A model generated the notes under the pieces. It was given only the letters and a program-made list of their open reading frames with translations, was not told the DNA's origin and searched no databases. A stretch of 64,000 nt of DNA from a virus. The translations under genes and the position numbers were made by a program. The stretch lies in IMG/VR virus record IMGVR_UViG_3300033145_000849, positions 64,267 to 128,266 of that record. One strand, written 5' to 3'. Of the stretch, positions 1-64,000 are shown piece by piece. How positions within the stretch are numbered: the stretch's first letter is position 1; each line of letters opens with the position of its first letter.

Positions 1-3000
1 CTAGTATGACCTACTGGACCTTTAGGATGATTAATCTCTATGTATCGACCTGCACCATCCCAATACAATGAACGCAATACCACTCCATCTGTTAAGGCAT
101 AAACATCAGTACCAACAGGAGTATTAACGTCTACTCCCTTATGAACATAACCAATTCTTTTTCCCTTATTTTCTTTTTTCCATTGGTAGTATTCATCTAT
201 CGTTGCTGTGCGTATAGACTTTCCTATTCCTCCATCTTTTTTTGATTTTTTGATTTGAGCTGGATCGACGCATCCAGCGGCAACTAAAAGATGATTAGAT
301 GTTCTCCAATCACGGCTTGCAGCTTTTTGTCTATAGTGCCATCCTGCTCTAGACTGTCCAATGTCCCTAACATAACAAGGATTACTTTTACGAGTTAATG
401 AAGCATAAGAAGCAACTGGACAATAAAAATCTACTCCAGCTTTAGTTTCAGGTCTCTGACTAGAGTCTTCTCTTGGCCAGGTAGTCTTCAGGTTTTCAAC
501 GCCTTTCATCTCAGCAGAACTATATTTTGGATTAGAAGGAGAGTTTGGTCTATTGTTCTGCATATGTCCTGTAGTATCAAGGGGAATAGACCCATGTATT
601 TTCCCCATAAAATCTCCATCCCATAAGAAAGACATATCGGTGCCATGTTTAACTACACCATAAGGTTTAAGTTCAGGATTCTTTTTACCATAACTATTTC
701 CAAGAGCTTTACCAGATCCATCTGGAACTATCTTGAGTGTTGTTTTTGGTTCACTTACAAGAGTACTATAATAAGAAAACCCTTGAGTAATGGAAGGTTG
801 AAGTTTAGATACATCTCCTTGGTTTTTAAGCGTAGTTAAAGCTAAGGATTCTCCTCCAGCTGTGAGAAGAGGAACATATTTACTACTAAAATATTCGTCT
901 ACATTCTTCTGAGCACTTTCATAAGACTTAATACTCATTTGTCTAGCAGCTGTAATCCAGGAAGAATCTATAAAGTTGTTGGCGTCAGTTCCTCCAAGAC
1001 CACCATCATGTAGTGGGTACCATAAGTAAGAGTCTGGTTCATAGTCGAATAACGCGGTTTCACTAACGACTCCATTCTTGTCTGCTGCATATCCAGCTAG
1101 AGAAGAGAGCTGTTGGCGGAAATCTGGGTAAGCCATAATTCCCTTGCTTAATCCATGCGAGTCCTTTATTTTTCTAAATCTTTCAAAAGCGGGTTCGTCA
1201 AGAAACAACCACTTGTCTATAAGTTCTTGTATTAGAGCTCTTTGTGCAGAGAGATAGGTCTGAAGACCCATGTCTGTCAATATACTTGTTCTCTTTTTAA
1301 AAACACCTACTGCACTTTGAGCTTCTTTATCTGGTTTTTTACCAAGCTTGCCTGTTTTCTTTTGCCAATTTAGAGTCTCTATTGCTTTTTTATAATCAGG
1401 TACTCGTCTCTCTGCAGCATACTTGTCTTTATATTTTGCATACTTTGTTCCTTTAATAACAGCAGGAGGAAGATCACTTGTTCTATAGAATTTCTTTCTG
1501 TAAGCTTTATATCTTTGATCTACACTTTGAAGCATTTTGTTTAAGCCTGGAACAAAATCAAGCTTGCCACCATTTGACTCAGTATCTCCAACAGAGACAT
1601 ATAAATTATATTCAGATAAACTATGTAAAGCTGCTTTGTATTGTTCCTCTCGACTCCAATCGTCAGGAAGACCATGAGTATCATATTGATATCCAGAACG
1701 AACTCCTTTGTAACGGAAGACTTCACTATGAACATCCTTTAACCATTCGTTATAATTATTACGAGCTCTATCGATAAGAGCATTAATCGCTTCCTTGTTT
1801 TTATTCTGTGGAGAATTTTGTCTTTGTAATTTGTACCAATCAATCTCGTACCATTCGTTCTGTCGATTTCGATATCCTTTTCGTCCCTCAATCGCCAAAT
1901 GAACCTCTATCCATTTCCAAACTTCTTTGTAAAGGTCTTCATGACCTGTAATAAATGTTTGTTTTAATTGCTCAGGATTCTCGTCTTCTTTTGAATTACT
2001 TGTTAATCCAGCTTCTTGTAGGGTCATAGTAACCCGAGACCGACCTGGTTGATCTGGAATAGAAACAGTATTAATCCTGTATGTCACAAACTCCTTAAGA
2101 TTAAGAAGGTTTAAGAAGTCATTATTAATAAATAGTGTTCGATAGCCAGCAGGAATTTGCTTAAACCTAAGAGACATGGTTTCTATCTTGTCATACATAG
2201 CGTTAAGCTCTGAAGCTGTTTCCTCAGGAACATTCATTACGAATGTTACGTTTGCATCTACGCTACCAATATGCTGAAAAGTTGGATACCTATAAGCTAC
2301 TAGTGGAATTTGTGCCAAGATATTAGTAAAGGACACATCTATTTGTTCAATGATAGGTTTTGGACCATCTATAATAGAGCTAGGATCTATGTCTAGATTT
2401 CTTTTACGGCCCAAGATAACTACGCCGCCTGCGGTAGCATTAGATCCAGTTCCCTTCTGTATGATCTCTGTATCTATAACCTTTTTAAATCCATTAGCTA
2501 ATGAACCTTCATCAGTTACTATTCCCTCGTCTTGTAGGGACTGCATAGTTTTAGCTTGTTTGGTAAGCATTCCAATAGCGTCACGTAGATTATCGCCATC
2601 GGCTCCCTGTAGTAATGAAGCAGAAGAGCTGATTCCTGTTTCACCTGAGCGTTCCATTAGTCTTTTAATAGTTTCTGATACAAGACCAGAAGTAGCAGAA
2701 GTAATTCCTTTTGACTCAGCAGAATTTATCTGTTTTCTAAGTTCTTCATTGATGTTTAAACCTTTTGCAACTAGCTTTCGATAAGCTATGTCTAATATTT
2801 CCTGATTACTAAGAGAGACTTTGCTTTCAGATGGATCTTTTCCTGGAGACATAACATCTCCAATAACACCAAGAACTTCTTTAGGTTTTCTTAGCAAGGT
2901 ATTGACCAAGTCAGCTGCCATTCGGTTAGCTAATGCACTGGCCTTGGGTATCATCTCAAATTCTCTATACCAAAATCTAGTAGAATTATCCTCTCCGTCT

Positions 3001-3698
3001 TCGTGAGGCCATTTGGGAAGCTGTCCACTCTTTACTTTGAATGGAGCATAAAAAGCTTTCCATGCTGGAGATTCCCAAGGATAGCCAGGTTTGTCGTTCT
3101 TTGCTCCAGACTTAAAGGCAAAGAGTGGAGTATAGGGGAAGTAGTTAAACCATTGAAAAACAAAAGATCCTTGAATAGCATTAGGCATTCCAAGATGTCC
3201 ACAAGTGCTGAAACTCATACCAGAAAGAGCAAATGCAAGAGGTCTGAATCTCTTATACTGAGTATATGTACCTGATACATCAAAAGCATCATCATTGGTA
3301 TTGGTAGTCAAAAGCATCTTTTGAAGATAAGAGCTATAAATGGTACAGAAAGGAGTTGCCCTTAGTCCAGCTACAAGAGGAATAAGGCGCGATTCTCTAT
3401 CGTCAGCGCCTTCGAATATGATATTAACAACTACCTCTACCTTTCCATGTCCAGACTTAGTCTTCATAGAAGAATTAGTCCGTAAAGTGTTCCACTCATA
3501 ATTTACAGAATCTTTGCTTATTGCTATTTGTGATGGAGGAATTCGTAAAGCTACGTCATTAATAACGAAACTGTCTTCTCCTGCGTCTCCAACAATGGTC
3601 GGTTCCTGTCTTTCTCTTCTGGGATCAAGAGCCTTGGGTGCTTCTTCATTTAAGGTTAGACCAGGATTTTGGTAAGTAACAGATTTTCCAGTAGCCAA
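1..3698 (-). CDS. Large virion/baseplate-hub-like protein with M23 peptidase domain (3'-truncated by window edge, >1230 aa)
   Basis: GGAGG RBS then TTG at 3698 (MATGKSVTYQNPG...). Absent from the ORF track, consistent with no stop before position 1. In the same frame near 150-10 it reads YVHKGVDVNTPVGTDVYALTDGVV...GAGRYIEINH, the HxGxD M23 signature. Confidence 0.75.
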   Translation of the reverse strand, partial: MATGKSVTYQNPGLTLNEEAPKALDPRRERQEPTIVGDAGEDSFVINDVALRIPPSQIAISKDSVNYEWNTLRTNSSMKTKSGHGKVEVVVNIIFEGADDRESRLIPLVAGLRATPFCTIYSSYLQKMLLTTNTNDDAFDVSGTYTQYKRFRPLAFALSGMSFSTCGHLGMPNAIQGSFVFQWFNYFPYTPLFAFKSGAKNDKPGYPWESPAWKAFYAPFKVKSGQLPKWPHEDGEDNSTRFWYREFEMIPKASALANRMAADLVNTLLRKPKEVLGVIGDVMSPGKDPSESKVSLSNQEILDIAYRKLVAKGLNINEELRKQINSAESKGITSATSGLVSETIKRLMERSGETGISSSASLLQGADGDNLRDAIGMLTKQAKTMQSLQDEGIVTDEGSLANGFKKVIDTEIIQKGTGSNATAGGVVILGRKRNLDIDPSSIIDGPKPIIEQIDVSFTNILAQIPLVAYRYPTFQHIGSVDANVTFVMNVPEETASELNAMYDKIETMSLRFKQIPAGYRTLFINNDFLNLLNLKEFVTYRINTVSIPDQPGRSRVTMTLQEAGLTSNSKEDENPEQLKQTFITGHEDLYKEVWKWIEVHLAIEGRKGYRNRQNEWYEIDWYKLQRQNSPQNKNKEAINALIDRARNNYNEWLKDVHSEVFRYKGVRSGYQYDTHGLPDDWSREEQYKAALHSLSEYNLYVSVGDTESNGGKLDFVPGLNKMLQSVDQRYKAYRKKFYRTSDLPPAVIKGTKYAKYKDKYAAERRVPDYKKAIETLNWQKKTGKLGKKPDKEAQSAVGVFKKRTSILTDMGLQTYLSAQRALIQELIDKWLFLDEPAFERFRKIKDSHGLSKGIMAYPDFRQQLSSLAGYAADKNGVVSETALFDYEPDSYLWYPLHDGGLGGTDANNFIDSSWITAARQMSIKSYESAQKNVDEYFSSKYVPLLTAGGESLALTTLKNQGDVSKLQPSITQGFSYYSTLVSEPKTTLKIVPDGSGKALGNSYGKKNPELKPYGVVKHGTDMSFLWDGDFMGKIHGSIPLDTTGHMQNNRPNSPSNPKYSSAEMKGVENLKTTWPREDSSQRPETKAGVDFYCPVASYASLTRKSNPCYVRDIGQSRAGWHYRQKAASRDWRTSNHLLVAAGCVDPAQIKKSKKDGGIGKSIRTATIDEYYQWKKENKGKRIGYVHKGVDVNTPVGTDVYALTDGVVLRSLYWDGAGRYIEINHPKGPVGHT

Positions 3699-3727
3699 AA
3701 GCAACAAACCTCCGTGAAATTATTAGG

Positions 3728-6700
3728 TTACCCGTTTAATATATCAGATAGTTTCTGGGGCGTCAAAGATGATCGCCTGTCATTTATAGTAGAACTAACA
3801 CTAGCTTGACCACCAACAGCATTACGTAATTGCTGGCTGAGAGAGCTATAGTCAGCTCCACCATCAGATTGTCCTAAAATAGAGATCTTATGTCTAGAGG
3901 GACCTGCAATCCTAGCTGTATTAGCAGAACCAATTGGACTTGGTGCAGAGGGAGATCCTCTTGTAGCACTACCAGAATGTCCTCCTACAGGAAGGTTAGA
4001 TCCACCAGAACCACTCTGAAGTATGGGTCTAGGAGGAGTATTGGCTCCTGGTCCTAAAGTCCTGGGAGGAGCGCTTAGTATCGTTGCTAATCCAATAGCT
4101 GCTGCTCCACCTAAAGCAACTGGTTTAGCCCATGGAATCATAGATCTTCCAGCTGCACCCATCCTGTTTACCATGCTCATGCCTTTACTAACGACATTAG
4201 CCATAGAGCCTTTTGGTGTAGCAACATCAGCAAAGAAAGATCCATAGGGAGACATTGCTAGTGCTTCTCGATTAGACATTGCGGCAATCTCTCTTGCTCC
4301 AGAAGGCTTAGCTTTTCCCATGAGAAGATTTCTTAAACGGAAAGCATTAACTCCTCCTACTTGAACATTCTCCATTGCCCTTAAAGAATGAGCTACGTTT
4401 TGAGCAGTTTTATCTATACCTATACCAGGAATAAACTCTGTAGTTCGCCTGCCAGAGATAGGGTCTTCTATAAGAGCTGTAAGGCCACCTTCTAATGCTG
4501 CTTTACCCTCAGCGGTTGATTTGTCCATAACACTTCTGGCAACATTACTAATACTTCCTCCATCTCTACTCTTCATTGATTGGGCTATTTGGTCAAACAA
4601 GTCTATCATCTTTGTTGATTCTGAAGCTTTAATATGTTTACCAGAAATAGGAGTATTCTCCATCCATTCAAGAAGACCTAAAGCTTTCTGTGAATCTGCA
4701 CCCGACAGTTTTCCTGCATTAGCTAACACAGCAGCCCTGCCTTCCTGTAAAGCCATGGACACTTTACCAAGAGCACCAGGTCTCTTTGTGATTCCAACAG
4801 CTACCGTTTGCCCAGCCATAATCTGCCTTAAGGAAGTAACACCTTCTTGACCAGCTTTTGCTTTAAGAATCTGAGTTCTAATACTGTGTTCTCTATAAGC
4901 CGCCATGGCTTCTGGATCTGCCAAATGTGTTGCAAGGTTTTTCTCTAGTTGAGGACCTGCAAGTATAGCTGATATAACATCTCCGTCAGTATCAGCAGCC
5001 ATTCCAATCATGGGAGAAAGCAAGATAGGACTAGCAGCGCCTTCTGCGATCCGTCTTGCTCCGTCTCGTTGAAACTTTCTTAGAGCATTTCCCTCAAGTT
5101 TACCTTGAGCCATAACAGTGTTTCGGACCTCTGTATTCATAGCAATTACAGCTTCTTTCCCAGCTATCTTTCTGAACCATACAGCTTGTGTACTGTAAGG
5201 TCCTATGTGAGGATGTCTAGCAACCATGCCAGCAATTCGTTCTCCAGCCATAAACTTTTTCTGCATTCCAGTAACGTCATGTCCAAGTTTCTCTAGATCT
5301 TTAAACATTTTCTCAGCATAATTGGCTGTAATACCAGCAGTAAATCTGTCTTTCAAAATATTAACATCACGTATTCCTGGTTGTACTGCTGTAAGAGCCA
5401 TGCTACCAGGTAGTCTTCCTCTTAGAAGCCCGCCAACTCCTCCAACTGTCAAAGCTTTAGAATATGCTAGTTCAGATCCTAACTTATCAACCTGTGCCAT
5501 CATACCTTCTTTAGTTAAGTTCCTAGCGTCATACTCACCTGCAGCATCAATAACATTCCTATAAGCTCTAGATAGATCTGTGTTAACAACCTTGCCTGTA
5601 GCAGTTTTATATCCAGCAAGCTGTTTTAGATTAGTTGCTGAAGGCATATAGATATCGCCGACTCCTTTGATCCTTAAGTAGCCAGCTTCTGATGGCATTG
5701 CTAAGCTTGACATGTCCTTAAGACCAGCAGAAATCTCTTGAGCAGATCTGGCACCGGATACTTTCTTAAGACCAGTTACACTTCCTAATGCCTTTTCTAA
5801 TTCTGATTGCTCCATTAGTCTTTCTGGATAAAAGCCCATCATTCTCTCTGCTATATCTTTCTGTATCTTTGGTCCGAGAGCTCCAAAGTGAGCACCGCCT
5901 GCCAGTTCAAACATTCTAGGTTCGATAGTAGCTGCTCGACCTGCCCCTGGTCCCCCTAGTCCACCAAAAAACATTTGAGTAGTTCCAACAGCTTTACCAA
6001 GAGACATTTCTCTTGCTTCCCTCTCTGATATTTCCATTCCTTGACCCGTCATCCAATCATAGATTCCTGCAGCTCCACCTTTAATATCGAAGACAGTAGG
6101 TACAGCACCAAACACTCCACCAATTTGTTTAGAAGTAAGTCTAGACTCTTTACCTATAGACCAAAGTTGTTTAAGCATTAATTCGTCAGAGAATCCACTA
6201 GCAGCTTTAGTTGCTTCTCGGGCAGCTGCACGCATATTAGCAACTTCAACAAAAGGAGACTCTACGAACTTACGTGACAATTCACCAAACTGTTTGTTAC
6301 CAGCTTGACTCATATTGACTTGAGACATTTCCCAAAGAGAAGTAAACATTTGGTCGTAGTGTAATTGTCTATTCTTTTTAAGTTCTGTCATAGAGATAAT
6401 AGCGTCTGCTCCTGATATACCGAACAACTTTTTAAACTTGTCCATATATCCACTATCAGCAACCATTGCCATTCCCTTATGTCCACCAAGCAATTTTGCA
6501 TACTTAGGATCAGTTATTTCTCTTTCCCCTACTAGACTAATAATATCCCCTCGACTTGCACTTCCTTCGATTTGAGTGCCAGCAACTATTCTCATTGCAC
6601 TAGGAGCAGTAACAGGTCTTCCTTCAGGAGACATTCCTAGCAGGTCTCCTTCTTTTACCATTTGATTAAAATTCCAAATATTAGAGCCAGGTCGACTCGA

Positions 6701-8341
6701 AGTAGCTTCTGCAGCATCTATCATTTTTTTAATTTCTGGGGCAACATCACCACTAGCAATAATAAATGGCATTGTTTCCTTAACTGCTAACTGCTTCATT
6801 GCTTCCTTGGAAATTACCATCTGTCCTTCTGGAGAAACTCCAAGTCTCATCATCTGTGCACCGTATTGGTCAGCAGAAAGATAAGCAGCAGATACCATAG
6901 GAGCTTCAACTCCAACTCTTTTAGCAGCCCATAAATAATCAAACTGTCGTTGATCTGAAGCCATTGCTTTCATTGCAGATGCAGTAGGGGAAAATTCAGG
7001 ACGAAGAAACTTACCAGGGAATCTAGCTATTTCAGATGCTTCAGGAACAAGAGAAGCCAATTCTCTAATATCAGTTGGATACATTACTGATTTAGCGATT
7101 TGATTAGCAGATAGTCCTGGGAACAAAGAGACCTGTTTGCCTGCTGCTTCTGTAGCATAACCACGAGCTATAGCTGTCTGATATTCTGTAGCCGACAATA
7201 ATGGAAGATTGAATCCACGAGCTTTAGAATATGCAGCTTCTCCTCTCTTTCGTGGTCTGAGCATCCTTATGCCTCTAGACCTAATGTCAATATATTCTTC
7301 AAGACCTTGGCTTTGTGCAATCGCAGGAGATACATATTCTGTAGTAGCAGTTATCATTTGTTCCCATTGGTGCACCATGTCATGCATATGACTACGTGTT
7401 AAACGATGTTGTTTCATCATCTCAGGAATTAAATCTGTTACTGCTCTATTAAGGGCAAATTCTCCATGACTCATAGCCTTTCCTAATTGTCCTCCAACTA
7501 GTTCTCTGTACTCACCAGTAATATATTTAGCACCACTTTTAATCATTACACCAGGTTGTCCTTTTAATCCCATGCCAATATTAAGCTTCAGCTCTCCAGG
7601 AAGACTACCTCCTCTAAGACTCAATTGCATTTGTCTACCTAAACCTTCTCTACTTGTTATCTCTATGTGAGCTTTAGCTCCAGTTAGTTTTTCCATCTGG
7701 AGAATACTTTGCCGAGCTCCCTCATTTTTTAAAGATGTCCAGGGCCTAGCAATATGTTCTGTTCCTTCAAGAACAGGTAGTCCAAGAGCTTCCATTCCTA
7801 CAGGTAGACCTTGTCGTGCTCTAGATTCTAAAACGGGAATATCTTCCAAAAAGATAGAGGCTGCTCGGTCTAGGTGAATTCCTCCTCCTTGTCCAAGAAC
7901 GATAGCTAATTCCCTAGCTGCTCCGTCAGCAGTAGTAGCATACTGTAATTTTTGGGAAACAATCCTAGTAGTCATGCCTGTTGGATCAGCTGCAGTAGCT
8001 GCCCTAGACCATGCGTCACGTATTTGGTCCACTGTTAGCTTGGTGGTTTTACCAAAATTGTTTAAGTTTTTAAGTTGCCATCGTTTCCTGGCAGAGGGAA
8101 CTTGTTGAAAGTTTAAGTTGCCTGTATCTGTTTGGGTTACCTGGCCAGGCATATTCTTCAAGGTCTCTTGTGCAAAATCCCTAATGCCTACACCAGTAGC
8201 AGAATGAGATAATTGAGTTGGTGTGTTTTGAAGAGCATCTCTAATGCCAGTTAGATTACGAGCACCATATCCCACTCCAATTGCAAAGGGAGTAGCAATT
8301 AATGCAGTTTTAAATATAGATCCGCCATTATCATCAGACAC
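3728..8341 (-). CDS. Putative virion-associated single-chain two-barrel (DPBB) RNA polymerase
   Basis: Ordered motifs PEGQMVISKEA, AKLLGGHKGM (beta-like K...KG), GLLRGRLPGS, VARHPHIGPYS (RxP) and MAADTDGD (DxDGD catalytic triad, 4979-4993). Located in the structural module. Confidence 0.7.
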   Translation of the reverse strand: MSDDNGGSIFKTALIATPFAIGVGYGARNLTGIRDALQNTPTQLSHSATGVGIRDFAQETLKNMPGQVTQTDTGNLNFQQVPSARKRWQLKNLNNFGKTTKLTVDQIRDAWSRAATAADPTGMTTRIVSQKLQYATTADGAARELAIVLGQGGGIHLDRAASIFLEDIPVLESRARQGLPVGMEALGLPVLEGTEHIARPWTSLKNEGARQSILQMEKLTGAKAHIEITSREGLGRQMQLSLRGGSLPGELKLNIGMGLKGQPGVMIKSGAKYITGEYRELVGGQLGKAMSHGEFALNRAVTDLIPEMMKQHRLTRSHMHDMVHQWEQMITATTEYVSPAIAQSQGLEEYIDIRSRGIRMLRPRKRGEAAYSKARGFNLPLLSATEYQTAIARGYATEAAGKQVSLFPGLSANQIAKSVMYPTDIRELASLVPEASEIARFPGKFLRPEFSPTASAMKAMASDQRQFDYLWAAKRVGVEAPMVSAAYLSADQYGAQMMRLGVSPEGQMVISKEAMKQLAVKETMPFIIASGDVAPEIKKMIDAAEATSSRPGSNIWNFNQMVKEGDLLGMSPEGRPVTAPSAMRIVAGTQIEGSASRGDIISLVGEREITDPKYAKLLGGHKGMAMVADSGYMDKFKKLFGISGADAIISMTELKKNRQLHYDQMFTSLWEMSQVNMSQAGNKQFGELSRKFVESPFVEVANMRAAAREATKAASGFSDELMLKQLWSIGKESRLTSKQIGGVFGAVPTVFDIKGGAAGIYDWMTGQGMEISEREAREMSLGKAVGTTQMFFGGLGGPGAGRAATIEPRMFELAGGAHFGALGPKIQKDIAERMMGFYPERLMEQSELEKALGSVTGLKKVSGARSAQEISAGLKDMSSLAMPSEAGYLRIKGVGDIYMPSATNLKQLAGYKTATGKVVNTDLSRAYRNVIDAAGEYDARNLTKEGMMAQVDKLGSELAYSKALTVGGVGGLLRGRLPGSMALTAVQPGIRDVNILKDRFTAGITANYAEKMFKDLEKLGHDVTGMQKKFMAGERIAGMVARHPHIGPYSTQAVWFRKIAGKEAVIAMNTEVRNTVMAQGKLEGNALRKFQRDGARRIAEGAASPILLSPMIGMAADTDGDVISAILAGPQLEKNLATHLADPEAMAAYREHSIRTQILKAKAGQEGVTSLRQIMAGQTVAVGITKRPGALGKVSMALQEGRAAVLANAGKLSGADSQKALGLLEWMENTPISGKHIKASESTKMIDLFDQIAQSMKSRDGGSISNVARSVMDKSTAEGKAALEGGLTALIEDPISGRRTTEFIPGIGIDKTAQNVAHSLRAMENVQVGGVNAFRLRNLLMGKAKPSGAREIAAMSNREALAMSPYGSFFADVATPKGSMANVVSKGMSMVNRMGAAGRSMIPWAKPVALGGAAAIGLATILSAPPRTLGPGANTPPRPILQSGSGGSNLPVGGHSGSATRGSPSAPSPIGSANTARIAGPSRHKISILGQSDGGADYSSLSQQLRNAVGGQASVSSTINDRRSSLTPQKLSDILNG

Positions 8342-11300
8342 TATTCGAGACCTCTTCTTCGTATAAGTTCTTTGATTGATTGGGTTCTATCTTCAGAGAT
8401 GTTTAAATCAATTCTATTTTCAGGAAGCCCATGTAATGGAGTTACGTTAACGTTAAAGGTACGAATATTATGTCCTGTCAAGACCTCGTTTATTCTCTTC
8501 CGAACCTCGTCTGCATCCATTCCTGCACTTGCCTCAGCAGCTGCTTCTGGCAAATATGGTCTACGATCTGCCTGTCTCTGCCTATCAGGCCATAGATCAT
8601 AATCATACATATTTTCCCCTTCATTTTCTACTATCTTAAGCTTAATATCATCTAGGTCTACAGCTGGATGCCATCCTACCCAGTCAGGACCAGGCAATGC
8701 GCGACCATCTAGTTCTTCTGATAACAGCTTAGTTCTTCTATACCAATCAGGATAAGACTCTTGAGGTTGTCGGGTTTTCAGATATTCTTCCCACAGATCC
8801 TTTGTCTTTGGCATCCCCTCAGCTTCTCTTTCTCGATATAGACCTTCAATCTCAGCTTCTGCGGCCTCAACCTGTCCTTCTGATAGGAGTCCCTGGTCTA
8901 TAGCTTCTCTCATGTCACTAGCATCTTGAAGTTTCCAACGTGCAAGATATAGCGATTTCTCATTCTCGGGCACCATCTTCATAATCTCTGAACGTTCTTC
9001 CATGTTAGCTTCAGAGAATGCTGTAAAGTAATCCCTCTCTCTTCTTGGAAGTGAGCGATATAGTTGAGAAAAGTTAAAGGTGAAAGGATTAATCCCAAAG
9101 AGGGTCTCTCTACGCTTCTGTTCGTATTCCTTAATGGACCCTTCATCTTCACCAAATTGGGCAGCTCTCTTAAGCCTGGTGTATTTAACATATTTTAGGA
9201 TGTCAAAATAATCTTCCAGTCCACGTTTCTTTTCTATATGTTCAGGAATACCCTCCCATCCAAGGGCATTTTTTGTAGTCTCAATGAAGGGTTTAAAGAA
9301 GTCCCTAATAGGATGACCCCAGAAAGCGCTCTGGGTACCATATAGCTGGGTAGCTTTATAGTCTTCAACAGCTGTCCTCTGATGAACTAGTTTAGAAGCT
9401 GGAGCAACAGGTGTTAGATATTCAAGAGGAGTTTCAGAGCCATGAGCCAAAGTTTCCCAATAACTTCCAACAGTTCGCTCAAACCAACCAGGTCCAGATT
9501 CTGCTTTAGCAGCTTCATTAGCATTGATTAGCAGCTGTTGTACTGGAGTCACAGCCTGGTCTCTATACTTATAGGGAGAAAATTGCTTGCGAACCTTCTT
9601 AGCTGAGACCTGACTAAGGATCTCTTTGTATTCAGTATGCTCTTCTGCTGTTAATTGCTGACGTTTTGCAGCTCCCCTAACCCGAGATAAAGCCGTCCTG
9701 TACTTATCTGTATATGGAGCTACATCAGCTAGAATCCTAAGGCGATCTAGATCAGGGTAGTTTTCAGGTGCAACTCCTTCTAGGTTAGGGTGTAAGGCTG
9801 CGTAGCCGGTCCCAGGAAGCCTTAACTCTCCTTCAGGTACCTTGACAAAGGGGTCACCATGTAAAAAGTCAGGAGAACGCTCTCCGGGCCCAGGAAGCCA
9901 TTCTGGCATTAAGTTCCTAATAGGATTATATAGGGGTGTCTGGCGCCTTCTATGTGGATAGAGACGTCTTATTAGTTCTGTAGTTCCCAGACCACCGCCC
10001 AGCTCTAAGTCCCAGTATGCTCGTTCAGCACCATACATCCTGCGAGCTGACTCAAGCTGCATCTCCTGAGCAAAAGTATCTGATTCTCCAGTAATAGACT
10101 CTTTAATAGCAGTCATGGTAAAGCCTGGAAGACCAACCATTTCTGTCATACGATAAATTTGTTCTCCAATAACACCTTTGGTTCCATAAGGAGAGATAGG
10201 AGCTCCTGTTCCTTCTTCTCCTAATTCTGGAATGGCAGGTCTTTGGCCAAATCTAGGTGCCATCTCCAGAACTTCTGTTCCACCAGAACCTTCTCTTGTC
10301 CATTCATCTACATGCATCAATTTGGGAGGCTTTACTAGTCTGCCTATAGTTGCAGCAAGAAGGGGCCCAATAAACGGAACGTCTTCAAAAGCTGTACCTG
10401 TTATAGGATAAGGTCTCTCACGGTAATGTTTTTGCTCTAGTTCGTAGGTGAAGTTTTCTTTCCATAAACGATCAAATGGAGAAAGTTCTCCGTCTCCGTA
10501 GATAGACTTTTCTTTAGCTCTCGCTAACATTCTTGGATACCAGTGAGGTCTGAACCTGTCTATCCTAGTTCCTTCATAAGGGGAGTTGTGGACTAAAAAC
10601 GTACCCGCTTGAAGTAGATGGTCTGGATGGTCTATCTCAAAATCATAAACAGTATCGTTGTAATATTCATGCTTTACGTCTATTACTCTTGTATAGAGTT
10701 TATGGTTCTTCCATTGATATCCTTGTCCTGGCTTACCAGCTGTATCAGGATTCCAACCAATTCGGTATCTGTAGCTATTCTTCCCATCTTTCTTTATGTA
10801 ATTACATTTTTCTACCTTAGGAATTGTTGGGACAATACCTTGTGATAAAAGAATAGTTTGAACAAAGTCTATAAATTGCCTACGACAAGCTGAGAGAACT
10901 TTTCTTTTTCTATCAGAATGTCCATCTCCTCTCCATAATCCAAGCAGAAGAGCGTCATGGAACCATCTAGAAGTATTAAGAAACCACCAGGGTATCTCTT
11001 TATCGTTTGACCTATCAGATTGATAAAACAGTTCAAAAAAGACTCGGGACAGCAACGAGTTGCAAATCCTGACTATCCAACAGCCTTCGTCAGTATCTTT
11101 TTTACCCTTCTTAAATCTAACCGTAATATCAATATCAAATAAGCTTTTTACAATATGTTTAATATCGTCAACAATCCACTTCTCATCTAACGCATGTACG
11201 GTTTCTATCATCCCAGGAAGACCGTTTTTAAACGACAAGTTTCCTTCAGCTAGGAAATATCCGAATAACCTTCCTAATCTATGGGTCAATTCTATTTGTC

Positions 11301-13413
11301 GAGGAATGCCAGAGCCTCTGCTTTGCTGAAGTCGTTTGGTGTACCAGTTAATTTGTGCTGGCAATATCTTGTCTTCAGAAATAATAAACTGTCCAACTTT
11401 AATAAAATCCTCTAACTCAATTTGTTGAATAGGATATTCTTGTAGTTGTAGTTGAGGTATGGGCACCTGAACGAAATCGCCTTCCTCTATCTCTCCAGCT
11501 TCTACTTCTTCTACAATCCTTTCGTCTTTAAGGATATGGTATCCATGACTATTCTTTTCTTTCATAACAGGAAGAACATGATTTTCTGTTAGCCCTGTAG
11601 TAAGGTTCCTATCTAGACAAGTAGTAATCTGGACGACTGTACCTTGATGAAACCTCTTATAAATTCCAAGAATTTTGTGTTTCTGGCCATCACTACCAAT
11701 AGCAGTGTCTTCAAGAGAGATGTCTTTAGCTTGTTTTGATTGGCCAAATCCTGTGTAAATCTCATTAGTTGCAACGTTACATCGCCCAAACTCCCACCAT
11801 TTACCTTTCTTGATGGCTACTTGCTGTTGTCCAGAATAGAGTCTTTCAAGCTCATCTGGTCTAGTACTGGGAGTTAATGCTCCAGGAATGAAAGGAGCTA
11901 CTGCAGCAAGACCCAGAGCACCACCAGCTAAAGCTCTAATCTTACCAGGAGTAATATCCCCTAACATTCTAAGGAATCCACCAGTAATGGTTCTTCTTCT
12001 TTGAAGTTTAGATATTCCTCTTGCTACCTTTCCTTGCCATCCACCAAGAGTTTTAGTTGTTTGTTCTTTGATAAGGGCAAGAGTTTTAGCGTCAGCTGCA
12101 CTTTCTAATGCTGGAGATATTTTTTTACCATAGACAGCTTGACGAAAGAATTCTGATTCTGCACTAGCAGCTATAGCAGCTTGGTCACCACTAAGACCAG
12201 CTGTTCTCATCGAAACCTGTCTCATTAATCTACCAGCATAACCAACCCCAACTCCACCTAGAGTACCCATGATAGGGAAGGCTAATAGACGAGACAATTC
12301 AGTACTACCAGGGGCTACTTCTTCTTGTGCTTCTCGATAAGCATGTCCACCTGTTAGTTCAGCTAGCTTAGATATAGCTAATTGGCTTCTGGTCCATAAG
12401 GAACCAAAACCAGCAGTTATTCCTTCTGCAAATATAGTGCTGTCTAGAAGGCTAGATTGGCGCGCTTCATAGTCTAATTGCTGATAGCCTAAAAAAGTAG
12501 CAGACCCTAGTAGTCCTAGTTTTCCAGTTATTTTTGCAACTGTCTTTAAGCCACTAGAGGGAACAACTCCAAAGCGAAGATTTTTAAGGAGAGGAACTTT
12601 TTCAAATATTGATTTAAAAGGTTCAAGTTCAAAAGGAGCTCTAGCTAACTGATTGATTCTTTCAGCTAGAGAAGTACCATATCCAGCTAGAAATCTGCCT
12701 GCTGCCTGAGTTCTACTGTGTCCTCCTGTAAATGAAATGACCTCATCAGCAAGAGTTCCTTGAGCAGTTTGAAATGGAATCCGTTGGTTAAATACTTTTC
12801 CTGCCCATGCTGCTTCTTTAGTTGCAAACTGATGGATAGTCTCTGTAGATAACTTTTCAGATAATGGACCTCCAGCTAATGAACGAGCATATCCAGCTAC
12901 AAATGCTGACATAGCTCCTACTGGAGAACGAACAACACCAGCATGACGTAGAAGAACTTCTCTACCAGTTTTACCGTAGAGGAGTTGTCCAGACTCAAAA
13001 CGAAAGCCGGCTTCCATCATCTTGCTGGCATTCATACTCTTGCCAGTTACTCTGCTTAAATGATCTAACCAACCACGACCTTGACCTGTTGCTCTAATGT
13101 CCCTGATTATGTCTGGGGAAAAATACTTATATTGGAGAGAAGGGGTCTCCAGACTAGACAGCATTTGGCTGACTTGGAAGGTTCTAAACACTCTACCGGG
13201 AGAGTATTCCTCAATACCTCTAGCTATTTGAGAATATAGATCGAAACCTCTATAGCCAGGACGTAGCTGGGCACGGCCAAATAGAGCTAAAGCTCCTATT
13301 CCTGCGCCAAACTTAGCGAATCCAAGAGCTTGTTCTCCTGTAGAATTAGGGACTATCTGAGGACCAGAAGTCCATTCAGAGCTAGAGGTATTGTATTGAT
13401 ACGGATAGGCCAA
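8341..13413 (-). CDS. Large virion protein at the tape-measure position (tape-measure/ejection-type), intein-containing
   Basis: 1690 aa directly after the tail chaperones. N-terminal third is Gly/Ala-rich with hydrophobic segments; contains a 399-aa intein. Confidence 0.55.
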   Translation of the reverse strand: MAYPYQYNTSSSEWTSGPQIVPNSTGEQALGFAKFGAGIGALALFGRAQLRPGYRGFDLYSQIARGIEEYSPGRVFRTFQVSQMLSSLETPSLQYKYFSPDIIRDIRATGQGRGWLDHLSRVTGKSMNASKMMEAGFRFESGQLLYGKTGREVLLRHAGVVRSPVGAMSAFVAGYARSLAGGPLSEKLSTETIHQFATKEAAWAGKVFNQRIPFQTAQGTLADEVISFTGGHSRTQAAGRFLAGYGTSLAERINQLARAPFELEPFKSIFEKVPLLKNLRFGVVPSSGLKTVAKITGKLGLLGSATFLGYQQLDYEARQSSLLDSTIFAEGITAGFGSLWTRSQLAISKLAELTGGHAYREAQEEVAPGSTELSRLLAFPIMGTLGGVGVGYAGRLMRQVSMRTAGLSGDQAAIAASAESEFFRQAVYGKKISPALESAADAKTLALIKEQTTKTLGGWQGKVARGISKLQRRRTITGGFLRMLGDITPGKIRALAGGALGLAAVAPFIPGALTPSTRPDELERLYSGQQQVAIKKGKWWEFGRCNVATNEIYTGFGQSKQAKDISLEDTAIGSDGQKHKILGIYKRFHQGTVVQITTCLDRNLTTGLTENHVLPVMKEKNSHGYHILKDERIVEEVEAGEIEEGDFVQVPIPQLQLQEYPIQQIELEDFIKVGQFIISEDKILPAQINWYTKRLQQSRGSGIPRQIELTHRLGRLFGYFLAEGNLSFKNGLPGMIETVHALDEKWIVDDIKHIVKSLFDIDITVRFKKGKKDTDEGCWIVRICNSLLSRVFFELFYQSDRSNDKEIPWWFLNTSRWFHDALLLGLWRGDGHSDRKRKVLSACRRQFIDFVQTILLSQGIVPTIPKVEKCNYIKKDGKNSYRYRIGWNPDTAGKPGQGYQWKNHKLYTRVIDVKHEYYNDTVYDFEIDHPDHLLQAGTFLVHNSPYEGTRIDRFRPHWYPRMLARAKEKSIYGDGELSPFDRLWKENFTYELEQKHYRERPYPITGTAFEDVPFIGPLLAATIGRLVKPPKLMHVDEWTREGSGGTEVLEMAPRFGQRPAIPELGEEGTGAPISPYGTKGVIGEQIYRMTEMVGLPGFTMTAIKESITGESDTFAQEMQLESARRMYGAERAYWDLELGGGLGTTELIRRLYPHRRRQTPLYNPIRNLMPEWLPGPGERSPDFLHGDPFVKVPEGELRLPGTGYAALHPNLEGVAPENYPDLDRLRILADVAPYTDKYRTALSRVRGAAKRQQLTAEEHTEYKEILSQVSAKKVRKQFSPYKYRDQAVTPVQQLLINANEAAKAESGPGWFERTVGSYWETLAHGSETPLEYLTPVAPASKLVHQRTAVEDYKATQLYGTQSAFWGHPIRDFFKPFIETTKNALGWEGIPEHIEKKRGLEDYFDILKYVKYTRLKRAAQFGEDEGSIKEYEQKRRETLFGINPFTFNFSQLYRSLPRRERDYFTAFSEANMEERSEIMKMVPENEKSLYLARWKLQDASDMREAIDQGLLSEGQVEAAEAEIEGLYREREAEGMPKTKDLWEEYLKTRQPQESYPDWYRRTKLLSEELDGRALPGPDWVGWHPAVDLDDIKLKIVENEGENMYDYDLWPDRQRQADRRPYLPEAAAEASAGMDADEVRKRINEVLTGHNIRTFNVNVTPLHGLPENRIDLNISEDRTQSIKELIRRRGLE
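10585..11781 (-). mobile_element. Intein with LAGLIDADG homing endonuclease
   Basis: WWEFGR|CNVATNE...LTENH...FGYFLAEG...GLWRGDG...VYDFEI...GTFLVHN|SPYEG: C1, terminal HN, S+1. Confidence 0.92.
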
Positions 13414-13422
13414 TCAGAACAC

Positions 13423-14292
13423 CTACTTGGGTTTATCATGTTTCTTCTTCAGTTCTTCCAATAAATCAGCATAGATAACTTGAGCGTCCTCTACCATCTT
13501 AGCGCGATTTATATGTAAGTCTGTAGCTTCATGACTAGAAACACCAAACACGTCGTGTTCTGCCCTCTCTTGTTCAAAGTCAATCTTATGAGTACCTGGG
13601 CCTTCTAATACTGGAGATTTGTCCCACCACTTCTTCTTACCAGAAGGAGTCTTGGGAGCAGATGCAGGAGCAGGTTGGGGAGGTGGTTTTGTAGTTTTTG
13701 CTTTTCTCTGCTGTTCCCATAATTCTCTTGGATCTACGTTTTGTAGTGGTCTTTCAGGCGGAGGCTGTTGTGGTTGTTGTTGCTCGGTTTCGTCAAGGAA
13801 AGAGAGAGGTTCCTTAAGGGCTCCTAATTGGAGTAGCTTGTCTTCTGCCTGAGCTGCTCTAATGAGCACTGTCTCGTATTCCATCTCGTATATTTCTTCT
13901 GGTTTATAAGGGAAAGCCATAGTGATAACTTTGACTAGTTCATGAAGACCACGTACTCCATTTGCAGTTAGAACTTCTCTTGCAAGCTGTAGATCTCTGT
14001 TAAATCTTTCTACATCTTGCGGACCAGAATACTCCCAAATATTCTGAACCACTGTAGTGATAATACCTGCTTTAAAGAAAGGCATTTGGCGAACTACTGC
14101 GTCATCAGTAACACACTGTTTAAAGATTTCGTCTTCAAGTTGAGCAGCAGAAATTAGATTTCTATTGTTGTCTTGATGGTATTGTATATATTTCTTTAGA
14201 GAAAGAGGTTTCCAGGGTACAAAAAGCCCATTAGGAAAAAGAGTTCCTAAAGTAGAACCGTATTCTTTACGGGCTTCATACAGCCGATCCAT
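13423..14292 (-). CDS. Putative tail assembly chaperone (second, longer paralog)
   Basis: N-terminal WKPLS..Y...LEDEIFKQCV...KAG resembles the adjacent 149-aa protein; located downstream of tube genes. Confidence 0.5.
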   Translation of the reverse strand: MDRLYEARKEYGSTLGTLFPNGLFVPWKPLSLKKYIQYHQDNNRNLISAAQLEDEIFKQCVTDDAVVRQMPFFKAGIITTVVQNIWEYSGPQDVERFNRDLQLAREVLTANGVRGLHELVKVITMAFPYKPEEIYEMEYETVLIRAAQAEDKLLQLGALKEPLSFLDETEQQQPQQPPPERPLQNVDPRELWEQQRKAKTTKPPPQPAPASAPKTPSGKKKWWDKSPVLEGPGTHKIDFEQERAEHDVFGVSSHEATDLHINRAKMVEDAQVIYADLLEELKKKHDKPK

Positions 14293-14741
14293 TACAGTTT
14301 AATTACTAATACACTAGCTGCTTGAGGAGATAAGAAGTTGGAATTTTGCATAATCTGTTCGGATAGAGATGGTGCAGTTCCAGCCTTTTTATTTAGATCA
14401 AGAATAGCAGGATACAAAACACATGTATTACAAATTGTCTCTTCAAGTTTAAACTGATCCATTTCTACTTCTGGATTCTGAGACATGGTTTGTATTTTTA
14501 CATACTCCGGACGAGAAAGAGGTCTAAAAATATACATTTCTGTTGGTGAAAATCCAGAGGCAAAGATCTCTCCATACTCTGTTTTCCATAGCTCTCTCTG
14601 TTCTGTTGAAGGAACGTCAGGTAGTTTATCTAAATGTGCAGTAAGTTCCTCTTCTACTTGTTTTTGAGCTGCTTGTTCTTTTTCTTCTTGGACTACTGGA
14701 GCTTTGGGTACCTCAGTAGTTTCTGGTGTTGGTTCGGTCAT
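14292..14741 (-). CDS. Putative tail assembly chaperone
   Basis: Small acidic protein, WKTEYG...FRPLSRPEY...ICNTCVLYP...KAG; synteny. Confidence 0.55.
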   Translation of the reverse strand: MTEPTPETTEVPKAPVVQEEKEQAAQKQVEEELTAHLDKLPDVPSTEQRELWKTEYGEIFASGFSPTEMYIFRPLSRPEYVKIQTMSQNPEVEMDQFKLEETICNTCVLYPAILDLNKKAGTAPSLSEQIMQNSNFLSPQAASVLVIKL

Positions 14742-14754
14742 GAAATTCTCCTAT

Positions 14755-15093
14755 TTAAAATTCTATATTATCCAGTCTTTCATCAAGATCTGTTTTAATT
14801 TTTGGTGGATGTTCAGGGACATAGGGTAGGTTTTTTACTGTTTGAATTTTGCCTACTCCACTGATTTCTATTTTAGTCCTTGCAGGTCCTGCAGAAAAAT
14901 ATTGAGGTGGCGCTGATCCCATTAAATATATTGGATATTTATCTCTAATATTTGATAAACTCATATTACAGTGTTCCATTATGTAATGTGTTTCTTGCAA
15001 CCTACCGTCTTTATGTCTATGACGGATGATTAGTTCGGCTTCATATACTTCGGGATTGTCCATTAACGATTCATATGTTTCTACTAAAGACAT
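14755..15093 (-). CDS. Small protein with tail-tube-like motif
   Basis: YPIYLMGSAPPQYFSAGP resembles the tube protein segment KAPIYTMGSADPRSYSRGK. Confidence 0.4.
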   Translation of the reverse strand: MSLVETYESLMDNPEVYEAELIIRHRHKDGRLQETHYIMEHCNMSLSNIRDKYPIYLMGSAPPQYFSAGPARTKIEISGVGKIQTVKNLPYVPEHPPKIKTDLDERLDNIEF

Positions 15094-15112
15094 TGATTAT
15101 CCTATACTTGCG

Positions 15113-15904
15113 TCAAGCAACACTTCTTGCTATGAATGAATATTCTTCCTGAATTGGTTCACCGTTGATAATAATCCTTTTTCCTTGGCTGGTCAAACGA
15201 ACTCCAATAATTTTTTGTACAGTATGGTTGGCTGCAGCATTGGCATAGTTACCAAAGACTACATACATGTCGAAGTTATCGAATTTATTGTCATCTGTTC
15301 TACGAACCTGAGAGTTTAAACCCTGGTTGTTGATACTCTTGTCCCAAATCTGGTCTTCAAATATCTCTACAATATTCTCAAACATCTTGTCTTTTGGAGA
15401 TTTGACATTAAAAGTAGAGTAACCTGCAAAATCAGTATAGAATTTATAGCGTTCACCAGTAGTAGCTTCTCCCTGGACTAGTCGTTCAATACCTGCCCTA
15501 GAAATTAGTTTTCCGCCACTACCATATTTTGGGCGATCTTGCCATCCTCCCTTGTTATCTTGCCAATTACTTAAAAGAGCATCGTCTCTCTTATCTTGTT
15601 TCTTTTTATCTAGGGTAGCTATTCCAGTTCTTGATTCAATCATATGTTTATAGCGTCTTAAAACAGCCCAGAGGTATCCTTGTTCCTTGTAATTGATAGA
15701 GAAGTTTCCCTGGACAAGAACTTGACCAGTTGTAGTGTCGTCAAAGAGTTGAGAAGCATAACCATAAAGAGGCATCTTCTGTTGTGATGTTTGATATTGA
15801 AGAGACGTAATTTCATCTACCCAAACATCTCCTACGTATAGAAACATTTGGCTACCTGAGTAGTAATCCAGGTCATATATTTCAGTGTGAATTTCTTTAG
15901 GCAA
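15113..15904 (-). CDS. Tail tube paralog / tube initiator-like virion protein
   Basis: YYSGSQ...SLQYQ...KMPLYGYAS...VQGNFSIN and C-terminal IQEEYSFIARS parallel the tube protein. Confidence 0.55.
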   Translation of the reverse strand: MPKEIHTEIYDLDYYSGSQMFLYVGDVWVDEITSLQYQTSQQKMPLYGYASQLFDDTTTGQVLVQGNFSINYKEQGYLWAVLRRYKHMIESRTGIATLDKKKQDKRDDALLSNWQDNKGGWQDRPKYGSGGKLISRAGIERLVQGEATTGERYKFYTDFAGYSTFNVKSPKDKMFENIVEIFEDQIWDKSINNQGLNSQVRRTDDNKFDNFDMYVVFGNYANAAANHTVQKIIGVRLTSQGKRIIINGEPIQEEYSFIARSVA

Positions 15905-15918
15905 TCAGATTGCTCCTA

Positions 15919-16866
15919 TTAGAAAGGGTTCCGCCGTCTACGATAGCGTTCAAATGGACTAAGCCTTTCCTTAACGTCTAGATAGTCATCTTCAAGCAAC
16001 AATGAACTAGCAGATTTTGGTTGCCATTGACTTGTTAACATACTGTTCTGATCTAGTTTTCTTTGCTTTACAAATCTCATAGGATCAAAATCCCTAGCTA
16101 CAAAGGATACAACTTGTTCAGTAATGATATCTTCAATAGACATAGTTTGTCCATCAGCAACAAACTCTACTCCATATATAGTCATTCTAGAAGTACGTCC
16201 ATACTCGTTAGAAAATGAAAGGATAATATCTACAGGTGGTAACTGATCCATAACAGCTGAGGTGATACCTGCATAAGCATCAAAGTCAGAAGCATGTGCT
16301 TCTAGGAATTGATATAATACATGTTCATCGAATACCGTAAAGATAAGGGATCCGGCGATCTCTCTTGGCCCTCTTGTAAATCCTTTTGGATAAACAGACC
16401 CACAAGCCCTAACTGCCTTCTTATCTCTCATGGTAGAAAGAGAAAGAGTCTGGCATTCTGCCAACACCTTAGTAGATAGTTCTGGCAAACCTGCTCTCAG
16501 TCTCTTGACCTTCTCCTGTAGTTCTGGAAGAAGCTCTCTTAATCTAATGATTTGATTACCTAGTTTAATAATAGAAGATGATGCCCTAGAGCCTTCTGGG
16601 GTCCCTAGCTTATAGCCATCTAGAGCTACAAGAAGCCTATCTCTCTCAGCTTCTTGCGAGGCCAACAATGCTTCATTATAAGACATCTCGTCTTCTGTCT
16701 CTTGTATGATTTTTCTACTAGGTTTGCTTTTTCCATAGGTATTGATTACTACCTTAATGTCTGCACCACTATAACTAGTATTGTTGACAAAGACGCTACC
16801 AGCTATTGGAACGAGATTTACTCCGCCTTCTCTATTTGAACGATTGGAATCAGGCATAAATACCAT
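15919..16866 (-). CDS. Tail tube paralog with coiled-coil insertion
   Basis: SYSGADIK...QTLSLS...RGPREIAGSLIFTVFD...PPVDI...NEYG...IYGVEF...MSIEDI matches 17011-17712. Confidence 0.65.
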   Translation of the reverse strand: MVFMPDSNRSNREGGVNLVPIAGSVFVNNTSYSGADIKVVINTYGKSKPSRKIIQETEDEMSYNEALLASQEAERDRLLVALDGYKLGTPEGSRASSSIIKLGNQIIRLRELLPELQEKVKRLRAGLPELSTKVLAECQTLSLSTMRDKKAVRACGSVYPKGFTRGPREIAGSLIFTVFDEHVLYQFLEAHASDFDAYAGITSAVMDQLPPVDIILSFSNEYGRTSRMTIYGVEFVADGQTMSIEDIITEQVVSFVARDFDPMRFVKQRKLDQNSMLTSQWQPKSASSLLLEDDYLDVKERLSPFERYRRRRNPF

Positions 16867-16934
16867 CCTTAGGTACTATAGTTTAGATTATCCTTATCTA
16901 TCATATAGTCAACCTGTAAGAAATCTATAGAAAA

Positions 16935-16975
16935 AATAATGCCACCCTAGAGTAATCGTCCGGAGTGGCATTATT
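16935..16975 (-). terminator. Rho-independent terminator after tail tube gene
   Basis: Inverted repeat aataatgccac/gtggcattatt, followed on the minus strand by a T-run. Confidence 0.6.
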
Positions 16976-17010
16976 AAACAAGTATTTGCTTTAAATATTA
17001 ACTAGTTATC

Positions 17011-17712
17011 TTACGCTCCTAAACTAACCCCACCCTGACTAGCGATCTGTTCTGCAAGCTTACTTGCTACAGGAGTCCATCCAATAATACTTCTAGCCAC
17101 ATAAGTATGTTGCTGTTCAGACACGATGTCATCAATAGACACACCGTAGCCTTCGTTGAGTACTTCGATTCCGAAGATTCTCATAACAGCAAGTGCTCCA
17201 TACTCATTAGCAGCAGCTAACGTAACATCAAACGGAGGAATCTGATCTGTATACCAGGCTCCAGCCAGTTCTTGGTCGCTACCTACACTTGAAATTGGAG
17301 ACTCTTGATTCTGCACAGTATCTGCAGCAGTAACTCCACTTGTAGAATTTAGTGTAGCTTCCAATGATGTACCATCTCTAGTTGCAGTACTAAACTGTGG
17401 ACGAATATCGTCCTTGTCAGACTGGAACTTTAGTCCTTGGTCAGGACTATATCCACCCAATGACGAAAGCATAACATGCCTATCAAACATCACGAATACT
17501 AGTGTTCCGGCAATTCCACGTTTTCCCCTAGAGTAAGAACGAGGATCTGCAGAACCCATAGTATAAATAGGGGCCTTCTCTCGAGTGATGCTATAACTGA
17601 TCGCCTGTAATTCAGCGATAATCTTGTTAGCAAACACACCCTTAATATCGACTCCCGAAAAGCTGTTATAGCTCTGGGCATAAGTTGGTGTAACATTTCC
17701 ATTACTCGGCAT
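17011..17712 (-). CDS. Major tail tube protein
   Basis: 233 aa immediately after the sheath gene; AGGAGAGG RBS; followed by a terminator. Confidence 0.7.
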   Translation of the reverse strand: MPSNGNVTPTYAQSYNSFSGVDIKGVFANKIIAELQAISYSITREKAPIYTMGSADPRSYSRGKRGIAGTLVFVMFDRHVMLSSLGGYSPDQGLKFQSDKDDIRPQFSTATRDGTSLEATLNSTSGVTAADTVQNQESPISSVGSDQELAGAWYTDQIPPFDVTLAAANEYGALAVMRIFGIEVLNEGYGVSIDDIVSEQQHTYVARSIIGWTPVASKLAEQIASQGGVSLGA

Positions 17713-17734
17713 TATTTACCCTCTCCTTATCCTT

Positions 17735-19609
17735 TTATTGGGCCGCCAGAGCGACGTTCACTGTAATCTGCCTTAATTCAAAGGCAGGTACGAGAACTAG
17801 CTCTACAACTGCTTGGCCAAGAACCTGTTGAGTAGGAGTAGAAGAAACGGCCACATCATACCTCTGCAAATATTCACCTTTTTGCAGCTTTACAAGGGCT
17901 TGATCAATAGCAGTTTCTAGAGCAGCCAATCTTGCTCCCGTGATTCCCTCTCCCAAGAAGGGTTCGGCGACATTACGGATCGAATCAATGGTTGCTTTAA
18001 CAATCCTAATCGTAGTTAGGCGTTGATAATCACTATCTGGTCGGGCAGCGGAAGGTGCATCTGCAACTACGTTACCCTTTGTCTTGGCCTGGAACATAAC
18101 ATATCGCAGACCTGCCAATGCGTCTAGTTTGGCATTGTTAATACGGAATGGCAACCTTGCGCCAGGCTGAACCTTATTAGTAGGAGCACTGTTCCCCGGA
18201 AGAGAACTAACAAACCCACCATAAAGTGCAGCACCAGAAGCAGCATAGGAAGTCGGATTAGTTGGATTAGAAGTAACTGCCTGAGCACCAACAACAGAGA
18301 TATATTTACCAATGTCGATCAGGTGATCATTTCTATCTTCCTGATGCGTTCCATCGGGCCATCCATCATCAGTAGCAATGAACCCACCATAAGCTAGGCC
18401 ACTGATACTGTTGATTATAAATGACGGAACTCCAGTTCCACCATTGCCTCTATGTCCTGCCATCCACTTGTTGCCACGCAGACCAGAACCATTAGAGTCT
18501 ACAATAAGATTCCCACCGGAGTCTTCATCATAATCAGGTGTGCGACCGACCCAAGCAGCAACGTCTGCAAGAGACCAGCTATTGGGAGGAAGAACGCCGA
18601 CCATACCAATCATTTCTTCGCTATCTTCAGACTGGGTATAACACCAGTTAGCAAGCTGATAGCCAAAGTTAGCTTCATGGAAATCAGAAGGAGTTAAAGC
18701 TACTGCAAAAGCATCTTCAGTAGCTGAAGCAGAACCAACAGTTGGATAAATCTCTGCGATCCCATCTCTATCTAGATCCCACCAGAAGTACCAAGAACCT
18801 TCATACTCTTGAACAAAAACTTCACCTAGAGCATCAAAGGCAGTACCTGGAATTGGATAAACTGAAGCTGCAGACCAGGGAGGAAGAGTATTAAGAGTAG
18901 CCACTTCAGTAGTGGTCATATCTTTAACATTAGCATCATCCAGATAAGCATTCATCGGAAGTGCAACGTCAATATCCTCATTTTCCAGAAGCTTGTAAGC
19001 CTTGAATAATTCCTCAAACAGAGCCATTCTACTCAGAAGGATTCCATCGGAACCATCGGTATAAGAGGCGCCATTAACACCATCGGAAGCTGCCATCGAA
19101 ATAGGAACAGCAAGAGTACCAATATCCCCAGGAGTACCAACTTGGGCACCGCTTACGGACACTTCATTCTCGTCAATTGCAGCAGTAGGATAAGCTGGAT
19201 TATTATCATAAATCAAAAGATCATCTGAATCTCTCCAAACTCTCAGTCGACCAGTAGAATCTTCCCAGAATATGTTGTAAGCATCGCCCGCTTCTGCATC
19301 TTGGGAAACGGTGGACATTGTAATTCCACCACCAATAAGTTCCAGAGTAGCAAAAGTAGCTCCAATTCTATAAAGCTTAAGGTTTGCAGCTCCACCCGCA
19401 ACGGCCTCATACATACCACGTACAAGAGTACCATCGTTCCGACCAAATTCTTGAGCTGCTTCGGAAACACTACCCACTGTATAGACATCATTAGTACCTC
19501 GTGGAGAGGTTCCAAGGACTATAACAATAGGGTTTTCATTGGTAGCTGTAATTAACAAGTTACCATCAATCTTATTTGGGAAAATCCCAGGCAGATTCTC
19601 AAAAGACAT
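17735..19609 (-). CDS. Tail sheath protein
   Basis: C-terminal LTTIRIV...FLGE...LVLVPAFELRQITVNV is typical of contractile sheaths; 624 aa. Confidence 0.85.
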   Translation of the reverse strand: MSFENLPGIFPNKIDGNLLITATNENPIVIVLGTSPRGTNDVYTVGSVSEAAQEFGRNDGTLVRGMYEAVAGGAANLKLYRIGATFATLELIGGGITMSTVSQDAEAGDAYNIFWEDSTGRLRVWRDSDDLLIYDNNPAYPTAAIDENEVSVSGAQVGTPGDIGTLAVPISMAASDGVNGASYTDGSDGILLSRMALFEELFKAYKLLENEDIDVALPMNAYLDDANVKDMTTTEVATLNTLPPWSAASVYPIPGTAFDALGEVFVQEYEGSWYFWWDLDRDGIAEIYPTVGSASATEDAFAVALTPSDFHEANFGYQLANWCYTQSEDSEEMIGMVGVLPPNSWSLADVAAWVGRTPDYDEDSGGNLIVDSNGSGLRGNKWMAGHRGNGGTGVPSFIINSISGLAYGGFIATDDGWPDGTHQEDRNDHLIDIGKYISVVGAQAVTSNPTNPTSYAASGAALYGGFVSSLPGNSAPTNKVQPGARLPFRINNAKLDALAGLRYVMFQAKTKGNVVADAPSAARPDSDYQRLTTIRIVKATIDSIRNVAEPFLGEGITGARLAALETAIDQALVKLQKGEYLQRYDVAVSSTPTQQVLGQAVVELVLVPAFELRQITVNVALAAQ

Positions 19610-19637
19610 ATAAAGTTGCCTCCCTTATACTTCGTGT

Positions 19638-20354
19638 TTACAGCGCCATATAAACTATAATTTCCTCAAGCTTCTTCTGGCTAACTACACGAAGTTTTTC
19701 TGTTCTTATAAAATAATCTATGGGTCTTCCATAGAGCTTATTGTTTCCAACTTCTCTAACTATCTCTCTTCCTCTTCCTTGGTAAAGCACTCTGTTTACA
19801 CCGCTAATAGCAAAAAACCATGTGTACTCTTCCATTACGTTTTCTAGCCAAAGAGCCCTATCATTAGCAGCTTTATTCGTTCGAGCCCAACAGGTTAAAG
19901 AAAGTGTATTGTCGTAAAAATAACCTAGTATAGCTCTCTTATATCCAGGGTTGGACGGATCTTCTATGGTTTCCCTAAGAAGAGGTCTCAAATTCTTAAC
20001 CGCCCCTCGCCTACTTGGTGAACCCTGTGAATGCATACCAGGGCTCCTCTCTTCTAAACAAATCGAAATAGTCTCTAAATCAATGTTTGTATCTGGATAA
20101 GCATACGTAATGTTTATCTTTGCATCTTTTGAAGCATGTTCTCGTAACTCATAAGACTCTACAGCACTCTTAATTAAGTCCATTGCCTCTATAATATTCT
20201 TTGACGGATTGGGGGTGGTCGTTTTGTTGTTTATAACAGTAGCGTTATTAACTATCGTCATAAACTGAGTTTCTGCTATAACCCTAACCCGTTTCTGTTC
20301 TGTTGTTATCTCGTCATCTAAGATATCTGTTCTCAATAGCGACTCGAAAGACAT
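19638..20354 (-). CDS. Putative tail terminator/neck protein
   Basis: Size and position directly upstream of the sheath gene. Confidence 0.45.
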   Translation of the reverse strand: MSFESLLRTDILDDEITTEQKRVRVIAETQFMTIVNNATVINNKTTTPNPSKNIIEAMDLIKSAVESYELREHASKDAKINITYAYPDTNIDLETISICLEERSPGMHSQGSPSRRGAVKNLRPLLRETIEDPSNPGYKRAILGYFYDNTLSLTCWARTNKAANDRALWLENVMEEYTWFFAISGVNRVLYQGRGREIVREVGNNKLYGRPIDYFIRTEKLRVVSQKKLEEIIVYMAL

Positions 20355-20956
20355 TATAAATCTCCATAAGTAGGTGCGTTTAAATACTTAACTTTCTCAA
20401 GATAAGAAAAAACCTTCCAATATTCGAGCCTTCCACCGTCGCTTCTGTAGTCCCAAGCAGTATTAACTCGATATACAGAGCGTCTTTGCTGAGGCTCTTC
20501 TGGAGTACCGTCCTCTCCCAAGACTAGTTCAATTACCTTATCGTCTTCAGTAATTGACGTGCTATATCTGATATAGAATACTACAAGGGGCACATTTATC
20601 AAGCCCGGCTCCTTTAGAGTATGTCTAGTAGCGTTGTCAACATCAGAATCTTCTAGTGTGCGATAAAGAGTAATCTCTGTTTCATCCCACATATTGCCCT
20701 CTCCAAAACAGATAGGACAGAATCTATCTTTGTCTGGCTCATTAGTAATATTGTCTACACAACCACAGGGAATAAGAGCTCCATCACTGTCTCTTCTCAT
20801 GGCTCTAATTAGACCACTCTGAGCTTTTGCCTCTTCAGGAAAGCTACCGTCTAGAGTATTGATAAACTCCTGACGCATATCTGGCTCTGAGCCCATGGAA
20901 GAACTAGAATAGTAATTGATATTTGAAGAACTATTTCCGTAATAATTAGTAGCCAT
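20354..20956 (-). CDS. Putative head-closure (neck) protein
   Basis: Start reassigned to MATNYY (20956). CGC...CPICFGEG Zn motif as in myophage head-closure proteins; synteny. Confidence 0.5.
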   Translation of the reverse strand: MATNYYGNSSSNINYYSSSSMGSEPDMRQEFINTLDGSFPEEAKAQSGLIRAMRRDSDGALIPCGCVDNITNEPDKDRFCPICFGEGNMWDETEITLYRTLEDSDVDNATRHTLKEPGLINVPLVVFYIRYSTSITEDDKVIELVLGEDGTPEEPQQRRSVYRVNTAWDYRSDGGRLEYWKVFSYLEKVKYLNAPTYGDL

Positions 20957-22727
20957 TTTTACCCTTCCTGTAACGAGTATAATAAGCTTTTCTGTATCTC
21001 CTGCTACCAGATAGTCGTATCTTTGCATTTGCTGCAGGCATAGTACCAGCCATGTACCATCCACGACCTGCATATGGCCTATCAGCATCTAGTTCTCCCT
21101 TAACAACCATAGAAGCCTTCTGAACGGTCATACCTCCAGATCTCAGAGAATTTTCCCACTTAGCCATACATTCTAGAGCCCTAGAAAGAGGTGCACTAAC
21201 ATCTCCAGAGCTATTGTATTCTACCTTTAAGTCTCCTAACTGCTTAGACTTTAAGCGATTACTACCACCAGTGGTATTGATCAACAATGTTTCTTGAGCT
21301 CTACAGCAAGTCCACATACTTCTAACAAACTGATAGTATGAGCTACTGTCAGGACTAGCATTCCAGTTGTTTTCATCAGCTTCTTGAGAAGCTTGGAAAA
21401 TAGCAAAATTAACAGTATCGTCAGCAACTCCATCTATGAAAGCACCAACATCTAGTCTTATTCTACGCAGAGTACAGTAGTAGGGACTATATGTTGTAGT
21501 AAACTCCCATGTGTAGTCAGACCCTAAAGCTGTACCAACAGAAGAGGCGATTGTGCTGTCTAGAGTGACTGTGACAAGGTTATTAGTTAAAAGCTGCCCC
21601 GAGGCTACAACAATAGATAAAACGCTCCCAGTAGCGCTAGGGGAGACGAGAAGGGTACCTGAAGCAGTTATCAGGGGGTCCCCATTCACTGGCTCTGTAA
21701 AAACAGTAACAGTACTGGTATCTACAGTGCTAGCGTCAATGCTAGAGCTGAATGTAGCTGTAAGAGTATAATCCTCTACTGGAACATCCATGTGAGAAAT
21801 TCCGTCTGCTGGACTAGTGCTACTTACCGAAAAGGAAGAAGAAGACGATGAGGATGTAGTACCAGTAGTAGTTACAGTATCTCCCAATACAGAGGTAGCC
21901 GCTGTTGAAGGGATGGCGTCAATGCTTCCACTGCCTGTCATAAACGGCCAGTTGAGATTGCCCGAGAAGGATACTTTCTCTTTAACTATTGCAGACCAAA
22001 TATCTCCAGACTGATAGGTTCCCTCTTCAAACTCTATGTAAACACCATTAGAAAGAAGGGTTCCACTTCTTTTGGCCTTGAAGGGACCAAATACACTCAG
22101 AGGGGCAGTGCCTTTCCAATACTGGAATCTAGCGTCTCCAAGTTCACCAGCAGTAGAAATTTGTGCATAGTAGGTATCTTGGGTAGCTTGACCAGTATAA
22201 CTACCAGTAAACTCTGCTTCACCATCGCCAGTGTTTAAACCACTAGCTATAGTATCAAAAACTGTTCTTTCAGAAACACCAGTTGTTAAGTCATCTGTCT
22301 CATCTTCGTCTCCAGATAGATAAACAGTGTAATTAGTATCTGTAGCAAGACGATTTGTTGGAGTAAAAATAGCTTTGGTTCGATATAGAAGACCAGAACC
22401 AACAGTATCAGTAGTGGTAACTACGGTGTCGTCATCCGAAAGATCAATCCTCTCGAATGTTATATTGCCCTGAAGTAGTCCTTCAAAACCAGGAGACTGA
22501 AGAATCTCATCTTCAGATCCGGAACTAGCAAAATCATGAAATAGTTGAAGGTCTGGACCAGACCAAGTATCGAAGTCAGGACCAGCGGCAAAGAAGTTGC
22601 CTCCTTCTACAGTGGTCTCATCTATTTCTCTGTCAAACAGAACCCAAATCTGGTCGCTAGTAATGATACCAACACCAGATACGGTAGGATGTACCAGGTC
22701 GACAATACTGCCAATGTTTTCAGCCAA
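20946..22727 (-). CDS. Head-tail adaptor with N-terminal Ig-like domains
   Basis: Ig-like repeats (FDREIDETTV, FTPTNRL, FSSSIDASTV, YTWEFTT); C-terminal KSKQLGDLKVEY adaptor-like motif. Confidence 0.55.
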   Translation of the reverse strand: MAENIGSIVDLVHPTVSGVGIITSDQIWVLFDREIDETTVEGGNFFAAGPDFDTWSGPDLQLFHDFASSGSEDEILQSPGFEGLLQGNITFERIDLSDDDTVVTTTDTVGSGLLYRTKAIFTPTNRLATDTNYTVYLSGDEDETDDLTTGVSERTVFDTIASGLNTGDGEAEFTGSYTGQATQDTYYAQISTAGELGDARFQYWKGTAPLSVFGPFKAKRSGTLLSNGVYIEFEEGTYQSGDIWSAIVKEKVSFSGNLNWPFMTGSGSIDAIPSTAATSVLGDTVTTTGTTSSSSSSSFSVSSTSPADGISHMDVPVEDYTLTATFSSSIDASTVDTSTVTVFTEPVNGDPLITASGTLLVSPSATGSVLSIVVASGQLLTNNLVTVTLDSTIASSVGTALGSDYTWEFTTTYSPYYCTLRRIRLDVGAFIDGVADDTVNFAIFQASQEADENNWNASPDSSSYYQFVRSMWTCCRAQETLLINTTGGSNRLKSKQLGDLKVEYNSSGDVSAPLSRALECMAKWENSLRSGGMTVQKASMVVKGELDADRPYAGRGWYMAGTMPAANAKIRLSGSRRYRKAYYTRYRKGKNGY

Positions 22728-22771
22728 TTAGGAGTCACCACCCAGGTGAGACTAAAAAACTCACAAATACA

Positions 22772-22780
22772 ATTTTAGCA
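22772..22780 (-). promoter_or_regulatory. Candidate extended -10 promoter TGcTAAAAT
   Basis: Lies in the intergenic gap before 22727. The same TGCTAwwmT pattern occurs at 33626-33634 and 45287-45295. Confidence 0.35.
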
Positions 22781-22788
22781 TAGTATCC

Positions 22789-23451
22789 CTATTTGTCCTT
22801 ATTGGCTATGGCCTCACTAGCAAAATGAACTACTTGACTCTCGCTTTCTAGGATTTCGTATGGAAACATTTCTCTAGGAGTCCCTAAAGATATAGGCTTA
22901 TCTGTTGTCGCTTTCTCTATACCTATAGATATTTCTTTCTGTATTTTTCTAATGTGTTCCTGCAAAAGATCTTTAACAGAAATTCTGTTTTTATTCTTGA
23001 GTTCCATCTGCAGAAGGGTTCTTAAGAGTCGTAAATCATCTTCGTTTTTAATAGCAGCCTTGATTGCTCTAGTTGTCTGCTTGCTTATATGCTCACATCT
23101 ACTTTTAAACTTCTGTTCTTGCTTCTCTCTTTTAGCTAAGACAGAAAGCTGTTTCTTCTCTACCTTCTTTTCTTTCTTCTTATTTAAATATGTTTGAACT
23201 TCTTGAGAAGGAGCTTCTTCCTTTGGCTGACCCTGCAAGTAGAGGTTGTAGAGATCCATATAAGACTTATCGCTTTCCAGAGTTTTCTTCTGTATGCCGA
23301 TAAGGATCTGTTTCTGCTCTAGTTCTGATAGCTTTTCGAATTCAATCGTTTCAGGTCCTGGCTGTTGATAGGTTAAGGATACTTTAACCTTTTTTGGTTC
23401 CCCAAGGAACCAGATGGGAGGACCATTATGTTGATCCAGTTTAATCCACAT
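22789..23451 (-). CDS. Hypothetical protein (Lys-rich)
   Basis: ORF with AGGAG RBS after the capsid terminator. Confidence 0.6.
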   Translation of the reverse strand: MWIKLDQHNGPPIWFLGEPKKVKVSLTYQQPGPETIEFEKLSELEQKQILIGIQKKTLESDKSYMDLYNLYLQGQPKEEAPSQEVQTYLNKKKEKKVEKKQLSVLAKREKQEQKFKSRCEHISKQTTRAIKAAIKNEDDLRLLRTLLQMELKNKNRISVKDLLQEHIRKIQKEISIGIEKATTDKPISLGTPREMFPYEILESESQVVHFASEAIANKDK

Positions 23452-23479
23452 TTATATCTCCTGAAGTTAAAATGGACAT

Positions 23480-23520
23480 AGAAAAGCTCCAGGGAGAGAA
23501 TTTCTCCCTGGAGCTTTTCT
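23480..23520. terminator. Perfect 18-bp hairpin, probably bidirectional terminator after major capsid gene
   Basis: agaaaagctccagggaga-gaatt-tctccctggagcttttct. Confidence 0.85.
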
Positions 23521-23556
23521 GATTATCTGTAAATCGTTATTCAACGATTCTTACCA

Positions 23557-24819
23557 CTAGATGCTCAAGCTTTGAGTAGGCGGAATTCTAACAATGGTTC
23601 CACTTACGTCTTGAGTAATTTGTGCCGGTAGAGCAACCTCATTGGGCACACAGTGGACGTTACGTAGCACTGCAATTGCTTGGCCTTCATTCAAGATGCC
23701 AAGACCATAACGTTCACGCAGTTTGATCTTCCTGATGTCACGATGAGGATCGTCAAACTCTTCAGTGGTAACTTCCTCGTCCACGATGTAGACACCCATC
23801 TCATTGCTATCGAACATATAGATATCAGTGAGTTTTCTGCGGGGATCAAAAGGAACGAACGGGCTGACTATAATGCGGAAAGGAATACCCATGTAGCTCG
23901 GAAGCACTGGGGCACTCGTGATTGCCTGCGGATAGTCAGTCAATACTGAGCCTGTTTCACTGTGTGGAGCTGTTCCACCAGTAGATGTTTCAGTCGGAAC
24001 AATGTTCTGACCGACAGCAGTACCCATTCCACCCTGTGAACTGTTGGCCCAAGGAGCTTGTCCAGCGGGATTTCCAGTCCAAGAAGCGAAGAAGGTTCCT
24101 CCACCATTGGCTTGTGCAAAGGCTCTCAACTGAGCGTCTTTAACAAACATAGTCCAAGTAAGTGGATGCATTAACAGTGTGTTAGGCATGAAACCTTGGG
24201 TGATGATCTGAGCGAAAGAATCGAAGACATCATCCATAGTAACAGAACCGTTAGCTGCTCCGTCAAGATCTCTACCTGTGCAGACACCATTCACAGACTG
24301 GGTAGGATTCAGGTTATCAAACACTGGAACTCCCATTGCCTGGATATAGTTGAAGATCTTAACCTCTTTATGACGGGCTAGGGCGCGACCAGCTGCACGT
24401 AAATGCATACCAATCACATCAAACTGACTGTAACGAATCATTTCATCGGTCACTCGGATTGCAACACCCGATTTCCCAATGTTAGCCGTCACAGTAGATC
24501 CACCCATCTGGAGAGATCTTTCTGGATATTCTTGACCTTCAGCAATGTCGGCAGCAACTAGTGCTCCAACAGCGGGGAAGGTAATGGACTGGCCGTAGCT
24601 GTAGTTAATTCTCTGCAGCAAAGACGTACCAACCAATAGTGGCTCTTGAGCCTCTTTAACGATATTAGAGATTACCTTTGGAAAGAGCATCGGAGCATTA
24701 GGGACACTCAGGGCATCCTCAAGCTTAACCGGCTCTTTATTCAAAGAATCGCGTCTCCCGTTATTTTTCCATAGCCATTCAAATTCAGCTACGTCTTTAA
24801 TTTCGAGATTATTTGGCAT
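23557..24819 (-). CDS. Major capsid protein (HK97 fold)
   Basis: IAEGQEYPE...KSGVAIRVTDEMIRYSQFDVI...IKLRERYG; strong AGGAGG RBS; after protease and decoration genes, before a terminator. Confidence 0.88.
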   Translation of the reverse strand: MPNNLEIKDVAEFEWLWKNNGRRDSLNKEPVKLEDALSVPNAPMLFPKVISNIVKEAQEPLLVGTSLLQRINYSYGQSITFPAVGALVAADIAEGQEYPERSLQMGGSTVTANIGKSGVAIRVTDEMIRYSQFDVIGMHLRAAGRALARHKEVKIFNYIQAMGVPVFDNLNPTQSVNGVCTGRDLDGAANGSVTMDDVFDSFAQIITQGFMPNTLLMHPLTWTMFVKDAQLRAFAQANGGGTFFASWTGNPAGQAPWANSSQGGMGTAVGQNIVPTETSTGGTAPHSETGSVLTDYPQAITSAPVLPSYMGIPFRIIVSPFVPFDPRRKLTDIYMFDSNEMGVYIVDEEVTTEEFDDPHRDIRKIKLRERYGLGILNEGQAIAVLRNVHCVPNEVALPAQITQDVSGTIVRIPPTQSLSI

Positions 24820-24857
24820 TATGCTATTCCTCCTAAAAGTTTAGACCAATCGATAAC

Positions 24858-26276
24858 CTATCGGCTAATCACATTGATAACAACAAGTGTATCGGCTGCA
24901 CCAGCGAAGGTTACGAGATCTGTATAACCTTGACTTGCAGAACCTGGCATTTGATCCATCTGACCAAGATTAGCACTAGCTGAACCAGCAGTAGCATTGG
25001 CCATAGAACCTGCAGAACTAGTATTGAGCGCGGGGCTGTAACCCGTTCTTACTCTGTCTAGAGCATCTGATGGTTCCGATTCAAATCCAAGAACCTGTCC
25101 CATAAGATTAGAACAGTTGGACGTTCCAGGTGCTGGATTAGCTCTAACCCAGTTACTGGCAGCGCCACATTCAAGGAAGTCGCCAGGCTTTAATTCTGAA
25201 GTGGTCGCAAGAACACAAGAGAATTGACTGTATACGCCTGGAGCTGTTGCATAGTGATAGTACTCTATTGAAACAGTACCACCGGCACCAGAAATGGAAG
25301 TTGGCAGAGCAGCACTATCAGCACTATAGATAAAGATAACGCCGGCAGCGGTGTCAACATAGAAATCTCCAGCTGCATCTACTGAAGAAACAGAAGATTG
25401 TTCGTTAACCAAAACACCAGACACATCATCAGCCGTATTATCGCTTTCCATAGCAATCGTAGTACGAGCAGTGTTCTTGGCAATCGGGAACTCGTCTAGA
25501 CACAAGGCAATAACAGTGTCTGTAGACAACAGGGGCTCAGCGCCGTAGGTAGCGTTATAGCGACCTGTAGCGTTAGCAACAGAATTGGCTTTCGTAAAAG
25601 TAGCTTGAGTACCAATAACTAGAGCTGAACCAGTAACTGTTTTATCAACAGTCTCAGTAGTAACCTGACCAGGAATCAACGGAAGTCTAATGACATAGTC
25701 ACAAAGAACCGCTACCTGATGCTGCATGTTATAGTTATGATTGTTGAATTCGGCAGGATTGAATCCATCTCCACCGGCCCATTGCAGGTATGCATAAGGA
25801 GCCACACCAATGGGATACTTAGCAGTAGCATCAACAAAGTCTGAGCCAAAACGACCCATAAAACCAGAGGTTTTCTGAGCTGCGACACCAGCAAGAGCTG
25901 CCGTCCATCCAGCTTCTCTGACACCATTCAACTGAGACAAAGTCACAGTCTTTGCAATAGTAACTGCTTCACCAGTAGCAACATCAATGGTACCTGCGGT
26001 AACATCGCTTGCCGTATAGGCAACAGTTGCACCTGTAAGACCATACTCTGCGGGCATTACTCGACCATCGGGATCGAGAGCTACCATCTTACCTGGCATT
26101 ACAACATTCCAATTCTCATAATGTTTGTCATAGAATTGGACAGGAAGCCATGCTGCTGGCTTAAACGGAAAGGCAGGTCGTTGTCCCTCCGAAAGTTCAA
26201 TGTCCGGAAGTATATTTCCGACATGGTCCCAAACCTTGTGGCTTGGTGAATACTGACCCAGGGTGTTAAAAGGCAT
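24858..26276 (-). CDS. Capsid decoration/auxiliary head protein
   Basis: Ala/Thr/Gly-rich protein between protease and major capsid genes; AGGAGGAG RBS. Confidence 0.55.
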   Translation of the reverse strand: MPFNTLGQYSPSHKVWDHVGNILPDIELSEGQRPAFPFKPAAWLPVQFYDKHYENWNVVMPGKMVALDPDGRVMPAEYGLTGATVAYTASDVTAGTIDVATGEAVTIAKTVTLSQLNGVREAGWTAALAGVAAQKTSGFMGRFGSDFVDATAKYPIGVAPYAYLQWAGGDGFNPAEFNNHNYNMQHQVAVLCDYVIRLPLIPGQVTTETVDKTVTGSALVIGTQATFTKANSVANATGRYNATYGAEPLLSTDTVIALCLDEFPIAKNTARTTIAMESDNTADDVSGVLVNEQSSVSSVDAAGDFYVDTAAGVIFIYSADSAALPTSISGAGGTVSIEYYHYATAPGVYSQFSCVLATTSELKPGDFLECGAASNWVRANPAPGTSNCSNLMGQVLGFESEPSDALDRVRTGYSPALNTSSAGSMANATAGSASANLGQMDQMPGSASQGYTDLVTFAGAADTLVVINVISR

Positions 26277-26293
26277 TCAAACTCCTCCTTGGA

Positions 26294-28420
26294 TTATTCC
26301 TTTACTGGATTTTCAATGGGGACTAGCCCCTTTGCTTGTGCATTTTTCAAATATCGATCTGCGATTGCTTGTCCAGAGCCCATTCTAAGCTTTAGAAATC
26401 TTTCTGCAACCTGCTCGATAACATTACGGTCATATCTTTTCTCATCTTTAACTTTTGTCTTACCTGTATTGTCTTGAACCGCTGTTGGATCATCTACCAT
26501 CCCTGCTGGATTATTCGATAAACCAGAATTTAGTTTATCAGCGATCTTAACGATGTCAACTTTGCTGTCTAGGTCCTTTAATGTCTCATCCAAAATCTCT
26601 GTAGACTTCTCTTTTAATTCATTTAATTGAACCTCTTCTCCAGCTAGACAATGGAAATCTGCCACTCTTTGAATCTTAAGGGAACGAATTTCCTCTACTG
26701 CTTTAGCAAGAGAATCTTCTAAGGTATCAACATCTTTATGGAGATACCCGTTTTCCTTACGGCCAGTTTCAAGCTTGTCTTCTACTGCTTTGACAGCATC
26801 TTCTGCATTTTTGTCAGATACAGTCTTAGAGTCTTTTAACTGGTTTTCAAGTTCTGCAATGCGATCTTCCAAGGGCTTGGTATCGCAACTATGTTCTACT
26901 CCGCGTTCACTCATGGCACCTAAAATGCCATTATAAAGTTGGGTTAGTTCACCATCAGAAAAGTGGTCAAAATAGTCAAGAATAAACTGTCCAAGACTTA
27001 CTTCAACAATAGTATCTTTTACTTCATCCTCAAAGGTACAACCAAGGCGTTTTGCTTTCCGGGTAATACAATCGACTACTGAAGTTTCAACCTCGTTCTT
27101 TTTAGCATAAGCCATGGCCGATTTGGCATGGGCGCGATCATTGACAGGATAACTTCTGTTAGGACCACAGAAAACAGAGTCTGCAAGCTTCTTTCTAGAA
27201 TCTGCAGTTAGTTTTGCATCCTTAAGAGAAACGATATCCTCGTCTTCTTTAAGGTCTCCCTGTAGAGCGTCTGCTACCATAGCAGCATACTCTACTCCCC
27301 ATCCATCTTCTCCAACGATTTCATCGTATTCGTCGCCCCAAAAGAGTTTAACAGGGTTCTCTTCGTCTTGAGTCTCTGTATTTTTGGGGGTAATTTGTTC
27401 GTCCAATAACTGGAAGAATTTTTCTTCCTCTAGGTCTTTGTGCTCGTCGATAAGCTTTGTGACCATATCCTTCAAGTTCTCTACGTCCTTGTATTTTTCA
27501 GATGCGAGTTTGAAGGCATTTTCAAAAGTCATTATAACGTCCTCCTTGGTTAGGTCTTGTTGTTGATATGAATCTATTATCAAGCCCACTTCAGGTATGA
27601 GACCAAGTGTAACATCATTATCTAAATGTACAAAGTCTTGTACTCCCGCTATATTAACTTCAATTACACGGGAATGTCTATCTGCAGGCTTGTTAACGAA
27701 TGAATACTCATCATAGACTAGGTCTCCAGCTATTAAAACAGCTTTCTTACCATCATAGATCTGTCCAGGCTTATGGTCACAGGGCCCTTCATCTTCTGCC
27801 CAGTCCTGTTTACATACAGAACAGACAGCCTGATTAGTGCTAGCCCCTACGGAACCGGTTAGATATCTACCATCAACAACCTTTTTAGCTGCATCAGGAT
27901 CAGAGATATCTGCAATTAGTTCAATATATCCAAGACCTTCGTAAGAAGGATCGTCTACAACCTTAGCATCTTCAATGAAATAGCGACTTGCTATATCAAA
28001 GCTTTCACTAAAAGACAGTTTACCTTCAATAAAGGCATCTAGGAGGGCTGAACTAATGGCGGTTTCACAGTGGTCTTTAACTTCGGTTGCATCTACCCGA
28101 TGTCTAAAACCCTCTGAAATATCTATATAACTAGCTTTATAGACTCTTCCAATAGCGTCATTGTGGCTATCGTGATGAATAAGAATAGGCTTATTGAACT
28201 GATCAGTCCAACTAGCTGTTCCTGCTCTCATTTTACTAGGAAGATAAAAGCCATTGTTTCGTGTAGTAAGGCCAGCGTGAGTAGCGGCAATACCAATTCT
28301 TAGAGATGTACTAGCGGCAGGATGAGTAGCATAGAAGTCTCTAATCTGATCTGGAACGATAGGTTTGAACGACACTTGGTCAGTAAACCTAACAAAATTA
28401 TCAGGATTCTTCTTTGCCAT
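26294..28420 (-). CDS. Prohead protease/scaffold
   Basis: PILIHHD..AIGR, GRYLTGSVG, CSVC..CDH, EYSFVNKPAD; acidic coiled-coil C-terminus; internal LTADSRKKLADSVFCGPNRSYPVNDRAHA module (DUF6582-like, from memory). Confidence 0.75.
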   Translation of the reverse strand: MAKKNPDNFVRFTDQVSFKPIVPDQIRDFYATHPAASTSLRIGIAATHAGLTTRNNGFYLPSKMRAGTASWTDQFNKPILIHHDSHNDAIGRVYKASYIDISEGFRHRVDATEVKDHCETAISSALLDAFIEGKLSFSESFDIASRYFIEDAKVVDDPSYEGLGYIELIADISDPDAAKKVVDGRYLTGSVGASTNQAVCSVCKQDWAEDEGPCDHKPGQIYDGKKAVLIAGDLVYDEYSFVNKPADRHSRVIEVNIAGVQDFVHLDNDVTLGLIPEVGLIIDSYQQQDLTKEDVIMTFENAFKLASEKYKDVENLKDMVTKLIDEHKDLEEEKFFQLLDEQITPKNTETQDEENPVKLFWGDEYDEIVGEDGWGVEYAAMVADALQGDLKEDEDIVSLKDAKLTADSRKKLADSVFCGPNRSYPVNDRAHAKSAMAYAKKNEVETSVVDCITRKAKRLGCTFEDEVKDTIVEVSLGQFILDYFDHFSDGELTQLYNGILGAMSERGVEHSCDTKPLEDRIAELENQLKDSKTVSDKNAEDAVKAVEDKLETGRKENGYLHKDVDTLEDSLAKAVEEIRSLKIQRVADFHCLAGEEVQLNELKEKSTEILDETLKDLDSKVDIVKIADKLNSGLSNNPAGMVDDPTAVQDNTGKTKVKDEKRYDRNVIEQVAERFLKLRMGSGQAIADRYLKNAQAKGLVPIENPVKE

Positions 28421-28433
28421 ATAAAAACGCCCC

Positions 28434-30920
28434 TTATGATCCTTTTTTTACGGATTTGTCGTCGGCCCTTAAGTAAGACTTTCGACATTTTTGACAATAG
28501 TAAGTACCCGATCTTGGTTGCAATATTGCCGTATTAGTACAATCAGGACAGACAATAGTATCATTTCTAACGTTTTCGTCTCCAGGGTCTATAGCATTTG
28601 AACCCTCTTTACGTGCAACACTAGGATCAGGTTTACTAGTCGTTTCAGAACTATATTTGTCTTCAATCTCTGCCATATCTCGATGAGTAACTACTTTAAG
28701 ACTACATTTACAACCTGGATGAATCGGTGCTATATCTTCCATAGTTACGAATGTTGGGTCTTGGATAGTTCCCTTAAGAGCTTGACATCTTACACAAGCT
28801 TCATCTTCTGGAACTATTTCAACACCAAGTTCATTAGCAAACTTTACACCTAGAACACGCCCGTAATTATATGCTTTCCTTAGTTCAACATCCCAAATAA
28901 ACCTTGTTCTATATCTTACAGAGTCAAAAGATGTATGGAGTTCAGATATATAGGCACGTTCTCTTTCAGCTAGTGTAACATCGCCAGTTGACTCGTCAAC
29001 TCGTCTAGTTAACATCCTAATGACTGATTCTGCTAGTTTATTAACGGTATGCTCTACTCTTACACGTACAGTACTACGCCCAATAACGACCAGGTCTGCT
29101 GCTTTAGAAGCTTGCCCACCTGTCTGGTCATTGAACCCTCTTATTAATTGGGAAGAAGCTAGACTACTAAATTTTTCTATAACATCTGCAGCCCAGGTAT
29201 AAGCATGTGCCATGAGGTATTCTTGATTAAGTGAACCTCTACTTTTAAGACCGTTTCGTATACGACCTTCTGTATCTGATTCTAATTCTCGGAATCCCTT
29301 TTCAATAAAATTATCCTTCTTACTTGTAGCTTTTTGAGATGTTGCAACCTTGGTCTTTCTGTCTTCTTCTGCTTCTTTTTGAATCGCCTTTTCTTTAGCT
29401 GTTATTTCAGCAGCGGCTGCCTTCTTTGTAAGGGAAAGACTTCTAGATTCTGTAGCCGCTTGAGCTGCCATAGAATAAGGTTCATCAACTGCACTAATAA
29501 GCTTGGTAGGTTCTTCAAACAATTTCCAATGTGTTTGGGCCCATTCAGGATACTTAGACAAGTCCTGATCTTCTGGATCTTCTGGTAATGGAATAGGCTC
29601 TTTAGCTAATTCCGAACGAAGCTCGTCATAGGTAATTCCATTTGCTTGGAATACTTCAACGGCATGCTTCTGTTGATCCATCTTGTTTTGAACATCAATT
29701 TCAGCAAACTGGAGATGGACCATTGTCTCTTCTTCAAGGATGTCTTCTCCGAAGGTTGACTCCAATAATAGTTCTTTGACAATTTCATGGTCCCATTGCG
29801 CTTCAAAAGCATCTTGCACATCCTTAACGGCATCAATTAGGGCTCTCGAGAGAGTATTGGCAGTGGCACGATTTGTAGTATCTCCGTCTCCTAAGTCTAT
29901 AGAAGATATACCTAATCCGGCAATAACCCTTTTCTTAAAGTGATCTAAATAGCCTTCTGCTCTAACAGCTCTTCCTTCAGAACCTATTGCTTCAACATTA
30001 TGTCTTTCATCAGTAACGATGCCACCTTCTGTGGGCATGAGCTTAATTTCTTCTTTTACTACGTCAACTTCTCGTAATCCATCTTCTGTATATCCAGCAG
30101 GTGCGTTTTCTGTACCTACTTTATAATGAAAGAGAGGAAATAAGTGTTGATAGAGTAAAAGCTCTATGTTTTCTTCAATCTGTCTAAGAGCTCTAATGTC
30201 ATCGATTACTGGAATTAATGTAGGAACACCAAAGACAAACCCTTCACGTCTATCTATAGTAAAGTGGACTACATCTTGTACTGGAAAGTTTCTATAGCGT
30301 CCATTTGGAAGTAATTGGCGCCATCCCATTACCTTGCCATTGTCATGATTAATATCTACATGCATCGTTTCAGGTGCAGCGGGAAAATAGCCTGCAACTG
30401 GTTCTAGGTCCTTTTTTTGAAATGCATCTCGAGTTTTTCCACCAGAAGACTCTAGCTTTCTAACCTTAACAATGAATGCATTAGAGGTTCTGATAAGGCT
30501 ATGAGACACCCTTTTCATAAGCTCAATCGTTGGAATATTACTAGCTTGAGCAATCTGTGTCATTCTAGTCTTGATGTATTTTATGGTGTTTTTATTAGCG
30601 CCTGAATATCCAAGACCTTCCTTGAACATTAGTCCAATCTTCTTTTTGAAAGCTTGCCTTACGAAACTGTCAGTATCCTCAATGACTCCTATCTCCGAGA
30701 GGTCATATTCAGCAGGAAGGAAATATCCTCTTCCACCAGCCCATTGTTGAGCATAAGTAAGAACATTAGGCGCAACCTGTTTTACTTGAGAAATAGACAT
30801 GGCTTTAGAACCAGGAGCAGAAGCTGATGGAGGTGGGGCAACTGAGCGAATAATAAAATTAGCATCGCCAATCGTTTTCTGTGTGCGTGATGTACCTAAG
30901 CCAAAAAGCTTCATAGTCAA
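28434..30920 (-). CDS. Portal protein with C-terminal MuF-like domain and Zn ribbon
   Basis: Portal-like DVVHFT...FGVPTLIPVIDDI; C-terminal CVRC...APIHPGCKC (MuF P.HPxCxC) and CPDC...CQKC. Confidence 0.75.
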   Translation of the reverse strand: MTMKLFGLGTSRTQKTIGDANFIIRSVAPPPSASAPGSKAMSISQVKQVAPNVLTYAQQWAGGRGYFLPAEYDLSEIGVIEDTDSFVRQAFKKKIGLMFKEGLGYSGANKNTIKYIKTRMTQIAQASNIPTIELMKRVSHSLIRTSNAFIVKVRKLESSGGKTRDAFQKKDLEPVAGYFPAAPETMHVDINHDNGKVMGWRQLLPNGRYRNFPVQDVVHFTIDRREGFVFGVPTLIPVIDDIRALRQIEENIELLLYQHLFPLFHYKVGTENAPAGYTEDGLREVDVVKEEIKLMPTEGGIVTDERHNVEAIGSEGRAVRAEGYLDHFKKRVIAGLGISSIDLGDGDTTNRATANTLSRALIDAVKDVQDAFEAQWDHEIVKELLLESTFGEDILEEETMVHLQFAEIDVQNKMDQQKHAVEVFQANGITYDELRSELAKEPIPLPEDPEDQDLSKYPEWAQTHWKLFEEPTKLISAVDEPYSMAAQAATESRSLSLTKKAAAAEITAKEKAIQKEAEEDRKTKVATSQKATSKKDNFIEKGFRELESDTEGRIRNGLKSRGSLNQEYLMAHAYTWAADVIEKFSSLASSQLIRGFNDQTGGQASKAADLVVIGRSTVRVRVEHTVNKLAESVIRMLTRRVDESTGDVTLAERERAYISELHTSFDSVRYRTRFIWDVELRKAYNYGRVLGVKFANELGVEIVPEDEACVRCQALKGTIQDPTFVTMEDIAPIHPGCKCSLKVVTHRDMAEIEDKYSSETTSKPDPSVARKEGSNAIDPGDENVRNDTIVCPDCTNTAILQPRSGTYYCQKCRKSYLRADDKSVKKGS

Positions 30921-30930
30921 ACCAACTCTT

Positions 30931-32445
30931 TTATGATTGATTAAGTTCTTCTATCCATTTATTAACCTTGTCAACTTCGGATACTTCTGTTTCCAATCTA
31001 CAAGGAAGAATCACTTCGGTAGGTCCAGAAAGAGCCTGGGCAGTTGCCCTAATTGTCTCTTTAGTTTTCTGAGCTACCGTTGGAGTAATAAGATCTTCTC
31101 CCTCAAATTGAAACACATTTCCAAAACTTGGCAAGGGGTCCTCTTTTGTAGAAGAATTCACAACTACATCGAAATTAGGCACCTTTTCATCAATATGAAC
31201 TTCACCCTTATCGTCAATCCACATATTGAAAGGAGCATTTGGGTTCAAAAAAGTATCCAAGAAGTTATCAATTTCAGAGATTTCAGGTGGTCGATCACTA
31301 GAACAGGCCTGATGTCCTGAAGAAACAGCGCTGATTATGGCAGTAATAAACCCAATCATACGTATAGTCTGCAGTTTCTTAGTAGCAGAATCTAAATACC
31401 CACCGCCCATGCTTGATGTTTCTTCCATAATTGCTTTGATTTCATCAAGATAGAAGGCTAGCTTAGTTTCTATTGCATCTTTAGCTTCTTGAATAGTCTG
31501 GTTCAATTGTCCCAAACCACCCGTGAGCCCTGCTTGTATCTCTCTGCTCTTATCTTGAAGCTGGTTCATGGTTTCGTCAGCTTTTCTTAAAGCACTAGGA
31601 TCCATCTCAAACCCCAGTTTTTGCATTTGTTGATTTAAGGAATCTATTACACACTCTAATGGAGCTGTCACTATCGAGACAAACTGATCCAATAAAGAAC
31701 CAAGAGACATCAGAATAGGAGAAAAAATAGGAGCGATTAACATCTGGATTATATTAATAAATCCATCTAGTTTAGGAACGTCTAGAAGCATCATTGCCAT
31801 TAACAGAACAATGAGACGTTGCAAGTCTGGAACACATATGAAACTGAGAAAGTTTAACATTCCACAGAAATCTCCATATGTATCGAAATTATTCAGCATA
31901 TCTCCAATGCCACCAAGAAAGCCCAATTTAGCATCTATGTCAATTGTTAAAGAACCCAAGAGGTCTACGTGGGGATGAAGTTCCATAAAGGATACAATTC
32001 TAAACTTGCATGGAATACAATCCTGGGTCCAGTCCATCATGGATTTTCCGAATGATTCAGTTAATGTAGACGTAAATTCCTCGCCCACTTTAACTGCTTG
32101 CATAATATGATCAGTAGGGGCTTCTTCTCCGCCAGTTTTACCTTCTTGATCTGCAACATCAGCATTTGTCAATAATTTTTCAAGCTGTCTTAAGTTTTCG
32201 TCTGCTGCCTCTTGAGGATGTCTAATATATCCTTTAAGAGAGGTTCCCACTGCTGAACTGAAGCTTTTGGTATTATGTAGAGATCTTTGTATTGTTGCAA
32301 AAACAGCCGCTTCTGTAGGAGTAGAATGAGCTCCTCTTTCAAAAGTCTGTGCAATTAAAGAACAATCTTGAAGATCAGTATTCCCAAGATTAGTTTTTCC
32401 TGGGTCTAACTTACTTATATCTATTTTAGAATAGTCTATAGCCAT
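30931..32445 (-). CDS. Hypothetical virion-module protein (helical, hydrophobic segments)
   Basis: 504-aa ORF between terminase and portal. Confidence 0.55.
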   Translation of the reverse strand: MAIDYSKIDISKLDPGKTNLGNTDLQDCSLIAQTFERGAHSTPTEAAVFATIQRSLHNTKSFSSAVGTSLKGYIRHPQEAADENLRQLEKLLTNADVADQEGKTGGEEAPTDHIMQAVKVGEEFTSTLTESFGKSMMDWTQDCIPCKFRIVSFMELHPHVDLLGSLTIDIDAKLGFLGGIGDMLNNFDTYGDFCGMLNFLSFICVPDLQRLIVLLMAMMLLDVPKLDGFINIIQMLIAPIFSPILMSLGSLLDQFVSIVTAPLECVIDSLNQQMQKLGFEMDPSALRKADETMNQLQDKSREIQAGLTGGLGQLNQTIQEAKDAIETKLAFYLDEIKAIMEETSSMGGGYLDSATKKLQTIRMIGFITAIISAVSSGHQACSSDRPPEISEIDNFLDTFLNPNAPFNMWIDDKGEVHIDEKVPNFDVVVNSSTKEDPLPSFGNVFQFEGEDLITPTVAQKTKETIRATAQALSGPTEVILPCRLETEVSEVDKVNKWIEELNQS

Positions 32446-32453
32446 AATAATCC

Positions 32454-33155
32454 TTAAATAGGAGTAGGTATCCCGCCTGCTTTTGGATCTGGATGTGGTG
32501 TATCTATCTTGTGTTTAATAATAGCTATCTGATCCTGAAGCATAATCATTGGAAGCAATAGAGCAAACAATGATATAACCGCATTGTCTTGAAAATCTTC
32601 CAGATCGACAGGTTCAACAACTTGCATTGGGGAGTTTACTTCAGCACGATTTTGACCTGGTTGTTTTCCTAATCCACCAAAATCCTTACGTAAAGGATCT
32701 GCTTTAGCAGCCCTAATGTCTTTGTCTGTAATCTTTGGTGGAGTTGGAGCTTGTCTGTCAATACAGTCTAAAGCATTTTTGTACATATCGTATGTGATTT
32801 TAGCAGGATCCTCTCCAGGAAAACGTCTCTTCATAGCAGCAATAGCAAGACCGTCTACTTTAGGGTCCAACTGTATTGTTAAACCACCGCTAGCAGCCAC
32901 TCTGTTATCTATTCTTTGTTGAGCAAGGTCTGCTAATTTACCTACAGCTTCATTTGCATCTATAAGACCTTGAGTCTGGTTTCTAAGATCGTCCAGTAAG
33001 GGTTCGGCTGGCTCTTCCATGTAGTTGTCTGGAAACTCTTGTCCTGGTTCTACATATTCAATTACAGGACGATAGTTAAGAATAAAGTCATCGTCTTCAA
33101 AGTCATGGCCAACATCATCTGGTAATGGAAGTAGATAGTCTTTTTTCTTGCCCAT
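32454..33155 (-). CDS. Hypothetical protein
   Basis: 233-aa ORF coupled (TAATG) to the upstream gene. Confidence 0.55.
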   Translation of the reverse strand: MGKKKDYLLPLPDDVGHDFEDDDFILNYRPVIEYVEPGQEFPDNYMEEPAEPLLDDLRNQTQGLIDANEAVGKLADLAQQRIDNRVAASGGLTIQLDPKVDGLAIAAMKRRFPGEDPAKITYDMYKNALDCIDRQAPTPPKITDKDIRAAKADPLRKDFGGLGKQPGQNRAEVNSPMQVVEPVDLEDFQDNAVISLFALLLPMIMLQDQIAIIKHKIDTPHPDPKAGGIPTPI

Positions 33156-33601
33156 TAAACTGCATTCTCCATTGCGCTTATCCTAAGAATTACATCTTTA
33201 ATAGTAGAGATAGCTTGCCCTCTTGGTATGGTTACCCTAACCCAAAAGGCAAAATATGTTGAAGTATCACCTAGTATTGATGTACCTACATCAGACATGG
33301 ACAGAGAATTAGCTGGAAGAATTTGTTGCCATTCTGCAACCGTAAGAGGAATATCTTTATCGGCTAACTGCCATGAAAATCCTTCTATAGATCCATCAAC
33401 AATATCAACGCCCGATGTGTCTACTGCTTGAATAGTAATGCCACTGTACCATTTAGCAGAATCATCATTGCGTAGATAAAGCAATTTATCTATAGCCCCA
33501 CCCAGTCTGCCGTCAAAAGTTACCGTAAAAGGACTTAGACTTGTTGCATCGTTGGTTAGACTAGCACTCTCGTTTGTATCATTATATAGAGCAAGCGACA
33601 T
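33155..33601 (-). CDS. Hypothetical beta-rich virion protein
   Basis: Start moved to ATG 33601 (MSLALYN) behind a GGAG RBS. Confidence 0.55.
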   Translation of the reverse strand: MSLALYNDTNESASLTNDATSLSPFTVTFDGRLGGAIDKLLYLRNDDSAKWYSGITIQAVDTSGVDIVDGSIEGFSWQLADKDIPLTVAEWQQILPANSLSMSDVGTSILGDTSTYFAFWVRVTIPRGQAISTIKDVILRISAMENAV

Positions 33602-33625
33602 GGGGCAGATCTCCAATAATTCATT

Positions 33626-33634
33626 AGTATAGCA
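33626..33634 (-). promoter_or_regulatory. Candidate extended -10 promoter TGcTATACT
   Basis: Lies in the gap between terminase and the next gene. Confidence 0.35.
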
Positions 33635-33650
33635 TGGGTTTTTGTATCTT

Positions 33651-36600
33651 CTAGAACTTTCTTCTCTTAGGAGCTGAGGGTCTTCTGGGGCTCATTCCTA
33701 TCCGTTTTCTAGCATCATTTGATGCCTGTTGCATACTTCTAGACTTGGGTCTTGGAGCATCATGTCCAAATCCTGGCCAGTTCCATATCTTAACCCCAGC
33801 CTCTTTGTTTGTATGAGCTGCAGGCAGATCTGGCTTCGAAATAGTGTTTACATTAGCAAAATCAGCCCTTCCAGATTGAGGCTTATGAGATTCTGCTGAT
33901 ATATGCTTTCCAGTGTCACCATCTATCAATCCTATACCTGGTGAATAGGCAATAGTATTATCATACTTAGGTTTGCCAAATGGTGTCTTTTCTAAAGTGA
34001 AAGCCACTAATGCTAAGTTAACAGCATCTAGAACATGGTCTCCTACTCTTGTATTCTCTTGTTCATATACTGGCATTCCGGCCATTGTCATACGCTTAAC
34101 AATATATCCTAAAAGAGCAGAAGTAAACTTATCATCTGACTTGGGATACTTAATAGTACAGGTTTCGAACCTTCTTACAGAGTTTTCAACTAAGAAAGGT
34201 TTCGCCGGTTTCTTAACGAGCTCTTTCGTAAACAAATCGTGGGTTTCTATTGTTCCACCAAAGTCATAAGCTTTAACTATTCTGGAAAGCTTAGAGTCTG
34301 GATGAGACTTGCCTTTAGTTGCTATGGAGTCAAATCCAAACTTTCTTAAGACTTCATATTGTGTAGCTCCAAAACCTCTATCTATGTAGATTGTGAAAGG
34401 ATTCCAGAGTCGGTTATACTCTGCAACTTTTTCACAAGCAGCCAATTGGGTATAGTCACCCCTACTAACAATCTGTTTATCTACAAGATAGAAAAGACCA
34501 TTTGCTGGATCGTAACCTACTACAACAATAGTTACGCCTACCTTTCTATCGTTCCAATCTACACCCATACTATAGTGCCAATTTGGATTAACGGTTTGTT
34601 CACTATACTTGTACTCTGATTGTGCAATCTCAACATACTTAGCTTGATAAACGCCTTCTTCTTGCTCACCAAACTGAGCTAGAACCTCATGTTTATAACC
34701 ATCTTCTGTAAGCTGTTCATGGAAAAAGTCTTCAAGCTCATCACTCCAGTTTGGATTGATTTGTGAAGGATAATGAAACTCCTTGAATATTCTAGAATTA
34801 CAAGTGGTATAGAAATGTTCTCTCTTACCAGTTGGAGTTGAAGACATCCAAACAGTAGCCTTAGGATGGTTTGTAATGATAGCAGACGCGGCATTTACAT
34901 CATCAGCACAAAGCATATCTGCCTCATCAAAGATCAACATACTAGCATCCTGACCTCTTACGGACCCAGCACCTTGTCCTGATCTAGTACCAGCAGTAAA
35001 ACCTCTAACCCTAGAACCATTAGCTAATTCCATAGCATAGTTAGGTGCCTTTACATTTCTAGTAACAGAAGCACTAAGCAAAGGATTGCCTTGAATCATA
35101 CCTTGAAGTCTAGAGAATATTAACTCGATTTGAGATTGGAATGGAGCTATCACAACTACTTTAAACTTAGAATGAGTAAACATACCATGTAGCATAGCTA
35201 TACATAATGCTTCGGTTTTTCCCGAGTTATGGGTTAGGATTCCATTGGCAATAAAATTATGATTATTTTTAACTTCAATATCATATGTTTCTTGTTCTCC
35301 AAGATATTCTATCTTTGAGACATAGTCCCATAAAATATCTTTTTCTGTCTTGCCATATTTATCTCCAGTGCTATCTGTTATTTTCATTGCAACAGAACAT
35401 GCCGTCTCTTTCCCTTTTACAGGTCCAATATTGTTAAGAAAATTTATTACCCCGTTTTTGTTAGAAACGACATATCTGTAACCACAATCTTCTTGTTTGA
35501 TATATCCATGAACACCAAATCTCCATAATAGACGTTGGATATCTTGAACTAATAGTTTATTTTCTTGGAGAACACCAATTTCGGTCCTATAGGTTTCTCT
35601 ACCTGTACGTTTAAATGAAGAGACATATCCATCTGCAGACCATAATCGATTCATAAAAGCAGCAATTTGTTCTTTGGGCGCTTCAAATATAGCTTTTGGA
35701 ACTCTCTTATCTGGACCACGAATATCTCCTAGTCCATGCTTAAATATAATTTCTCTTACAGGATTGGGTTGTCGGCGGCCATTAGAAATAATCAGATCAA
35801 AACCATTACCTTTTGGATAAGGTTTTACCTCGGAACCAAAAGATTTACATAAACTAGTAAATTCGTTTAAATATTCTTCAGTAATATTAGTAAACTTGGC
35901 CGATTGTTTAGGAGCACAGCTTCCATCAGCGATAAAATAGCCTAATAGTTCAGGTAATCCCAAGGGCAATGGTTTCGTACCAAAAACTGGTTCTACAATT
36001 GGAACTGCTATCTTATGTCCTACCTGTAGTCCAGAGCTAATAGTTGACCAATGACGAGGTAGTTTCTCTATGGTATATCCATTTTTATAATCACAGAAAC
36101 GGCTAATAGACAGGAATGGATGATTATTAGTACATTCAATTTCGTGTCCAAATTTTGTCCTAATTCTATAAACTGGCTTAGATCCACTGGACCAAGAATC
36201 AACAACAGTATCAGATTCTAATTTATAAGTACTTGTATTAACAGAGAAAAGACTGTCTCCAGCTCGAACTTCTTTGATTGATACCACTTTGCCACTAGTA
36301 AGTTGGACTAAAGTATTTTCAGTTAGGCACTGTCTACCCAATCTGAAGGCTTTACGCTTACTAGAACATCTTAACATTTGGGCTTGATAAGGTCTGTGGA
36401 AAGGAGCCTTTCCCATCTTTGCCACTTCTTCATCATATGGATTAGATTCTTCAGGTAAGGAACCATCGTCTGTCATTCGTTTCCAAACTGCACCTTCTGG
36501 ATCAAGACAGTGCCAGTCTAAAAATTCTGCTGCCCATGTAACTGGATCTAACATAGATATAGCGATCTCGGGATCGCCACCTACACTAGCTAAAATATCA

Positions 36601-36731
36601 TCTGAAAGATATGCTTCTGGGATACCAAAACAAGGAACTCTAAAGTTGTCTCCTCTTTTAAGATTGTGTTTCTTAACATAACCTTTTACACAGTCTTTAC
36701 AGATCCCATCACATTGCCTAAGGTCTATCAA
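33651..36731 (-). CDS. terL: Terminase large subunit (intein-containing)
   Basis: After splicing: Walker A GRQSGKT, Walker B LIFDEAD, SSTPTG, nuclease MGVDWN and DHVLDA. Confidence 0.93.
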   Translation of the reverse strand: MIDLRQCDGICKDCVKGYVKKHNLKRGDNFRVPCFGIPEAYLSDDILASVGGDPEIAISMLDPVTWAAEFLDWHCLDPEGAVWKRMTDDGSLPEESNPYDEEVAKMGKAPFHRPYQAQMLRCSSKRKAFRLGRQCLTENTLVQLTSGKVVSIKEVRAGDSLFSVNTSTYKLESDTVVDSWSSGSKPVYRIRTKFGHEIECTNNHPFLSISRFCDYKNGYTIEKLPRHWSTISSGLQVGHKIAVPIVEPVFGTKPLPLGLPELLGYFIADGSCAPKQSAKFTNITEEYLNEFTSLCKSFGSEVKPYPKGNGFDLIISNGRRQPNPVREIIFKHGLGDIRGPDKRVPKAIFEAPKEQIAAFMNRLWSADGYVSSFKRTGRETYRTEIGVLQENKLLVQDIQRLLWRFGVHGYIKQEDCGYRYVVSNKNGVINFLNNIGPVKGKETACSVAMKITDSTGDKYGKTEKDILWDYVSKIEYLGEQETYDIEVKNNHNFIANGILTHNSGKTEALCIAMLHGMFTHSKFKVVVIAPFQSQIELIFSRLQGMIQGNPLLSASVTRNVKAPNYAMELANGSRVRGFTAGTRSGQGAGSVRGQDASMLIFDEADMLCADDVNAASAIITNHPKATVWMSSTPTGKREHFYTTCNSRIFKEFHYPSQINPNWSDELEDFFHEQLTEDGYKHEVLAQFGEQEEGVYQAKYVEIAQSEYKYSEQTVNPNWHYSMGVDWNDRKVGVTIVVVGYDPANGLFYLVDKQIVSRGDYTQLAACEKVAEYNRLWNPFTIYIDRGFGATQYEVLRKFGFDSIATKGKSHPDSKLSRIVKAYDFGGTIETHDLFTKELVKKPAKPFLVENSVRRFETCTIKYPKSDDKFTSALLGYIVKRMTMAGMPVYEQENTRVGDHVLDAVNLALVAFTLEKTPFGKPKYDNTIAYSPGIGLIDGDTGKHISAESHKPQSGRADFANVNTISKPDLPAAHTNKEAGVKIWNWPGFGHDAPRPKSRSMQQASNDARKRIGMSPRRPSAPKRRKF
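35226..36329 (-). mobile_element. Intein with LAGLIDADG endonuclease in the TerL Walker A motif
   Basis: LGRQ|CLTENT...CTNNHPF...LGYFIADG...LWSADG...TYDIEV...ANGILTHN|SGKT; 368 aa. Confidence 0.95.
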
Positions 36732-36758
36732 AACCTACTCCTGAAATTAAAGCCTTGG

Positions 36759-37244
36759 TTAAATTCTACCCCATGCCTTGTTTGCTCCAGCCCGAGCCAA
36801 TGCATTAAAACCATTGGATGCTTGTGCATATGACTGGCCAATAAATCTGGACGCTGTGCCTGCCATGGCATGAGCTGCCATTCCTGCAGCCTGACCTCTT
36901 CCTAATCCCATTCCTTTAGGACCCATTCCTCTATATACTCCTGCGCCTCTTTGTCCAAGTCGCGTTGCACCAAGAGCACCTGCTCCTAAAGCCATGCCAC
37001 CTAAAGCTCCACCTATAACACTGGTATCGTTAGAAAAGGCACCGTATGTACCACCAGCAACTCCACCCATAGCAGCAGAGAGACCAGTATTACTCATACC
37101 ACGCATGTAACCAAGACCTCGAGCCCCTAGCATACCGGCTTCTCCTGCGGCGGTCTTCCACCCACCAGCTCCAATCAAACCTGCTGATGCATCAGTAAGA
37201 CCTAGTCCTGCTTTACTTGCCAACCCTCTCATCTTATTAAACAT
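36759..37244 (-). CDS. Gly/Ala-rich membrane-type protein (glycine-zipper-like)
   Basis: AAMGGVAGGTYG, VIGGALGGMALGAGALG. Confidence 0.6.
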   Translation of the reverse strand: MFNKMRGLASKAGLGLTDASAGLIGAGGWKTAAGEAGMLGARGLGYMRGMSNTGLSAAMGGVAGGTYGAFSNDTSVIGGALGGMALGAGALGATRLGQRGAGVYRGMGPKGMGLGRGQAAGMAAHAMAGTASRFIGQSYAQASNGFNALARAGANKAWGRI

Positions 37245-37256
37245 TAAAAATTCTCC

Positions 37257-37820
37257 TTACCTATAATAAGGCGAGTAGGACATTAGTGCTTCGTTTCCTA
37301 AAGCTGACCTACCATTTATTTTAGAATTTTGAAGGGCCTGGAAGCTTCGTTGTCTCATAGTAGACATGGTTCCAAACCGATCTAATACAGGTGTACCCAT
37401 TTCTAGTCTAGCATGTTTCTTTAGATATTCATTGGTAAACGGCCTGAAGAGCTGCTTGGTCTCTCCACCCGAAGCATAGAATGCTCCAAGGCCTGCTCCT
37501 GCAGCAAGACCAACACCTGCACCAATTACTGCCGCAGATGTACCCATAGCACTAAGTGCAGCATTGAAAGCATAGAACGTTCCAATTTCTGAAGCTGCTC
37601 CCATTGCTGCTCCACTTACTCCACCTTCTTGATATCCTTGAGCAGCTGCCATTAGTGTAAAAGCTGGACCAATAAGTCTCCCAAGACCCTTGCCGCTAAG
37701 ACCCACCATGTCTTTAACGCCTCTCATTCCAGCCTGATGCATTGAACTTCCCATATATGTCTTAACAAGTCCTCCCGATCCAGCGGCAGGTCTACTTGCA
37801 ACAGATCCCATTATAGCCAT
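37257..37820 (-). CDS. Gly/Ala-rich membrane-type protein
   Basis: AAVIGAGVGLAAGAGLGAF hydrophobic segment. Confidence 0.6.
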   Translation of the reverse strand: MAIMGSVASRPAAGSGGLVKTYMGSSMHQAGMRGVKDMVGLSGKGLGRLIGPAFTLMAAAQGYQEGGVSGAAMGAASEIGTFYAFNAALSAMGTSAAVIGAGVGLAAGAGLGAFYASGGETKQLFRPFTNEYLKKHARLEMGTPVLDRFGTMSTMRQRSFQALQNSKINGRSALGNEALMSYSPYYR

Positions 37821-38359
37821 TAGTGTCTCCCTCTATGTAGGCCTTGTACTAATCCTCCAGCACTACCTGCTAAGGCACGAAAATCTCCACCCATTCCTGG
37901 TGCGAAACCACTTGAAGAACCTCCAACAGCTTGCAAGTATGCTTCTCGATCTTCTGTAGAAACCCCGCCGCCAGGTGCTCCACCAGCAATTACTCCATAC
38001 CCTGCTGCTAGTCCACCTCCAGCCAATAATGCTGTCTTCGGATTCTTTAGTGCCCATCTTCCTATACCAAAACCTGCTTTACCTATTCCTATACCAGCTT
38101 TAGTACCCATCTTGGTTGCTCCCCAACCCAATTTAGCCATTCCCCCAACACCAATACCTTTTGCTATTCCAAAAGCTGACCTTGTTGTAAGAGCACCCAC
38201 TCCAAGTCCCATTGCAGCCCCAGCTACAGCATCTCTAACTCTTCCGGTAGTCGAAGCTTGTTCTGACATACCTCCACCTACGGCTCCACCTATAAGGCCA
38301 CCAACCGCCATTCTACGAATACCGCCACCTACCATAAATTTACCAGCAGCTAATAACAT
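37820..38359 (-). CDS. Gly/Ala-rich membrane-type protein (glycine-zipper-like)
   Basis: VGGLIGGAVGGG, AGAAMGLGVGA, LLAGGGLAAGYG. Confidence 0.6.
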   Translation of the reverse strand: MLLAAGKFMVGGGIRRMAVGGLIGGAVGGGMSEQASTTGRVRDAVAGAAMGLGVGALTTRSAFGIAKGIGVGGMAKLGWGATKMGTKAGIGIGKAGFGIGRWALKNPKTALLAGGGLAAGYGVIAGGAPGGGVSTEDREAYLQAVGGSSSGFAPGMGGDFRALAGSAGGLVQGLHRGRH

Positions 38360-40639
38360 TTATACTCCTCCACCTAGCTTCTTATCACAGTGTGTCACAT
38401 GGCCTCCAGTAGGTCTAGTGTGACTTCTACCACCATTTCGAGCAGCTTCCCAAATCTGAGCCTGTGTCGCTCTAATAGTCTTTGCTGATTCTAAATTCTT
38501 TATACGTAAAGATTCTCTAATTTTTATTATTTTTTGTAACTCAAGATTGTCAGAATTATAATTAGTCGGTGCTTTTCCAAGGGTCTTTTTAAAAACTTTC
38601 TTTCTAATCTCATAGTGAGCCATCATCATGTCTTTTGTTGATTCTCTCATAAATTCAACACGTTTTTCAGCTAGTCCATAATCTACAACATGAGCTACTT
38701 TTTCTCTTTTATTCCAAATTGTATTTGTAGGAGATATGTCTGGATTCCAGATTCCTCGTTCAGTTAATTCTTTTACAGCTCCACTCTCCATAGATTTTTC
38801 TGCCATTCTTACAGCTTTTAAATCTCCTTGTTCCAATAATTTGGCCACAGGAGTTCCTTTCATAAGTTCCATATATAAAGAATCGCCCTTTAGTCCATAA
38901 ACCGTAGGAGCAAAAGCTGTTTCTTCAAGGCCTTTCATCATTCGAGCCTCTTTTTTCAAATTAAAACCAGACAATAACCAATCTGCAGGCTTATCTACAG
39001 CGGAGGGGTCTTCAAAAACTTCTCTAAGTGGCCTAGTTTGTTTTTTTACATAAGAAAAAGTTTGGCCCTTATATTCTGTCTGCATACGATAAACATCTGA
39101 CCATCTTCCCTTACCAATCCGTTCTATTATAGTTCCTTGATGCAGTGCCTTTTGAAAACCTCGTCTTCTTAATAGGTTAGGAATAGTAACTCCTAATCTT
39201 GTTGCTACTCCTTTTAAGGCATCAAAACCGCTACCAAAGTCTGTAAGAATTTTACGAAGCACTGGGGCTAAACCACCGTGTCTTAATCCTTCTATTGTAT
39301 TATATTTATCGTCAAATCCGCTAAACCATCCATCTGAAGCTTGTCTTATAGGCTCTATTGCAGACCTTATCTTTCCTTTCTGATAAGATCGAAGAAAAAG
39401 TTCTTCTTGAGGCATAGTTAAATTGTGGGAAGGCATAGCACCCAACTTACCTTGTGCAAAAGACTTAGGAACTCTATCTATTAAAACTTTTATATTCCGT
39501 GCTTCAGCTGCTTCATGAAAAATAAACATTTTAGAAATATCTTCTGTAGTTGTCTTCTCTATCGATTTCATTGAAGCAAACCCTGCTTCGACTTCTTTTA
39601 TAGAAATACCTACATCTTTTGATATCTTACTCATGAGCTCGGATTGAGACATGTTTTTAAGTTCTGATCTAAAAATTTTCTGTACCTCTCCAAGACCTTC
39701 TTTTAAACCTCCCAGGATCTTTTTTGAAAGAGTTGGATCAACATAAGAACGACCAGGTACATATCCTTGTTTTTTAATATTTTTAACGAAAAGATCTTCT
39801 GCAGAACCACCTTTGATCGCTTTTTGTATCCAAGATTCTGGAGCAAGAGAAAAAGTACCCTGTAATATGTCTTTGGCTTCACCAGGAGGAGCTACTTTAA
39901 GTTCAACACCTAGTCTTTTGGCAAACTGTGAAACAGTATCGGTTTCAGCATATTTGGCTAATCCTCGGATTTCGGTAACAGAAAACCCACGAGTCTTAGG
40001 TGAAGGTCTAAACATTCTTCCTACAATCTGGCCTGCTCGTTGAAACATACCTTTAAATCCACTTCCAAAGTCGGTATTCTGTTTTCTAAGCTTACCTGCA
40101 AGGCCTTTGTGGCTTAAACCCTCTATTGTGTTGTATTCATCGTCTTTACCAGAGAAAACAGCAGCACCAGCTAGTATTGCTGCAACTCCTCCAGCTGCTA
40201 TTGCAGCTCTTTTTTTAGTCCAAAAAGAGGAAGAGATTGCCGCGATCGGGGGTGCAAACAGCTCTTCTCTAACAGGAAGGTTTTGTTTACTAAGAAAAGC
40301 TTTCCATCCCTCATCTACTGCTTTTGGTGTATAGGCTTTTGTTTCCCTAATACCCATATATAGAGATTCTGGAGACCTTATTACTTCAGGTTCTGCCATC
40401 GATGTAACCTTAGCAATATATTCAGCAATATTAGAAGAAAATGTTCTAGTGTAAGATCTGTATTCTTTAGGAGAAAAGACTTGAGCAGCAGTTAAAGGAA
40501 GAGACATCTGCCCTTTAGGAACAGTAGTTTTTAAAACAGGTAAGTCTTCTGTTAGTTTACGAGCAGCACTAAGACTAGAGATATCACGAGCTGGTAACCC
40601 TGCAAGCATTAACTGTTGGTTAATTTTGTCCCAGGCCAA
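38360..40639 (-). CDS. Modular protein with two 34-aa repeats and a C-terminal Ser/Thr-kinase-like domain
   Basis: IGKGRWSDVY (Gly loop), YVKK, KKEARMM, LYMELMKG, NPDISPTN, VVDYGLA. Confidence 0.75.
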   Translation of the reverse strand: MAWDKINQQLMLAGLPARDISSLSAARKLTEDLPVLKTTVPKGQMSLPLTAAQVFSPKEYRSYTRTFSSNIAEYIAKVTSMAEPEVIRSPESLYMGIRETKAYTPKAVDEGWKAFLSKQNLPVREELFAPPIAAISSSFWTKKRAAIAAGGVAAILAGAAVFSGKDDEYNTIEGLSHKGLAGKLRKQNTDFGSGFKGMFQRAGQIVGRMFRPSPKTRGFSVTEIRGLAKYAETDTVSQFAKRLGVELKVAPPGEAKDILQGTFSLAPESWIQKAIKGGSAEDLFVKNIKKQGYVPGRSYVDPTLSKKILGGLKEGLGEVQKIFRSELKNMSQSELMSKISKDVGISIKEVEAGFASMKSIEKTTTEDISKMFIFHEAAEARNIKVLIDRVPKSFAQGKLGAMPSHNLTMPQEELFLRSYQKGKIRSAIEPIRQASDGWFSGFDDKYNTIEGLRHGGLAPVLRKILTDFGSGFDALKGVATRLGVTIPNLLRRRGFQKALHQGTIIERIGKGRWSDVYRMQTEYKGQTFSYVKKQTRPLREVFEDPSAVDKPADWLLSGFNLKKEARMMKGLEETAFAPTVYGLKGDSLYMELMKGTPVAKLLEQGDLKAVRMAEKSMESGAVKELTERGIWNPDISPTNTIWNKREKVAHVVDYGLAEKRVEFMRESTKDMMMAHYEIRKKVFKKTLGKAPTNYNSDNLELQKIIKIRESLRIKNLESAKTIRATQAQIWEAARNGGRSHTRPTGGHVTHCDKKLGGGV
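39224..39325 (-). repeat. 34-aa internal repeat, copy 2 (FSGFDDKYNTIEGLRHGGLAPVLRKILTDFGSGF)
   Basis: 26/34 aa identical to the copy at 40055-40156. Confidence 0.9.
40055..40156 (-). repeat. 34-aa internal repeat, copy 1 (FSGKDDEYNTIEGLSHKGLAGKLRKQNTDFGSGF)
   Basis: 26/34 aa identical to the copy at 39224-39325. Confidence 0.9.
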
Positions 40640-40648
40640 CTAATATCA

Positions 40649-42415
40649 CTACTCCTCTTTACCATCGATTAAATCATCTGGAGTTAAGGGTTGTACTACT
40701 TCTGCATCTATTATATCACTCTCTGCATGTCTCAGTTTCTTAAGTTCAACTTCTGCTTGTCTAGTAAGAAGCATTATCTTATTACGAAGTTCTGCTGCAG
40801 AGTTTGAAGGATCGTCATTACCTCTTTGTTTAAGCGCTGCTTCTCTTTTGTATTTTTCTTGTCTGTCCCCAACCATTAGCTTAACTAATTTGGTTTTTCT
40901 ATTGTTTAAGCGCTCTTTAGTGTCAAAAAAGGCGTTTGTTTCCATTTTTGTAAGAATAGTACCGTCTTTATCTACCCCAACTATGCTTTCTTGTACTAAT
41001 TCAGCATGTTTTGGTTTAGAAAGGTTGTTATTTAGTCTCCATAACATCAATTCTATCTCAGCTAGCTCTCGTACCATTTGTATTTCAGTGAATGAACTCT
41101 CATCTATATGATAGTCGTGAATATACAATCGGGTATATTCGTTCAATAAGTTTACTTCTATAAGACAATTATGAGTAACAATTCCATTGGCCAAATAGGT
41201 ATGATGATTATCAACCTCAAGACTATAGACTATGCCATCATAATCATATCGTTCAATTTCGATAGGTTCCTTATTTGGAACTTTTTCGCCATGTTTCCTT
41301 CTCTTCATCTCGGGACCATCAATAGTAGCAACATCCATACAACCGGAGATAAGATTACAAGCCCTTATCTTTAATAATCTGCTCATAGATCCTAGCATGG
41401 AGTTAAAATCAGACTTTCTGCTCCAAATTGGATAATCAATAGATAACCCGATCTCTTTAAGTTTCTGTGTAATAAATTGACTACCAGGAGAATTTCTCCT
41501 ATGATGTTCGTCTAATTGTTCCTGGGTAACCCACTTATACAAACCGTTCCATTTAACCTTCTTTGTCCCATCTGAAACAGCAATAAAACATGTTTTGGTA
41601 GTTCTAAATCTCAGAGAAAGCTCTTCTTCTGCTAACATCGCCTCTGTATTTGTATTGTAAAGACCCAATATCCAAATATCGTCAGCTTGCTCTCTTTGAG
41701 CTCTTGAAGTTATTCCAGAATACCTTTTGCTTTTGGTTTCTTTAAACAATACTGTTTTTCCTATCCTCCAGCTGTCTCCTCTTCTCATTAAATATACAGC
41801 AAATTTATTAAAAGCATTTTTGTTCCACCTTGCCATGCAAATGTGATCAACAGTACAATCATAGTGTCCATAGAGAGTCTTAATCCGGACCATTTGACCC
41901 TTATAGTCTCTACTTCCCAATTGAAAATGTGCCCCACCTCGAGAAGAATGTTCATAGCTAGAAATATAACTACTTTTACTATGAAATACAGCCACTTTGT
42001 CTTCTCCAACTTTTAGTTCTTCAATAGGAACCTGGCCTTGATTAACTGTCTGGATGAGGGTTCCTGGGGGATGACAAGCTCTACCTATTGGAGTTTTCTT
42101 CATTTTTACAAATAGACATTGAGGAGCGAAAGGACATTTTGCTCCTCCACCACAAGTTAAGGGTATCGCCGCACTTGCTCCTGTCGATAGATGAGTCAGA
42201 TGACTCTTGATTTTGTTGGCTTCTTCACGAGTAAACTCAATATCTGAATAATCATCCGGAATCAATTCCAAGAACTCGAAGAAATTGGTCTTATATTCTT
42301 TACCATCATTCTTGATAATGGTTCCATTCAACTTAATGAGATCTGTACTTTCCTTTTTAGGTTCAGCCAAAACAAAACTCCTGTTGTCCTGGAATATAGT
42401 GCGGCGCTTGCTCAA
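40649..42415 (-). CDS. Cys4 protein with intein (possible terminase small subunit)
   Basis: Spliced product has C..CPF..C...GRAC Zn-type motif and a helical C-terminus. The TerS call is positional inference only. Confidence 0.5.
   Translation of the reverse strand: MSKRRTIFQDNRSFVLAEPKKESTDLIKLNGTIIKNDGKEYKTNFFEFLELIPDDYSDIEFTREEANKIKSHLTHLSTGASAAIPLTCGGGAKCPFAPQCLFVKMKKTPIGRACHPPGTLIQTVNQGQVPIEELKVGEDKVAVFHSKSSYISSYEHSSRGGAHFQLGSRDYKGQMVRIKTLYGHYDCTVDHICMARWNKNAFNKFAVYLMRRGDSWRIGKTVLFKETKSKRYSGITSRAQREQADDIWILGLYNTNTEAMLAEEELSLRFRTTKTCFIAVSDGTKKVKWNGLYKWVTQEQLDEHHRRNSPGSQFITQKLKEIGLSIDYPIWSRKSDFNSMLGSMSRLLKIRACNLISGCMDVATIDGPEMKRRKHGEKVPNKEPIEIERYDYDGIVYSLEVDNHHTYLANGIVTHNCLIEVNLLNEYTRLYIHDYHIDESSFTEIQMVRELAEIELMLWRLNNNLSKPKHAELVQESIVGVDKDGTILTKMETNAFFDTKERLNNRKTKLVKLMVGDRQEKYKREAALKQRGNDDPSNSAAELRNKIMLLTRQAEVELKKLRHAESDIIDAEVVQPLTPDDLIDGKEE
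41168..42076 (-). mobile_element. Intein with GIY-YIG-like insert
   Basis: IGRA|CHPPGT...CTVDH...VYSLEV...ANGIVTHN|CLIE; 303 aa; insert AVYLMRRGDSWRIGKT...R...EAMLAEE. Confidence 0.85.
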
Positions 42416-42614
42416 GGTAAAACATTCTCTCTATAAAAGCTGCTGTACCAGAATGCATAATAACATGTTGAGACTGAGCTTGTTCTCCTACAATTTGGGC
42501 AAATATTCCAAACAATTCTTCCATTGCTCTACTTTCCGGCCGTAGATCTTCCTCTGTTACTCTAATAGATGCAGAATAAGAGTCCCCAACCTCAATAATG
42601 TCGTCATCTCCCAT
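42363..42614 (-). CDS. Hypothetical protein
   Basis: 83-aa ORF with overlapping neighbours and GGGG RBS-like sequence. Confidence 0.45.
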   Translation of the reverse strand: MGDDDIIEVGDSYSASIRVTEEDLRPESRAMEELFGIFAQIVGEQAQSQHVIMHSGTAAFIERMFYLEQAPHYIPGQQEFCFG

Positions 42615-42855
42615 AATTATCCCCTTCTAGCTTTCTAATGCCGGCTAAAACCTTCAATAGAGCCTCTTTAACATCTTCATAATGTTTAGAATAAAAGAGA
42701 TGAGAAGACTTTAGGGCATAGGTACAGTCCCTGCCACGCTCACCGTGTTCCGCGAACCAAATATATTTCTCTAACATTTCTTTACCAAAGGACTTTTCTA
42801 GTTTCCATAGTAGATCTAACAGTTCTTCACGTGGGTTTCTAGCACTTCTGTCCAT
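42604..42855 (-). CDS. Hypothetical protein
   Basis: 83-aa ORF with AGGTGA RBS. Confidence 0.55.
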   Translation of the reverse strand: MDRSARNPREELLDLLWKLEKSFGKEMLEKYIWFAEHGERGRDCTYALKSSHLFYSKHYEDVKEALLKVLAGIRKLEGDNYGR

Positions 42856-42862
42856 TAATCAC

Positions 42863-45130
42863 CTATAACTTTCCACCATGTGTCCATTTATACCCATCTA
42901 CAGCTACTTCTAGTAGAGCTACATCGGTATTGCTACCACCATCGTCATCTAATTCAAATCTAACAAACACTTGGTCCCCTTCATAATAGTCTGATATATC
43001 AAATGGTTCAAACTCTACACTAATAATCTTGTCTGCTACTGACAAATCAACGTCACTAACAGCAACAACTTGTGCATTCTTTGCTACTACTGTCTCTGTA
43101 TTAGCTACTGTTCTTGCAATTGGAGTATGATTTGCCCCTCCTGTAGGATCTGCCACTTTTACTCCAGCAATCTGAACTGGAAGGAGAGACATAATGAAGT
43201 CAACATTAGCCCCCGGATTGCCTGTAGGCAATACTTTAGCATACATATGCATAGGGAAGGAAGTGTCAATTCCATATGGAAGAGTAAATTGAAAATGCAC
43301 AGCATCGCCATTGGTATTTAAGTTACTATTCTTGATATTGTGGTCCCACTGAGTAGGTGCTCCACCGGCTCCAACAGTATGAGTAACGTCGCCGACTGCT
43401 CCTTCTTCTCCAAAGATGTTACCTGCTGCTAGTACAGTGTGCTCGAATCTGGAATTTCCATGATAAGTATCTGTACCATCTGCATTTTTCTCAGATCTAC
43501 TAGTAGACAGTTTAAACTGTTGAAAAACCGGGGAAGTTGTAACTGTTGTAGCAATTCTTATCCTTGCCCAGTATAAATTCTTACTGTCAATAGTCTTCTG
43601 AACCCATGTTGTACCACCATCGACACCAAATCGGATATGTTCAGAAATATTGGATCTAATAAACAACTCATTGCCATACCTGTGAAACAAACTACTGTGA
43701 GTAGCCATTGTTCCAACTTCAGTCCATGCTGCACCAGTCCAAATCTCAATTGCATATGATTTTGGTGCAACTTCAGTAGTGGCTGTAGTTTGCAATACTT
43801 TAATGCCATAAAATTTAAGATTACCAGAAACTACGTTGATTCTGTTTGAACCGAATAGAATACTATGGCCGTCAGTTACTCCTTGAAAAGAGAAAGTAGA
43901 TGCAGATGCAGATTGAGCAGATGTAGAAACATCTGTTAAATTACCACCATCTGCTGCAGCTCCTGCAGTGCTATCTGTGGTGATAACGACCATGTCCTTA
44001 GTGTAGGAGTCCCCTTCACCGAAAACGGCCTCACGGCCCAACTCAGGGCTTCCTACGGCTAATTCTAGAGAGGTTACTACTGCTGGATCCCCTTCTTTCA
44101 TGTCTATATGATTAGTCCTAATTCCATCCCAATCTAAAACACTAAAATGATCGGACCTCATCTTGCTTCCAACAAGTTCTAGAATACCAGAAGCAAATTC
44201 CTGTTCTAAATGATTTGCAACACCATCTTCAACAATTACTCCTGCTCCATGTATGTTTCCTCCACTGCCCACTTTTAGACCTGTTGTAACGTCTTCTTCT
44301 ATTGTTATAGACATTAGATCTAAGTGGCCACCATCTTCTGCATATAGTCCTGTGGTCCCTTCTGAAGCTAAAGAGTTAGAGACAGTCATATTGGAACCTG
44401 AGTGTACACAATGATATCCTGTCGTTGATGTGCTAAAAATATTCGCAGAAACAATTGTACCTTGCTCAAAAGACTTCTGGCCAGTACCTGTTGGGGCGAA
44501 ATATTTAGATTCTTTAACAAATAGGCGGGAATCTAATCCACTTGCTGCTACACCTGTTTCTCCAACTGTAAACTGGCAGTTAGTTACTTCTGCATCTACA
44601 CCAGAAGCTGGAAGAACACAGATGGCACTAGTAGGTCCAACAATATTAAATCCTGCTAATGTAGCTCTGGCGTCAAGAGTGATAAAGTCATAGTCATTGT
44701 CAGTAGTAATAAGAACAGCAACGGATTGTCCACCAACCACAGTGTATGAAGGTATGGTAAATGGCTGTTCTATATATGTGCCTGGACTTACATCTATATA
44801 ATAGGGTTTTGCAGCACTAGAATCAGTAATTGAGTCACAAGCAGTTTTAATGCTGTTAAAGTCTGCAGCGGCTGTAGGGCCTACATTTAAATATTCTGGA
44901 CTTATTGAAGAAGAAGCTCCATCAATAACAATTACTCCATCAGATGTGGAAAGATGGGCATTTGTTCCATCATGATACATTTCCAGGTATATTGAATTAT
45001 TCCCTGGTGACAATAATTGGAGTTTATCCTCTACTTGTACAGTGTCTCCTGTATCACAAGATCTAAATGGCCCAGAGAAAGAATCTCCATCACTAACATT
45101 TGTCTTTACTGCTATTTTTCTTTTACCCAT
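42863..45130 (-). CDS. Tail spike/fibre-like protein with beta-helix (pectin-lyase-like) region
   Basis: ADFNSIKTACDSI...YIDVSPGTYIE beta-helix cap followed by Gly/Ser/Thr-rich strands. Confidence 0.6.
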   Translation of the reverse strand: MGKRKIAVKTNVSDGDSFSGPFRSCDTGDTVQVEDKLQLLSPGNNSIYLEMYHDGTNAHLSTSDGVIVIDGASSSISPEYLNVGPTAAADFNSIKTACDSITDSSAAKPYYIDVSPGTYIEQPFTIPSYTVVGGQSVAVLITTDNDYDFITLDARATLAGFNIVGPTSAICVLPASGVDAEVTNCQFTVGETGVAASGLDSRLFVKESKYFAPTGTGQKSFEQGTIVSANIFSTSTTGYHCVHSGSNMTVSNSLASEGTTGLYAEDGGHLDLMSITIEEDVTTGLKVGSGGNIHGAGVIVEDGVANHLEQEFASGILELVGSKMRSDHFSVLDWDGIRTNHIDMKEGDPAVVTSLELAVGSPELGREAVFGEGDSYTKDMVVITTDSTAGAAADGGNLTDVSTSAQSASASTFSFQGVTDGHSILFGSNRINVVSGNLKFYGIKVLQTTATTEVAPKSYAIEIWTGAAWTEVGTMATHSSLFHRYGNELFIRSNISEHIRFGVDGGTTWVQKTIDSKNLYWARIRIATTVTTSPVFQQFKLSTSRSEKNADGTDTYHGNSRFEHTVLAAGNIFGEEGAVGDVTHTVGAGGAPTQWDHNIKNSNLNTNGDAVHFQFTLPYGIDTSFPMHMYAKVLPTGNPGANVDFIMSLLPVQIAGVKVADPTGGANHTPIARTVANTETVVAKNAQVVAVSDVDLSVADKIISVEFEPFDISDYYEGDQVFVRFELDDDGGSNTDVALLEVAVDGYKWTHGGKL

Positions 45131-45286
45131 AGTTTGTCCCTTCCTAATCAGTGTGAAACGTCCTGACTATTGGTTTATTTTATTATGTAAAGCGTTAGCT
45201 CTCGCTAGGATTTCTAATGAAACATTATCCTTAAAAAGAAAGGTTTCGCCGTTTTTGTGTATCTGGGGTCTCTCTGTGTCTGTATA

Positions 45287-45295
45287 AGAATAGCA
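45287..45295 (-). promoter_or_regulatory. Candidate extended -10 promoter TGcTATTCT heading the structural arm
   Basis: Intergenic, upstream of 45130. Confidence 0.3.
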
Positions 45296-45396
45296 TAGTG
45301 GAAGGATATTTCGAGGGAAGGGGGAAAAAGGGGTAATGGGGCCGATTTCAAGTTAAATTATATATGAGAAATGGTGATATAGCTGAAATCTGTTTT

Positions 45397-45780
45397 TTAA
45401 GAAGTAGACCAAGTCCGTATTCTATGACAGTTAGAGCAAACAACTTCACATTTAGCAATTTCATCTAGAATCTGTTGAACAGGATAATCTTGACTTACCA
45501 TCTGTGAAACATTCGCCACTTTCTGTGCTGGATCAATATGATCGAAATCCATTACATAAAAAGGATACTCATTTTTACAATCAGCACATGGCTTATTCTT
45601 AGCTTCTCGTATTACTTGTTGGCGAGTCTGACGAGTTTGCCTTCTGTGTTCCTTCCTGTAAGAACTCTTACATTGTTTACAAAGTGAATATAGGCCGTCT
45701 TTAGACGAAGGATTAGCATAGAAATATTCAGATGTACGAGGATAGGATTCACCACATTCATTACAAGTTTTTGGGTCCAT
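45397..45780 (-). CDS. HNH endonuclease
   Basis: CNEC...CKQC, CADC...DFDHID...EIAKCEVVCSNCHRIRT. Confidence 0.85.
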   Translation of the reverse strand: MDPKTCNECGESYPRTSEYFYANPSSKDGLYSLCKQCKSSYRKEHRRQTRQTRQQVIREAKNKPCADCKNEYPFYVMDFDHIDPAQKVANVSQMVSQDYPVQQILDEIAKCEVVCSNCHRIRTWSTS

Positions 45781-45969
45781 TCAAATACTGTACCCATTAA
45801 TAAGGCTAAAATCAATATATTTTATGAAGGTCCTTATGAATATATACACATATAGAGACTCCTTATTCCTAAAGGGGACCCATTGCGGGACTCCTACATT
45901 TTACCAATAAGTCCCATGTTCTGAATGGTCAGGTATGGGTCACATGAACCATTAACAAGGAGAGATGAT

Positions 45970-46245
45970 ATGAGCCTGTGGAATACGATCAAAGACGGAT
46001 TCAATAGTGGATACAATAGTGGTGTGGCTAATGATGTTAAGACATGTCTTCCTGGTACGAAGGCAGAGGCCGTTTTCCATGGTGGTGTGGGTACTACCGC
46101 TGTGGTAGTAGCTGCCTGGTCTGTACCTGAGACTGTTGGGTTCTGGGCAGTGCAGGCAGCAATATGGCCGACTGCGTTGATGGCTGTGGTGGCGAGTGTG
46201 GTGGTGGTTGGTGGTGTTAAGTACTACCTTATCAAGAAGAGTTAG
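45970..46245 (+). CDS. Small membrane protein, first gene of the plus-strand arm
   Basis: AAGGAGAG RBS before MSLWNT; two hydrophobic segments. Confidence 0.6.
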   Translation: MSLWNTIKDGFNSGYNSGVANDVKTCLPGTKAEAVFHGGVGTTAVVVAAWSVPETVGFWAVQAAIWPTALMAVVASVVVVGGVKYYLIKKS

Positions 46246-46257
46246 TGCTGGTGTAGT

Positions 46258-46352
46258 CCCCTCTCAGGAGGGGGCTTACCTATAGCTACAACTATGTGTT
46301 GTGGTTATAGGTGAGCAGTGGTGTGTTATGTGTATGGCCCCCGTAAGGGGGC
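46258..46352 (+). ncRNA. Cluster of RNA hairpins (candidate structured RNA or processing site)
   Basis: 19-bp stem with G-U pairs at 46274-46316; gccccc-GTAA-gggggc GNRA hairpin at 46337-46352. Confidence 0.35.
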
Positions 46353-46834
46353 GTAGTAGTGAGGTGTTAGCTATAGTGACAGGTTGTACTAGCAGTAGGT
46401 GCTTGTGTCCATAAGATAGAAGGATTGGGCCGGCGTATGGTACAGAGCCGGGCGTATATTCCCTTCCCTTACGGTACTAGACATAGTTGTACTACAAGTA
46501 CCCCAATTATGCTAAAAGCCATTCTCACCCGACAAGACCTTATTGTAAGGCATTCTAGCAATAGGGATGTACAGGTATATAGGGGTGCTGAGACAGGGGA
46601 AGGGGATGTGGCTAGTGCTACTGGTATGTCCTGTATAGGCATACTTCTGGTAAGTAGCTGAATTAATACTAGTTAAACTAAGTTAACCTATAAGTATAGG
46701 GGGATGGTCTTCTATGCTAGGTAACAGTGTACTGTGTATACCGTAAAAGAAAGGTAATGGGTGTGTAGGTAAGGTAAGATAGGCCGTTTTTGTAGTGATT
46801 AACTGTCCCTGTATAGGGATAACAGGAGAAAGAC

Positions 46835-47044
46835 ATGGCAACGTTTAAGTTGGAAGTACCGGCAAGGTATGCAGAAGATTTTAATATCAATGTAGTAGCA
46901 CCTGTGTTGGTGCATAGTCTCACTTGTGAGAGTGAGCCGGTTGTTGTTGATGAGGATGCTCTGTTGTGGGAGTTCTTGGCCGATTTGGACATGGGTGAGT
47001 TGGAGAGAGTGGTAGAGAGACATTTTGTTGAACTGTGTAAGTAA
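46835..47044 (+). CDS. Hypothetical acidic protein
   Basis: AGGAG RBS; 69 aa. Confidence 0.6.
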   Translation: MATFKLEVPARYAEDFNINVVAPVLVHSLTCESEPVVVDEDALLWEFLADLDMGELERVVERHFVELCK

Positions 47045-47066
47045 ACAATTTAACCAGGAGGATACG

Positions 47067-47921
47067 ATGATAGGTAATTATGCAGACATGACGGTTGTGA
47101 TGGATGATATGGACGCCGATTTGATGATGGCATGTCCAGGTATACTAAACGATAAAATGCTGGCAGAGGTCCTGTGGGAGCTTCTGATGGGGCATGGACC
47201 ACAGGTTGTGGAAGAGGAAGAGTATAAGGACTGTATGCCGGTAGTTAAGTATGGTTTGGTAGAGAAGCGAGACTGGGAAGTAGAGAAGCGAATTTCTATC
47301 TTTGTTGAAGGCTTACATGGGATGCCTGAAAGGAAGTATATGTGGGTAGATGGGGCATGTGTGTCACAGCCGTATTTCACACGGAGTGGGGATAGGCCGG
47401 TTTGTCTACCAGAAGCAGAGACTAATGACCTTAAGCGTAGTGTAGGTGGGTGGAGTGATATATGGGCGTCTTCTATCGTTAGTGAACGTGAGCCTGGATT
47501 CACAGATGAACAGGTTAAAGAGATCTATGGCAACTATAGGGTGGTAGTTGATTGGGTCGCAAAACATAAAGATGACAAGCAGTTACTTAGACGTGGATGG
47601 GGAGCTTTCTGGAAGCGTATCTATAAGGAGAAGGCTGCAGGTACTAAGCATCTGTATATGTGGCAGAAGCATATCAATGCAGTTAAAGAGTGCTTTGGTC
47701 AGTATGGTATAGCTGCTAGGAAGAAAGTAGCACGCGCCAACCCGAGCTCTTGTGCTTCGCTCCCTTCGGTCGCTCAAAGTAAAGCCAACCCGAGCTCTTG
47801 TGCTTCGCTCCCTTCGGTCGCTCAAAGTAAAGCCAACCCGAGCTCTTGTGGCTCGGTTTCCCCTCGAAGCAACAGCGCCAACCCGAACGTCGGAGCCTCG
47901 CTCCCTTCGGTCGCTCGTTGA
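47067..47921 (+). CDS. Hypothetical protein, paralog of 52645-53337; C-terminus runs into the tandem repeat
   Basis: AGGAGG RBS before MIGNY; shared SxPYFTxxGxRPV motif. Confidence 0.6.
   Translation: MIGNYADMTVVMDDMDADLMMACPGILNDKMLAEVLWELLMGHGPQVVEEEEYKDCMPVVKYGLVEKRDWEVEKRISIFVEGLHGMPERKYMWVDGACVSQPYFTRSGDRPVCLPEAETNDLKRSVGGWSDIWASSIVSEREPGFTDEQVKEIYGNYRVVVDWVAKHKDDKQLLRRGWGAFWKRIYKEKAAGTKHLYMWQKHINAVKECFGQYGIAARKKVARANPSSCASLPSVAQSKANPSSCASLPSVAQSKANPSSCGSVSPRSNSANPNVGASLPSVAR
47736..47917. repeat. 48-bp tandem repeat (2 exact and 2 degenerate units)
   Basis: gccaacccgagctcttgtgcttcgctcccttcggtcgctcaaagtaaa at 47736 and 47784; partial units at 47832 and 47877. Confidence 0.95.
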
Positions 47922-48183
47922 GGAAGCAATTCTCTTGCCATATCGTTCACTTCGTTCACTTAATGTCATTCGAATTGCAATTAACAGCAATACTCATGCC
48001 AGCATAGCTGGCATTTGTATTGCAGAATCATTGTTCTTCCATACATACCTGGTATGACAAGTTTGACAGAGAGAGATGGGAGAGGGTAGTCATTTGATTA
48101 GCTGCTTTGCAGCCTTGCCTCTTCTTCTAGTGTAATTATTGTTTTATAGTTTAGGGTATTTACCCTAAGGGAGGAAATGAAAG

Positions 48184-48390
48184 ATGCCGAAAGATATGAA
48201 AGAAGGATTCAACGATCCTGATGGTTGGGGTATGAAGACAGAATACAATGCTGGAAGCAAAGAACTTACTTTCTTTGTAATTGATTCTAGTGGTGATGAT
48301 TCAGGTTGTGTATCTCTCAATCTTGACCAAGTAAATGCACTCAAACATTTCCTTATGAAAATAGAAGAAATGTATAAAGAGGAGGAGTAG
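48184..48390 (+). CDS. Hypothetical early protein
   Basis: GGAGG RBS; packed operon. Confidence 0.6.
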   Translation: MPKDMKEGFNDPDGWGMKTEYNAGSKELTFFVIDSSGDDSGCVSLNLDQVNALKHFLMKIEEMYKEEE

Positions 48391-48612
48391 ATGAATAATG
48401 AAGTCCCTAGAGGAAGTGATACATATAAGCCGAGCTGTGATAGTGACCCTATCAGAGTCTATCATGATGAGGACAAAGAAAACCTACAAGGAGATGGATA
48501 TGATGGTCCTGGATGGTATTTCTGGGATGAGATGTGGGGAGAACTACATGGGCCATTTGGGACATTAGAAGAATGTAAACAAATACTTAATGCCTATGCT
48601 AGTAACTTGTAG
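48391..48612 (+). CDS. Hypothetical phage protein (GWYFWDE..W...GPF motif)
   Basis: GGAGGAG RBS. Confidence 0.65.
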   Translation: MNNEVPRGSDTYKPSCDSDPIRVYHDEDKENLQGDGYDGPGWYFWDEMWGELHGPFGTLEECKQILNAYASNL

Positions 48613-48621
48613 GAGAATAAT

Positions 48622-48852
48622 ATGACGTTTAAGTCTAAGTCTGAAGCTATGATGTCTATCCTTAAAGGGTTGAGTGGTAGGATAGATACGGCCGCGCTGA
48701 ACATTAGTAATGTAACTATGACTGTACAAGAAGGCTTCGTGGTTGATGGTCTTGTCCATGCAACAGGAAAGTATATGTATGTACAGCTATCTAATCGTAA
48801 AGTACTAGTGGATAGTTATACTATTCCATTCGACTTGGAAGAGGAGAGCTAA
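48622..48852 (+). CDS. Hypothetical protein
   Basis: AGGAG RBS. Confidence 0.6.
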   Translation: MTFKSKSEAMMSILKGLSGRIDTAALNISNVTMTVQEGFVVDGLVHATGKYMYVQLSNRKVLVDSYTIPFDLEEES

Positions 48853-48956
48853 ATGGAAATTATTATGGGTATCTTGTTCGCAATTCTTGTTGTTAGAGCA
48901 ATAGATAGAGAAATCTTCTCGAAGAAAGAAGATAAACCTCAACCAAAGGATAAGAA

Positions 48957-49361
48957 ATGAAACTACATAAGTATGTGACGTATAAGGCTATTACGTATTT
49001 ATATCAAGTAGTAGGCGGATTTATACAAGGCTTTGTTGGTGACAGTTATAAGAATAGGCATTTTAAAATCATGGGCGAAGTACTGTGTAGTAAAGAATGT
49101 CATGCAGCAGTTAAGAAAGTGATGGAGGAGTCATACGTTTTAGGTATTACACCTCATCGCTTTAGAGTAAATGCTGCAGCAAATAAAGAATTTGCTAATA
49201 AGCTCATTGCTCTAGCTGAAGCTAGAGAGAAAGAAATGGGCGATCCTGTCGAGCAAGTTCTACAATCAATTAAGGACGAGTTAGCACAACGTAGAGACCG
49301 CGCAAATCTTCATGTAGTTAAAGGTATGCATGGTAGACCTCATAAACCTTATCCTAACTAG
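48957..49361 (+). CDS. Hypothetical protein
   Basis: 134-aa ORF with AAGGA RBS. Confidence 0.6.
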   Translation: MKLHKYVTYKAITYLYQVVGGFIQGFVGDSYKNRHFKIMGEVLCSKECHAAVKKVMEESYVLGITPHRFRVNAAANKEFANKLIALAEAREKEMGDPVEQVLQSIKDELAQRRDRANLHVVKGMHGRPHKPYPN

Positions 49362-49466
49362 CTAAATCTTAGCTCTTATAGCTTAAATCCTTGCTTAATG
49401 GTTAATATCTTAGTCGTTAAGGTTAATAATGATCAGTATATTCACCATTGTACAAAGGAGGATGTG

Positions 49467-49742
49467 ATGAAAGAGCCTAAAGCTGAACAGTATACGGTCG
49501 ATAGATATGTCATGAACGTAGAACATGCCCGTCAGTGGCTAGATTCACGCGAAATGACTATGGAAAGGGTGATGAATACCGATTCATTTGTCATCTGTTA
49601 TGGGGATGGCAATGCAATAGGATTGAGTCGGCCGTCTCCTCTCATTCCCTTTACTCTTAATCTTTATATTGATGAAGACAGAGTAATGGAAGTTGATATT
49701 GAAAGTATGACTCAGGAGGATAGAGATGCACTCCCTTTTTAA
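49467..49742 (+). CDS. Hypothetical protein
   Basis: Start moved to ATG behind AGGAGG. Confidence 0.55.
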   Translation: MKEPKAEQYTVDRYVMNVEHARQWLDSREMTMERVMNTDSFVICYGDGNAIGLSRPSPLIPFTLNLYIDEDRVMEVDIESMTQEDRDALPF

Positions 49743-50016
49743 ATATAAAGTAGGTGACACAGTCATTGTACGTTCTAACGAAGATCAACCTTATTGGGTA
49801 GGTTCAGTGCTTCATGAAGACTCATTTCCTACACGAGGTGATAAGATCCCATTGGTTATTAGACATAGTGATCAAAAAGAATTTATGGTCATGGGCATGG
49901 TAGTGCAACATGACATGGTTCTTGTTGCTGAATTGGAAAAACGCAGTCCCAAAGAACAATGGGACTATCTCAAACATCTCAAGTATGGAGACAAAGCCGA
50001 CCAATACATTGGTTGA
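49726..50016 (+). CDS. Small SH3/KOW-like protein
   Basis: FKYKVGDTVIV N-terminal motif. Confidence 0.5.
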   Translation: MHSLFKYKVGDTVIVRSNEDQPYWVGSVLHEDSFPTRGDKIPLVIRHSDQKEFMVMGMVVQHDMVLVAELEKRSPKEQWDYLKHLKYGDKADQYIG

Positions 50017-50027
50017 GGAGGAATACA

Positions 50028-50612
50028 ATGACAACTAAAGATACAAAAACGATTACTGTTAAACAACTTGAAGAAAATCTTGTAGTTATCAATGAAGATA
50101 TTGCTAGCTATAACAAGATGAGAAAAGCTATCAAACAACATATTAAAGACATGAAGAGAAATAAGCTTGATGATTTTAAGCTTGGTGTCTTTAAAAGGTT
50201 TGAAGAAGCAGCAGATGATCTCAAGTATAAGAGAGACAATCCTATTGGATATCGCCATGATATCATTATTCAAGCTGCTGATAAGAAAATTACGCGATTA
50301 GAGAAGAAAATCGAATCAAAGAAAGGTTTGAGTAATAAAGAGAATACATTCTTGCATGAAACAACTAGTAAACTCAATAGGATTGAGGAGCTGGAACAGG
50401 CTAAGAATGTTAAAGCAGTTCCAGCGTTGTTGAGTCGTCTTGCCGTCTTGATAGACATAGCAAACGAACAACTTAAAAAGACAGAGAAAGAGGAAGAAGA
50501 ACTTCACGACGATCCTGGCATGAAGTTGATGAAAGATTTAATCATAAGCATTCCTGGGATGCAAAAAGAGCTAGATCCAGAGATCCTTGAAGCATTGAAA
50601 GGAGCTAAGTAA
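50028..50612 (+). CDS. Coiled-coil hypothetical protein
   Basis: GAGGAGG RBS before MTTKDT. Confidence 0.6.
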   Translation: MTTKDTKTITVKQLEENLVVINEDIASYNKMRKAIKQHIKDMKRNKLDDFKLGVFKRFEEAADDLKYKRDNPIGYRHDIIIQAADKKITRLEKKIESKKGLSNKENTFLHETTSKLNRIEELEQAKNVKAVPALLSRLAVLIDIANEQLKKTEKEEEELHDDPGMKLMKDLIISIPGMQKELDPEILEALKGAK

Positions 50613-50989
50613 TGGTTGTTAATGGTCTGAGTCTAGCAATTCTAACAGGAGCAGCATTTTATTTTATCTTCAATAAGCTGCCTAAAAGAATGCGGCGATT
50701 CATGCAAAGACATATGCTACTCACTGATGCAGTAGCATGCTTGTTAACTTACATGCTCTTTGGAGGTACTCTTGTAGCTCTATTCGCAGCTGCCTGGCTA
50801 GGTCTGATCATTAGTGTTATGTTGACTCTTCTTAATAATAAGAAGATCAGTAAAGCAATTGAGCGCCTTGCTAGTAAGCTTACTCAACTCAAAGAAGCTA
50901 GCTTCGATTGGGTAGAGAAAGTTGCTACACCAGCAGACGAAGAGCTTCCAAGCAATGTTACTCCAATTCGAGAGAAAGAAGCTGCATAA
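50612..50989 (+). CDS. Membrane protein
   Basis: Two to three hydrophobic segments. Confidence 0.65.
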   Translation: MVVNGLSLAILTGAAFYFIFNKLPKRMRRFMQRHMLLTDAVACLLTYMLFGGTLVALFAAAWLGLIISVMLTLLNNKKISKAIERLASKLTQLKEASFDWVEKVATPADEELPSNVTPIREKEAA

Positions 50990-51002
50990 ACATAATTCAT
51001 CT

Positions 51003-51072
51003 GTGAGAGGCCTGAGGTCCCCTGGAAACCCTAGTTAACGATAGGCTGCCCTTCGTGCCTCGGGTCTCTCAC
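51003..51072 (+). ncRNA. Candidate intergenic structured RNA
   Basis: 15-bp closing stem gtgagaggcctgagg/cctcgggtctctcac with G-U pairs. Confidence 0.35.
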
Positions 51073-51092
51073 TCCTCCTTAAAGGATATAGT

Positions 51093-51278
51093 ATGAAAGA
51101 AGAACTAAAAAAGTTAGTGTCAGAGTGGTGTAAATATGCTGGTAGGTGGAGAGAAGGAGCTCATACTAGCTGGCAGAATGGCTACTTTACAGAATATAGT
51201 ATACAGTCTGCTGCTGGTACTGCCTATGAGAAGGCTAGTGAACAGCTAGATGCAATCATTAGTAAATATGATACTTAA
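51093..51278 (+). CDS. Hypothetical protein
   Basis: AAGGA RBS; 61 aa. Confidence 0.5.
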   Translation: MKEELKKLVSEWCKYAGRWREGAHTSWQNGYFTEYSIQSAAGTAYEKASEQLDAIISKYDT

Positions 51279-51324
51279 GATACTTTGAAGATACATAAAG
51301 GCGAATAAAGATACTTTGGAGAAC

Positions 51325-51549
51325 ATGATGACTGATAACAAAGCACCAGCTATACAAAAGATATTAGATGCTACTGCAGAATTACAATGGGGCAGGACAA
51401 GGACGGCCTCTTTAGACAGTAAGACATGTGTCTGTTGTGGTAAATCGGCTACTTCTTTTACGGATGACCTATCCAAAAGAGAATATAGCATCAGTGGGTT
51501 GTGTCAGACATGCCAAGACACTACCTTCGGAGTAGATGATGATGATTAA
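51325..51549 (+). CDS. Small Zn-finger phage protein
   Basis: CVCCG...FTDDLSKREYSISGLCQTCQD. Confidence 0.65.
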   Translation: MMTDNKAPAIQKILDATAELQWGRTRTASLDSKTCVCCGKSATSFTDDLSKREYSISGLCQTCQDTTFGVDDDD

Positions 51550-52000
51550 GTATATTATTATACTTGCTATCTGTATTGGTGGATGTGGCGCGGGTAATCA
51601 TCAACCATGTGACTATAATACAAAGCATGGTATATGTGTCTACGTCAGTGACAACAACCATCCATCAGTAGAAGAGATTGAAACAGTAACTGAAAGGGTT
51701 ATCGATTGGTTTATTCCATATTGTTCAGAAACTAAGTCCTTATGGGTTATGTCCTGGCTTACTGTTCGATACTTTGATGGATTCTCAGTTGAGTGTCATG
51801 GATATCCAGGCCGCGCATGTTCTAACTCGTCAGGCTATGTATCAATATCAGAAAGCAATGCAGTAAGTAATACTGTTGGATTACTCTGGCATGAACTTGG
51901 TCATTCAATCATGTGGAACATTGAAGAATTGGCACTCATCAACCATCATACATGGATGTGTGAAACAGAATTCGATCTAGCAGCCTGTAGGTGGAAATAA
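51536..52000 (+). CDS. Putative lipoprotein with HExxH zinc-metallopeptidase motif
   Basis: Signal peptide with IGGC lipobox; LLWHELGHS...HH. Confidence 0.6.
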   Translation: MMMIKYIIILAICIGGCGAGNHQPCDYNTKHGICVYVSDNNHPSVEEIETVTERVIDWFIPYCSETKSLWVMSWLTVRYFDGFSVECHGYPGRACSNSSGYVSISESNAVSNTVGLLWHELGHSIMWNIEELALINHHTWMCETEFDLAACRWK

Positions 52001-52015
52001 CAGAAAGAAACAAAT

Positions 52016-52210
52016 ATGAGTAAACCTAAGTATATAAGAGGATTAATTGGTGATCATGAAGTTGTTCATCATATATATGAAATGCCATCAGGATATCTAG
52101 TAGGTATACCTGAAAAAGCATGGAATGATGAACCTCATGGAGTCTGGGTTATGGATCCATATGACCATAGCCCATATAGAATTTTTAAACTTAAAGACTC
52201 GGAGGAATAG
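52016..52210 (+). CDS. Hypothetical protein
   Basis: Packed operon. Confidence 0.5.
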   Translation: MSKPKYIRGLIGDHEVVHHIYEMPSGYLVGIPEKAWNDEPHGVWVMDPYDHSPYRIFKLKDSEE

Positions 52211-52429
52211 ATGAGAACAAAAGAAAGTGTAAGAGACGTAGAGAATCGAAAGGTTAGACTTGTTTTTGATTCTACAACTACACGTCTTAGCTTCATAGTA
52301 TATGAAGGAGACGAGTATACCTGTATAGAATTTGAAGGCAATGATGTTTCTAAGCTTAAGCACTTCATTCAAGAAGCTGAACAAGCAGTAGAAGAGGAAA
52401 CTACTGATGTCGGGAGGAAGACGACATAA
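52211..52429 (+). CDS. Hypothetical protein
   Basis: GGAGG RBS. Confidence 0.55.
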   Translation: MRTKESVRDVENRKVRLVFDSTTTRLSFIVYEGDEYTCIEFEGNDVSKLKHFIQEAEQAVEEETTDVGRKTT

Positions 52430-52644
52430 TTGTCTGTTAAATAGAACTTTTCTACCGCTTGCTTCCTTATTAATCTTAGCATTCTTCGTCAATGGCTACG
52501 TGAATTCGCTTACTTCATCCGGCTCACTACGTTTCGCCGGTCTTGTTCACTCACCCTTGACTTCGATGCTGGACAGATTAAACGTCGCTCGCTTTGAATA
52601 GTTCAAAGATGAGTAAATATAATCAACCGTAGCTCAAGGAGGCC

Positions 52645-53337
52645 ATGATGTTCAATAAACTTATCAATGTAAAAGAGTTGTTGGAAGCAAAACTTGGCTT
52701 TGTCATTCGTGATGAAGACAGTGATGGCCTTAAGTTTACGGACCCAGCAGAAATGAGCTTGGAGGAACTTGAAGAAACAAAAGACTATACTGATAGAGTA
52801 TTAGGACTTAGAGCTCAAAAATGTCCAGACTTTCAAATAGAAAGGACATTTACCACAACTAGATATGCATACGAAGCAGATAAGCATGGCTTCCCTAAGT
52901 CTGTATGCATCCGAGAAAAGATTACTGATGACAATACTCAGATATCAGACCCTTACTTCACTACCACAGGCAACAGGCCGGTTATTAAAGGGTTTGCTGA
53001 ACTCAGAGACATGTGTCGCTCGAAGGGTGGATTCAGTGATCTAGAGATACCTGAAGAGAACAACCTAGACAAACTATGTAATGACATAGTATGGAACGAT
53101 AGAAAGGAACAGAAGGCGCGGAGAGCTCAGTTAACGGCTAAGATCCAGCGGGTTATTGCACGAATGGATAATCTTGGTAAAGTATATGGCTTTGCTAAAC
53201 GTTTTAGGACAGCACTCAAGACATCCAGGAACAAGTGTTCCGAAACAGGATGGGACAGTGTTCTGGTTGATAAAGGCCAAGCTAAGCAGATTAAAGATGC
53301 TATTGAAGATAAGATTGCGAGGATAAAACGTCTATGA
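52645..53337 (+). CDS. Hypothetical protein, paralog of 47067-47921
   Basis: AGGAGG RBS; SDPYFTTTGNRPV. Confidence 0.65.
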   Translation: MMFNKLINVKELLEAKLGFVIRDEDSDGLKFTDPAEMSLEELEETKDYTDRVLGLRAQKCPDFQIERTFTTTRYAYEADKHGFPKSVCIREKITDDNTQISDPYFTTTGNRPVIKGFAELRDMCRSKGGFSDLEIPEENNLDKLCNDIVWNDRKEQKARRAQLTAKIQRVIARMDNLGKVYGFAKRFRTALKTSRNKCSETGWDSVLVDKGQAKQIKDAIEDKIARIKRL

Positions 53338-53635
53338 ATAAAATCTATAGAATCTCATGGGAAAGAGCGGTTCTGTACCATGGTGAAATTGTTATAAATG
53401 ATATGACCGATCCGGCAATTATGGCAGAAAGTCATATGCGAGAGGGCGAGCTTATAATGCGATGTCATAAAATTAATGTTGACAAAGCAGAAGAAAAGAT
53501 TGTTGGATTAACGGATGACGAGACGGGAGAAGCTATAATTGGACCAGAGATCCATGTTTTAAGAAATGGAAAAATGGTACTTGTTTCAAAAGAAGTACGA
53601 GAATCCATAGAAATTGAAGATAAGATTGCGAGGAT
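53302..53635 (+). repeat. 23-bp direct repeat (53302-53324 and 53613-53635) bracketing one gene
   Basis: attgaagataagattgcgaggat twice; encodes IEDKIAR in both genes. Confidence 0.9.
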
Positions 53636-53645
53636 GAAGAAGTGA
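53334..53645 (+). CDS. Hypothetical protein
   Basis: ATGA overlap with the upstream gene. Confidence 0.6.
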   Translation: MNKIYRISWERAVLYHGEIVINDMTDPAIMAESHMREGELIMRCHKINVDKAEEKIVGLTDDETGEAIIGPEIHVLRNGKMVLVSKEVRESIEIEDKIARMKK

Positions 53646-53857
53646 GTGATGAAGAACATCGTCAATGTAGACCTATGACAGCTGAATGCTTTCCTGATAA
53701 ACTTACGGTCCAAGAATTCATGAGGTTAATCATTGATGCTAAAACTGTTGATGCATTTATGAATAATATGTCTATTCTCAATAGAATGGAAGAAAAGAGA
53801 TGGCCAGAAGATTGGATGCAAACCTTTCTAGAATGGTTAGAAATGGAGAAAGAATAA
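53642..53857 (+). CDS. Hypothetical protein
   Basis: GTGA overlap. Confidence 0.55.
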   Translation: MSDEEHRQCRPMTAECFPDKLTVQEFMRLIIDAKTVDAFMNNMSILNRMEEKRWPEDWMQTFLEWLEMEKE

Positions 53858-53869
53858 GCGAGATAAATC

Positions 53870-54169
53870 ATGAAGTATGAGTTTTGGGATGTTAATAAAC
53901 ATGGTGTAATGTCTTATGTAAGAAGATTTTTCGGGAAAAAGAGAACTCCATCTGACAAGAAAATTTTTGTACAGGTGGGTGATAGTATGATGAGAGAATC
54001 CAAAATGCTATCCGAGTTGAAAAAAGGTGATGTTTTTAACCAATCTTCAGGACTAGATGGCGAAAGTAACAGATGGATTAAATGTACAAGTGATGCATAT
54101 GTCCGTGTTTACGATACAAAAGGGGAGTATCCGGAATGGGTAGTGAATGGGTACTCTTTATATCAATAA
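53870..54169 (+). CDS. Hypothetical protein
   Basis: 99-aa ORF. Confidence 0.5.
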   Translation: MKYEFWDVNKHGVMSYVRRFFGKKRTPSDKKIFVQVGDSMMRESKMLSELKKGDVFNQSSGLDGESNRWIKCTSDAYVRVYDTKGEYPEWVVNGYSLYQ

Positions 54170-54276
54170 TATTTAATGGAGAAAGGTAAGCCCGAAAGGG
54201 CTGGCTGGAAGTTAGATAAAGCTTCTAGAGCTAGTAGGGTGACGTTAGAATACGGCTACCGTGACTAGCATTTAAT

Positions 54277-54351
54277 GGCGCATTAGCCCAATTGGCACGA
54301 GGCGTCTGGTTTAGGGCCAGAATGTTCTAGGTTCAAATCCTAGATGCGCTA
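54277..54351 (+). tRNA. tRNA-Leu(UAG), short variable loop, no encoded CCA
   Basis: Acceptor ggcgcat/atgcgct; anticodon arm tctgg-ttTAGgg-ccaga; T arm ctagg-ttcaaat-cctag; A73. Confidence 0.8.
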
Positions 54352-54364
54352 CTAGGAGAACAAC

Positions 54365-54556
54365 ATGATTGCTTTAGGTCTTACATCACTAATCATTCTA
54401 CTGATTTGTGAAGTTGCAATGATTATCAGTATAGTTGTTGGTTGTAATGAATTAGATACTCCACTCAGAAGCGGGGTCTTCCTCTTTTGGTGTATCTTAA
54501 CTGCATTAATTAACATTCCAACTGTCTATATATACATGGTATTGTCTAATTTGTAG
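54365..54556 (+). CDS. Small two-TM membrane protein between tRNAs
   Basis: AGGAG RBS; hydrophobic. Confidence 0.55.
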   Translation: MIALGLTSLIILLICEVAMIISIVVGCNELDTPLRSGVFLFWCILTALINIPTVYIYMVLSNL

Positions 54557-54559
54557 TAA

Positions 54560-54633
54560 GGTCCCATATTCCAACAGGCAGAGAAACAGCGTTTAAAACG
54601 CTGCCAGTGCTGGTTCGACTCCAGCTGGGACTA
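54560..54633 (+). tRNA. tRNA-Leu(UAA), short variable loop, no encoded CCA
   Basis: Acceptor ggtccca/tgggact; cagcg-ttTAAaa-cgctg; gctgg-ttcgact-ccagc; A73. Confidence 0.8.
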
Positions 54634-54636
54634 TAT

Positions 54637-54708
54637 GGGTCACGCTCAGGGTAAGCTCGTTGGGCTCCAAACCTGACTGGATGCGGGGTTCAATTCCTCG
54701 GTGGCCCG
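54637..54708 (+). tRNA. tRNA-Trp(CCA), atypical D arm
   Basis: Acceptor gggtcac/gtggccc; ttggg-ctCCAaa-cctga; cgggg-ttcaatt-cctcg; G73. Confidence 0.65.
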
Positions 54709-54723
54709 CAGAGGAAAAGAAAG

Positions 54724-54930
54724 ATGACAGTTGAACAGCTTCATAAAATAACTGGTCAGTTAATTAAAGAGGGACATGGATTAGCGCCAGTATTATTTGA
54801 TACTGAAGCTCAAACTTATCACTATCATATGGCAAGTATAGATGAAGTATTCTTTGAAGAAGAACCATATCCACATTGTGGACTTCATGAAAATATTCCA
54901 CATCATACTTGTACTAAAAAGTGTGAATAA
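54724..54930 (+). CDS. Hypothetical protein
   Basis: MTVEQL..L start typical of small phage proteins. Confidence 0.55.
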   Translation: MTVEQLHKITGQLIKEGHGLAPVLFDTEAQTYHYHMASIDEVFFEEEPYPHCGLHENIPHHTCTKKCE

Positions 54931-54944
54931 GTATTCGGTTTATT

Positions 54945-55016
54945 GCTGGTGTAGCTCAGTTGGTAGAGCAGTTGATTTGTAATCAGCAGTTACGGGTTCA
55001 AGTCCTGTTACCAGCT
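54945..55016 (+). tRNA. tRNA-Thr(UGU)
   Basis: gctggtg-tagctcagttggtagagc-a-gttga-ttTGTaa-tcagc...ggttcaagtcc...taccagc. Confidence 0.9.
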
Positions 55017-55030
55017 CAAGGGAGAAATAG

Positions 55031-55273
55031 ATGAAAATAGATCATTTAGCAATTATACTAGAGAAAGACAGTTGGAACGAAGCTGTAGCTTTAGTTGTTC
55101 CTAATGAAGATGCTATAAGTGATCAAGTCCTTAAAGCTGTTAAGATAGCAATAGGATTTGGTAGAGAAGTTAATGTAAGAATGGCGCATCGTGTCATGGA
55201 TCTAGATGAGCTTATGGATAAACTCTATGAAATACATGGTGCTGATAAACCATCTAGTGATGGAGTGAAGTAA
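55031..55273 (+). CDS. Hypothetical protein
   Basis: GGGAG RBS. Confidence 0.55.
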   Translation: MKIDHLAIILEKDSWNEAVALVVPNEDAISDQVLKAVKIAIGFGREVNVRMAHRVMDLDELMDKLYEIHGADKPSSDGVK

Positions 55274-55578
55274 TGAGGCCCGATCCGTATGTAGGAATGG
55301 CAGTATATTGGTCTAGTCTTAATGAATGGGGAACGGTCACTAGAGTTATTTCGCATAGAATAGAAGGGTTTGATACTTTAATCAGTTTTTCTGATCGTGA
55401 AATTGAACAAGAAGGCACAACTGATCAATGGTCTAGTTCTCTTTTCTTATCAGGAGAACCAGGTTGTCCACCTCGTGGTGGAGAGATAGATCAAGTAAAA
55501 ACGCCCGGTCCATTACCACCAGCTGAAGAACCAGAAGAAGACCTGGTTGATACCCTAAGAATGATAACAGAAGAATGA
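55273..55578 (+). CDS. Small SH3-like protein (PYVGMAVY start)
   Basis: TAATG coupling; beta-barrel-type N-terminus. Confidence 0.5.
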   Translation: MRPDPYVGMAVYWSSLNEWGTVTRVISHRIEGFDTLISFSDREIEQEGTTDQWSSSLFLSGEPGCPPRGGEIDQVKTPGPLPPAEEPEEDLVDTLRMITEE

Positions 55579-55579
55579 T

Positions 55580-56008
55580 GTGAGTTACTATAACAGACAA
55601 GGTCAACCTATTTCTATGGAAGAGTGTGCTCGTCTTAGTAGGAGTAATAACTATTCATGGGTGGCTAAGAGTTATCTTGATGGAACAGATATATATGTTA
55701 GTACAGTATGGTTAGGAGTAGATCATTCCTTTGGTGAAGGACAGCCTCTTATCTTTGAGACCATAGTGTTCGGTGATGAACATGAAAGCTGCACACGATA
55801 TGGTACTGAAGAAGCAGCTATTGCTGGTCATAGAGAAATTGTACATTTTTTTAATCAAGAGCAACAAAAAGATCATGTAAATGTTCTTGTATGGAGTCAT
55901 GAAACATATTATTCTGATGGTTCTTTTAATCCACCAAAAGAGGTAGAAAAAGTAGAAGAAGAGGATGAGATAGCCAACAGAATAGAGGATATCTTAGAGA
56001 ACGAGTAA
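55580..56008 (+). CDS. Hypothetical phage protein (VSTVWLG.DH...FET.VFG...RY.T...A..GH family)
   Basis: Motif pattern I recognise from phage hypothetical proteins. Confidence 0.6.
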   Translation: MSYYNRQGQPISMEECARLSRSNNYSWVAKSYLDGTDIYVSTVWLGVDHSFGEGQPLIFETIVFGDEHESCTRYGTEEAAIAGHREIVHFFNQEQQKDHVNVLVWSHETYYSDGSFNPPKEVEKVEEEDEIANRIEDILENE

Positions 56009-56429
56009 AAGTAGTGACTAAAAAGCTTATAATTAAAGTATATTGCCCTCACTGTCAACCAGAGATGGCAAAAAAATACAATATCTTACTCTATCACTCA
56101 ACAATAGAGTTGTTCTGTAAAAGATGTAGAACTTTCTTTAGTTTTAGCATGTAATCATAGCTAAAAGTATAAGAAGACTATTATATAAAGTAAGAGGTAA
56201 ATAAATAAACCAATTTGGTTGGTTGTAACACTTGTGCCAAAAAGGGCTAAACAATGGAATTACCTCCGAATAATGATAGGAATTGGTTTATGATTAAGAC
56301 TCAGAAAAAATGGATAGATCAGCTACATTTAGAGAACGATGATCTTTCTTGGAAGTTAAAGCTATCAGTTTTAATCAACTTTATAATACTTATGTCTACA
56401 ATAGCATATCTATTGGCAAAGTATTTGTA

Positions 56430-56642
56430 ATGAAAGTTAAAGCACAAACTCTGGTAGTTTATACTCTTCATGTTAAGAAGAGTAATAATAAAGCTACTAT
56501 CAAAGAGTTGAATGTAGGTGTTGTTTATGAAGGACCAGAAGATGGCGCGATTCAGTTCTTTAAGGACAGAAAAGCAGTCAGGTTTACAAGCATGAAAGGT
56601 CCTGGAAACAAGACAATGGCTTATTATGGAGCATATAAATGA
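56430..56642 (+). CDS. Hypothetical protein
   Basis: ATG at 56430; ATGA overlap with the next gene. Confidence 0.45.
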   Translation: MKVKAQTLVVYTLHVKKSNNKATIKELNVGVVYEGPEDGAIQFFKDRKAVRFTSMKGPGNKTMAYYGAYK

Positions 56643-56986
56643 GATATAAACAGGATTACTTTGCAGAACTTAAGGACCAAGTAAAAAACATCCAAAAAGA
56701 GAATCGACGTTATGACTCTCCGGGCAAAAAGGCTTATGAGAAGAGACGTAGATTTGATAGTCTTAATAAACAGTTTCATAGGATTAACGATACTTTCTAT
56801 GAAATGAGAATGCCATGGAGATTAGAAGGATTAACAGATTTAGCATGGAAAGCTAAAGATGTTGAAACTACTAAAGACATAGAAGAAGTTCGTTTAGCTT
56901 ATATGAAACTACGTGATTGTATGAGGAAGTTAGGATACAATATCGCAGCAAGAGGTGAAGGTAGTGAAAATACAGATTCTAAGTGA
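56639..56986 (+). CDS. Hypothetical basic protein
   Basis: 115-aa ORF. Confidence 0.55.
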   Translation: MRYKQDYFAELKDQVKNIQKENRRYDSPGKKAYEKRRRFDSLNKQFHRINDTFYEMRMPWRLEGLTDLAWKAKDVETTKDIEEVRLAYMKLRDCMRKLGYNIAARGEGSENTDSK

Positions 56987-57734
56987 TCTGCATTGTGAAT
57001 GCTTTGGGTCACTTAAAACACTTAACCCTTTCCTGGAGTCATTGACTCCTGAGGCAGAGGAAGACCGAGAGGTTGTAGTACTAGCTGGGGATATCGGCAC
57101 AACAGGGTCTGAAGTTAGTCAGACCATGTTCTTTTATGTATTAGATTACTTTAACGAACATTGGAAACAAGTGTTATATGTACCAGGTAACCATGAGTAC
57201 TATAAGAACAATTTGTGGGATTGTGATAAATTGTTTAAAAAGTGGGAACTTTTATTAGACAATTTTGTTCTTTTAGAAAGAGAATGCTTTATAAGAGAGA
57301 ATTATCCTGATATACGGTTTATTGGAGCTACGATGTGGTTTCCTGAAAGACCATTGAATAGTTTGTACTTTGATATGATGAGTGATTTTCATCTCATTAA
57401 AAATGGAATGAACGAATTAGAGCTAAGAGGCGAAGAATCAATTAGATACCTGAAACAGTATGTTCAGGAAAACGATATAGTTATTACACATCACATGCCT
57501 ACATATCAATCAGTACCTAAACGTTTTAAGAACAGCAGGTTAAATGATTTTTTTGTTAATGAATTGGCTGAAGATATAATCGCGAATAATAAACCTAAAA
57601 TATGGATACATGGTCACACACATGATTCATGTGATTACATGGCGGGTAACACACGCGTAATTTGTAATCCTTATGGTTACCATGGAAGAGAATCAAACTC
57701 TAGTTTCATATACCAATTGATAATAGAAGTGTAA
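56964..57734 (+). CDS. Calcineurin-like metallophosphoesterase
   Basis: SDLH, AGDIG, PGNHEYY, ITHH, IHGHTH, CNPYGY. Confidence 0.92.
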   Translation: MKIQILSDLHCECFGSLKTLNPFLESLTPEAEEDREVVVLAGDIGTTGSEVSQTMFFYVLDYFNEHWKQVLYVPGNHEYYKNNLWDCDKLFKKWELLLDNFVLLERECFIRENYPDIRFIGATMWFPERPLNSLYFDMMSDFHLIKNGMNELELRGEESIRYLKQYVQENDIVITHHMPTYQSVPKRFKNSRLNDFFVNELAEDIIANNKPKIWIHGHTHDSCDYMAGNTRVICNPYGYHGRESNSSFIYQLIIEV

Positions 57735-57736
57735 AA

Positions 57737-58234
57737 ATGTCAGCAGAACATCCAATTAACAAAGAACTAATATTGTATATGCTTAAGATGGCTAGATATT
57801 TACTAGAATCTCATGATTTGTGTAAAGATGTAGTTGCAAGAGACAAAGACGGCAATGAGGCAGATATAACAAATCCAGACACAGTAACTAATCTATCTGT
57901 TACTGGTGCATTAGTAATGTCAATGTCTGTAGCTTTACAGAAGGGATTCGGCGATGATTATCATGACCTTCCTATAGATATAAAGATGTATATCGTTGCT
58001 CTACTACATCAGCTACTAAGTAAAAGAGTACCAACACCAATCGAGGGAAGTCTTGTATCTTTTCAGTCCTACTCTAATAGAGAGGATGTTACTAAAGAAG
58101 AAGTGATAGAAGTCTTCTGTACTACAATTGAAGAAATTGAAGAAGAAGATGATGATGTTAGGTATTACCTTAAAAAAGATCCTGAAGAGATATTTGAAGC
58201 TGTAGAATCAGCACCAAACACGTTGTTAAATTAG
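57737..58234 (+). CDS. Hypothetical protein (DUF6197-like, tentative)
   Basis: ARDKDG...SVTGAL...YSNREDVTKEEVIEVF pattern. Confidence 0.45.
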   Translation: MSAEHPINKELILYMLKMARYLLESHDLCKDVVARDKDGNEADITNPDTVTNLSVTGALVMSMSVALQKGFGDDYHDLPIDIKMYIVALLHQLLSKRVPTPIEGSLVSFQSYSNREDVTKEEVIEVFCTTIEEIEEEDDDVRYYLKKDPEEIFEAVESAPNTLLN

Positions 58235-58384
58235 GAGAATTAATGAGACTTAGAGAAGATAAGCAGATCTTCGAATATCCGGATCAAGATTTACATGAAC
58301 TACCCGGTGAACTCTACAACGAAGAGGACAGCGTTGAAGCAATGTTAAGACAGATTTGGGAGTTTGAAAAACAACGAGAGAGAG

Positions 58385-58669
58385 ATGTCAGAACTAAAAT
58401 TAGGTGATATAACTAGGCTTAACCAAACAGGCAGAAATATTATAACTAATGAAAACAATAGTTATCCACAAAGTTGGGTAACTAAACTTTTTGTTATTGC
58501 AAAAGAAATACCTAGTCGTACTGAAACAAAAACATATCTTGTAAAAGATATAACAGGACAAGAAATCTGGAATTCTGTAGATAACACATCTCTTGAGATA
58601 TCAGAAGAATATATGAAAAAGATAGAAGTATGTCCTATGAAACAACAAGAATTTGATTTCAATGGTTAA
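58385..58669 (+). CDS. SH3/KOW-like array protein 1, ends QQEFDFNG
   Basis: LKLGDITRLN start; C-terminal clamp-like motif. Confidence 0.75.
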   Translation: MSELKLGDITRLNQTGRNIITNENNSYPQSWVTKLFVIAKEIPSRTETKTYLVKDITGQEIWNSVDNTSLEISEEYMKKIEVCPMKQQEFDFNG

Positions 58670-58946
58670 ATTACAACCAGGTGATATTGTTAGGTTCAAT
58701 GAAGATGGCAGAAAAATAGTAATGGCTAATGGCATGCCAACTTCTTGGGCTACAATGACATTTATAATTAAAGTAAAAGACATGAGGCGAACGTGGACAG
58801 AGTACTGGTATCTAGTAGATTTAAAAAGACAAAATGTAACAGATGGTAAATTTCCAGGTGGTCTTAGGGCACAGGGTGACCTTTTGGAAAGAGTATCTGG
58901 ATCTGTAGATGCTCCTATACAGCAAGAGTTAAATTTTGACGTATGA
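58662..58946 (+). CDS. SH3/KOW-like array protein 2, ends QQELNFDV
   Basis: LQPGDIVRFN; 8-nt overlap. Confidence 0.75.
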   Translation: MVKLQPGDIVRFNEDGRKIVMANGMPTSWATMTFIIKVKDMRRTWTEYWYLVDLKRQNVTDGKFPGGLRAQGDLLERVSGSVDAPIQQELNFDV

Positions 58947-59211
58947 CTACAAAATAGGGGACAGAGTTAGACTTTCACCTAGAGGGGTTCGTTTAATGAG
59001 GAGTTCAACTCAAAAGAATCCTGATTATTGGAGTACTATAGAGTATCTTATTCATGATCAAGAAAGTTCATATGTGTATATCCTTTCAGATTTACAAGGT
59101 TATGTAGCTCCAAGTCCTTTTGATAATAGAGATTTTAATTGTCATATAGATTACCTGGAACTGATAGATGTAAGAATTCATGGTCAACAAGAGTTAAAAC
59201 TAGATGGCTGA
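58936..59211 (+). CDS. SH3/KOW-like array protein 3, ends QQELKLDG
   Basis: YKIGDRVRL; TTG start. Confidence 0.75.
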   Translation: MTYDYKIGDRVRLSPRGVRLMRSSTQKNPDYWSTIEYLIHDQESSYVYILSDLQGYVAPSPFDNRDFNCHIDYLELIDVRIHGQQELKLDG

Positions 59212-59509
59212 ACATAAGTTTAAAATAGGAGACACGGTAGAATTCAATAAAGAATTCAAGCAACGTGTACAAAGCTGGATAGATGAACAATCAGTAGAAT
59301 TACCCAGTGATAGAAAAAGATATTGTAACATAATGTTAAATGAAACATTTAAAATATATGAATGTGGATCAAATAGTAAAGAATATCTTATGACTCAAAT
59401 AGATAAAAAGCTATTTATAGATGCATATAATAATAGATGGGTAGGAGAAAAGTATCTACAAAGAGTAGCTCCAGTTTATGGACAGCAAGAGTTAAAACTA
59501 GATGTTTAA
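59204..59509 (+). CDS. SH3/KOW-like array protein 4, ends QQELKLDV
   Basis: FKIGDTVEFN; 8-nt overlap. Confidence 0.78.
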   Translation: MAEHKFKIGDTVEFNKEFKQRVQSWIDEQSVELPSDRKRYCNIMLNETFKIYECGSNSKEYLMTQIDKKLFIDAYNNRWVGEKYLQRVAPVYGQQELKLDV

Positions 59510-59765
59510 GATAAACGATAGAGTAAAATTTACAGAGTATTTCAAGGAGCATATATTATATCAAACTACTCTACCAGAAGAATGTAAAAATGAAATATTT
59601 AGAATCATAGAGGTAAATAACAGTTTAGATTATATACGATACCGATTAATTAGACCAAATGAAAGAAATCTCATAAATTCCCATGGTGTTAGTTGGTGTA
59701 CAGAAGATGCCTTTCAACTAGTGACTAATATGTTAAGACAACAAGAAATGAATCTAGATGTTTAA
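59502..59765 (+). CDS. SH3/KOW-like array protein 5, ends QQEMNLDV
   Basis: FKINDRVKFT; 8-nt overlap. Confidence 0.78.
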   Translation: MFKINDRVKFTEYFKEHILYQTTLPEECKNEIFRIIEVNNSLDYIRYRLIRPNERNLINSHGVSWCTEDAFQLVTNMLRQQEMNLDV

Positions 59766-60021
59766 GATTGGAGACATAGTAGAATTTACACAATCATTTC
59801 AAGACGAAGTAGAAGATCCAAATGTACGAGTAATGGCTAAAACTGAGACATTTAAAATAATAGGAGTAGATATTCATTTACATGAAGCACGTTATAAACT
59901 AAAGAGACCTAATGGAAAAATGCTCATAGATCGATGCAGTAATTATTTATGCTTCGAATCAGATTTACAACAAGTTAATGGTTTTATTAAACAAACAGAA
60001 ATACACTTTTCAACTAGATAA
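59758..60021 (+). CDS. SH3/KOW-like array protein 6, ends QTEIHFSTR
   Basis: FKIGDIVEFT; 8-nt overlap. Confidence 0.78.
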   Translation: MFKIGDIVEFTQSFQDEVEDPNVRVMAKTETFKIIGVDIHLHEARYKLKRPNGKMLIDRCSNYLCFESDLQQVNGFIKQTEIHFSTR

Positions 60022-60104
60022 AATTAGAAAGTTGTAGGGTCAGTCAGACATGGACTTAAGCAGGCCCTACGTAACCGTAAACATGTAAAGACAGGAGAAG
60101 AATC

Positions 60105-60593
60105 ATGTCAGCTAATAAAGTAATCTTGGTAGGAAGAATTGGTAACGACATCGACTTGCGATACACCCAGGGTGGTCAGGCAGTCACGGACCTCAGTATT
60201 GCTACCAGCAGAGGCTGGACAGACAAGAATGGTCAACGACAGTCGAAAACTACTTGGACTCGAGTAGTTGTCTGGAACAAACAAGCTGAGAATTGTAAAC
60301 GATATCTCAGTAAAGGCCGTCAAGTTTATATTGAAGGTCATTTGGAGAATCGTAAGTGGGAAGATACCCGCGACCACATCACTCGCTATGCTACGGATGT
60401 TATTGCAGAAGTAGTTCAATTCTTGGGTGATAAGCCTGTCGGCGAGAACTCACAGAACAGTTCTTCTAACGAAGGACAGGGACGAGAGAATACTCCGCAA
60501 GAATCGAATGAGGCAGGAGCTGCTGAACAAGCTGCAGCAGAACAAGAAGAAGTCGAGCAACAACTTGCCCTTAACATTGATATTCCTTGTTAA
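60105..60593 (+). CDS. ssb: Single-stranded DNA-binding protein
   Basis: NKVILVGRIGND..LRYT..G.AV..LSIAT...W.RVVVW.KQAE...YLSKGRQVYIEG.L..RKW. Confidence 0.95.
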   Translation: MSANKVILVGRIGNDIDLRYTQGGQAVTDLSIATSRGWTDKNGQRQSKTTWTRVVVWNKQAENCKRYLSKGRQVYIEGHLENRKWEDTRDHITRYATDVIAEVVQFLGDKPVGENSQNSSSNEGQGRENTPQESNEAGAAEQAAAEQEEVEQQLALNIDIPC

Positions 60594-60626
60594 GGTCATA
60601 ACCACTAACACGGGCTAGTGTTAGGG

Positions 60627-60663
60627 AACCAGGTTTAGGCGTTCCTGGTTAATAAAAACGCCT
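60627..60663 (+). promoter_or_regulatory. H-type RNA pseudoknot downstream of ssb
   Basis: S1 aaccagg/cctggtt, S2 aggcgtt/aacgcct; loops ttt, 0 nt and aataaa. Confidence 0.5.
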
Positions 60664-60682
60664 TTACTTTGGAGATTGTCTT

Positions 60683-60958
60683 ATGAGTATAGTAGATGAG
60701 AGAACTAAAGAAAGATCCAATAAGCTAACTGAAGATCTCAAAGAAAGAGTAGAACAAGAATTTGAGAAGTGTGCTAGCAAAGAATGTGATGGTAATTGTC
60801 AAACTATAGTGTTAACTAGTTTGGCCGACTTGATGGTGCAGTATTCAATGATGGCAGGACTAGACCTAAAAGAATTTCTAGAGAATATATCTCTAACATG
60901 GGATGGGTGGGAATTAGTGAGTTCACCGAAAGAGGTAGAAGCAGGACTAGTTAACTAA
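60683..60958 (+). CDS. Hypothetical protein
   Basis: GGAG RBS. Confidence 0.6.
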   Translation: MSIVDERTKERSNKLTEDLKERVEQEFEKCASKECDGNCQTIVLTSLADLMVQYSMMAGLDLKEFLENISLTWDGWELVSSPKEVEAGLVN

Positions 60959-61118
60959 TGTTTGATTATATAGCTAAGTTTTATGATCTAGTAATAAGAA
61001 TAACGAAAGATATTCATGCTATTAGAGAAGAATTAGTCATGATTCGTGCTCTATTAGATGAAATAAAATACAATTGTAGAGCGCGGTGAGGAGGATTTGA
61101 AGGTTATTATAATTATTC

Positions 61119-61754
61119 ATGAAAATAAATAAAACTAGAGCACTTACAAACAAGCAGGTATTACTAATTCCTGAGATGATTAAACAGAAATTGGGTTCTC
61201 GAGAAATTTATACAAAATTAGGTATAAGCCAACCTGTATATAATAGAATTTTAAGTGGTATAACTTATAAAGATTTACAAGAAAAATTACAACCTAAACT
61301 TAAAGAGGTACGAGAGAGTTTACTACCACCACCTGGAATGAAAAAATGTACCAAATGTGGAAGAATTTTACCATTTGATGATCATTTTTTTCAACCATTA
61401 GATAAAAAGAAGAGACCTCTAGGATTCGAATCTCGATGTTTAGTTTGTAAGAAAGAAGAGAATAAAAAAAGACACAATGATCTAAAAATGGCTGCATTAA
61501 AGTACTATAGTATAAATGAGATGCCAGAATGCGAGTGTTGTGGAGAAACTATTATTGAGTTTCTTACTATAGACCATATTGATGGTAATGGTGGGGAACA
61601 TAGAAGAACAGAACTTAAAGGAAAATATTCTTCTATTGGTTTATGGCTAAAGGATAATGGATATCCTAAAGGATTCCGAGTACTTTGCATGAATTGTAAT
61701 TGGTCTATGGGAGTACATGGATATTGTCCTCATCATGGGATGAGAAATGGCTGA
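61119..61754 (+). CDS. HNH-type homing endonuclease with N-terminal HTH
   Basis: CECCGE...LTIDHIDGNG...RVLCMNCN...GYCPH; HTH-like IYTKLGISQPVYNRIL. Confidence 0.8.
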   Translation: MKINKTRALTNKQVLLIPEMIKQKLGSREIYTKLGISQPVYNRILSGITYKDLQEKLQPKLKEVRESLLPPPGMKKCTKCGRILPFDDHFFQPLDKKKRPLGFESRCLVCKKEENKKRHNDLKMAALKYYSINEMPECECCGETIIEFLTIDHIDGNGGEHRRTELKGKYSSIGLWLKDNGYPKGFRVLCMNCNWSMGVHGYCPHHGMRNG

Positions 61755-61781
61755 CGTAATACCTTAAAGGAGTAATGTCAA

Positions 61782-62030
61782 GTGTTAGGTATAATAATTG
61801 GTAATTATATAGTTTCAGCATTAGTAGTTAGTTTTATTGTATTTTCTGTTATAGACAGATGGACTGACCCGTTTTTAGGTCTAAACAAGCAACAGGCTGC
61901 CCGTTTGGCTCTTGGTTGGGTCTTCTTTGGCTGGCTATATCCTATTCTAGGATTCTTATGGTGTTTGTTCTGGCTATGGAGAATGGCCTTTCCACGTAGG
62001 AAACTTGGTATTACAGGGTTAGAAAAATAA
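61782..62030 (+). CDS. Small membrane protein
   Basis: Two hydrophobic segments. Confidence 0.55.
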   Translation: MLGIIIGNYIVSALVVSFIVFSVIDRWTDPFLGLNKQQAARLALGWVFFGWLYPILGFLWCLFWLWRMAFPRRKLGITGLEK

Positions 62031-62225
62031 ATGTTTCATAAACTAATAATTGCACTGGGTGCCCTATTTGGTTTCATACAAACTACAATAATTATCATCA
62101 TGTTAGGGATATGTGCGATTATGCTCTACGAATACTATTCTAGTGATAAAAGTATTGGAGAGTATGAGTTCTATCTAAAATGTGCACCAGTGGAGCATCA
62201 TGATAGTGAACAATTAAATGAGTAA
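62031..62225 (+). CDS. Small membrane protein
   Basis: N-terminal TM segment. Confidence 0.5.
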   Translation: MFHKLIIALGALFGFIQTTIIIIMLGICAIMLYEYYSSDKSIGEYEFYLKCAPVEHHDSEQLNE

Positions 62226-62544
62226 CTGGAAAGAAATAGGTCCTTACAAGTATTGTATGCATCCAGAGCCATGCAATCCCATACCACCTCACTGTGATAA
62301 CTGTGGTTATTTAACAGGAAAAACATCAGTTCCAATTATGCGTGGAGCAAAAATAATGCCAATAGAAACTGAGACAAGAGAGATAGATAGATGCGCAGAA
62401 TGTCCTTTTCTAGGTAGAGTATATGAAACTCAAGAATCTCTTTGTAAAGAAACAAACGAAGTCCTCAACTTTGAAGACTGGGGACTTGAACTACCAAAGA
62501 ATTGTCCTCATAGAAAAACATCCATACTCTTGGAGTTTAAGTAA
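62218..62544 (+). CDS. Cys-rich small protein
   Basis: CAECPF...C...PKNCP. Confidence 0.55.
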   Translation: MSNWKEIGPYKYCMHPEPCNPIPPHCDNCGYLTGKTSVPIMRGAKIMPIETETREIDRCAECPFLGRVYETQESLCKETNEVLNFEDWGLELPKNCPHRKTSILLEFK

Positions 62545-62768
62545 TGGCTATAGAAACTGAAGCAATAGAAGTAGAAAGATGTTCTACTTGTCCATTTTGT
62601 AAATGGTTTGAACCTGAAAAGACATATTACTGTGGAGTAGAAGTCTTTCTGTCACCAGAAGATGGCCCTATTAAAGCAGAAGTAGGACCCGGCCGAACCT
62701 ATCCTTCAAACTGTCCTCTTAAGGACAAAGATATCCTAGTAGGACTGAAAGAGAACCATGAGATCTAA
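62544..62768 (+). CDS. Cys-rich small protein, paralog of the preceding gene
   Basis: IETE..E..RC..CPF...C...P.NCP shared. Confidence 0.6.
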   Translation: MAIETEAIEVERCSTCPFCKWFEPEKTYYCGVEVFLSPEDGPIKAEVGPGRTYPSNCPLKDKDILVGLKENHEI

Positions 62769-63141
62769 ACCATTCACTACAGATACAGATACATTCTGTG
62801 ATTATTTTGGTGTTTGTGATTCAGAAAAGAGAAAATTAAAGAGAATAATCGGCCCATTTATTACTATAGATGAAGATACTATACTAGAAATAGTTCAAAA
62901 TAAGCTAGATATTTTATCTTTTATGGAGGATATGTGGGGCGATCTTCTTCGTGATGAATGGTATAGAATAAGTCCTGATTATGCAGACTGTGAAAACTGC
63001 CCATGGGAAAAAACTACTACTTATTGTGGAAATGAAGTACCATATTCTCTTTGTCTTATGGAAGAAATTTTACAAGACGAAGCTAGATATGCAGTAGCTT
63101 GTTCCTATATATTAGACTTCTTTAATTGGTTAAGAAAATGA
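62758..63141 (+). CDS. Hypothetical protein
   Basis: 127-aa ORF with CENCPW. Confidence 0.55.
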   Translation: MRSKPFTTDTDTFCDYFGVCDSEKRKLKRIIGPFITIDEDTILEIVQNKLDILSFMEDMWGDLLRDEWYRISPDYADCENCPWEKTTTYCGNEVPYSLCLMEEILQDEARYAVACSYILDFFNWLRK

Positions 63142-63329
63142 ATGAATTATTGCCATGTCCATTCTGTGGAAGTAAAAATCTAAATACTTCCCTTGATACT
63201 ATTGGTAAAACAAGCTGTGTCTGGTGTTATGACTGTGAAACCGAAGGTCCAGTAAAACATACAGAAAAAGAAGCTATTGAGGCATGGAATCGCCGAACTG
63301 TTTCCCTTAAGGACGTAAGCAATGACTGA
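63138..63329 (+). CDS. Lar-family restriction alleviation-like Zn-finger protein
   Basis: LLPCPFCGS...CYDC...EAIEAWNRR. Confidence 0.8.
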   Translation: MNELLPCPFCGSKNLNTSLDTIGKTSCVWCYDCETEGPVKHTEKEAIEAWNRRTVSLKDVSND

Positions 63330-63388
63330 AGCTCAATTAAAACTAGATGAATATGGAAGACCAATACCGTATGTTGGAATGAGAGTAT

Positions 63389-64000
63389 ATGGCTCCTAGG
63401 AAGAAGATTCCTAAAGGAACTAGATTTGGGAAATTAGTAGTAATTAACTATTATGGACCTCACTTAAGTGATAATGAGAGTACTACATTATGTCAATGTG
63501 ATTGTGGTAATACATCTATTGTTAGAAATAATGATCTAAAGAAAAATAAAGGAACTCGTTCCTGTGGATGTATGCAAGGATGTTCTCATGGATATGCTAG
63601 AGCTAGAAGCTCATCCACCTACCATAGCTGGCAATCTATGGTAACACGGTGCACAAATCCAAAGGCAACAACTTATTATAAATATGGAGCCAGAGGAATA
63701 AAGATATGCAATAGATGGATAGAATCATTCGAGAATTTCTTAAAAGATATGGAAGAAAGACCTGAAGGCACCACAATAGATAGAATAGATAATGATGGAG
63801 ACTATATTCCAGAGAACTGTAGATGGGCAACTAATGAAGAGCAAGCCTGGAACAAGAGAGATACTATCTATCTAACAGTCAATGAAGAAACCCATAATCT
63901 AAACGAATGGTCTAAGATAACTGGGATCAAGTATCATACTCTTAAATCCCGAGTTGGAAGAGGATTTACTCCAGAACAAGTAATCTATCCTAAGAGATTA
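63389..64000 (+). CDS. HNH homing endonuclease (3'-truncated; not in ORF track)
   Basis: GTRFGKLVV...CQCDCGN...SCGC...SWQSMVTRC...YGARGI..C.RW..SFENFLKDM...TIDRIDNDGDY.PENCRWAT. Confidence 0.88.
   Translation, partial: MAPRKKIPKGTRFGKLVVINYYGPHLSDNESTTLCQCDCGNTSIVRNNDLKKNKGTRSCGCMQGCSHGYARARSSSTYHSWQSMVTRCTNPKATTYYKYGARGIKICNRWIESFENFLKDMEERPEGTTIDRIDNDGDYIPENCRWATNEEQAWNKRDTIYLTVNEETHNLNEWSKITGIKYHTLKSRVGRGFTPEQVIYPKRL

Follow-up and report, generated by a model that had tools for sequence, protein, structure and literature searches.

A conserved repeat delimits the domains of a hypervariable putative cargo protein in uncultured jumbo phages related to Bacillus phage 0305phi8-36

Why should one open reading frame in the late operon of an uncultured phage carry the same short motif in front of two unrelated domains? 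The ORF in question, P0001 (759 aa), lies in the 64,000-nucleotide stretch of viral DNA analysed here (the window), and its 34-residue repeat, here called R, occupies aa 162-195 (40055-40156) and aa 439-472 (39224-39325). The two copies are identical at 26 of 34 residues versus 65 of 102 bases, and 15 of these 26 identical positions are encoded by different codons; 200 shuffled versions of P0001 reached at most 12 (mean 10) in their best ungapped 34-aa self-match. R is conserved as protein while its codons diverge, and is under protein-level selection. The layout described in the first-pass annotation, with a hydrophobic helix before the first copy, an HExxE domain behind it and a kinase behind the second, was recovered (Table 1), the kinase being a minimal one. 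P0001 starts with TTG, an ATG lying 10 codons further downstream; its TAA stop abuts the ATG of the next gene, and GGAGGA is found within its last codons. The N-terminal region (aa 1-143) matched no recognised family in Pfam, NCBIfam and PHROGs scans.

Table 1. Features of P0001 and of its neighbours, in window coordinates
Feature	Position	Strand	Remarks
Whole ORF P0001, 759 aa	38360..40639	(-)	N-domain, hydrophobic helix, R1, HExxE domain, R2, minimal kinase, C-terminal tail
N-terminal region, aa 1-143	40211..40639	(-)	helical; low-confidence model, pLDDT under 50
Hydrophobic Gly/Ala-rich helix, aa 145-163	40151..40207	(-)	mean Kyte-Doolittle 2.0 over 19 aa
Connector R1, aa 162-199	40043..40156	(-)	75 bits vs R profile; E 2.8e-24
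Middle domain, aa 200-438, zincin-like HExxE...H	39326..40042	(-)	motif at 39503-39517; pLDDT 80-98
Connector R2, aa 439-476	39212..39325	(-)	70 bits vs R profile; E 1.8e-22
Minimal protein-kinase domain, aa 477-660 (N-lobe, catalytic loop, DYG)	38660..39211	(-)	no confidently modelled C-lobe
C-terminal tail, aa 661-759	38363..38659	(-)	carries the family-wide end motif w..a.nGG+xH; here ARNGGRSH at 38420-38443
Upstream neighbour, homologue of 0305phi8-36 gp112, intein-interrupted	40649..42415	(-)	profile vs gp112 E 5.5e-34
Three Gly-rich small proteins (179, 187, 161 aa) between polyprotein and TerL	36759..38359	(-)	
Large terminase (TerL) with LAGLIDADG intein	33651..36731	(-)	Pfam + family scans
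Prohead protease/scaffold homologue	26294..28420	(-)	vs 0305phi8-36 gp123 E 2.5e-28

Across the family, the consensus of R reads FSGKDDxYNTIEGLxHxGxAxxxRKxxTDFGSGW in a module of 34-38 aa. D5, D6 and N9 are invariant among 20 strong copies aligned, N9 being preceded by Tyr, His or Phe and followed by Thr, and T-I-E-G is near-invariant. Degenerate copies have lost FSGKDDxYN and keep the C-terminal two-thirds (EGLxHxGxAxxxRKxxTxFGS), indicating that the conserved core exceeds a mere cleavage site. In two AlphaFold models R has low pLDDT, with confident flanking domains. R sometimes opens a protein and ends none except P0027, which is labelled partial by its source; it always stands before a domain and never terminates a complete protein. 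As suspected at first pass, R corresponds to no described domain family among the curated models searched: Pfam returned 0 families at E≤10 for 20 R copies, and neither NCBIfam nor PHROGs gave a match covering R in whole-protein scans. R was absent from a 50,697-record GenBank collection of cultured phages, no prophage or cellular copy was found across 185,579 prokaryote genomes, and the strings 'YNTIEG' and 'TDFGSG' did not occur in the full-text literature searched.

The whole 759-aa protein, kinase included, matches 403 representatives of 50%-identity clusters (E≤1e-3), and all 163 retrieved proteins carry 1-7 copies of R. Domain content is hypervariable, with 170 simplified architectures among 194 R proteins. 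Clustering of the 571 segments between repeats gave 180 clusters, few of which Pfam recognises (kinase, DnaQ/RNase_T exonuclease, SNase); further groups were labelled by conserved motifs only, as zincin-like, ART-like, ATP-grasp-like, PD-(D/E)xK-like and GNAT-like. The kinase is over-represented in these tallies because the query carried one, and some cluster profiles include the common C-terminal tail, which gave one spurious match on P0001. Most cassettes are preceded by R, and some neighbouring domains have no detected R between them. A hydrophobic helix (Kyte-Doolittle at least 1.4) preceded 57 of 151 first copies versus 40 of 289 later copies; it is enriched before the first R, and was rejected as a universal feature.

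The position of the gene is as constant as its content is variable. Exactly one R-ORF was present in each of 46 IMG/VR loci, with TerL downstream in 43, a gp112-like gene upstream in 38 (five of the eight exceptions have an ORF truncated where the contig stops) and a member of the 187-aa Gly-rich family between R-ORF and TerL in 30 (phmmer). In the late operon the R gene, closely coupled to the Gly-rich genes, stands a short way upstream of TerL. Variable enzymatic domains following R at a fixed locus upstream of terL had been predicted at first pass, and this is what the loci contain; architecture varies between them, and R also occurs outside the P0001 gene. To judge from these sequences, hundreds of related uncultured phages reuse the undescribed connector for stringing different enzymes at one genomic spot.

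We then compared the blocks of high identity common to R proteins. Sixteen of their 23 ends fall inside R (2.8 expected) and 21 within 10 aa of it (4.3 expected), so that in these alignments R delimits blocks common to otherwise different proteins. This is partly because the conserved R adjoins unrelated domains, alignments running into R and stopping there; the pattern shows R as the boundary of cassettes, and does not show that DNA is exchanged within R. At the DNA level, most pairs among 46 loci are near-identical or below 70%, leaving L011 versus L036 as the only informative pair, in which a 78%-identical block begins and stops inside R-coding DNA. The proposal that R is a recombination handle gains indirect support from the block ends, which do not themselves show exchange within the repeat. 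As to the unit of exchange, mean identities of R grouped by downstream or upstream domain (0.56 and 0.60 versus a background of 0.53) gave too weak a signal to tell which of the two an R subtype travels with.

The two cassettes of P0001 differ in how firmly they can be assigned. In the middle domain, H375-E376-x-x-E379 and H405 are all invariant in a 9-sequence alignment, giving HExxE plus a later invariant His where a zincin has HExxH plus a third metal ligand. The confident model found only weak zincin peptidase matches: Foldseek against PDB and BFVD gave none at E≤0.001, the ESM Atlas no usable match, and the VIA matches were weak and zincin-enriched (oligoendopeptidase F, Z 5.9; DPP III, 5.0; ArdC, 4.8; CapP, 4.5). 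The domain is putatively zincin-like on the strength of its sequence motif and these weak structural matches (Z≤5.9).

The kinase assignment made at first pass is borne out by invariant K533, E564, D634, N639 and D653-x-G655 in 9 sequences and by the match of the family profile to solved Ser/Thr kinases in the PDB (E 1.8e-11), P0001 alone being sub-threshold against Pfam Pkinase (E 0.027, 14.3 bits versus a cut-off of 31.7). P0001 carries the Gly loop, catalytic Lys, alphaC Glu, D..N and DFG-type Asp of protein kinases; the loop reads GKGRWS in the P0001 translation, with G511 as its sole invariant column. A complete C-lobe (activation segment, alphaF-alphaI) was not found in P0001. Because the Pkinase alignment ends at profile position 148 of 263 and the model is confident only up to residue 660, just past DYG, the domain is closer to RIO/Bud32 and to the shortened kinases found in polyvalent proteins than to a canonical kinase. 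Like the RIO/Bud32 atypical kinases it has a minimal core, and its closest structures are RIO1 and RIO2 (Foldseek on the kinase part of the model, best E about 2e-6). It differs from RIO in having no RIO-specific N-terminal domain and in being joined to a preceding R as part of a phage cargo protein, and its NCBIfam Bud32 matches are weak, scoring far below the family cut-offs (20 bits versus 125-174). As judged from sequence and model, it is a minimal RIO/Bud32-like form with all catalytic residues; the earlier comparison with T7 gp0.7 holds as an analogy alone.

The closest cultured relatives, Bacillus phage 0305phi8-36 and Acinetobacter phage ME3 (vB_AbaM_ME3), share the locus and lack R. 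Over the first 46% of its sequence, counted from the N-terminus, the portal is 36.5% identical to that of 0305phi8-36. Both phages have the same gene order, comprising a gp112-like gene, cargo/Gly-rich genes and TerL (the gp112-gp116 block of 0305phi8-36), and the 187-aa Gly-rich family includes gp115 (E 6.4e-12) and ME3_12 (E 4.5e-9). Eight R proteins have an N-terminal exonuclease type that ME3_11 matches (E 1.4e-28), and ME3_11 shares their layout of N-terminal domain, hydrophobic helix and similar C-terminal tail, in ME3 gp11 short, basic and His-containing. Unlike the R loci, neither phage has any copy of R or extra cassettes, and on sequence comparison their locus looks like the unexpanded form. 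According to GenBank notes, mass spectrometry identified gp113, gp114 and gp116, from the same R-less locus of 0305phi8-36, as virion proteins. Downstream of the R-ORF are the genes for portal, capsid and sheath and also the prohead protease/scaffold homologue, whose H82, H83 and S190 are invariant in 26 sequences and which is a candidate trans-acting processing enzyme.

Among known systems, R proteins resemble the phage polyvalent proteins, which lie among late virion genes, often with zincin-like peptidases proposed as their processors, and some of whose kinases lack the C-terminal subdomain (PMC5512222). Like P0001, they combine several unrelated enzymatic domains per polypeptide with a late-virion-gene location and extensive mosaicism, and their repertoire of zincin-like peptidases, C-subdomain-less kinases, nucleases and ART-, GNAT- and NTase-type domains overlaps that of R proteins (PMC5512222). 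At least two disparate activities are predicted in P0001 itself (the zincin-like HExxE domain and the kinase), to which homologues add exonuclease and SNase (Pfam), and the gene is flanked by the gp112-like gene and TerL. R proteins differ from polyvalent proteins at large in occupying one fixed locus of one phage lineage with a connector before most cassettes; the text of PMC5512222 contains no repeated inter-domain connector and 'linker' 0 times, while its supplementary domain lists might name R. Literature joining '0305phi8-36' with 'polyvalent protein' amounted to a jumbo-phage review.

T4 capsid targeting sequences and the propeptides of phiKZ and SPN3US are likewise short conserved peptides on diverse head-packed, ejected proteins, and the prohead protease cuts head ejection proteins of SPN3US and phiKZ at AxE/SxE (PMC5694885). 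These signals are cut after Glu, and R carries its T-I-E-G; they are N-terminal and single (PMC5694885), whereas R is internal, iterated and 34-38 aa long with Thr at P3. The T4 type is a single N-terminal propeptide of 10-20 aa with (L/I)xE, and R, internal and repeated with Glu after T-I, is not of this type. In polymorphic toxins, pre-toxin motifs such as VENN stand ahead of the variable C-terminal domains (PMC3482391); like R, they are short conserved elements directly N-terminal to exchangeable domains at borders of shared and unshared sequence. Each such toxin, secreted by a bacterium and accompanied by an immunity gene, has a single copy, whereas R is repeated within a protein, is encoded by phages and has an unrelated sequence. 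Scans for Pfam pre-toxin families detected none in P0001 (E≤1) or in 25 homologues (E≤0.01).

P0001 is probably a polyvalent cargo protein with R-delimited exchangeable cassettes, and the gene is best explained, from these sequence relationships, as the local version of a cargo protein in uncultured jumbo myophages related to 0305phi8-36. In this clade, one to seven cassettes would have been inserted between the helix and the tail of an ME3 gp11-like layout, each consisting of a 38-aa connector R and a domain, those of P0001 being the zincin-like HExxE domain and the RIO/Bud32-like kinase. P0001 may be taken up into the prohead along with the Gly-rich proteins encoded next to it, and be delivered into the host with the DNA; by analogy with the virion proteins of the 0305phi8-36 locus, we lean slightly towards such virion delivery. 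R, apparently unstructured alone, might then be the processing site of the chain, and processing would free the kinase and the other enzymes as separate early effectors. Cleavage of P0001 at R is again argued from analogy, and we propose it tentatively. To this reading as a whole, that of a hypervariable polyvalent cargo at a fixed locus, probably delivered by the virion, we give a probability of about 0.45; the first-pass interpretation, in which R was a packaging, ejection or cleavage tag for interchangeable effectors, is as a whole partly supported.

One candidate for the processing enzyme is the prohead protease of HK97 type, the analogy being with the (S/A/G)xE sites known from phiKZ and SPN3US. 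As counter-points, R is far longer than known prohead-protease sites, and T-I-E differs from the published (S/A/G)xE and (L/I)xE motifs. Complex prediction with the prohead-protease domain and R alignments (score 0.01, mark 0.32) speaks neither way on binding. A resident zincin might act instead where present; since a zincin-like domain with HExx[HE] occurs in only 87 of 194 R proteins, processing in general cannot depend on a cis peptidase, and this candidate was rejected in a universal role. That R is a self-sufficient cargo connector, both recruiting the following domain into the prohead and marking the release point of the maturation protease, we regard as doubtful.

It is equally doubtful that R stays uncleaved as a short docking element, ordered on binding a multi-copy partner, with the whole chain either tethered within the head or kept extended so as to fit through the tail, and acting as a single polypeptide after ejection. 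Strong conservation over 34-38 aa with low model confidence is usual for binding motifs, the degenerate copies retain the helix-forming core GLxHxGxAxxxRK..FGS, a copy number of 1 to 7 fits avidity, and some polyvalent proteins are delivered unprocessed, such as N4 vRNAP, ArdC and TraC1 (PMC5512222). However, cleaved polyproteins classically show just such an arrangement, with a near-identical repeat at the exact junctions of unrelated enzymatic domains, and within the 128-kb record R is confined to P0001. Candidate partners would be the inner capsid surface, the scaffold, the portal, the Gly-rich proteins or DNA. P0001 could also act late inside the infected cell, anchored to the membrane by its hydrophobic helix and with R binding a host or phage factor, a reading that accords with the hydrophobicity of the helix and with the Gly-zipper-like proteins encoded by the adjoining genes. 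We consider it improbable, given a fixed place within the operon for head morphogenesis, flanked by the gp112-like gene and TerL, the virion proteins annotated at the same locus of 0305phi8-36, a repertoire of nucleases, ART-like, kinase and peptidase-like domains that is that of injected polyvalent proteins (PMC5512222), and the lack of any prophage or cellular copy in the 185,579 genomes. The invariant Asp-Asp or Asn of R recalls cleavage without a protease. Self-cleavage at Asn or Asp is known from inteins, FlhB/EscU proteins and Rhs toxins, and the context of N9 in the strong copies would suit it, but many degenerate copies lack the whole DDxYN part and keep the rest, no predicted R fold could build an active site, and Pfam autoprocessing families gave no match at E≤10, making self-cleavage very improbable.

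Polyvalent proteins are predicted arrays of injected effectors, and little is understood of the way in which these domains are packed, set apart from each other and swapped. The R family offers a handle on that question, being a short, conserved and apparently unstructured connector at most domain borders that coincides with the borders of blocks common to different phages. The family likewise yields a large set of putative effector domains that lack annotation, from a lineage of which few phages have been cultured. Should R serve as a signal for processing or loading, it would open direct tests of how injected phage effectors are packaged and processed, and R might be used in loading foreign proteins into capsids. 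If R were in addition the cargo connector considered above, the lineage could bring ready-made R-domain cassettes into a single locus and inject customised host-takeover or anti-defence enzymes, a natural plug-and-play loading of the capsid distinct from the N-terminal targeting sequences of T4.

The C-terminal ends were compared as well. A signal common to the polyprotein and its Gly-rich neighbours looked alike by eye and was dropped (hhalign E 0.4-0.9). Within the R proteins, a loose form of the end motif of the tail is present in 119 of 186 distinct C-termini, and G737 and H740 of P0001 are invariant in the 9-sequence alignment.

The 759-aa polyprotein P0001 carries two copies of a 34-aa connector, R, at aa 162-195 (R1) and aa 439-472 (R2), which share 26 of 34 residues yet only 65 of 102 bases; codons differ at 15 of the 26 common residues, and the best 34-aa self-match among 200 shuffles of P0001 was 12. 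R1 is preceded by a 19-aa hydrophobic Gly/Ala helix (aa 145-163, mean hydropathy 2.0) and followed by a domain of about 240 aa with H375-E376-x-x-E379 and H405, while a kinase-like domain with K533, E564, D634, N639 and D653-x-G655 comes after R2. Every one of these residues is invariant when nine proteins with the P0001 layout are aligned; of the Gly loop GKGRWS, which is present in the P0001 sequence, only G511 is an invariant column. The first-pass annotation had described this layout, from the twice-occurring repeat with diverged codons and the helix before it to the HExxE domain and the kinase with Gly loop, Lys, Glu, D..N and DYG, and the alignment and sequence comparisons upheld it. Beyond R1 and R2, no further copy was found in the phage's own 128-kb record (54% complete as estimated by CheckV).

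Features of the window and of the cultured phage ME3 referred to in the text
Feature	Coordinates	Strand	Length	Description
Polyprotein ORF (P0001)	38360-40639	minus	759 aa	
gp112-like gene	40649-42415	minus		Upstream neighbour of P0001
Gly-rich proteins	36759-38359	minus	179, 187, 161 aa	Between P0001 and TerL
TerL	33651-36731	minus		Large terminase
Protease/scaffold	26294-28420	minus		Prohead-protease domain at 27611-28420
755-aa protein	42863-45130		755 aa	Includes a right-handed beta-helix region (sub-threshold Pfam Beta_helix match, E 6.9e-5); head of late operon, before divergent early genes
ME3_11 (L092, Acinetobacter phage ME3)	1796-3385			Annotated hypothetical; R-less polyprotein counterpart: DnaQ-like exonuclease, hydrophobic helix, basic His tail

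R is not peculiar to P0001. A word-indexed search returned 30 proteins, and exhaustive HMMER with the whole 759-aa query, kinase included, matched 403 cluster representatives (clustering at 50% identity) at E<=1e-3, 266 of them at E<=1e-10, with lengths of 329-2454 aa among the best 150. A profile built from the repeat copies was run on the 163 retrieved proteins and detected at least one R in each; the numbers of proteins with one to seven copies were 16, 61, 45, 31, 5, 4 and 1, respectively. The consensus is FSGKDDxYNTIEGLxHxGxAxxxRKxxTDFGSGW, in which D5, D6, N9, I11, G13, L14, G18, R24, F30, G31, S32 and G33 are invariant among 20 strong copies; degenerate copies have lost the FSGKDDxYN part and kept the portion from EGL onward. 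R matched no Pfam family even at E<=10, and scans of whole R proteins with PHROGs and NCBIfam gave no match covering it, in agreement with the original impression that the repeat is not a recognised family. Tblastn against 50,697 GenBank phage records returned nothing for the whole protein (E<=1e-3) or for R1 (E<=1), a pattern scan of 185,579 prokaryote species (one genome each) yielded 41 pattern hits of which 0 were confirmed, and neither YNTIEG nor TDFGSG turned up as a string in the literature searched.

Scanning IMG/VR revealed 46 loci, several of them near-identical duplicates of one another, each with a single R-bearing ORF of 1-6 copies. TerL lies downstream in 43 of the 46 and a homologue of the gp112-like gene directly upstream in 38; in five of the eight loci lacking the latter, the contig end cuts the ORF, and three loci (L032, L033 and L041) have no recognisable neighbour at all. 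A homologue of the 187-aa Gly-rich protein stands between the R-ORF and TerL in 30 of 46 loci by phmmer, its C-terminal motif being seen by eye in additional ones, and homologues of the 153-, 233- and 504-aa proteins, the portal and the protease/scaffold follow further downstream. The content of the ORF is variable: cutting the R proteins at the repeats gave 571 segments in 180 sequence clusters, in which Pfam recognised protein kinase, DnaQ/RNase_T-type exonuclease, staphylococcal nuclease and little else. Further clusters were labelled from conserved motifs read by eye, with no family match behind the labels, as zincin-like (HExxE or HExxH), two ART-like types, ATP-grasp-like, PD-(D/E)xK-like, GNAT-like and a His-rich domain. 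Approximate tallies among 194 non-identical proteins were exonuclease 103, staphylococcal nuclease 57, zincin-like with the motif present 87 and kinase 148, the last inflated because the query itself held a kinase, and some cluster profiles take in the shared C-terminal tail. With 170 different simplified architectures among these 194 proteins, the expectation of variable domains behind the repeat at a fixed locus upstream of terL held. Separately, the contig ends 0.6-8.5 kb upstream of the repeat, thus within 10 kb, in 31 of the 46 loci (L002-L047), and the corresponding module of Bacillus phage 0305phi8-36 begins about 2 kb past its 6.5-kb left terminal repeat; many of these contig ends may therefore correspond to a terminal repeat or to the physical end of a genome, unlike in the window, where early genes carry on upstream.

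A conserved connector precedes each cassette, and cassettes are exchanged between phages. R may stand at the extreme N-terminus of a protein and was never found at the C-terminus, save in P0027, a retrieved protein labelled partial by its source. Among protein pairs with a common block (150 aa or longer, identity >=60%) whose ends are internal in both and which has no colinear continuation, 16 of 23 block ends fell inside R and 21 of 23 within 10 aa of it (2.8 and 4.3 expected under uniform placement). In the sole informative DNA pair, loci L011 and L036, a 78%-identical stretch starts and ends inside R-coding DNA, with differing cassettes on either side. These ends indicate exchanged units running from R to R, which lends indirect support to the earlier proposal of a recombination handle; crossing-over within R does not follow from them, since alignments run into R and halt there because R is conserved beside unrelated domains.

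Genes for a portal, an HK97-type capsid protein and a tail sheath lie in the window. The nearest relatives of the portal are in 0305phi8-36 (E 1e-64; 36.5% identity, covering the N-terminal 46% of the query), related Bacillus jumbo phages, Moorella phage MTATph1 and ME3. In 0305phi8-36 a gp112-gp116 block sits before TerL. Two of its members have homologues beside P0001: gp112 pairs with the upstream neighbour (profile E 5.5e-34), and gp115 falls in the 187-aa Gly-rich family (E 6.4e-12). In the 0305phi8-36 record, gp113, gp114 and gp116 are annotated as virion proteins identified by mass spectrometry. In ME3 the 187-aa family is represented by ME3_12 (E 4.5e-9). ME3_11, in the place of P0001, lacks R; it shows similarity to the exonuclease type found at the N-terminus of eight R proteins (E 1.4e-28) and continues with its hydrophobic segment into a tail ending like those of L006, L019 and L047. 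The simplest history, as read from these sequences, would be insertion of R-domain cassettes between helix and tail of an ancestral exonuclease-helix-tail protein. Because it comes from a cultured phage, ME3_11 is a practical entry point to whether the locus encodes virion cargo. Polyvalent proteins are already known as a class; the family of R proteins, the iterated connector and the fixed position of the gene in phages like 0305phi8-36 appear to be new, no description of them being found in the searchable literature, which does not extend to the supplementary domain lists of Iyer et al. (2017).

Of the domains in P0001, the kinase gave only a sub-threshold Pfam Pkinase match (E 0.027, profile positions 5-148 of 263), and the profile of the nine-protein alignment (A2) matched Ser/Thr kinases among solved structures (E 1.8e-11). 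As modelled, it is a kinase core that lacks the canonical C-lobe, because the AlphaFold model, confident over residues 480-660, ends just past the DYG motif, its top Foldseek matches are the minimal RIO1 and RIO2 kinases (E ~2e-6) and NCBIfam gives weak Bud32 matches. Kinases of phage polyvalent proteins are described in like terms by Iyer et al. (PMC5512222). Some family members (P0078, L036 and L038) have two tandem kinase cassettes, each with its own R. The middle domain was modelled confidently with 29 sequences (pLDDT 80-98, pTM 0.72); at E<=0.001, Foldseek matched it to no entry of PDB or BFVD. A full structural scan listed weak matches to oligoendopeptidase F (Z 5.9), DPP III (5.0), ArdC (4.8) and CapP (4.5), as well as M1 aminopeptidases, lethal factor and minigluzincins; the recurrence of zincins, together with the HExxE...H motif, makes a zincin-like peptidase plausible, though not established.

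The P0001 gene belongs to the late operon, and its translation is coupled to that of the Gly-rich genes. Given its locus, the virion status of its neighbours' relatives and the polyvalent-protein concept (PMC5512222), the polyprotein would be packed into the head and enter the host along with the DNA, where the kinase and other enzymes would act early. A purely intracellular membrane protein and a self-cleaving R are both less likely. By analogy, we favour R as a processing site, because an HK97-type protease/scaffold, in which His and Ser are invariant, is encoded by the phage, R contains a near-invariant T-I-E-G and about 45% of the family has a zincin-like domain. The T-I-E-G is reminiscent of the (S/A)xE sites at which ejection proteins of phiKZ and SPN3US are cut (PMC5694885), and zincin-like domains have been proposed as processors of polyvalent proteins (PMC5512222). 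Against cleavage, R is far longer than a protease site, and the part of it that persists most is the helix-forming C-terminal portion, not TIE. In the main rival, R is a docking element and the chain stays uncleaved. R was modelled with low confidence both in the full-length protein (pLDDT 33-40 over both copies) and with 29 sequences (pLDDT 34-63), with only one short helix, over GLAxxLRK, and well-modelled flanking domains; for this reason R behaves as a conserved linear element needing a partner, not as a small autonomous fold.

Several neighbouring genes have features of their own. Inteins interrupt both TerL (Intein_splicing and LAGLIDADG_3) and the gp112-like gene, where the insertion, with an intein C-terminal region, is at a Cys-rich motif. 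Its presence in the gp112-like gene suggests an essential role for that protein in packaging or morphogenesis, possibly as the small terminase. The extreme C-termini of the Gly-rich proteins are extremely conserved across phages, the 179-aa family ending in ...ST.GLVQGLHRGRH and the 187-aa family in ...TMRQRSLQAIQNS.xNGRxALGNEA..., and resemble docking or processing signals in their own right. By eye only, gp114 of 0305phi8-36 ends similarly (...LVFAMHNMR), a profile search giving no match. The prohead-protease domain contains an insertion with C200, C203, C214 and H216 invariant in 26 homologues, a probable zinc site that would be unusual among HK97-type proteases. The 755-aa beta-helix protein may be fibre or depolymerase-like.

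Follow-up and report, generated by a model that had tools for sequence, protein, structure and literature searches.

The window analysed here, a stretch of 64,000 nucleotides from a viral contig of 128,266 bases, contains an early-block gene on the plus strand at 47067..47921. According to the ORF list and translation, it encodes 284 aa from the ATG at 47067, with AGGAGG before the start. The gene was divided into a body (47067-47735) and a read-through tail (47736-47921), which makes up the last 62 codons and coincides with a GC-rich repeat array. In the body the coding signal was +0.20 in frame and -0.47 to -1.17 in the other frames; in the tail it was absent in every frame, with an in-frame score of -0.32. 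The gene ends where the repeat begins in 3 of 3 homologues (those of loci L176 and L179, and a paralogue at 52645-53337); the tail is missing from each of them and without codon bias, and it is not a coding tandem repeat. Because the homologues stop at its start and coding signal is lacking, we regard the array as a DNA element that is read through, and it originated outside the ancestral gene. The product of the gene had a sole match among 5.8 billion proteins, namely itself, and no relatives were found in the viral collection by the single protein or by alignment. Only two metagenome loci and one related genome (G009) were recovered by tblastn.

GC-rich array and its surroundings

The array (47736..47924) was resolved by tandem- and direct-repeat finders into four units, at 47736-47783, 47784-47831, 47832-47876 and 47877-47924. 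Each unit opens with a GCCAACCCGA(G/A)C box, found only there in the contig with up to two mismatches allowed, and the boxes are spaced 48, 48 and 45 bp apart. The 48-bp tandem repeat covers 47736-47850 in 2.4 perfect copies, with units 1 and 2 being 100% identical, while the fourth unit is 73% identical to it. No other 200 bases of the contig are as GC-rich as the array (59.5% vs 39.4%), and at least three frames are open across it, as expected of GC-rich DNA. A CRISPR-like reading was considered and rejected, as the 'spacers' are identical. No sigma-70-type promoter was found within the array in the promoter scan.

Unit 3 is without the 15-mer described below, and a perfect hairpin at 47838..47856 (CCGAGC, 7-nt loop, GCTCGG) replaces the degenerate version seen in units 1 and 2; its predicted energy was -6.4 kcal/mol on either strand, with z about -4. 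The first dense cluster of small early-block genes, as seen in the ORF list and strand map, lies downstream of the array on the plus strand (48184..50989). Between the two sits a terminator-like hairpin on the plus strand (47996..48024), composed of ATGCCAGC-ATA-GCTGGCAT followed by TTGTATTGCA; its stem-loop at 47996-48014 was predicted at -8.3 kcal/mol, with z -4.2. A scan for intrinsic terminators flagged only 47996-48014 on the plus strand and 47856-47838 on the minus strand, and none of the 15-mers. Rfam searches gave nothing relevant in 45100-48400, in positions 3700-6200 of L179, or in an L004-type element.

Mini-hairpins on the minus strand

The earlier note had reported four 15-mers on the minus strand, and all four were found where it had placed them. 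Hairpin 1 (47759-47773) reads GC-GA-CC-GAA-GG-GA-GC, or GCGACCGAAGGGAGC; hairpin 2 (47807-47821) is its identical repeat copy, GCGACCGAAGGGAGC, and hairpin 3 (47900-47914) repeats this 15-mer within the fourth, diverged unit. By reading, hairpin 1 can be extended to 47755-47777 through a second GA/GA step with T-A and T.G pairs, and this second step was seen in hairpin 2 as well; a perfect GGAGC-GAG-GCTCC hairpin competes with hairpin 3. Hairpin 4 (47945-47959, minus strand), located 24 nt past the stop codon of the gene at 47067, reads GT-GA-AC-GAA-GT-GA-AC, or GTGAACGAAGTGAAC, and is contained in a 9-bp tandem duplication at 47943-47961. It had been described as a variant with compensatory stem changes, and it does differ from hairpins 1-3 by two compensating pair changes. 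Aligned by direct reading, it agrees with hairpins 1-3 in 13 of 18 positions, with four of the five differences making up these two pair changes and the fifth lying outside the 15-mer. The two copies of GCGAAGC mentioned in the note were located on the minus strand of the array, at 47754 and 47802, and one further copy occurs elsewhere in the contig. The placement on the template strand of the early genes also held, with C-GAA-G lying on the template strand of the plus-strand early genes.

A genome scan of the kind that the earlier note had proposed covered the two strands of the contig (128,266 bases) with the strict pattern NN-GA-NN-GNA-NN-GA-NN, in which the Ns are complementary. It returned 5 matches, whereas 100 dinucleotide shuffles averaged 0.28 and never exceeded 3. 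Four of these, all on the minus strand, fall within 47700-48183, where the mean of 1000 shuffles was 0.003. The fifth match, at plus-strand position 63777 (TAGATAGAATAGATA), is an A+T-rich sequence inside a short tandem repeat and looks like chance. When one deviation was allowed, no family members were added (16 matches in the contig vs 9.6 ± 2.8 expected). The hairpins form only one cluster in the available 128 kb of a contig that is estimated to be 54% complete and shows no terminal overlap at its ends. Because three of the copies are placed in the GC-rich 48-bp tandem array, they are not independent; hairpins 1 and 2 are identical repeat units and hairpin 3 lies in the fourth unit, and therefore the cluster represents two distinct sequences, not four.

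Nearest-neighbour DNA energies predicted no stable fold, with -1.4 kcal/mol for the minus strand, -0.3 kcal/mol for the plus strand and 0 for hairpin 4, and the 256-nt region was no more stable than shuffles (z -0.06 and -0.55). RNA parameters gave -4.4 kcal/mol for the purine strand vs -1.9 kcal/mol for its complement. Since the DNA parameters, which do not model non-canonical G.A and GNA effects, predict no stability, the stability of the hairpins would rest on these effects.

Related phages and the 1537-aa protein

The phage belongs with the sheathed myoviruses, as a relative of Bacillus phage 0305phi8-36, and is not crAss-like; no close DNA relative was matched among cultured phages. Its closest relative is represented by locus L179 together with contigs G007 and G008, with 78% identity in the capsid protein and 58% in the large terminase. 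L179 carries six hairpins of the form GA-GC-GNA-GC-GA with varied outer stems, in a 2.2-kb weakly coding switch region (coding scores -0.10 to -0.31; the translation of ORF 4138-4740 is junk-like). Four are strict matches and two contain one G.T pair; all lie on one strand at 4227-5620, none occurs in the other ~19 kb, and the expectation from shuffles was 0.083 over the locus as a whole and 0.003 within the 2.2 kb. Their cores are exactly GCGAAGC, GCGTAGC or GCGGAGC, and they are spaced 27, 162, 96, 405 and 685 nt apart. One site, which has a second, outer GA/GA step, reached -13.3 vs -9.1 kcal/mol for the other strand with RNA parameters. In this phage and in L179 alike, the neighbouring early genes, the homologue of the gene at 47067 among them, have the purine strand as their template.

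Across 12 aligned sites, G7, A8, C10, A13, G14, G16 and A17 were invariant, three of the four stem pairs took 3-4 pair types, and 48 of 48 cells were paired. Because the search that found the sites required pairing, only clustering and placement serve as independent evidence. The strand-specific design proposed before is borne out in that the elements are asymmetric here and the closest relative keeps varied stems with invariant GA / G-A / GA. No flanking initiation sequence common to the 10 sites of this phage and L179 was found; a G at +13 is present in 3 of 3 distinct sites here, by reading, and in 3 of 6 in L179.

The loci reaching several kb upstream of a conserved Cys-motif gene include L179, L185, L188, L190, L192, L195, L196, L204, L207 and L211, and among relatives with this reach, only one phage besides the present one has a hairpin cluster. 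Two complete relatives, G009 and G010 (188.7 and 191.1 kb), carry the gene for the 1537-aa protein described below and have 0 strict hairpins. Each shows a single GCGAAGC hairpin in the switch region, with the GAA loop on the early-template strand in G009 and on the early-sense strand in G010. The zippered sites of L192, L195, L196 and phage 0305phi8-36 lie on the strand opposite the late genes. Tandem sigma-70-like boxes were read before the first early gene of G009. Six related viral contigs (G001-G006) all stop short of the switch region. In the viral collection, at least 143 stretches contain the exact 15-mer, among them a repeat family of one giant-virus bin; its copy in L191 is coincidental, encoding A-P-F-G-R within a conserved Cys motif, and exact matches were therefore rejected as evidence of kinship.

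Besides a primase-helicase of the Toprim/DnaB-like type, the contig encodes an SSB, and no Prim-Pol match was found in it. Toprim/DnaB-like primases are not known to need hairpins.

On the minus strand at 3728..8341, the contig encodes a 1537-aa protein with a two-barrel RNA-polymerase-like catalytic region at residues ~780-1400 and the motif AADTDGD at 1115-1121. R-x-P, D-x-D-x-D, R-x-Q and K-H were invariant in 40 sequences. The structural model had a pLDDT of 87 (an earlier model from 4 sequences was poor, with pLDDT 43, and was not used for the structure search). The best 50 Foldseek matches of the model were all RNA-polymerase chains, and VIA-align gave Z values of 12.8 for RDR2, 12.2 for QDE-1, 11.0 for Pol I and 7.2 for phi14:2 gp66. 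A double-psi beta-barrel with the invariant D-x-D-x-D is present together with the match to the RNA-polymerase fold. From this model, the protein is predicted to have a two-barrel RNA-polymerase fold, and as to the fold, the motifs, model, Foldseek and VIA-align agree with the DPBB-type RNAP that the earlier note had named. The protein had no match in Pfam, PHROG, PDB sequences or phage tblastn, and its Atlas scores of 0.82 were under the useful level. It belongs to a previously unnamed family of ~1500-residue proteins with the two-barrel polymerase fold, which comprises 221 clusters. Its gene sits among virion and tail genes, a position suggesting that the protein may be packaged in the virion.

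The link between the hairpins and this protein, which the note had also drawn, is not supported. At the syntenic place, the hairpin-rich relative (G007, G008) showed only residues ~1383-1535, the last ~155 of the protein, and a profile search did not find the catalytic region in its 94.5 kb or 67.2 kb; the two complete genomes with the gene are those with 0 strict hairpins. This distribution, as read from the sequences, argues against an exclusive tie of the hairpins to the 1537-aa protein. The note had held that hairpins in related phages lacking the polymerase gene would favour another role. The L179-like relative agrees with this in part: it has the hairpins and shows only the end of the gene, although only about half of its genome is assembled. 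A search for a T7-like polymerase (Pfam PF00940) gave nothing in the 54% complete contig and is uninformative, because the control genomes also gave nothing.

Candidate roles of the hairpins

Small DNA hairpins that form on one strand only are known as start signals in very few systems, namely N4-like phages, plasmid ssi signals and the origins of single-stranded phages. Mini-hairpins with CCGAAGG or GCGNAGC have been described for RSF1010 ssiA, for the origin of phage G4 and for the early promoters of N4 (PMC13037366; PMC4496689), and the first of these sources also places such cores at primase start sites. The early promoters of N4 and its relative LUZ7 resemble the present elements in having a small template-strand hairpin with a 3-nt G-N-A loop, a sheared G:A and C-G closing, and in lying in tandem copies upstream of early genes; the hairpin promoters of LUZ7 are 33 nt apart, with starts at G, 13-14 nt from the hairpin centre (PMC9163698). 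In N4-type promoters, the unstable partner strand is melted by SSB. The N4 stem is an uninterrupted 5-7 bp and N4 conserves -17 to +1, whereas here a tandem G.A/A.G step splits the stem into 2 + 2 pairs and no flank shared by the 10 sites was found. N4 also uses an injected T7-like virion polymerase, whereas here only a two-barrel polymerase-like protein was seen, and it does not co-occur with the motif.

The ssi signals (RSF1010 ssiA and ssiB; complementary-strand origins of G4, St-1 and alpha3) are alike in being strand-specific hairpins with a mini-hairpin apex; ssiA has the same heptamer, CCGAAGG, as hairpins 1-3, and hairpins of this type are reported to resist SSB and to mark the primer start (PMC13037366). 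They differ in belonging to single-stranded or strand-displacement replicons with DnaG or RepB' primase, whereas this is a large dsDNA phage with a Toprim/DnaB-like primase-helicase. The d(GCGNAGC) fragments of Hirao and co-workers are identical to the L179 cores, and GCGAAGC occurs twice in the array here, but the present elements add the tandem G.A/A.G clamp and outer pairs. In the parts of the literature on such mini-hairpins that were available, no description of this clamp was found.

We tentatively favour the reading, which we hold to be quite possible, that the hairpins are a single-strand initiation signal of the kind found at N4 promoters and at plasmid or phage ssi sites. The element is a strand-asymmetric DNA mini-hairpin that is conserved in this lineage: a 2-bp stem carries the C-GNA-G triloop and is enclosed by the tandem G.A/A.G clamp and by two or more outer pairs. 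Its home is the control region, with weak or no coding, that separates the late (structural) block from the early one in uncultured large myoviruses related to 0305phi8-36. In this phage it appears to have been amplified within the GC-rich 48-bp tandem array, which abuts the end of an early gene and would be read through as a 62-residue protein tail. The element most probably acts as DNA: upon unwinding or supercoiling, the purine-rich strand (minus here) would fold, which its pyrimidine-rich partner could not, and the folded hairpin would mark the start of RNA synthesis on that strand, running towards the early genes. The product might be a transcript or a primer, the latter in line with the second option of the earlier note (priming or origin signals). 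Counted in favour of this reading are the primase-helicase and SSB of the contig, the CCGAAGG and GCGNAGC cores, and clustering above chance. Counted against it are the DNA energies of at most -1.4 kcal/mol, the lack of a common flank, the terminator-like hairpin, the single cluster, and a hairpin orientation that is not constant in more distant relatives. The elements extend the few known systems by a conserved variant that has an additional G.A clamp and sits in the control region of little-known large uncultured myoviruses, and they supply short testable oligonucleotide substrates.

In a rival reading, the hairpins would be N4-style template-strand promoters, read by an injected 1537-aa two-barrel RNAP and driving the first early transcripts, which we consider unlikely. 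The early-promoter claim of the earlier note is upheld as far as the template-strand design goes, with hairpins ahead of early genes both here and in L179; against it stand the terminator-like hairpin that separates the array from the gene at 48184 and the lack of a start region common to the sites. The triloop geometry is N4-like (N4 cores GCGGAGC/GCGAAGC), the G at +13 recurs in the three distinct sites here, and the predicted fold of the protein matches RDR2 and QDE-1 best. The fold and D-x-D-x-D of its catalytic region are shared with phi14:2 gp66, P23-45 gp96, QDE-1 and RDR2, and gp66 of the crAss-like phage is reported to transcribe ssDNA, with no common motif detectable in the early promoters of phi14:2 (10.1101/2020.03.07.982082). 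Unlike these polymerases, the protein matches no solved chain by sequence and falls into no family of Pfam or PHROG, and the closest relative lacks its catalytic part at the corresponding place; neither that relative nor G009 and G010 pairs the gene with strict hairpins as this reading would want. A bolder form, which we find doubtful, is that the two-barrel RNAP encoded among the myovirus tail proteins starts early transcription at extruded G.A-clamped hairpins, with the polymerase of the hairpin-rich relative lying in its unassembled half. If true, the N4 solution would have been reached independently by an unrelated polymerase fold, and the promoter type of injected two-barrel polymerases would be supplied. 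Any role of the hairpins or of the 1537-aa family in early expression would bear on how such polymerases find their start sites.

Readings without DNA hairpin initiation were weighed against the same data. The array could act as double-stranded DNA, as origin iterons or as sites for a packaging/terminus factor or regulator, with the hairpin potential being secondary, and this we judge quite unlikely. The four GCCAACCCGA(G/A)C boxes form a GC-rich island beside a region of average G+C, and tandem units of 46 and 59 bp with a GCCA box occur at the same junction in L176 (1813-1916) and G009 (176960-177071). Contigs of many relatives end 0.6-5.6 kb upstream of the Cys-motif gene, the end of G008 falls inside the hairpin cluster, and a zippered hairpin of 0305phi8-36 lies 220 nt from the physical left end, within the terminal repeat. 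However, the core pattern is not enriched in that phage (6 matches vs 5 in the control), the L179 hairpins are irregularly spaced, and the unpaired GA/GNA/GA are invariant while the paired bases vary, which is the signature of a folded single strand and not of a duplex dimer site. A folded strand could also be RNA, with the hairpins forming in a leftward leader or antisense transcript and sheared G.A pairs acting on stability, processing or antitermination; this seems decidedly improbable. The late block has the purine-rich strand as its sense strand, RNA parameters give exactly the proposed purine-strand fold (-4.4 vs -1.5 to -1.9 kcal/mol, and -13.3 vs -9.1 at the longest site), and the L179 cluster lies ~400 nt upstream of the first late-sense genes. 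The late block runs for ~108 kb on one strand, so antitermination might be useful there. Yet RNA parameters predict no fold for hairpin 4, the stretch 47960-48183 yielded no promoter-like site directed leftward, Rfam matches are absent here and in L179, and a transcript heading leftward would be antisense to three early-block genes for ~2 kb before it came to any minus-strand gene. Least credible, and in our estimate very improbable, is that the hairpins have no function of their own and reflect recent expansion of a repeat, a GC-rich element that is selfish, or selection for a low-complexity tail of the protein. The identity of units 1 and 2 (100%) points to recent duplication, the frame is open for 62 codons, and the exact 15-mer recurs in at least 143 viral stretches. 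Against this, open frames are usual in GC-rich DNA (three or more here), the tail is without coding signal and missing from all three homologues, and the closest relative preserves the design at six sites that are not repeats and differ in their stems.

Strand-specific hairpins and the tandem array

Four minus-strand 15-mers described in an earlier note were all found in the switch region, which separates the plus-strand small early genes from the minus-strand late structural genes. The sequence GCGACCGAAGGGAGC occurs at 47759-47773, 47807-47821 and 47900-47914 (hairpins 1-3), and GTGAACGAAGTGAAC occurs at 47945-47959 (hairpin 4), within a 9-bp duplication and 24 nt beyond the stop codon of an ORF at 47067-47921. 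All four can be drawn as a C-G-closed GAA loop on two inner pairs, followed by a tandem G.A/A.G step and two outer pairs; the plus strand at these positions has T.C/C.T mismatches and a TTC loop. By reading, hairpin 4 differs from the first type at only five of 18 positions, four of which make up two compensating pair changes. Both strands of the 128,266-base contig were scanned with the strict pattern NN-GA-NN-GNA-NN-GA-NN (Ns complementary). The pattern was enriched, with five matches where 100 dinucleotide shuffles averaged 0.28, and four of them lay in 47700-48183, for which 1000 shuffles gave a mean of 0.003. The fifth match (63777) is rich in A+T and appears to be a chance occurrence, and permitting one deviation in the contig scan brought in no extra family members. 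Downstream of hairpin 4 lies a plus-strand terminator-like hairpin (47996-48014; -8.3 kcal/mol, T-rich tail), and the dense early cluster begins about 170 nt past it, at 48184.

A 48-bp tandem repeat (47736-47850) carries hairpins 1 and 2 in two identical units, and hairpin 3 lies inside a fourth, 73%-identical unit, so these three copies are not independent. All four units of the array (47736-47924) open with a GCCAACCCGA(G/A)C box that is absent elsewhere in the contig; in unit 3 a perfect hairpin (47838-47856) replaces the 15-mer. Both copies of GCGAAGC reported earlier fall inside the array, where G+C over 200 bases is the highest in the contig (59.5% vs 39.4%).

The array supplies the final 62 codons of the 284-aa ORF. 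The coding signal was clear in the ORF body (+0.20 in frame, every other frame negative), no frame of the array showed any, and three or more of its frames have no stop codon. A search of the 284-aa protein among 5.8 billion sequences returned only itself, and tblastn found homologues in the metagenome loci L176 and L179 and in the complete relative G009, as well as a paralogue at 52645-53337. In an alignment of four family members the other three all end exactly at the array start. Because the homologues stop there and the array has no coding signal, sequence comparison indicates that the array is a DNA element beside the ancestral gene end, translated by read-through in the present genome. 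The paralogues 47067-47735 and 52645-53337 belong to a small protein family, whose members adjoin the early/late junction in the window's phage, L176 and L179, and lie 4.5-8 kb from it in G009.

Hairpins in the closest relative

Relatives were gathered by a profile of the Cys-motif protein (homologue of 40649-42415), which yielded 53 metagenome loci and 23 viral loci; six of six related viral contigs end short of the switch region. Locus L179, which is one phage with the viral contigs G007 and G008, is the closest relative (capsid protein 78%, terminase 58% identical). Coding scores are weak across its switch region (3850-6041), which reaches 63% G+C, and the ORF at 4138-4740 gave a junk-like translation. 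Six NN-GA-GC-G(A/T/G)A-GC-GA-NN hairpins were found in this region, on one strand only, and zero in the remaining ~19 kb of the locus; strict matches numbered 4 vs 0.083 expected for the locus. The hairpin strand is the sense strand of the late genes and serves as template for the early genes next to it, the homologue of gene 47067 among them, an arrangement identical to that of the window. Outer stems vary between sites, one of which adds a further GA/GA step on the outside and has eight Watson-Crick pairs.

Across 12 aligned sites, GA, G-A and GA were invariant and three of the four pairs took several pair types, a count biased by a search that itself demanded pairs. The independent evidence is therefore the clustering, strand and place of the sites, not the pairing count. 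G008 ends 111 nt past a hairpin, and for many relatives the contig stops upstream of the conserved Cys-motif gene, at a distance of 0.6-5.6 kb; possible causes are a physical end of the genome, tail-fibre genes that vary, or DNA that assembles poorly.

The polymerase-like protein and the possible role of the hairpins

The 1537-aa protein (3728-8341, minus strand) is encoded between two giant proteins of the myovirus tail module, and from this position we infer that it may be packaged in the virion. It had no match in Pfam, PHROG or PDB sequences, nor did tblastn of cultured phages find the gene. The protein belongs to a family without a name (221 clusters at 50% identity, ~1450-1550 aa; relatives at L165:2256-6785, L159:2630-7108 and L170:2083-6354), in which R-x-P, D-x-D-x-D, R-x-Q and K-H are invariant. 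Residues 780-1400 were modelled with a pLDDT of 87, and the top 50 Foldseek hits of this predicted two-barrel, RNA-polymerase-like catalytic region were all RNA-polymerase chains, mostly the largest catalytic subunit. VIA-align gave Z scores of 12.8 for RDR2, 12.2 for QDE-1 and 11.0 for Pol I, and of 9.8, 8.3 and 7.2 for P74-26 gp62, P23-45 gp96 and phi14:2 gp66. These model matches support the 'DPBB-type RNAP' of the earlier note as a predicted fold.

The proposed tie between this enzyme and the hairpins fails the check that the note itself set, the occurrence of hairpins in relatives that lack the gene. G007 (94.5 kb) and G008 (67.2 kb) keep the structural-block gene order throughout, including both neighbours of the polymerase-like gene, but only residues ~1383-1535 are left, as a small ORF in the syntenic place (G007:35592-36077, G008:29231-29716). 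A catalytic-region profile found no match in either contig, although the catalytic part could sit elsewhere, since the assembly covers only about half of the L179-like genome. The complete genomes of G009 (188.7 kb) and G010 (191.1 kb), on the other hand, carry the gene and have no strict hairpins anywhere. Specific reading of the hairpins by the 1537-aa polymerase is thus unlikely. The remnant, the last ~155 residues, resembles a conserved C-terminal module whose cargo has been lost.

We tentatively favor the view that the hairpins act as a DNA signal for initiation, specific to the template strand of the early genes and with no particular enzyme implied, because their cores, which are 'mini-hairpin DNA' sequences, match sites where RNA synthesis starts on single-stranded DNA. 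According to a 2026 review (PMC13037366), such starts include RSF1010 ssiA, G4-type complementary-strand origins and N4 early promoters, with cores CCGAAGG for ssiA, which is the heptamer of hairpins 1-3, and GCGGAGC and GCGAAGC for N4. N4 hairpins are described in PMC4496689 as template-strand, extruded from supercoiled DNA and SSB-resistant. LUZ7 hairpin promoters stand in tandem, 33 nt apart, and their start is a G that lies 13-14 nt from the centre of the hairpin (PMC9163698); a G at +13 is present at all three distinct sites here but at only three of six in L179, so it was given little weight. That the duplex array acts instead, as iterons, an origin or a terminus, would suit its repeated boxes, but invariance of the unpaired GA/GNA/GA bases points to a folded strand, and we consider this improbable. 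An RNA element within the late-sense transcript is less probable again, although RNA parameters, which score the tandem G.A, gave -4.4 vs -1.9 kcal/mol for the two strands. With standard DNA energies no fold was predicted to be stable (the two strands of the 15-mer gave -1.4 and -0.3 kcal/mol, hairpin 4 gave 0), and the region as a whole folded no better than shuffles. Hairpins without function seem very improbable, since the relative keeps the design at six non-repeated sites. A limited literature search of listings, abstracts and selected passages found no account of G.A-clamped mini-hairpins in phage control regions or of the 1537-aa polymerase-like family.

Genome setting and similar elements elsewhere

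The window's phage is a sheathed myovirus. Its record has an estimated completeness of 54%, with minus-strand genes spanning ~108 kb (sheath, portal, capsid protein and terminase among them) and small plus-strand genes filling a block that starts at 45925 and continues to the end of the contig. Its capsid protein shares 33-37% identity with its counterparts in Bacillus phage 0305phi8-36, Acinetobacter phage ME3 and Moorella phage MTATph1; it is not a crAss-like phage. The 13-mer GATAGGCCGTTTT has four plus-strand copies across the switch region (45689, 46064, 46778 and 47391; 85-100% alike), two of them in a longer 21-nt match. The early block has four tRNA genes (54277-55017; Leu-TAG, Leu-TAA, Trp-CCA, Thr-TGT), and HNH endonucleases are encoded at 45397-45780, 61119-61754 and 63389-64000. 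Intein-like insertions were seen in a 1690-aa giant protein (8341-13413; intein-splicing match and LAGLIDADG domain), in the large terminase (33651-36731; non-terminase N-terminal extension of ~470 residues) and in the Cys-motif protein (40649-42415; intein-splicing match, 588 aa vs 262-287 aa in relatives).

Among looser relatives, L192, L195 and L196 share one zippered site together with a C6-GAA-G6 hairpin between divergent genes, and G009 and G010 each have one 7-bp GCGAAGC hairpin immediately before the first early gene, in opposite orientations. Near the physical left end of phage 0305phi8-36, 220 nt in and within the 6479-bp terminal repeat (NC_009760.1 220-260, minus; L228), there is a G.A-zippered hairpin, ACGGC-GA-GC-AGA-GC-GA-GCCGT, with seven Watson-Crick pairs and an AGA loop, next to a weaker one; that genome shows no enrichment of the core pattern (6 matches vs 5 for the control). 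At their early/late junctions, L176 (1813-1916) and G009 (176960-177071) have tandem units of 46 and 59 bp, which bear GCCA and ATATTTTAC boxes, and those of G009, before the first early gene, also sigma-70-like hexamers by reading; they are probably tandem early promoters.

Six unrelated viral contigs (L004, L005, L025, L095, L102 and L121) share a ~90-nt conserved element, near position 3001 or 301, with no Rfam match. It contains the window's hairpin 15-mer, an AACCCG box 12 nt upstream of it and a hairpin whose stem covaries among copies, and in one locus it directly precedes a ribosome-binding site. One giant-virus bin (L006-L013, L032-L036, L050-L053 and others) has dozens of repeat copies on both strands, with the consensus AATATTTCTACGA-[15-mer]-TCTCCGCAATATAAAAGAAA, the same hairpin design with a longer outer stem.

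Follow-up and report, generated by a model that had tools for sequence, protein, structure and literature searches.

The bacterial sliding clamp is both a hub and a drug target. According to the available part of a preprint on its peptide ligands, clamp-binding motifs occur as a pentapeptide (Q-phi-x-L-F) and a hexapeptide (Q-phi-x-L-x-L), and known motifs favor an aliphatic residue at position 2; the C terminus of Pol III alpha is QVELEF, with positions 1, 4, and 5 mattering most, a MutL hexapeptide with a charged second residue gave no measurable binding, and the affinity of hexapeptides for the Bacillus subtilis clamp is at least ten times lower than for the Escherichia coli clamp (bioRxiv 10.64898/2026.05.27.728225). 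The pocket residues given in an excerpt of another study are Val247, Leu177, Val360, Pro242, Met362, Gly174, Pro363, and Arg246 of DnaN, and the last of these binds the Asp that follows the Pol III alpha motif (PMC3716654).

Use of the clamp peptide pocket by a phage has been shown only recently, for phage Mu MuC. In phage T4, which encodes its own clamp and clamp loader, the unrelated proteins gp43, gp33, and gp55 share a C-terminal tail that docks on gp45. The accessible text of one report describes how T4 uses its own clamp for late transcription and how the phage Mu proteins MuC and Mor engage the host clamp with near-consensus terminal motifs with His or Pro at position 2 (PMC12867686). 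Twort Gp168, as described in part of a further report, is a phage inhibitor of the beta-clamp that occupies its DNA sliding channel (PMC8565349). No paper describing an array of genes such as the one analyzed below was found in a literature search whose coverage excluded subscription journals and supplementary data.

The window analyzed here is a 64,000-nucleotide stretch of DNA from a large, uncultured phage (positions 64,267 to 128,266 of IMG/VR record IMGVR_UViG_3300033145_000849). It contains six co-oriented, overlapping plus-strand genes for proteins of 87-101 aa, immediately 5' of ssb. The first, g1 (58385-58669), encodes 94 aa from its ATG or 101 aa from a TTG at 58364, and ends in QQEFDF (58643-58660) followed by NG and the stop codon. 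The ATG of g2 (58662-58946; 94 aa, or 97 aa from a TTG at 58653) lies within the final codons of g1, and its tail is QQELNF (58920-58937), followed by DV. Both g3 (58936-59211, 91 aa, TTG start) and g4 (59204-59509, 101 aa) end in QQELKL (59185-59202 and 59483-59500), with DG and DV, respectively, before the stop codon, and g5 (59502-59765, 87 aa) ends in QQEMNL (59739-59756), again followed by DV. The last gene, g6 (59758-60021, 87 aa), ends in QTEIHF (59992-60009) followed by STR. No gene overlaps its 3' end, and an SSB-family gene (60105-60593, plus strand, 162 aa; Pfam SSB, E 4.9e-34; PHROG 44, E 2e-44) follows after a gap of 83 bases. A hairpin between g6 and ssb was not above chance (z -1.55), nor were promoter-like sites (17 versus 16.3 expected) or terminator-like sites (3 versus 1.6). 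An earlier, sequence-only reading of this DNA had reported six tandem paralogs upstream of ssb; all six ORFs and the ssb gene lie where it placed them, and the tail sequences and their first nucleotides were exact for 6/6 genes. Gene calls from the same contig in a public protein collection have the sizes 94, 87, 94, 91, 87, and 101 aa.

The bodies of the six proteins have diverged to pairwise identities of 16-37%. Their N-terminal motifs are LKLGD, LQPGD, YKIGD, FKIGD, FKIND, and FKIGD in g1 to g6, and the only invariant columns of their alignment are M1, D8, I38, and the Gln and Glu of the tail. By eye, the N-terminal K-I-G-D-x-V resembles a KOW signature.

The C-terminal tails of all six proteins follow the pattern Q-[Q/T]-E-[L/M/F/I]-x-[L/F]. 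The full 128,266-bp record contains 393 ORFs of 50 aa or longer in its six frames. A strict form of the motif, Q[QT]E[LMIF]x[LF], was found seven times among them and always in the final 6-9 residues: in the six array genes and in one unrelated gene, which we call g7. A looser form, Qxx[LMIF]x[LF], has a frequency of 1.0e-3 per residue, so that about 0.007 would be expected per C-terminal window; the six array tails belong to paralogs and are hence not six independent events, though the bodies that carry them have diverged to the extent given above. The seventh carrier, found in this motif scan, lies in the late, minus-strand block (42363-42614, minus strand), directly 5' of an intein-bearing 588-aa gene. 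It is an 83-aa acidic protein that ends in PGQQEFCFG, and the public collection lists it as a gene. A profile made from the array proteins minus their tails did not match g7, the body of which is unrelated; its single-sequence model is poor (mean pLDDT 60.7), and no homolog was found in the public collection beyond g7 itself or among 20 capsid relatives (0/20).

The sequence-only reading had called these tails sliding-clamp-binding-like. That description holds at the three key positions: Gln at position 1, Leu, Met, Ile, or Phe at position 4, and Leu or Phe at position 6 are found in 7/7 tails, although the Phe or Ile at position 4 of g1, g6, and g7 is less typical than Leu or Met. It does not hold at position 2, where the tails have a polar residue (Gln in six, Thr in one) against the aliphatic preference of clamp motifs. 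Because position 2 is not aliphatic, weaker clamp binding is predicted for the array tails; an aliphatic residue there is a preference and not a strict requirement, as the His or Pro of MuC shows. The motif lies 1-3 residues from the C terminus in all seven proteins, and Asp directly follows it in 4/6 array tails. As far as the sources compared describe them, Pol III alpha (QVELEF, then Asp), Pol IV (QLVLGL), and Hda (QLSLPL) resemble the array in having a terminal, exposed motif with Gln at position 1, a Leu/Met-type residue at position 4, and Leu or Phe at position 6, and the acidic residue at position 3 and the following Asp are shared with Pol III alpha. By sequence likeness, the nearest counterpart of the array tail is the motif at the C terminus of E. 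coli Pol III alpha. The array differs from the bacterial clamp clients in having Gln or Thr at position 2, in consisting of tiny barrels without an enzyme domain, in its six tandem paralogs, and in that its clamp binding is predicted.

Comparison with the phage systems gives a similar picture. Like the array proteins, MuC and Mor are phage proteins with terminal clamp-type motifs and a non-consensus position 2; as described in the available text, they are DNA-binding activators with a pentapeptide and are encoded by single genes, whereas the array has a hexapeptide on the barrels of six genes. Pfam and PHROG scans of the array proteins revealed no homology to MuC or Mor. Gp168, compared by its published description in part, is likewise small and phage-encoded, with the host clamp as its target, but it is the product of a single gene and does not use the peptide pocket. 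T4 has its own clamp, whereas searches of relatives of the array phage for gp45-family, PCNA, and DnaN genes were negative, and the T4 tail pattern differs from that of the array.

To model the predicted interaction, g2 was paired with E. coli DnaN (DPO3B_ECOLI), which served as a stand-in for the clamp of the host. The complex scored 0.68 (0.67, 0.68, and 0.69 in separate runs) compared with 0.26 for the best of three controls; the mark used for this score was passed by 58/80 solved complexes and by 2/110 mismatched pairs. At least 95% of the contacts agreed between runs, and the pLDDT of the partner was at least 75. On the g2 side the modeled contacts were residues 84-92 and 94; on the DnaN side they were residues 172, 174-177, 242-243, 246-247, 275, 278, 280, 320, 344, 346, 360, and 362-366. 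These include the pocket residues Leu177, Pro242, Val247, Val360, Met362, Gly174, Arg246, and Pro363 named in the excerpt cited above (PMC3716654), and the modeled tail would occupy subsites I and II of DnaN, between its domains II and III. Thus, of the complex models that the sequence-only reading had proposed for each tail, the one made, for g2 with the E. coli stand-in, predicts the tail in the canonical pocket. In the model, a pass of this kind shows likeness to clamp-peptide complexes and not binding, and it may come from that likeness, because many such complexes have been solved.

We propose that the six barrels dock on the DnaN of the host through their clamp-type tails and so tether varied surfaces to clamps loaded on DNA, a proposal for which we consider the case evenly balanced. 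The Gln of the tail would enter subsite II and the two hydrophobic residues subsite I, and this docking would hold six different barrel surfaces, as well as the unrelated g7, at the loaded clamps. The setting would be a phage lineage that has a DnaE-type polymerase of its own and no clamp, and the purpose would be either to deliver different cargo to the clamp, with the barrels as adaptors, or to displace host clamp clients by competition. The genes, their common motif, and its confinement to C termini are established, and the barrel, the disordered tail, and the docking pose are so at the level of models; that the tails truly bind, that they bind the clamp of the host, and that they serve this purpose is what we infer as most likely. 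The diverged barrel may, judging from the sequences, be the variable recognition domain that the earlier reading had suggested. Possibly, though we put this forward only tentatively, the lineage has built a client set of its own by copying a polymerase-like handle to six adaptors, g7, and perhaps SSB, making the host clamp a phage-programmed landing pad that recruits cargo to replicating phage DNA, evicts host polymerases and Hda, or does both. If so, phages would expand the list of clamp clients wholesale by diversifying minimal barrels with one handle, and the array would supply six small natural clamp ligands with a common anchor.

The polymerase and clamp content of related phages bears on this setting. 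Pol III alpha (PF07733, E 5e-51 to 4e-94) was present in 4/4 capsid relatives examined, two of which are complete with terminal repeats. DnaN was not found in these relatives with PF00712 (0/4) or in the relatives and the fragment itself with TIGR00663 (0/5), and the searches of the relatives and the fragment for PCNA_N (0/5) and for the T4 gp45 family (0/5) were also negative; a very diverged clamp could escape these DnaN, PCNA, and gp45 family searches. In the fragment in hand, about 54% of the complete genome, no polymerase or clamp gene was found, and the context of a DnaE-type polymerase without a clamp comes from relatives at 60-67% capsid identity and not from this fragment.

The same incompleteness favors a different reading of the tail, as a real docking element whose partner would be a phage protein encoded in the half of the genome that the fragment lacks, or some other component of the host replisome. 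Contact with the tau subunit has also been reported for the tail of Pol III alpha, which the array tails resemble most. The portability of the tail, which also occurs on the unrelated g7, and its position 2, atypical for clamp motifs, likewise fit a partner other than DnaN. However, the tail matches the clamp motif at its three key positions, in its place at the terminus, and in the Asp that comes next, the model puts the tail in the canonical pocket with a score far above that of the best control, and no alternative hub was identified. We regard a partner other than DnaN as unlikely, though worth keeping in view.

Docking on the host clamp also has to be weighed against docking within the array, and here the fold of the bodies is relevant. 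In an AF2 model of g1 (mean pLDDT 81.1), residues 1-84 form a barrel, and residues 85-92 of the tail fall below pLDDT 50. The best VIA-align matches were PetP (7r0w_V; Z 6.7, rmsd 2.8 A, 64 residues aligned) and DSIF KOW6-7 (5ohq; Z 6.7, 2.6 A, 58 aligned), this best Z being middling and in a range common for VIA-align. Foldseek matches to the barrel had E values of 0.018-0.03 and a TM of about 0.5. Other structural neighbors were NdhS, the Mind bomb REP domain (4tse), Tudor domains, and YorP of B. subtilis SPbeta (2heq), and the Atlas structural neighbors of g4 were YorP, Chromo, SH3_15, and PetP-like clusters. Based on these models, the array proteins are predicted to consist of a five-stranded SH3/KOW/Tudor-like small barrel and a disordered tail; the fold and the flexible terminus that the sequence-only reading had suggested are thereby both borne out at the level of prediction, all top structural matches being SH3-like barrels. 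The array shares the small five-stranded barrel with PetP, KOW6-7, NdhS, REP, Tudor domains, and YorP; it differs from these neighbors in that none of them is known to bear a clamp tail and in that it lacks Pfam membership. Pfam scans gave no family at E up to 1 for 5/6 array proteins and only DUF2661 for g5 (E 0.09, below the cut-off of that family), and a PHROG scan of all six gave no usable family (best E 0.025).

Short peptides are common ligands of SH3-, Tudor-, and chromo-like barrels, and the genes are translationally coupled, so that similar amounts of the proteins would be made. The tails might thus dock on the barrels of neighboring paralogs and build a hetero-oligomer or chain, in which case their likeness to clamp motifs would be coincidental. 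Against this, the tail does not fold back onto its own barrel in the g1 monomer model, where its confidence is low, and g7 carries the tail without a barrel. We consider such tail-to-barrel docking improbable.

The junctions between the genes could also constrain the tails at the nucleotide level. The final residues D-V, D-G, and N-G are set by the overlapping ATG or TTG starts and the stop codons, 5/6 tails overlap the start of the next gene, and QQE codons (CAA CAA GAG and similar) give a weak purine-rich AAGAG or AAGAA 6-10 nt before that start; the corresponding codons of g7 include a complete AGGAG, ahead of a TTG at which the next gene may start. Overlap with a ribosome-binding site and a start codon accounts for the last two residues and perhaps for Q2 and E3, and part of the tail conservation may be at the nucleotide level. 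These observations are in keeping with tails that have no function as protein and are kept by junction constraints and common descent. However, the GGAG found 5-9 nt upstream of starts as the usual ribosome-binding site of the region is absent at the array junctions, and such overlap does not account for Q1 or for either hydrophobic position. Q1 lies 5' of the purine run and is conserved in 7/7 tails through changes between CAA and CAG. Position 3 uses GAA and GAG; position 4 (TTT, TTA, ATG, or ATA) and position 6 (TTC, TTT, or CTA) remain hydrophobic through non-synonymous changes, and position 5 remains polar. The uncoupled g6, with no gene overlapping its 3' end, retains Q1, E3, and both hydrophobic residues and departs from the other tails only at Q2 and in the residues after the motif. 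Because the codons change at these four positions, the bodies have diverged, and g6 keeps the motif free of any 3' overlap, selection on the tail is, by sequence comparison, at the protein level. The sequence-only reading had offered purely nucleotide-level conservation as grounds for abandoning its proposal, and this does not apply to Q1 or to positions 4 and 6. A tail without a protein function is accordingly a poor prospect in our estimate.

The tail is exposed and disordered in the model, and its invariant Glu precedes a hydrophobic residue. It might thus be a signal that times the lifetime of early proteins, acting either as a C-terminal degron or as a site of protease cleavage behind that Glu. 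Known C-terminal degrons, however, depend on the last residues of the protein, which vary among the tails (NG, DV, DG, STR, and G), no protease was linked to the array, and the motif fits the clamp pattern better. We consider such a role in degradation or processing very improbable.

Homologs of the array proteins outside their own contig were sought in protein collections, in related loci, and in capsid relatives, and none was found. When 5.8 billion proteins were searched through a word index, the sole matches were the six array proteins themselves (6 of 1789 candidates). An exhaustive profile search of 1.84 billion representatives gave 11 matches at E <=0.001, namely the six themselves and five repeat proteins; three of these five, a WD40, a CBM_5_12, and a low-complexity repeat protein, were discarded as kin of the array since their scores are repeat-inflated. 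The other two, one of 115 aa and one of 331 aa composed of tandem K-I-G-D-x-V barrels, are at most possible distant kin. The array profile had no match in 89 loci around relatives of the neighboring phosphoesterase and of SSB, where three ORFs bear a QxE-type tail, nor in 20 capsid relatives (0/20), only two of which have an SSB match. The 165-aa upstream neighbor likewise had no homolog beyond itself, and a blastn search against a phage collection returned only 62-base matches to SSB in four Vibrio phage records.

The capsid is 34-37% identical to those of 0305phi8-36-like Bacillus, Acinetobacter ME3, and Moorella jumbo phages. For inference of the host, it had no match in a genome-contig collection, and the matches of a DegT-like sugar gene, at 29-43% identity, were spread over many phyla and gave no host signal.

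Clamp-like tails also occur on proteins of the relatives. A SRAP protein (E 2.2e-42) ends in QMQLNF plus two residues, a DHH protein in QNMLMF plus two residues, and a NADAR protein in QINLF, and a 142-aa protein encoded 2.5 kb 5' of the ssb of its phage ends in QLSLF. The number of such tails is not above chance (in one relative, G011, three loose C-terminal matches among 263 genes compared with about 1.3 expected), and they are telling only through the proteins that bear them, which belong to DNA metabolism. In the array phage itself, the tail of SSB contains a QLALNI stretch followed by DIPC.

Six small paralogous genes (g1-g6) lie consecutively on the plus strand at 58385-58669 (g1), 58662-58946 (g2), 58936-59211 (g3), 59204-59509 (g4), 59502-59765 (g5), and 59758-60021 (g6), the stop of each ORF overlapping the start of the next, and ssb (Pfam SSB E 4.9e-34) starts 83 bases past g6. 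The ORF lengths, N-terminal (F/L/Y)(K/Q)x(G/N)D motif, six C-terminal tails, and tail nucleotide positions described in the sequence-only reading were all borne out by the ORFs and their alignment, and a public protein collection holds gene calls from the same contig with lengths equal to those of the array ORFs. The array belongs to a block of small genes of early type, and a cluster of four tRNA genes at 54277-55017, for Leu(TAG), Leu(TAA), Trp(CCA), and Thr(TGT), is part of the same block. The virus record is linear, 128,266 bp long, and ∼54% complete; the window covers its second half. The GC content of the array (58385-60021) is 31%, compared with 36.5% in its flanks and 39.9% in the window, so the array is more AT-rich. 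The C terminus of the SSB (60546-60593) reads Q-L-A-L-N-I and then D-I-P-C, not the usual acidic tip with a final Phe; the Q-L-A-L-N-I stretch would match the hexapeptide clamp pattern, aliphatic position 2 included.

The bodies of the array proteins are 16-37% identical in pairwise comparisons, and the only invariant residues in the six-way alignment are M1, D8, I38, and the Q and E of the tail. Among the 393 six-frame ORFs (≥50 aa) of the whole record, the strict tail pattern, Q[QT]E[LMIF]x[LF], occurs seven times, each time at the last residues of the ORF. The carriers are g1-g6 and an 83-aa ORF, g7 (42363-42614, minus strand), an acidic orphan (pI 4.3) whose QQEF-x-F tail ends PGQQEFCFG. 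A profile built from the tail-less array proteins did not detect g7, which therefore carries the same peptide on an unrelated body. This ORF lies in a late block, flanked by another 83-aa gene and by a 588-aa gene (40649-42415, minus strand) that carries an intein splicing domain. An intein that includes a LAGLIDADG domain also splits the large terminase (Terminase_6N/DEAD-like; 33651-36731, minus strand).

According to a preprint (bioRxiv 10.64898/2026.05.27.728225), clamp-binding motifs take two forms, a pentapeptide, Q-phi-x-L-F, and a hexapeptide, Q-phi-x-L-x-L (QVELEF at the Pol III alpha C terminus, QLVLGL in Pol IV, QLSLPL in Hda), and the first and last two positions matter most. By sequence comparison, the array tails agree with the motif at these positions; as in the Pol III alpha C terminus, their third residue is acidic and, in four of six, an Asp directly follows the motif. 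The Asp of Pol III alpha bonds clamp Arg246 in a crystal structure described in PMC3716654. When g2 was modeled with Escherichia coli DnaN as a stand-in for the clamp of the phage's host, the score was 0.68 (0.67, 0.68, and 0.69 in three runs); the highest-scoring of three controls gave 0.26. This passes a mark that 58 of the 80 solved complexes, and 2 of the 110 mismatched pairs, attained. Between runs, contact agreement was 95% or more, and partner pLDDT was 75 or more. In the model, g2 touches the clamp solely by residues 84-92 and 94, against DnaN residues 172, 174-177, 242-243, 246-247, 275, 278, 280, 320, 344, 346, 360, and 362-366, which include the pocket residues that PMC3716654 names. 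Because many clamp-peptide complexes have been solved, this pass is evidence that the predictor takes the g2 tail for a clamp motif, not evidence of binding.

The tails fit a clamp-binding motif at the key positions and, in the model, in the pocket contacts; the polar residue at position 2 counts against that reading. So do two results of the preprint (bioRxiv 10.64898/2026.05.27.728225): binding was not measurable for a hexapeptide whose second residue is charged, and the Bacillus subtilis clamp binds hexapeptides weakly. That the tail works as a docking peptide for some partner we consider highly probable; that it docks on the clamp we put at about even odds. The first-ranked rival is a different common partner, either a phage hub encoded in the missing half or the tau subunit; the agreement at the key positions favors the clamp, and the polar position 2 speaks against it. 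Contact with tau has likewise been reported for the Pol III alpha tail.

A Pol III alpha-type polymerase was present in all four relatives examined (two complete, with terminal repeats), and profile searches of these found no family A polymerase, DnaN, PCNA, or gp45-type clamp. The pairing of a C-family polymerase with the lack of a phage clamp gene leads us to infer that the lineage relies on the host's beta clamp. None of these polymerase or clamp genes was found in the window's own ∼54%-complete fragment, and the replication module of this phage is probably in the missing part of the genome. The capsid is 34-37% identical to those of 0305phi8-36-like jumbo myoviruses, a distant link. A review of jumbo phages (PMC7824862) recognizes a group by its host-like Pol III alpha.

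Clamp-motif-like tails on other proteins of the relatives are anecdotal, with no statistical enrichment. A SRAP protein (Pfam E 2.2e-42; G011 49220-49861) ends in Q-M-Q-L-N-F plus two residues. Relative G013 has a DHH phosphoesterase ending in Q-N-M-L-M-F plus two residues and a NADAR protein ending in Q-I-N-L-F, encoded at 10877-11779 (L145) and 65094-65576 (L148). A 142-aa orphan in G016 (39156-39584; L163:1156-1584), 2.5 kb upstream of that relative's ssb, has the exact consensus Q-L-S-L-F at its very end. Q-L-E-L-Q-F, followed by two more residues, forms the C terminus of an HNH endonuclease (HNH_3 E 4.9e-12) from an unrelated large phage contig (L007:3307-3831), another clamp-like tail. 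Twort Gp168 is reportedly a single phage protein targeting the clamp. Clamp-binding motifs and single phage proteins aimed at the clamp are already known, and PMC12867686 describes phage Mu MuC and Mor using such motifs, with non-consensus second positions, on the host clamp. A literature search of article texts found no tandem family of minimal barrels with a clamp-binding motif.

An AlphaFold2 model of g1, built from the six-sequence array alignment (mean pLDDT 81.1), has a small barrel at residues 1-84 and a tail at residues 85-92 with pLDDT <50. Foldseek E-values against the PDB were weak (0.018-0.03), and all top matches were SH3-like barrels (NusG KOW, YorP, PetP, NdhS, PsaE, eS4, and nitrile hydratase beta). 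VIA-align gave PetP (Z 6.7, rmsd 2.8 Å, 64 aligned) and DSIF KOW6-7 (Z 6.7, rmsd 2.6 Å, 58 aligned), then Mind bomb REP, Tudor domains, and YorP; Atlas structural neighbors were consistent with these. The "SH3/KOW-like" description therefore stands at the level of fold but not of sequence family, as Pfam and PHROG scans gave no match. With pI values of 4.9-8.0, the array proteins have no marked basicity; these values, the AT-richness, and the divergent bodies are compatible with adaptors carrying different cargo to the clamp and equally with decoys filling its pockets. The second-ranked rival, docking of the tails onto the paralogues' own barrels, would place the partner within the array.

A third rival, that the tail is kept purely by junction constraint, draws on the dual coding of the array junctions: the final two residues (N-G, D-V, D-G) are dictated by the next gene's ATG/TTG and stop codon, and the QQE codons supply AAGAG or AAGAA 6-10 nt ahead of the next start. 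In g7, AGGAG falls within these codons, just ahead of a possible TTG start of the following gene. The region's regular ribosome-binding sites have GGAG 5-9 nt upstream, which is absent from the array junctions. Q1, located 5' of the purine run, is retained in seven of seven tails despite CAA/CAG changes; despite non-synonymous changes, position 4 stays hydrophobic across TTT, TTA, ATG, and ATA and position 6 across TTC, TTT, and CTA, and position 5 is always polar. In g6, which lacks a coupled downstream gene, Q2 and the trailing residues are lost, and Q1, E3, I4, and F6 are retained. Junction coding therefore appears to explain only part of the tail. From these codon patterns we conclude that positions 1, 4, and 6, which define the motif, are selected at the protein level, contrary to the nucleotide-only conservation that the sequence-only reading had raised against itself; Q2 and E3 may serve both protein and RNA. 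A degron or cleavage site ranks last, beside a tail that matches the clamp motif at its key positions.

In the collections searched, the array family appears unique to this contig. Matches in a 5.8-billion-protein collection were the array proteins themselves, no array-profile match was found in 89 loci around relatives of neighboring genes, and none of 20 capsid-relatives (60-78% capsid identity) matched. Homologue searches left the array's upstream neighbor and g7 as orphans too, g7 also against the capsid-relatives. An exhaustive profile search returned self matches and five repeat proteins. The only non-self, non-trivial matches, P0011 (331 aa, three tandem K-I-G-D-x-V barrels) and P0009 (115 aa, two such starts), lack the Q-x-E tail and may be distant relatives of the array barrel in fused form. 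A relative whose ssb product is 42% identical (G016, 47356-48243) carries a different tandem array, unrelated to g1-g6, of four 71-75-aa paralogues with MKIVHP at the N terminus and a conserved A-R-[LI]-x-[YF]-[DE] stretch at the C terminus.
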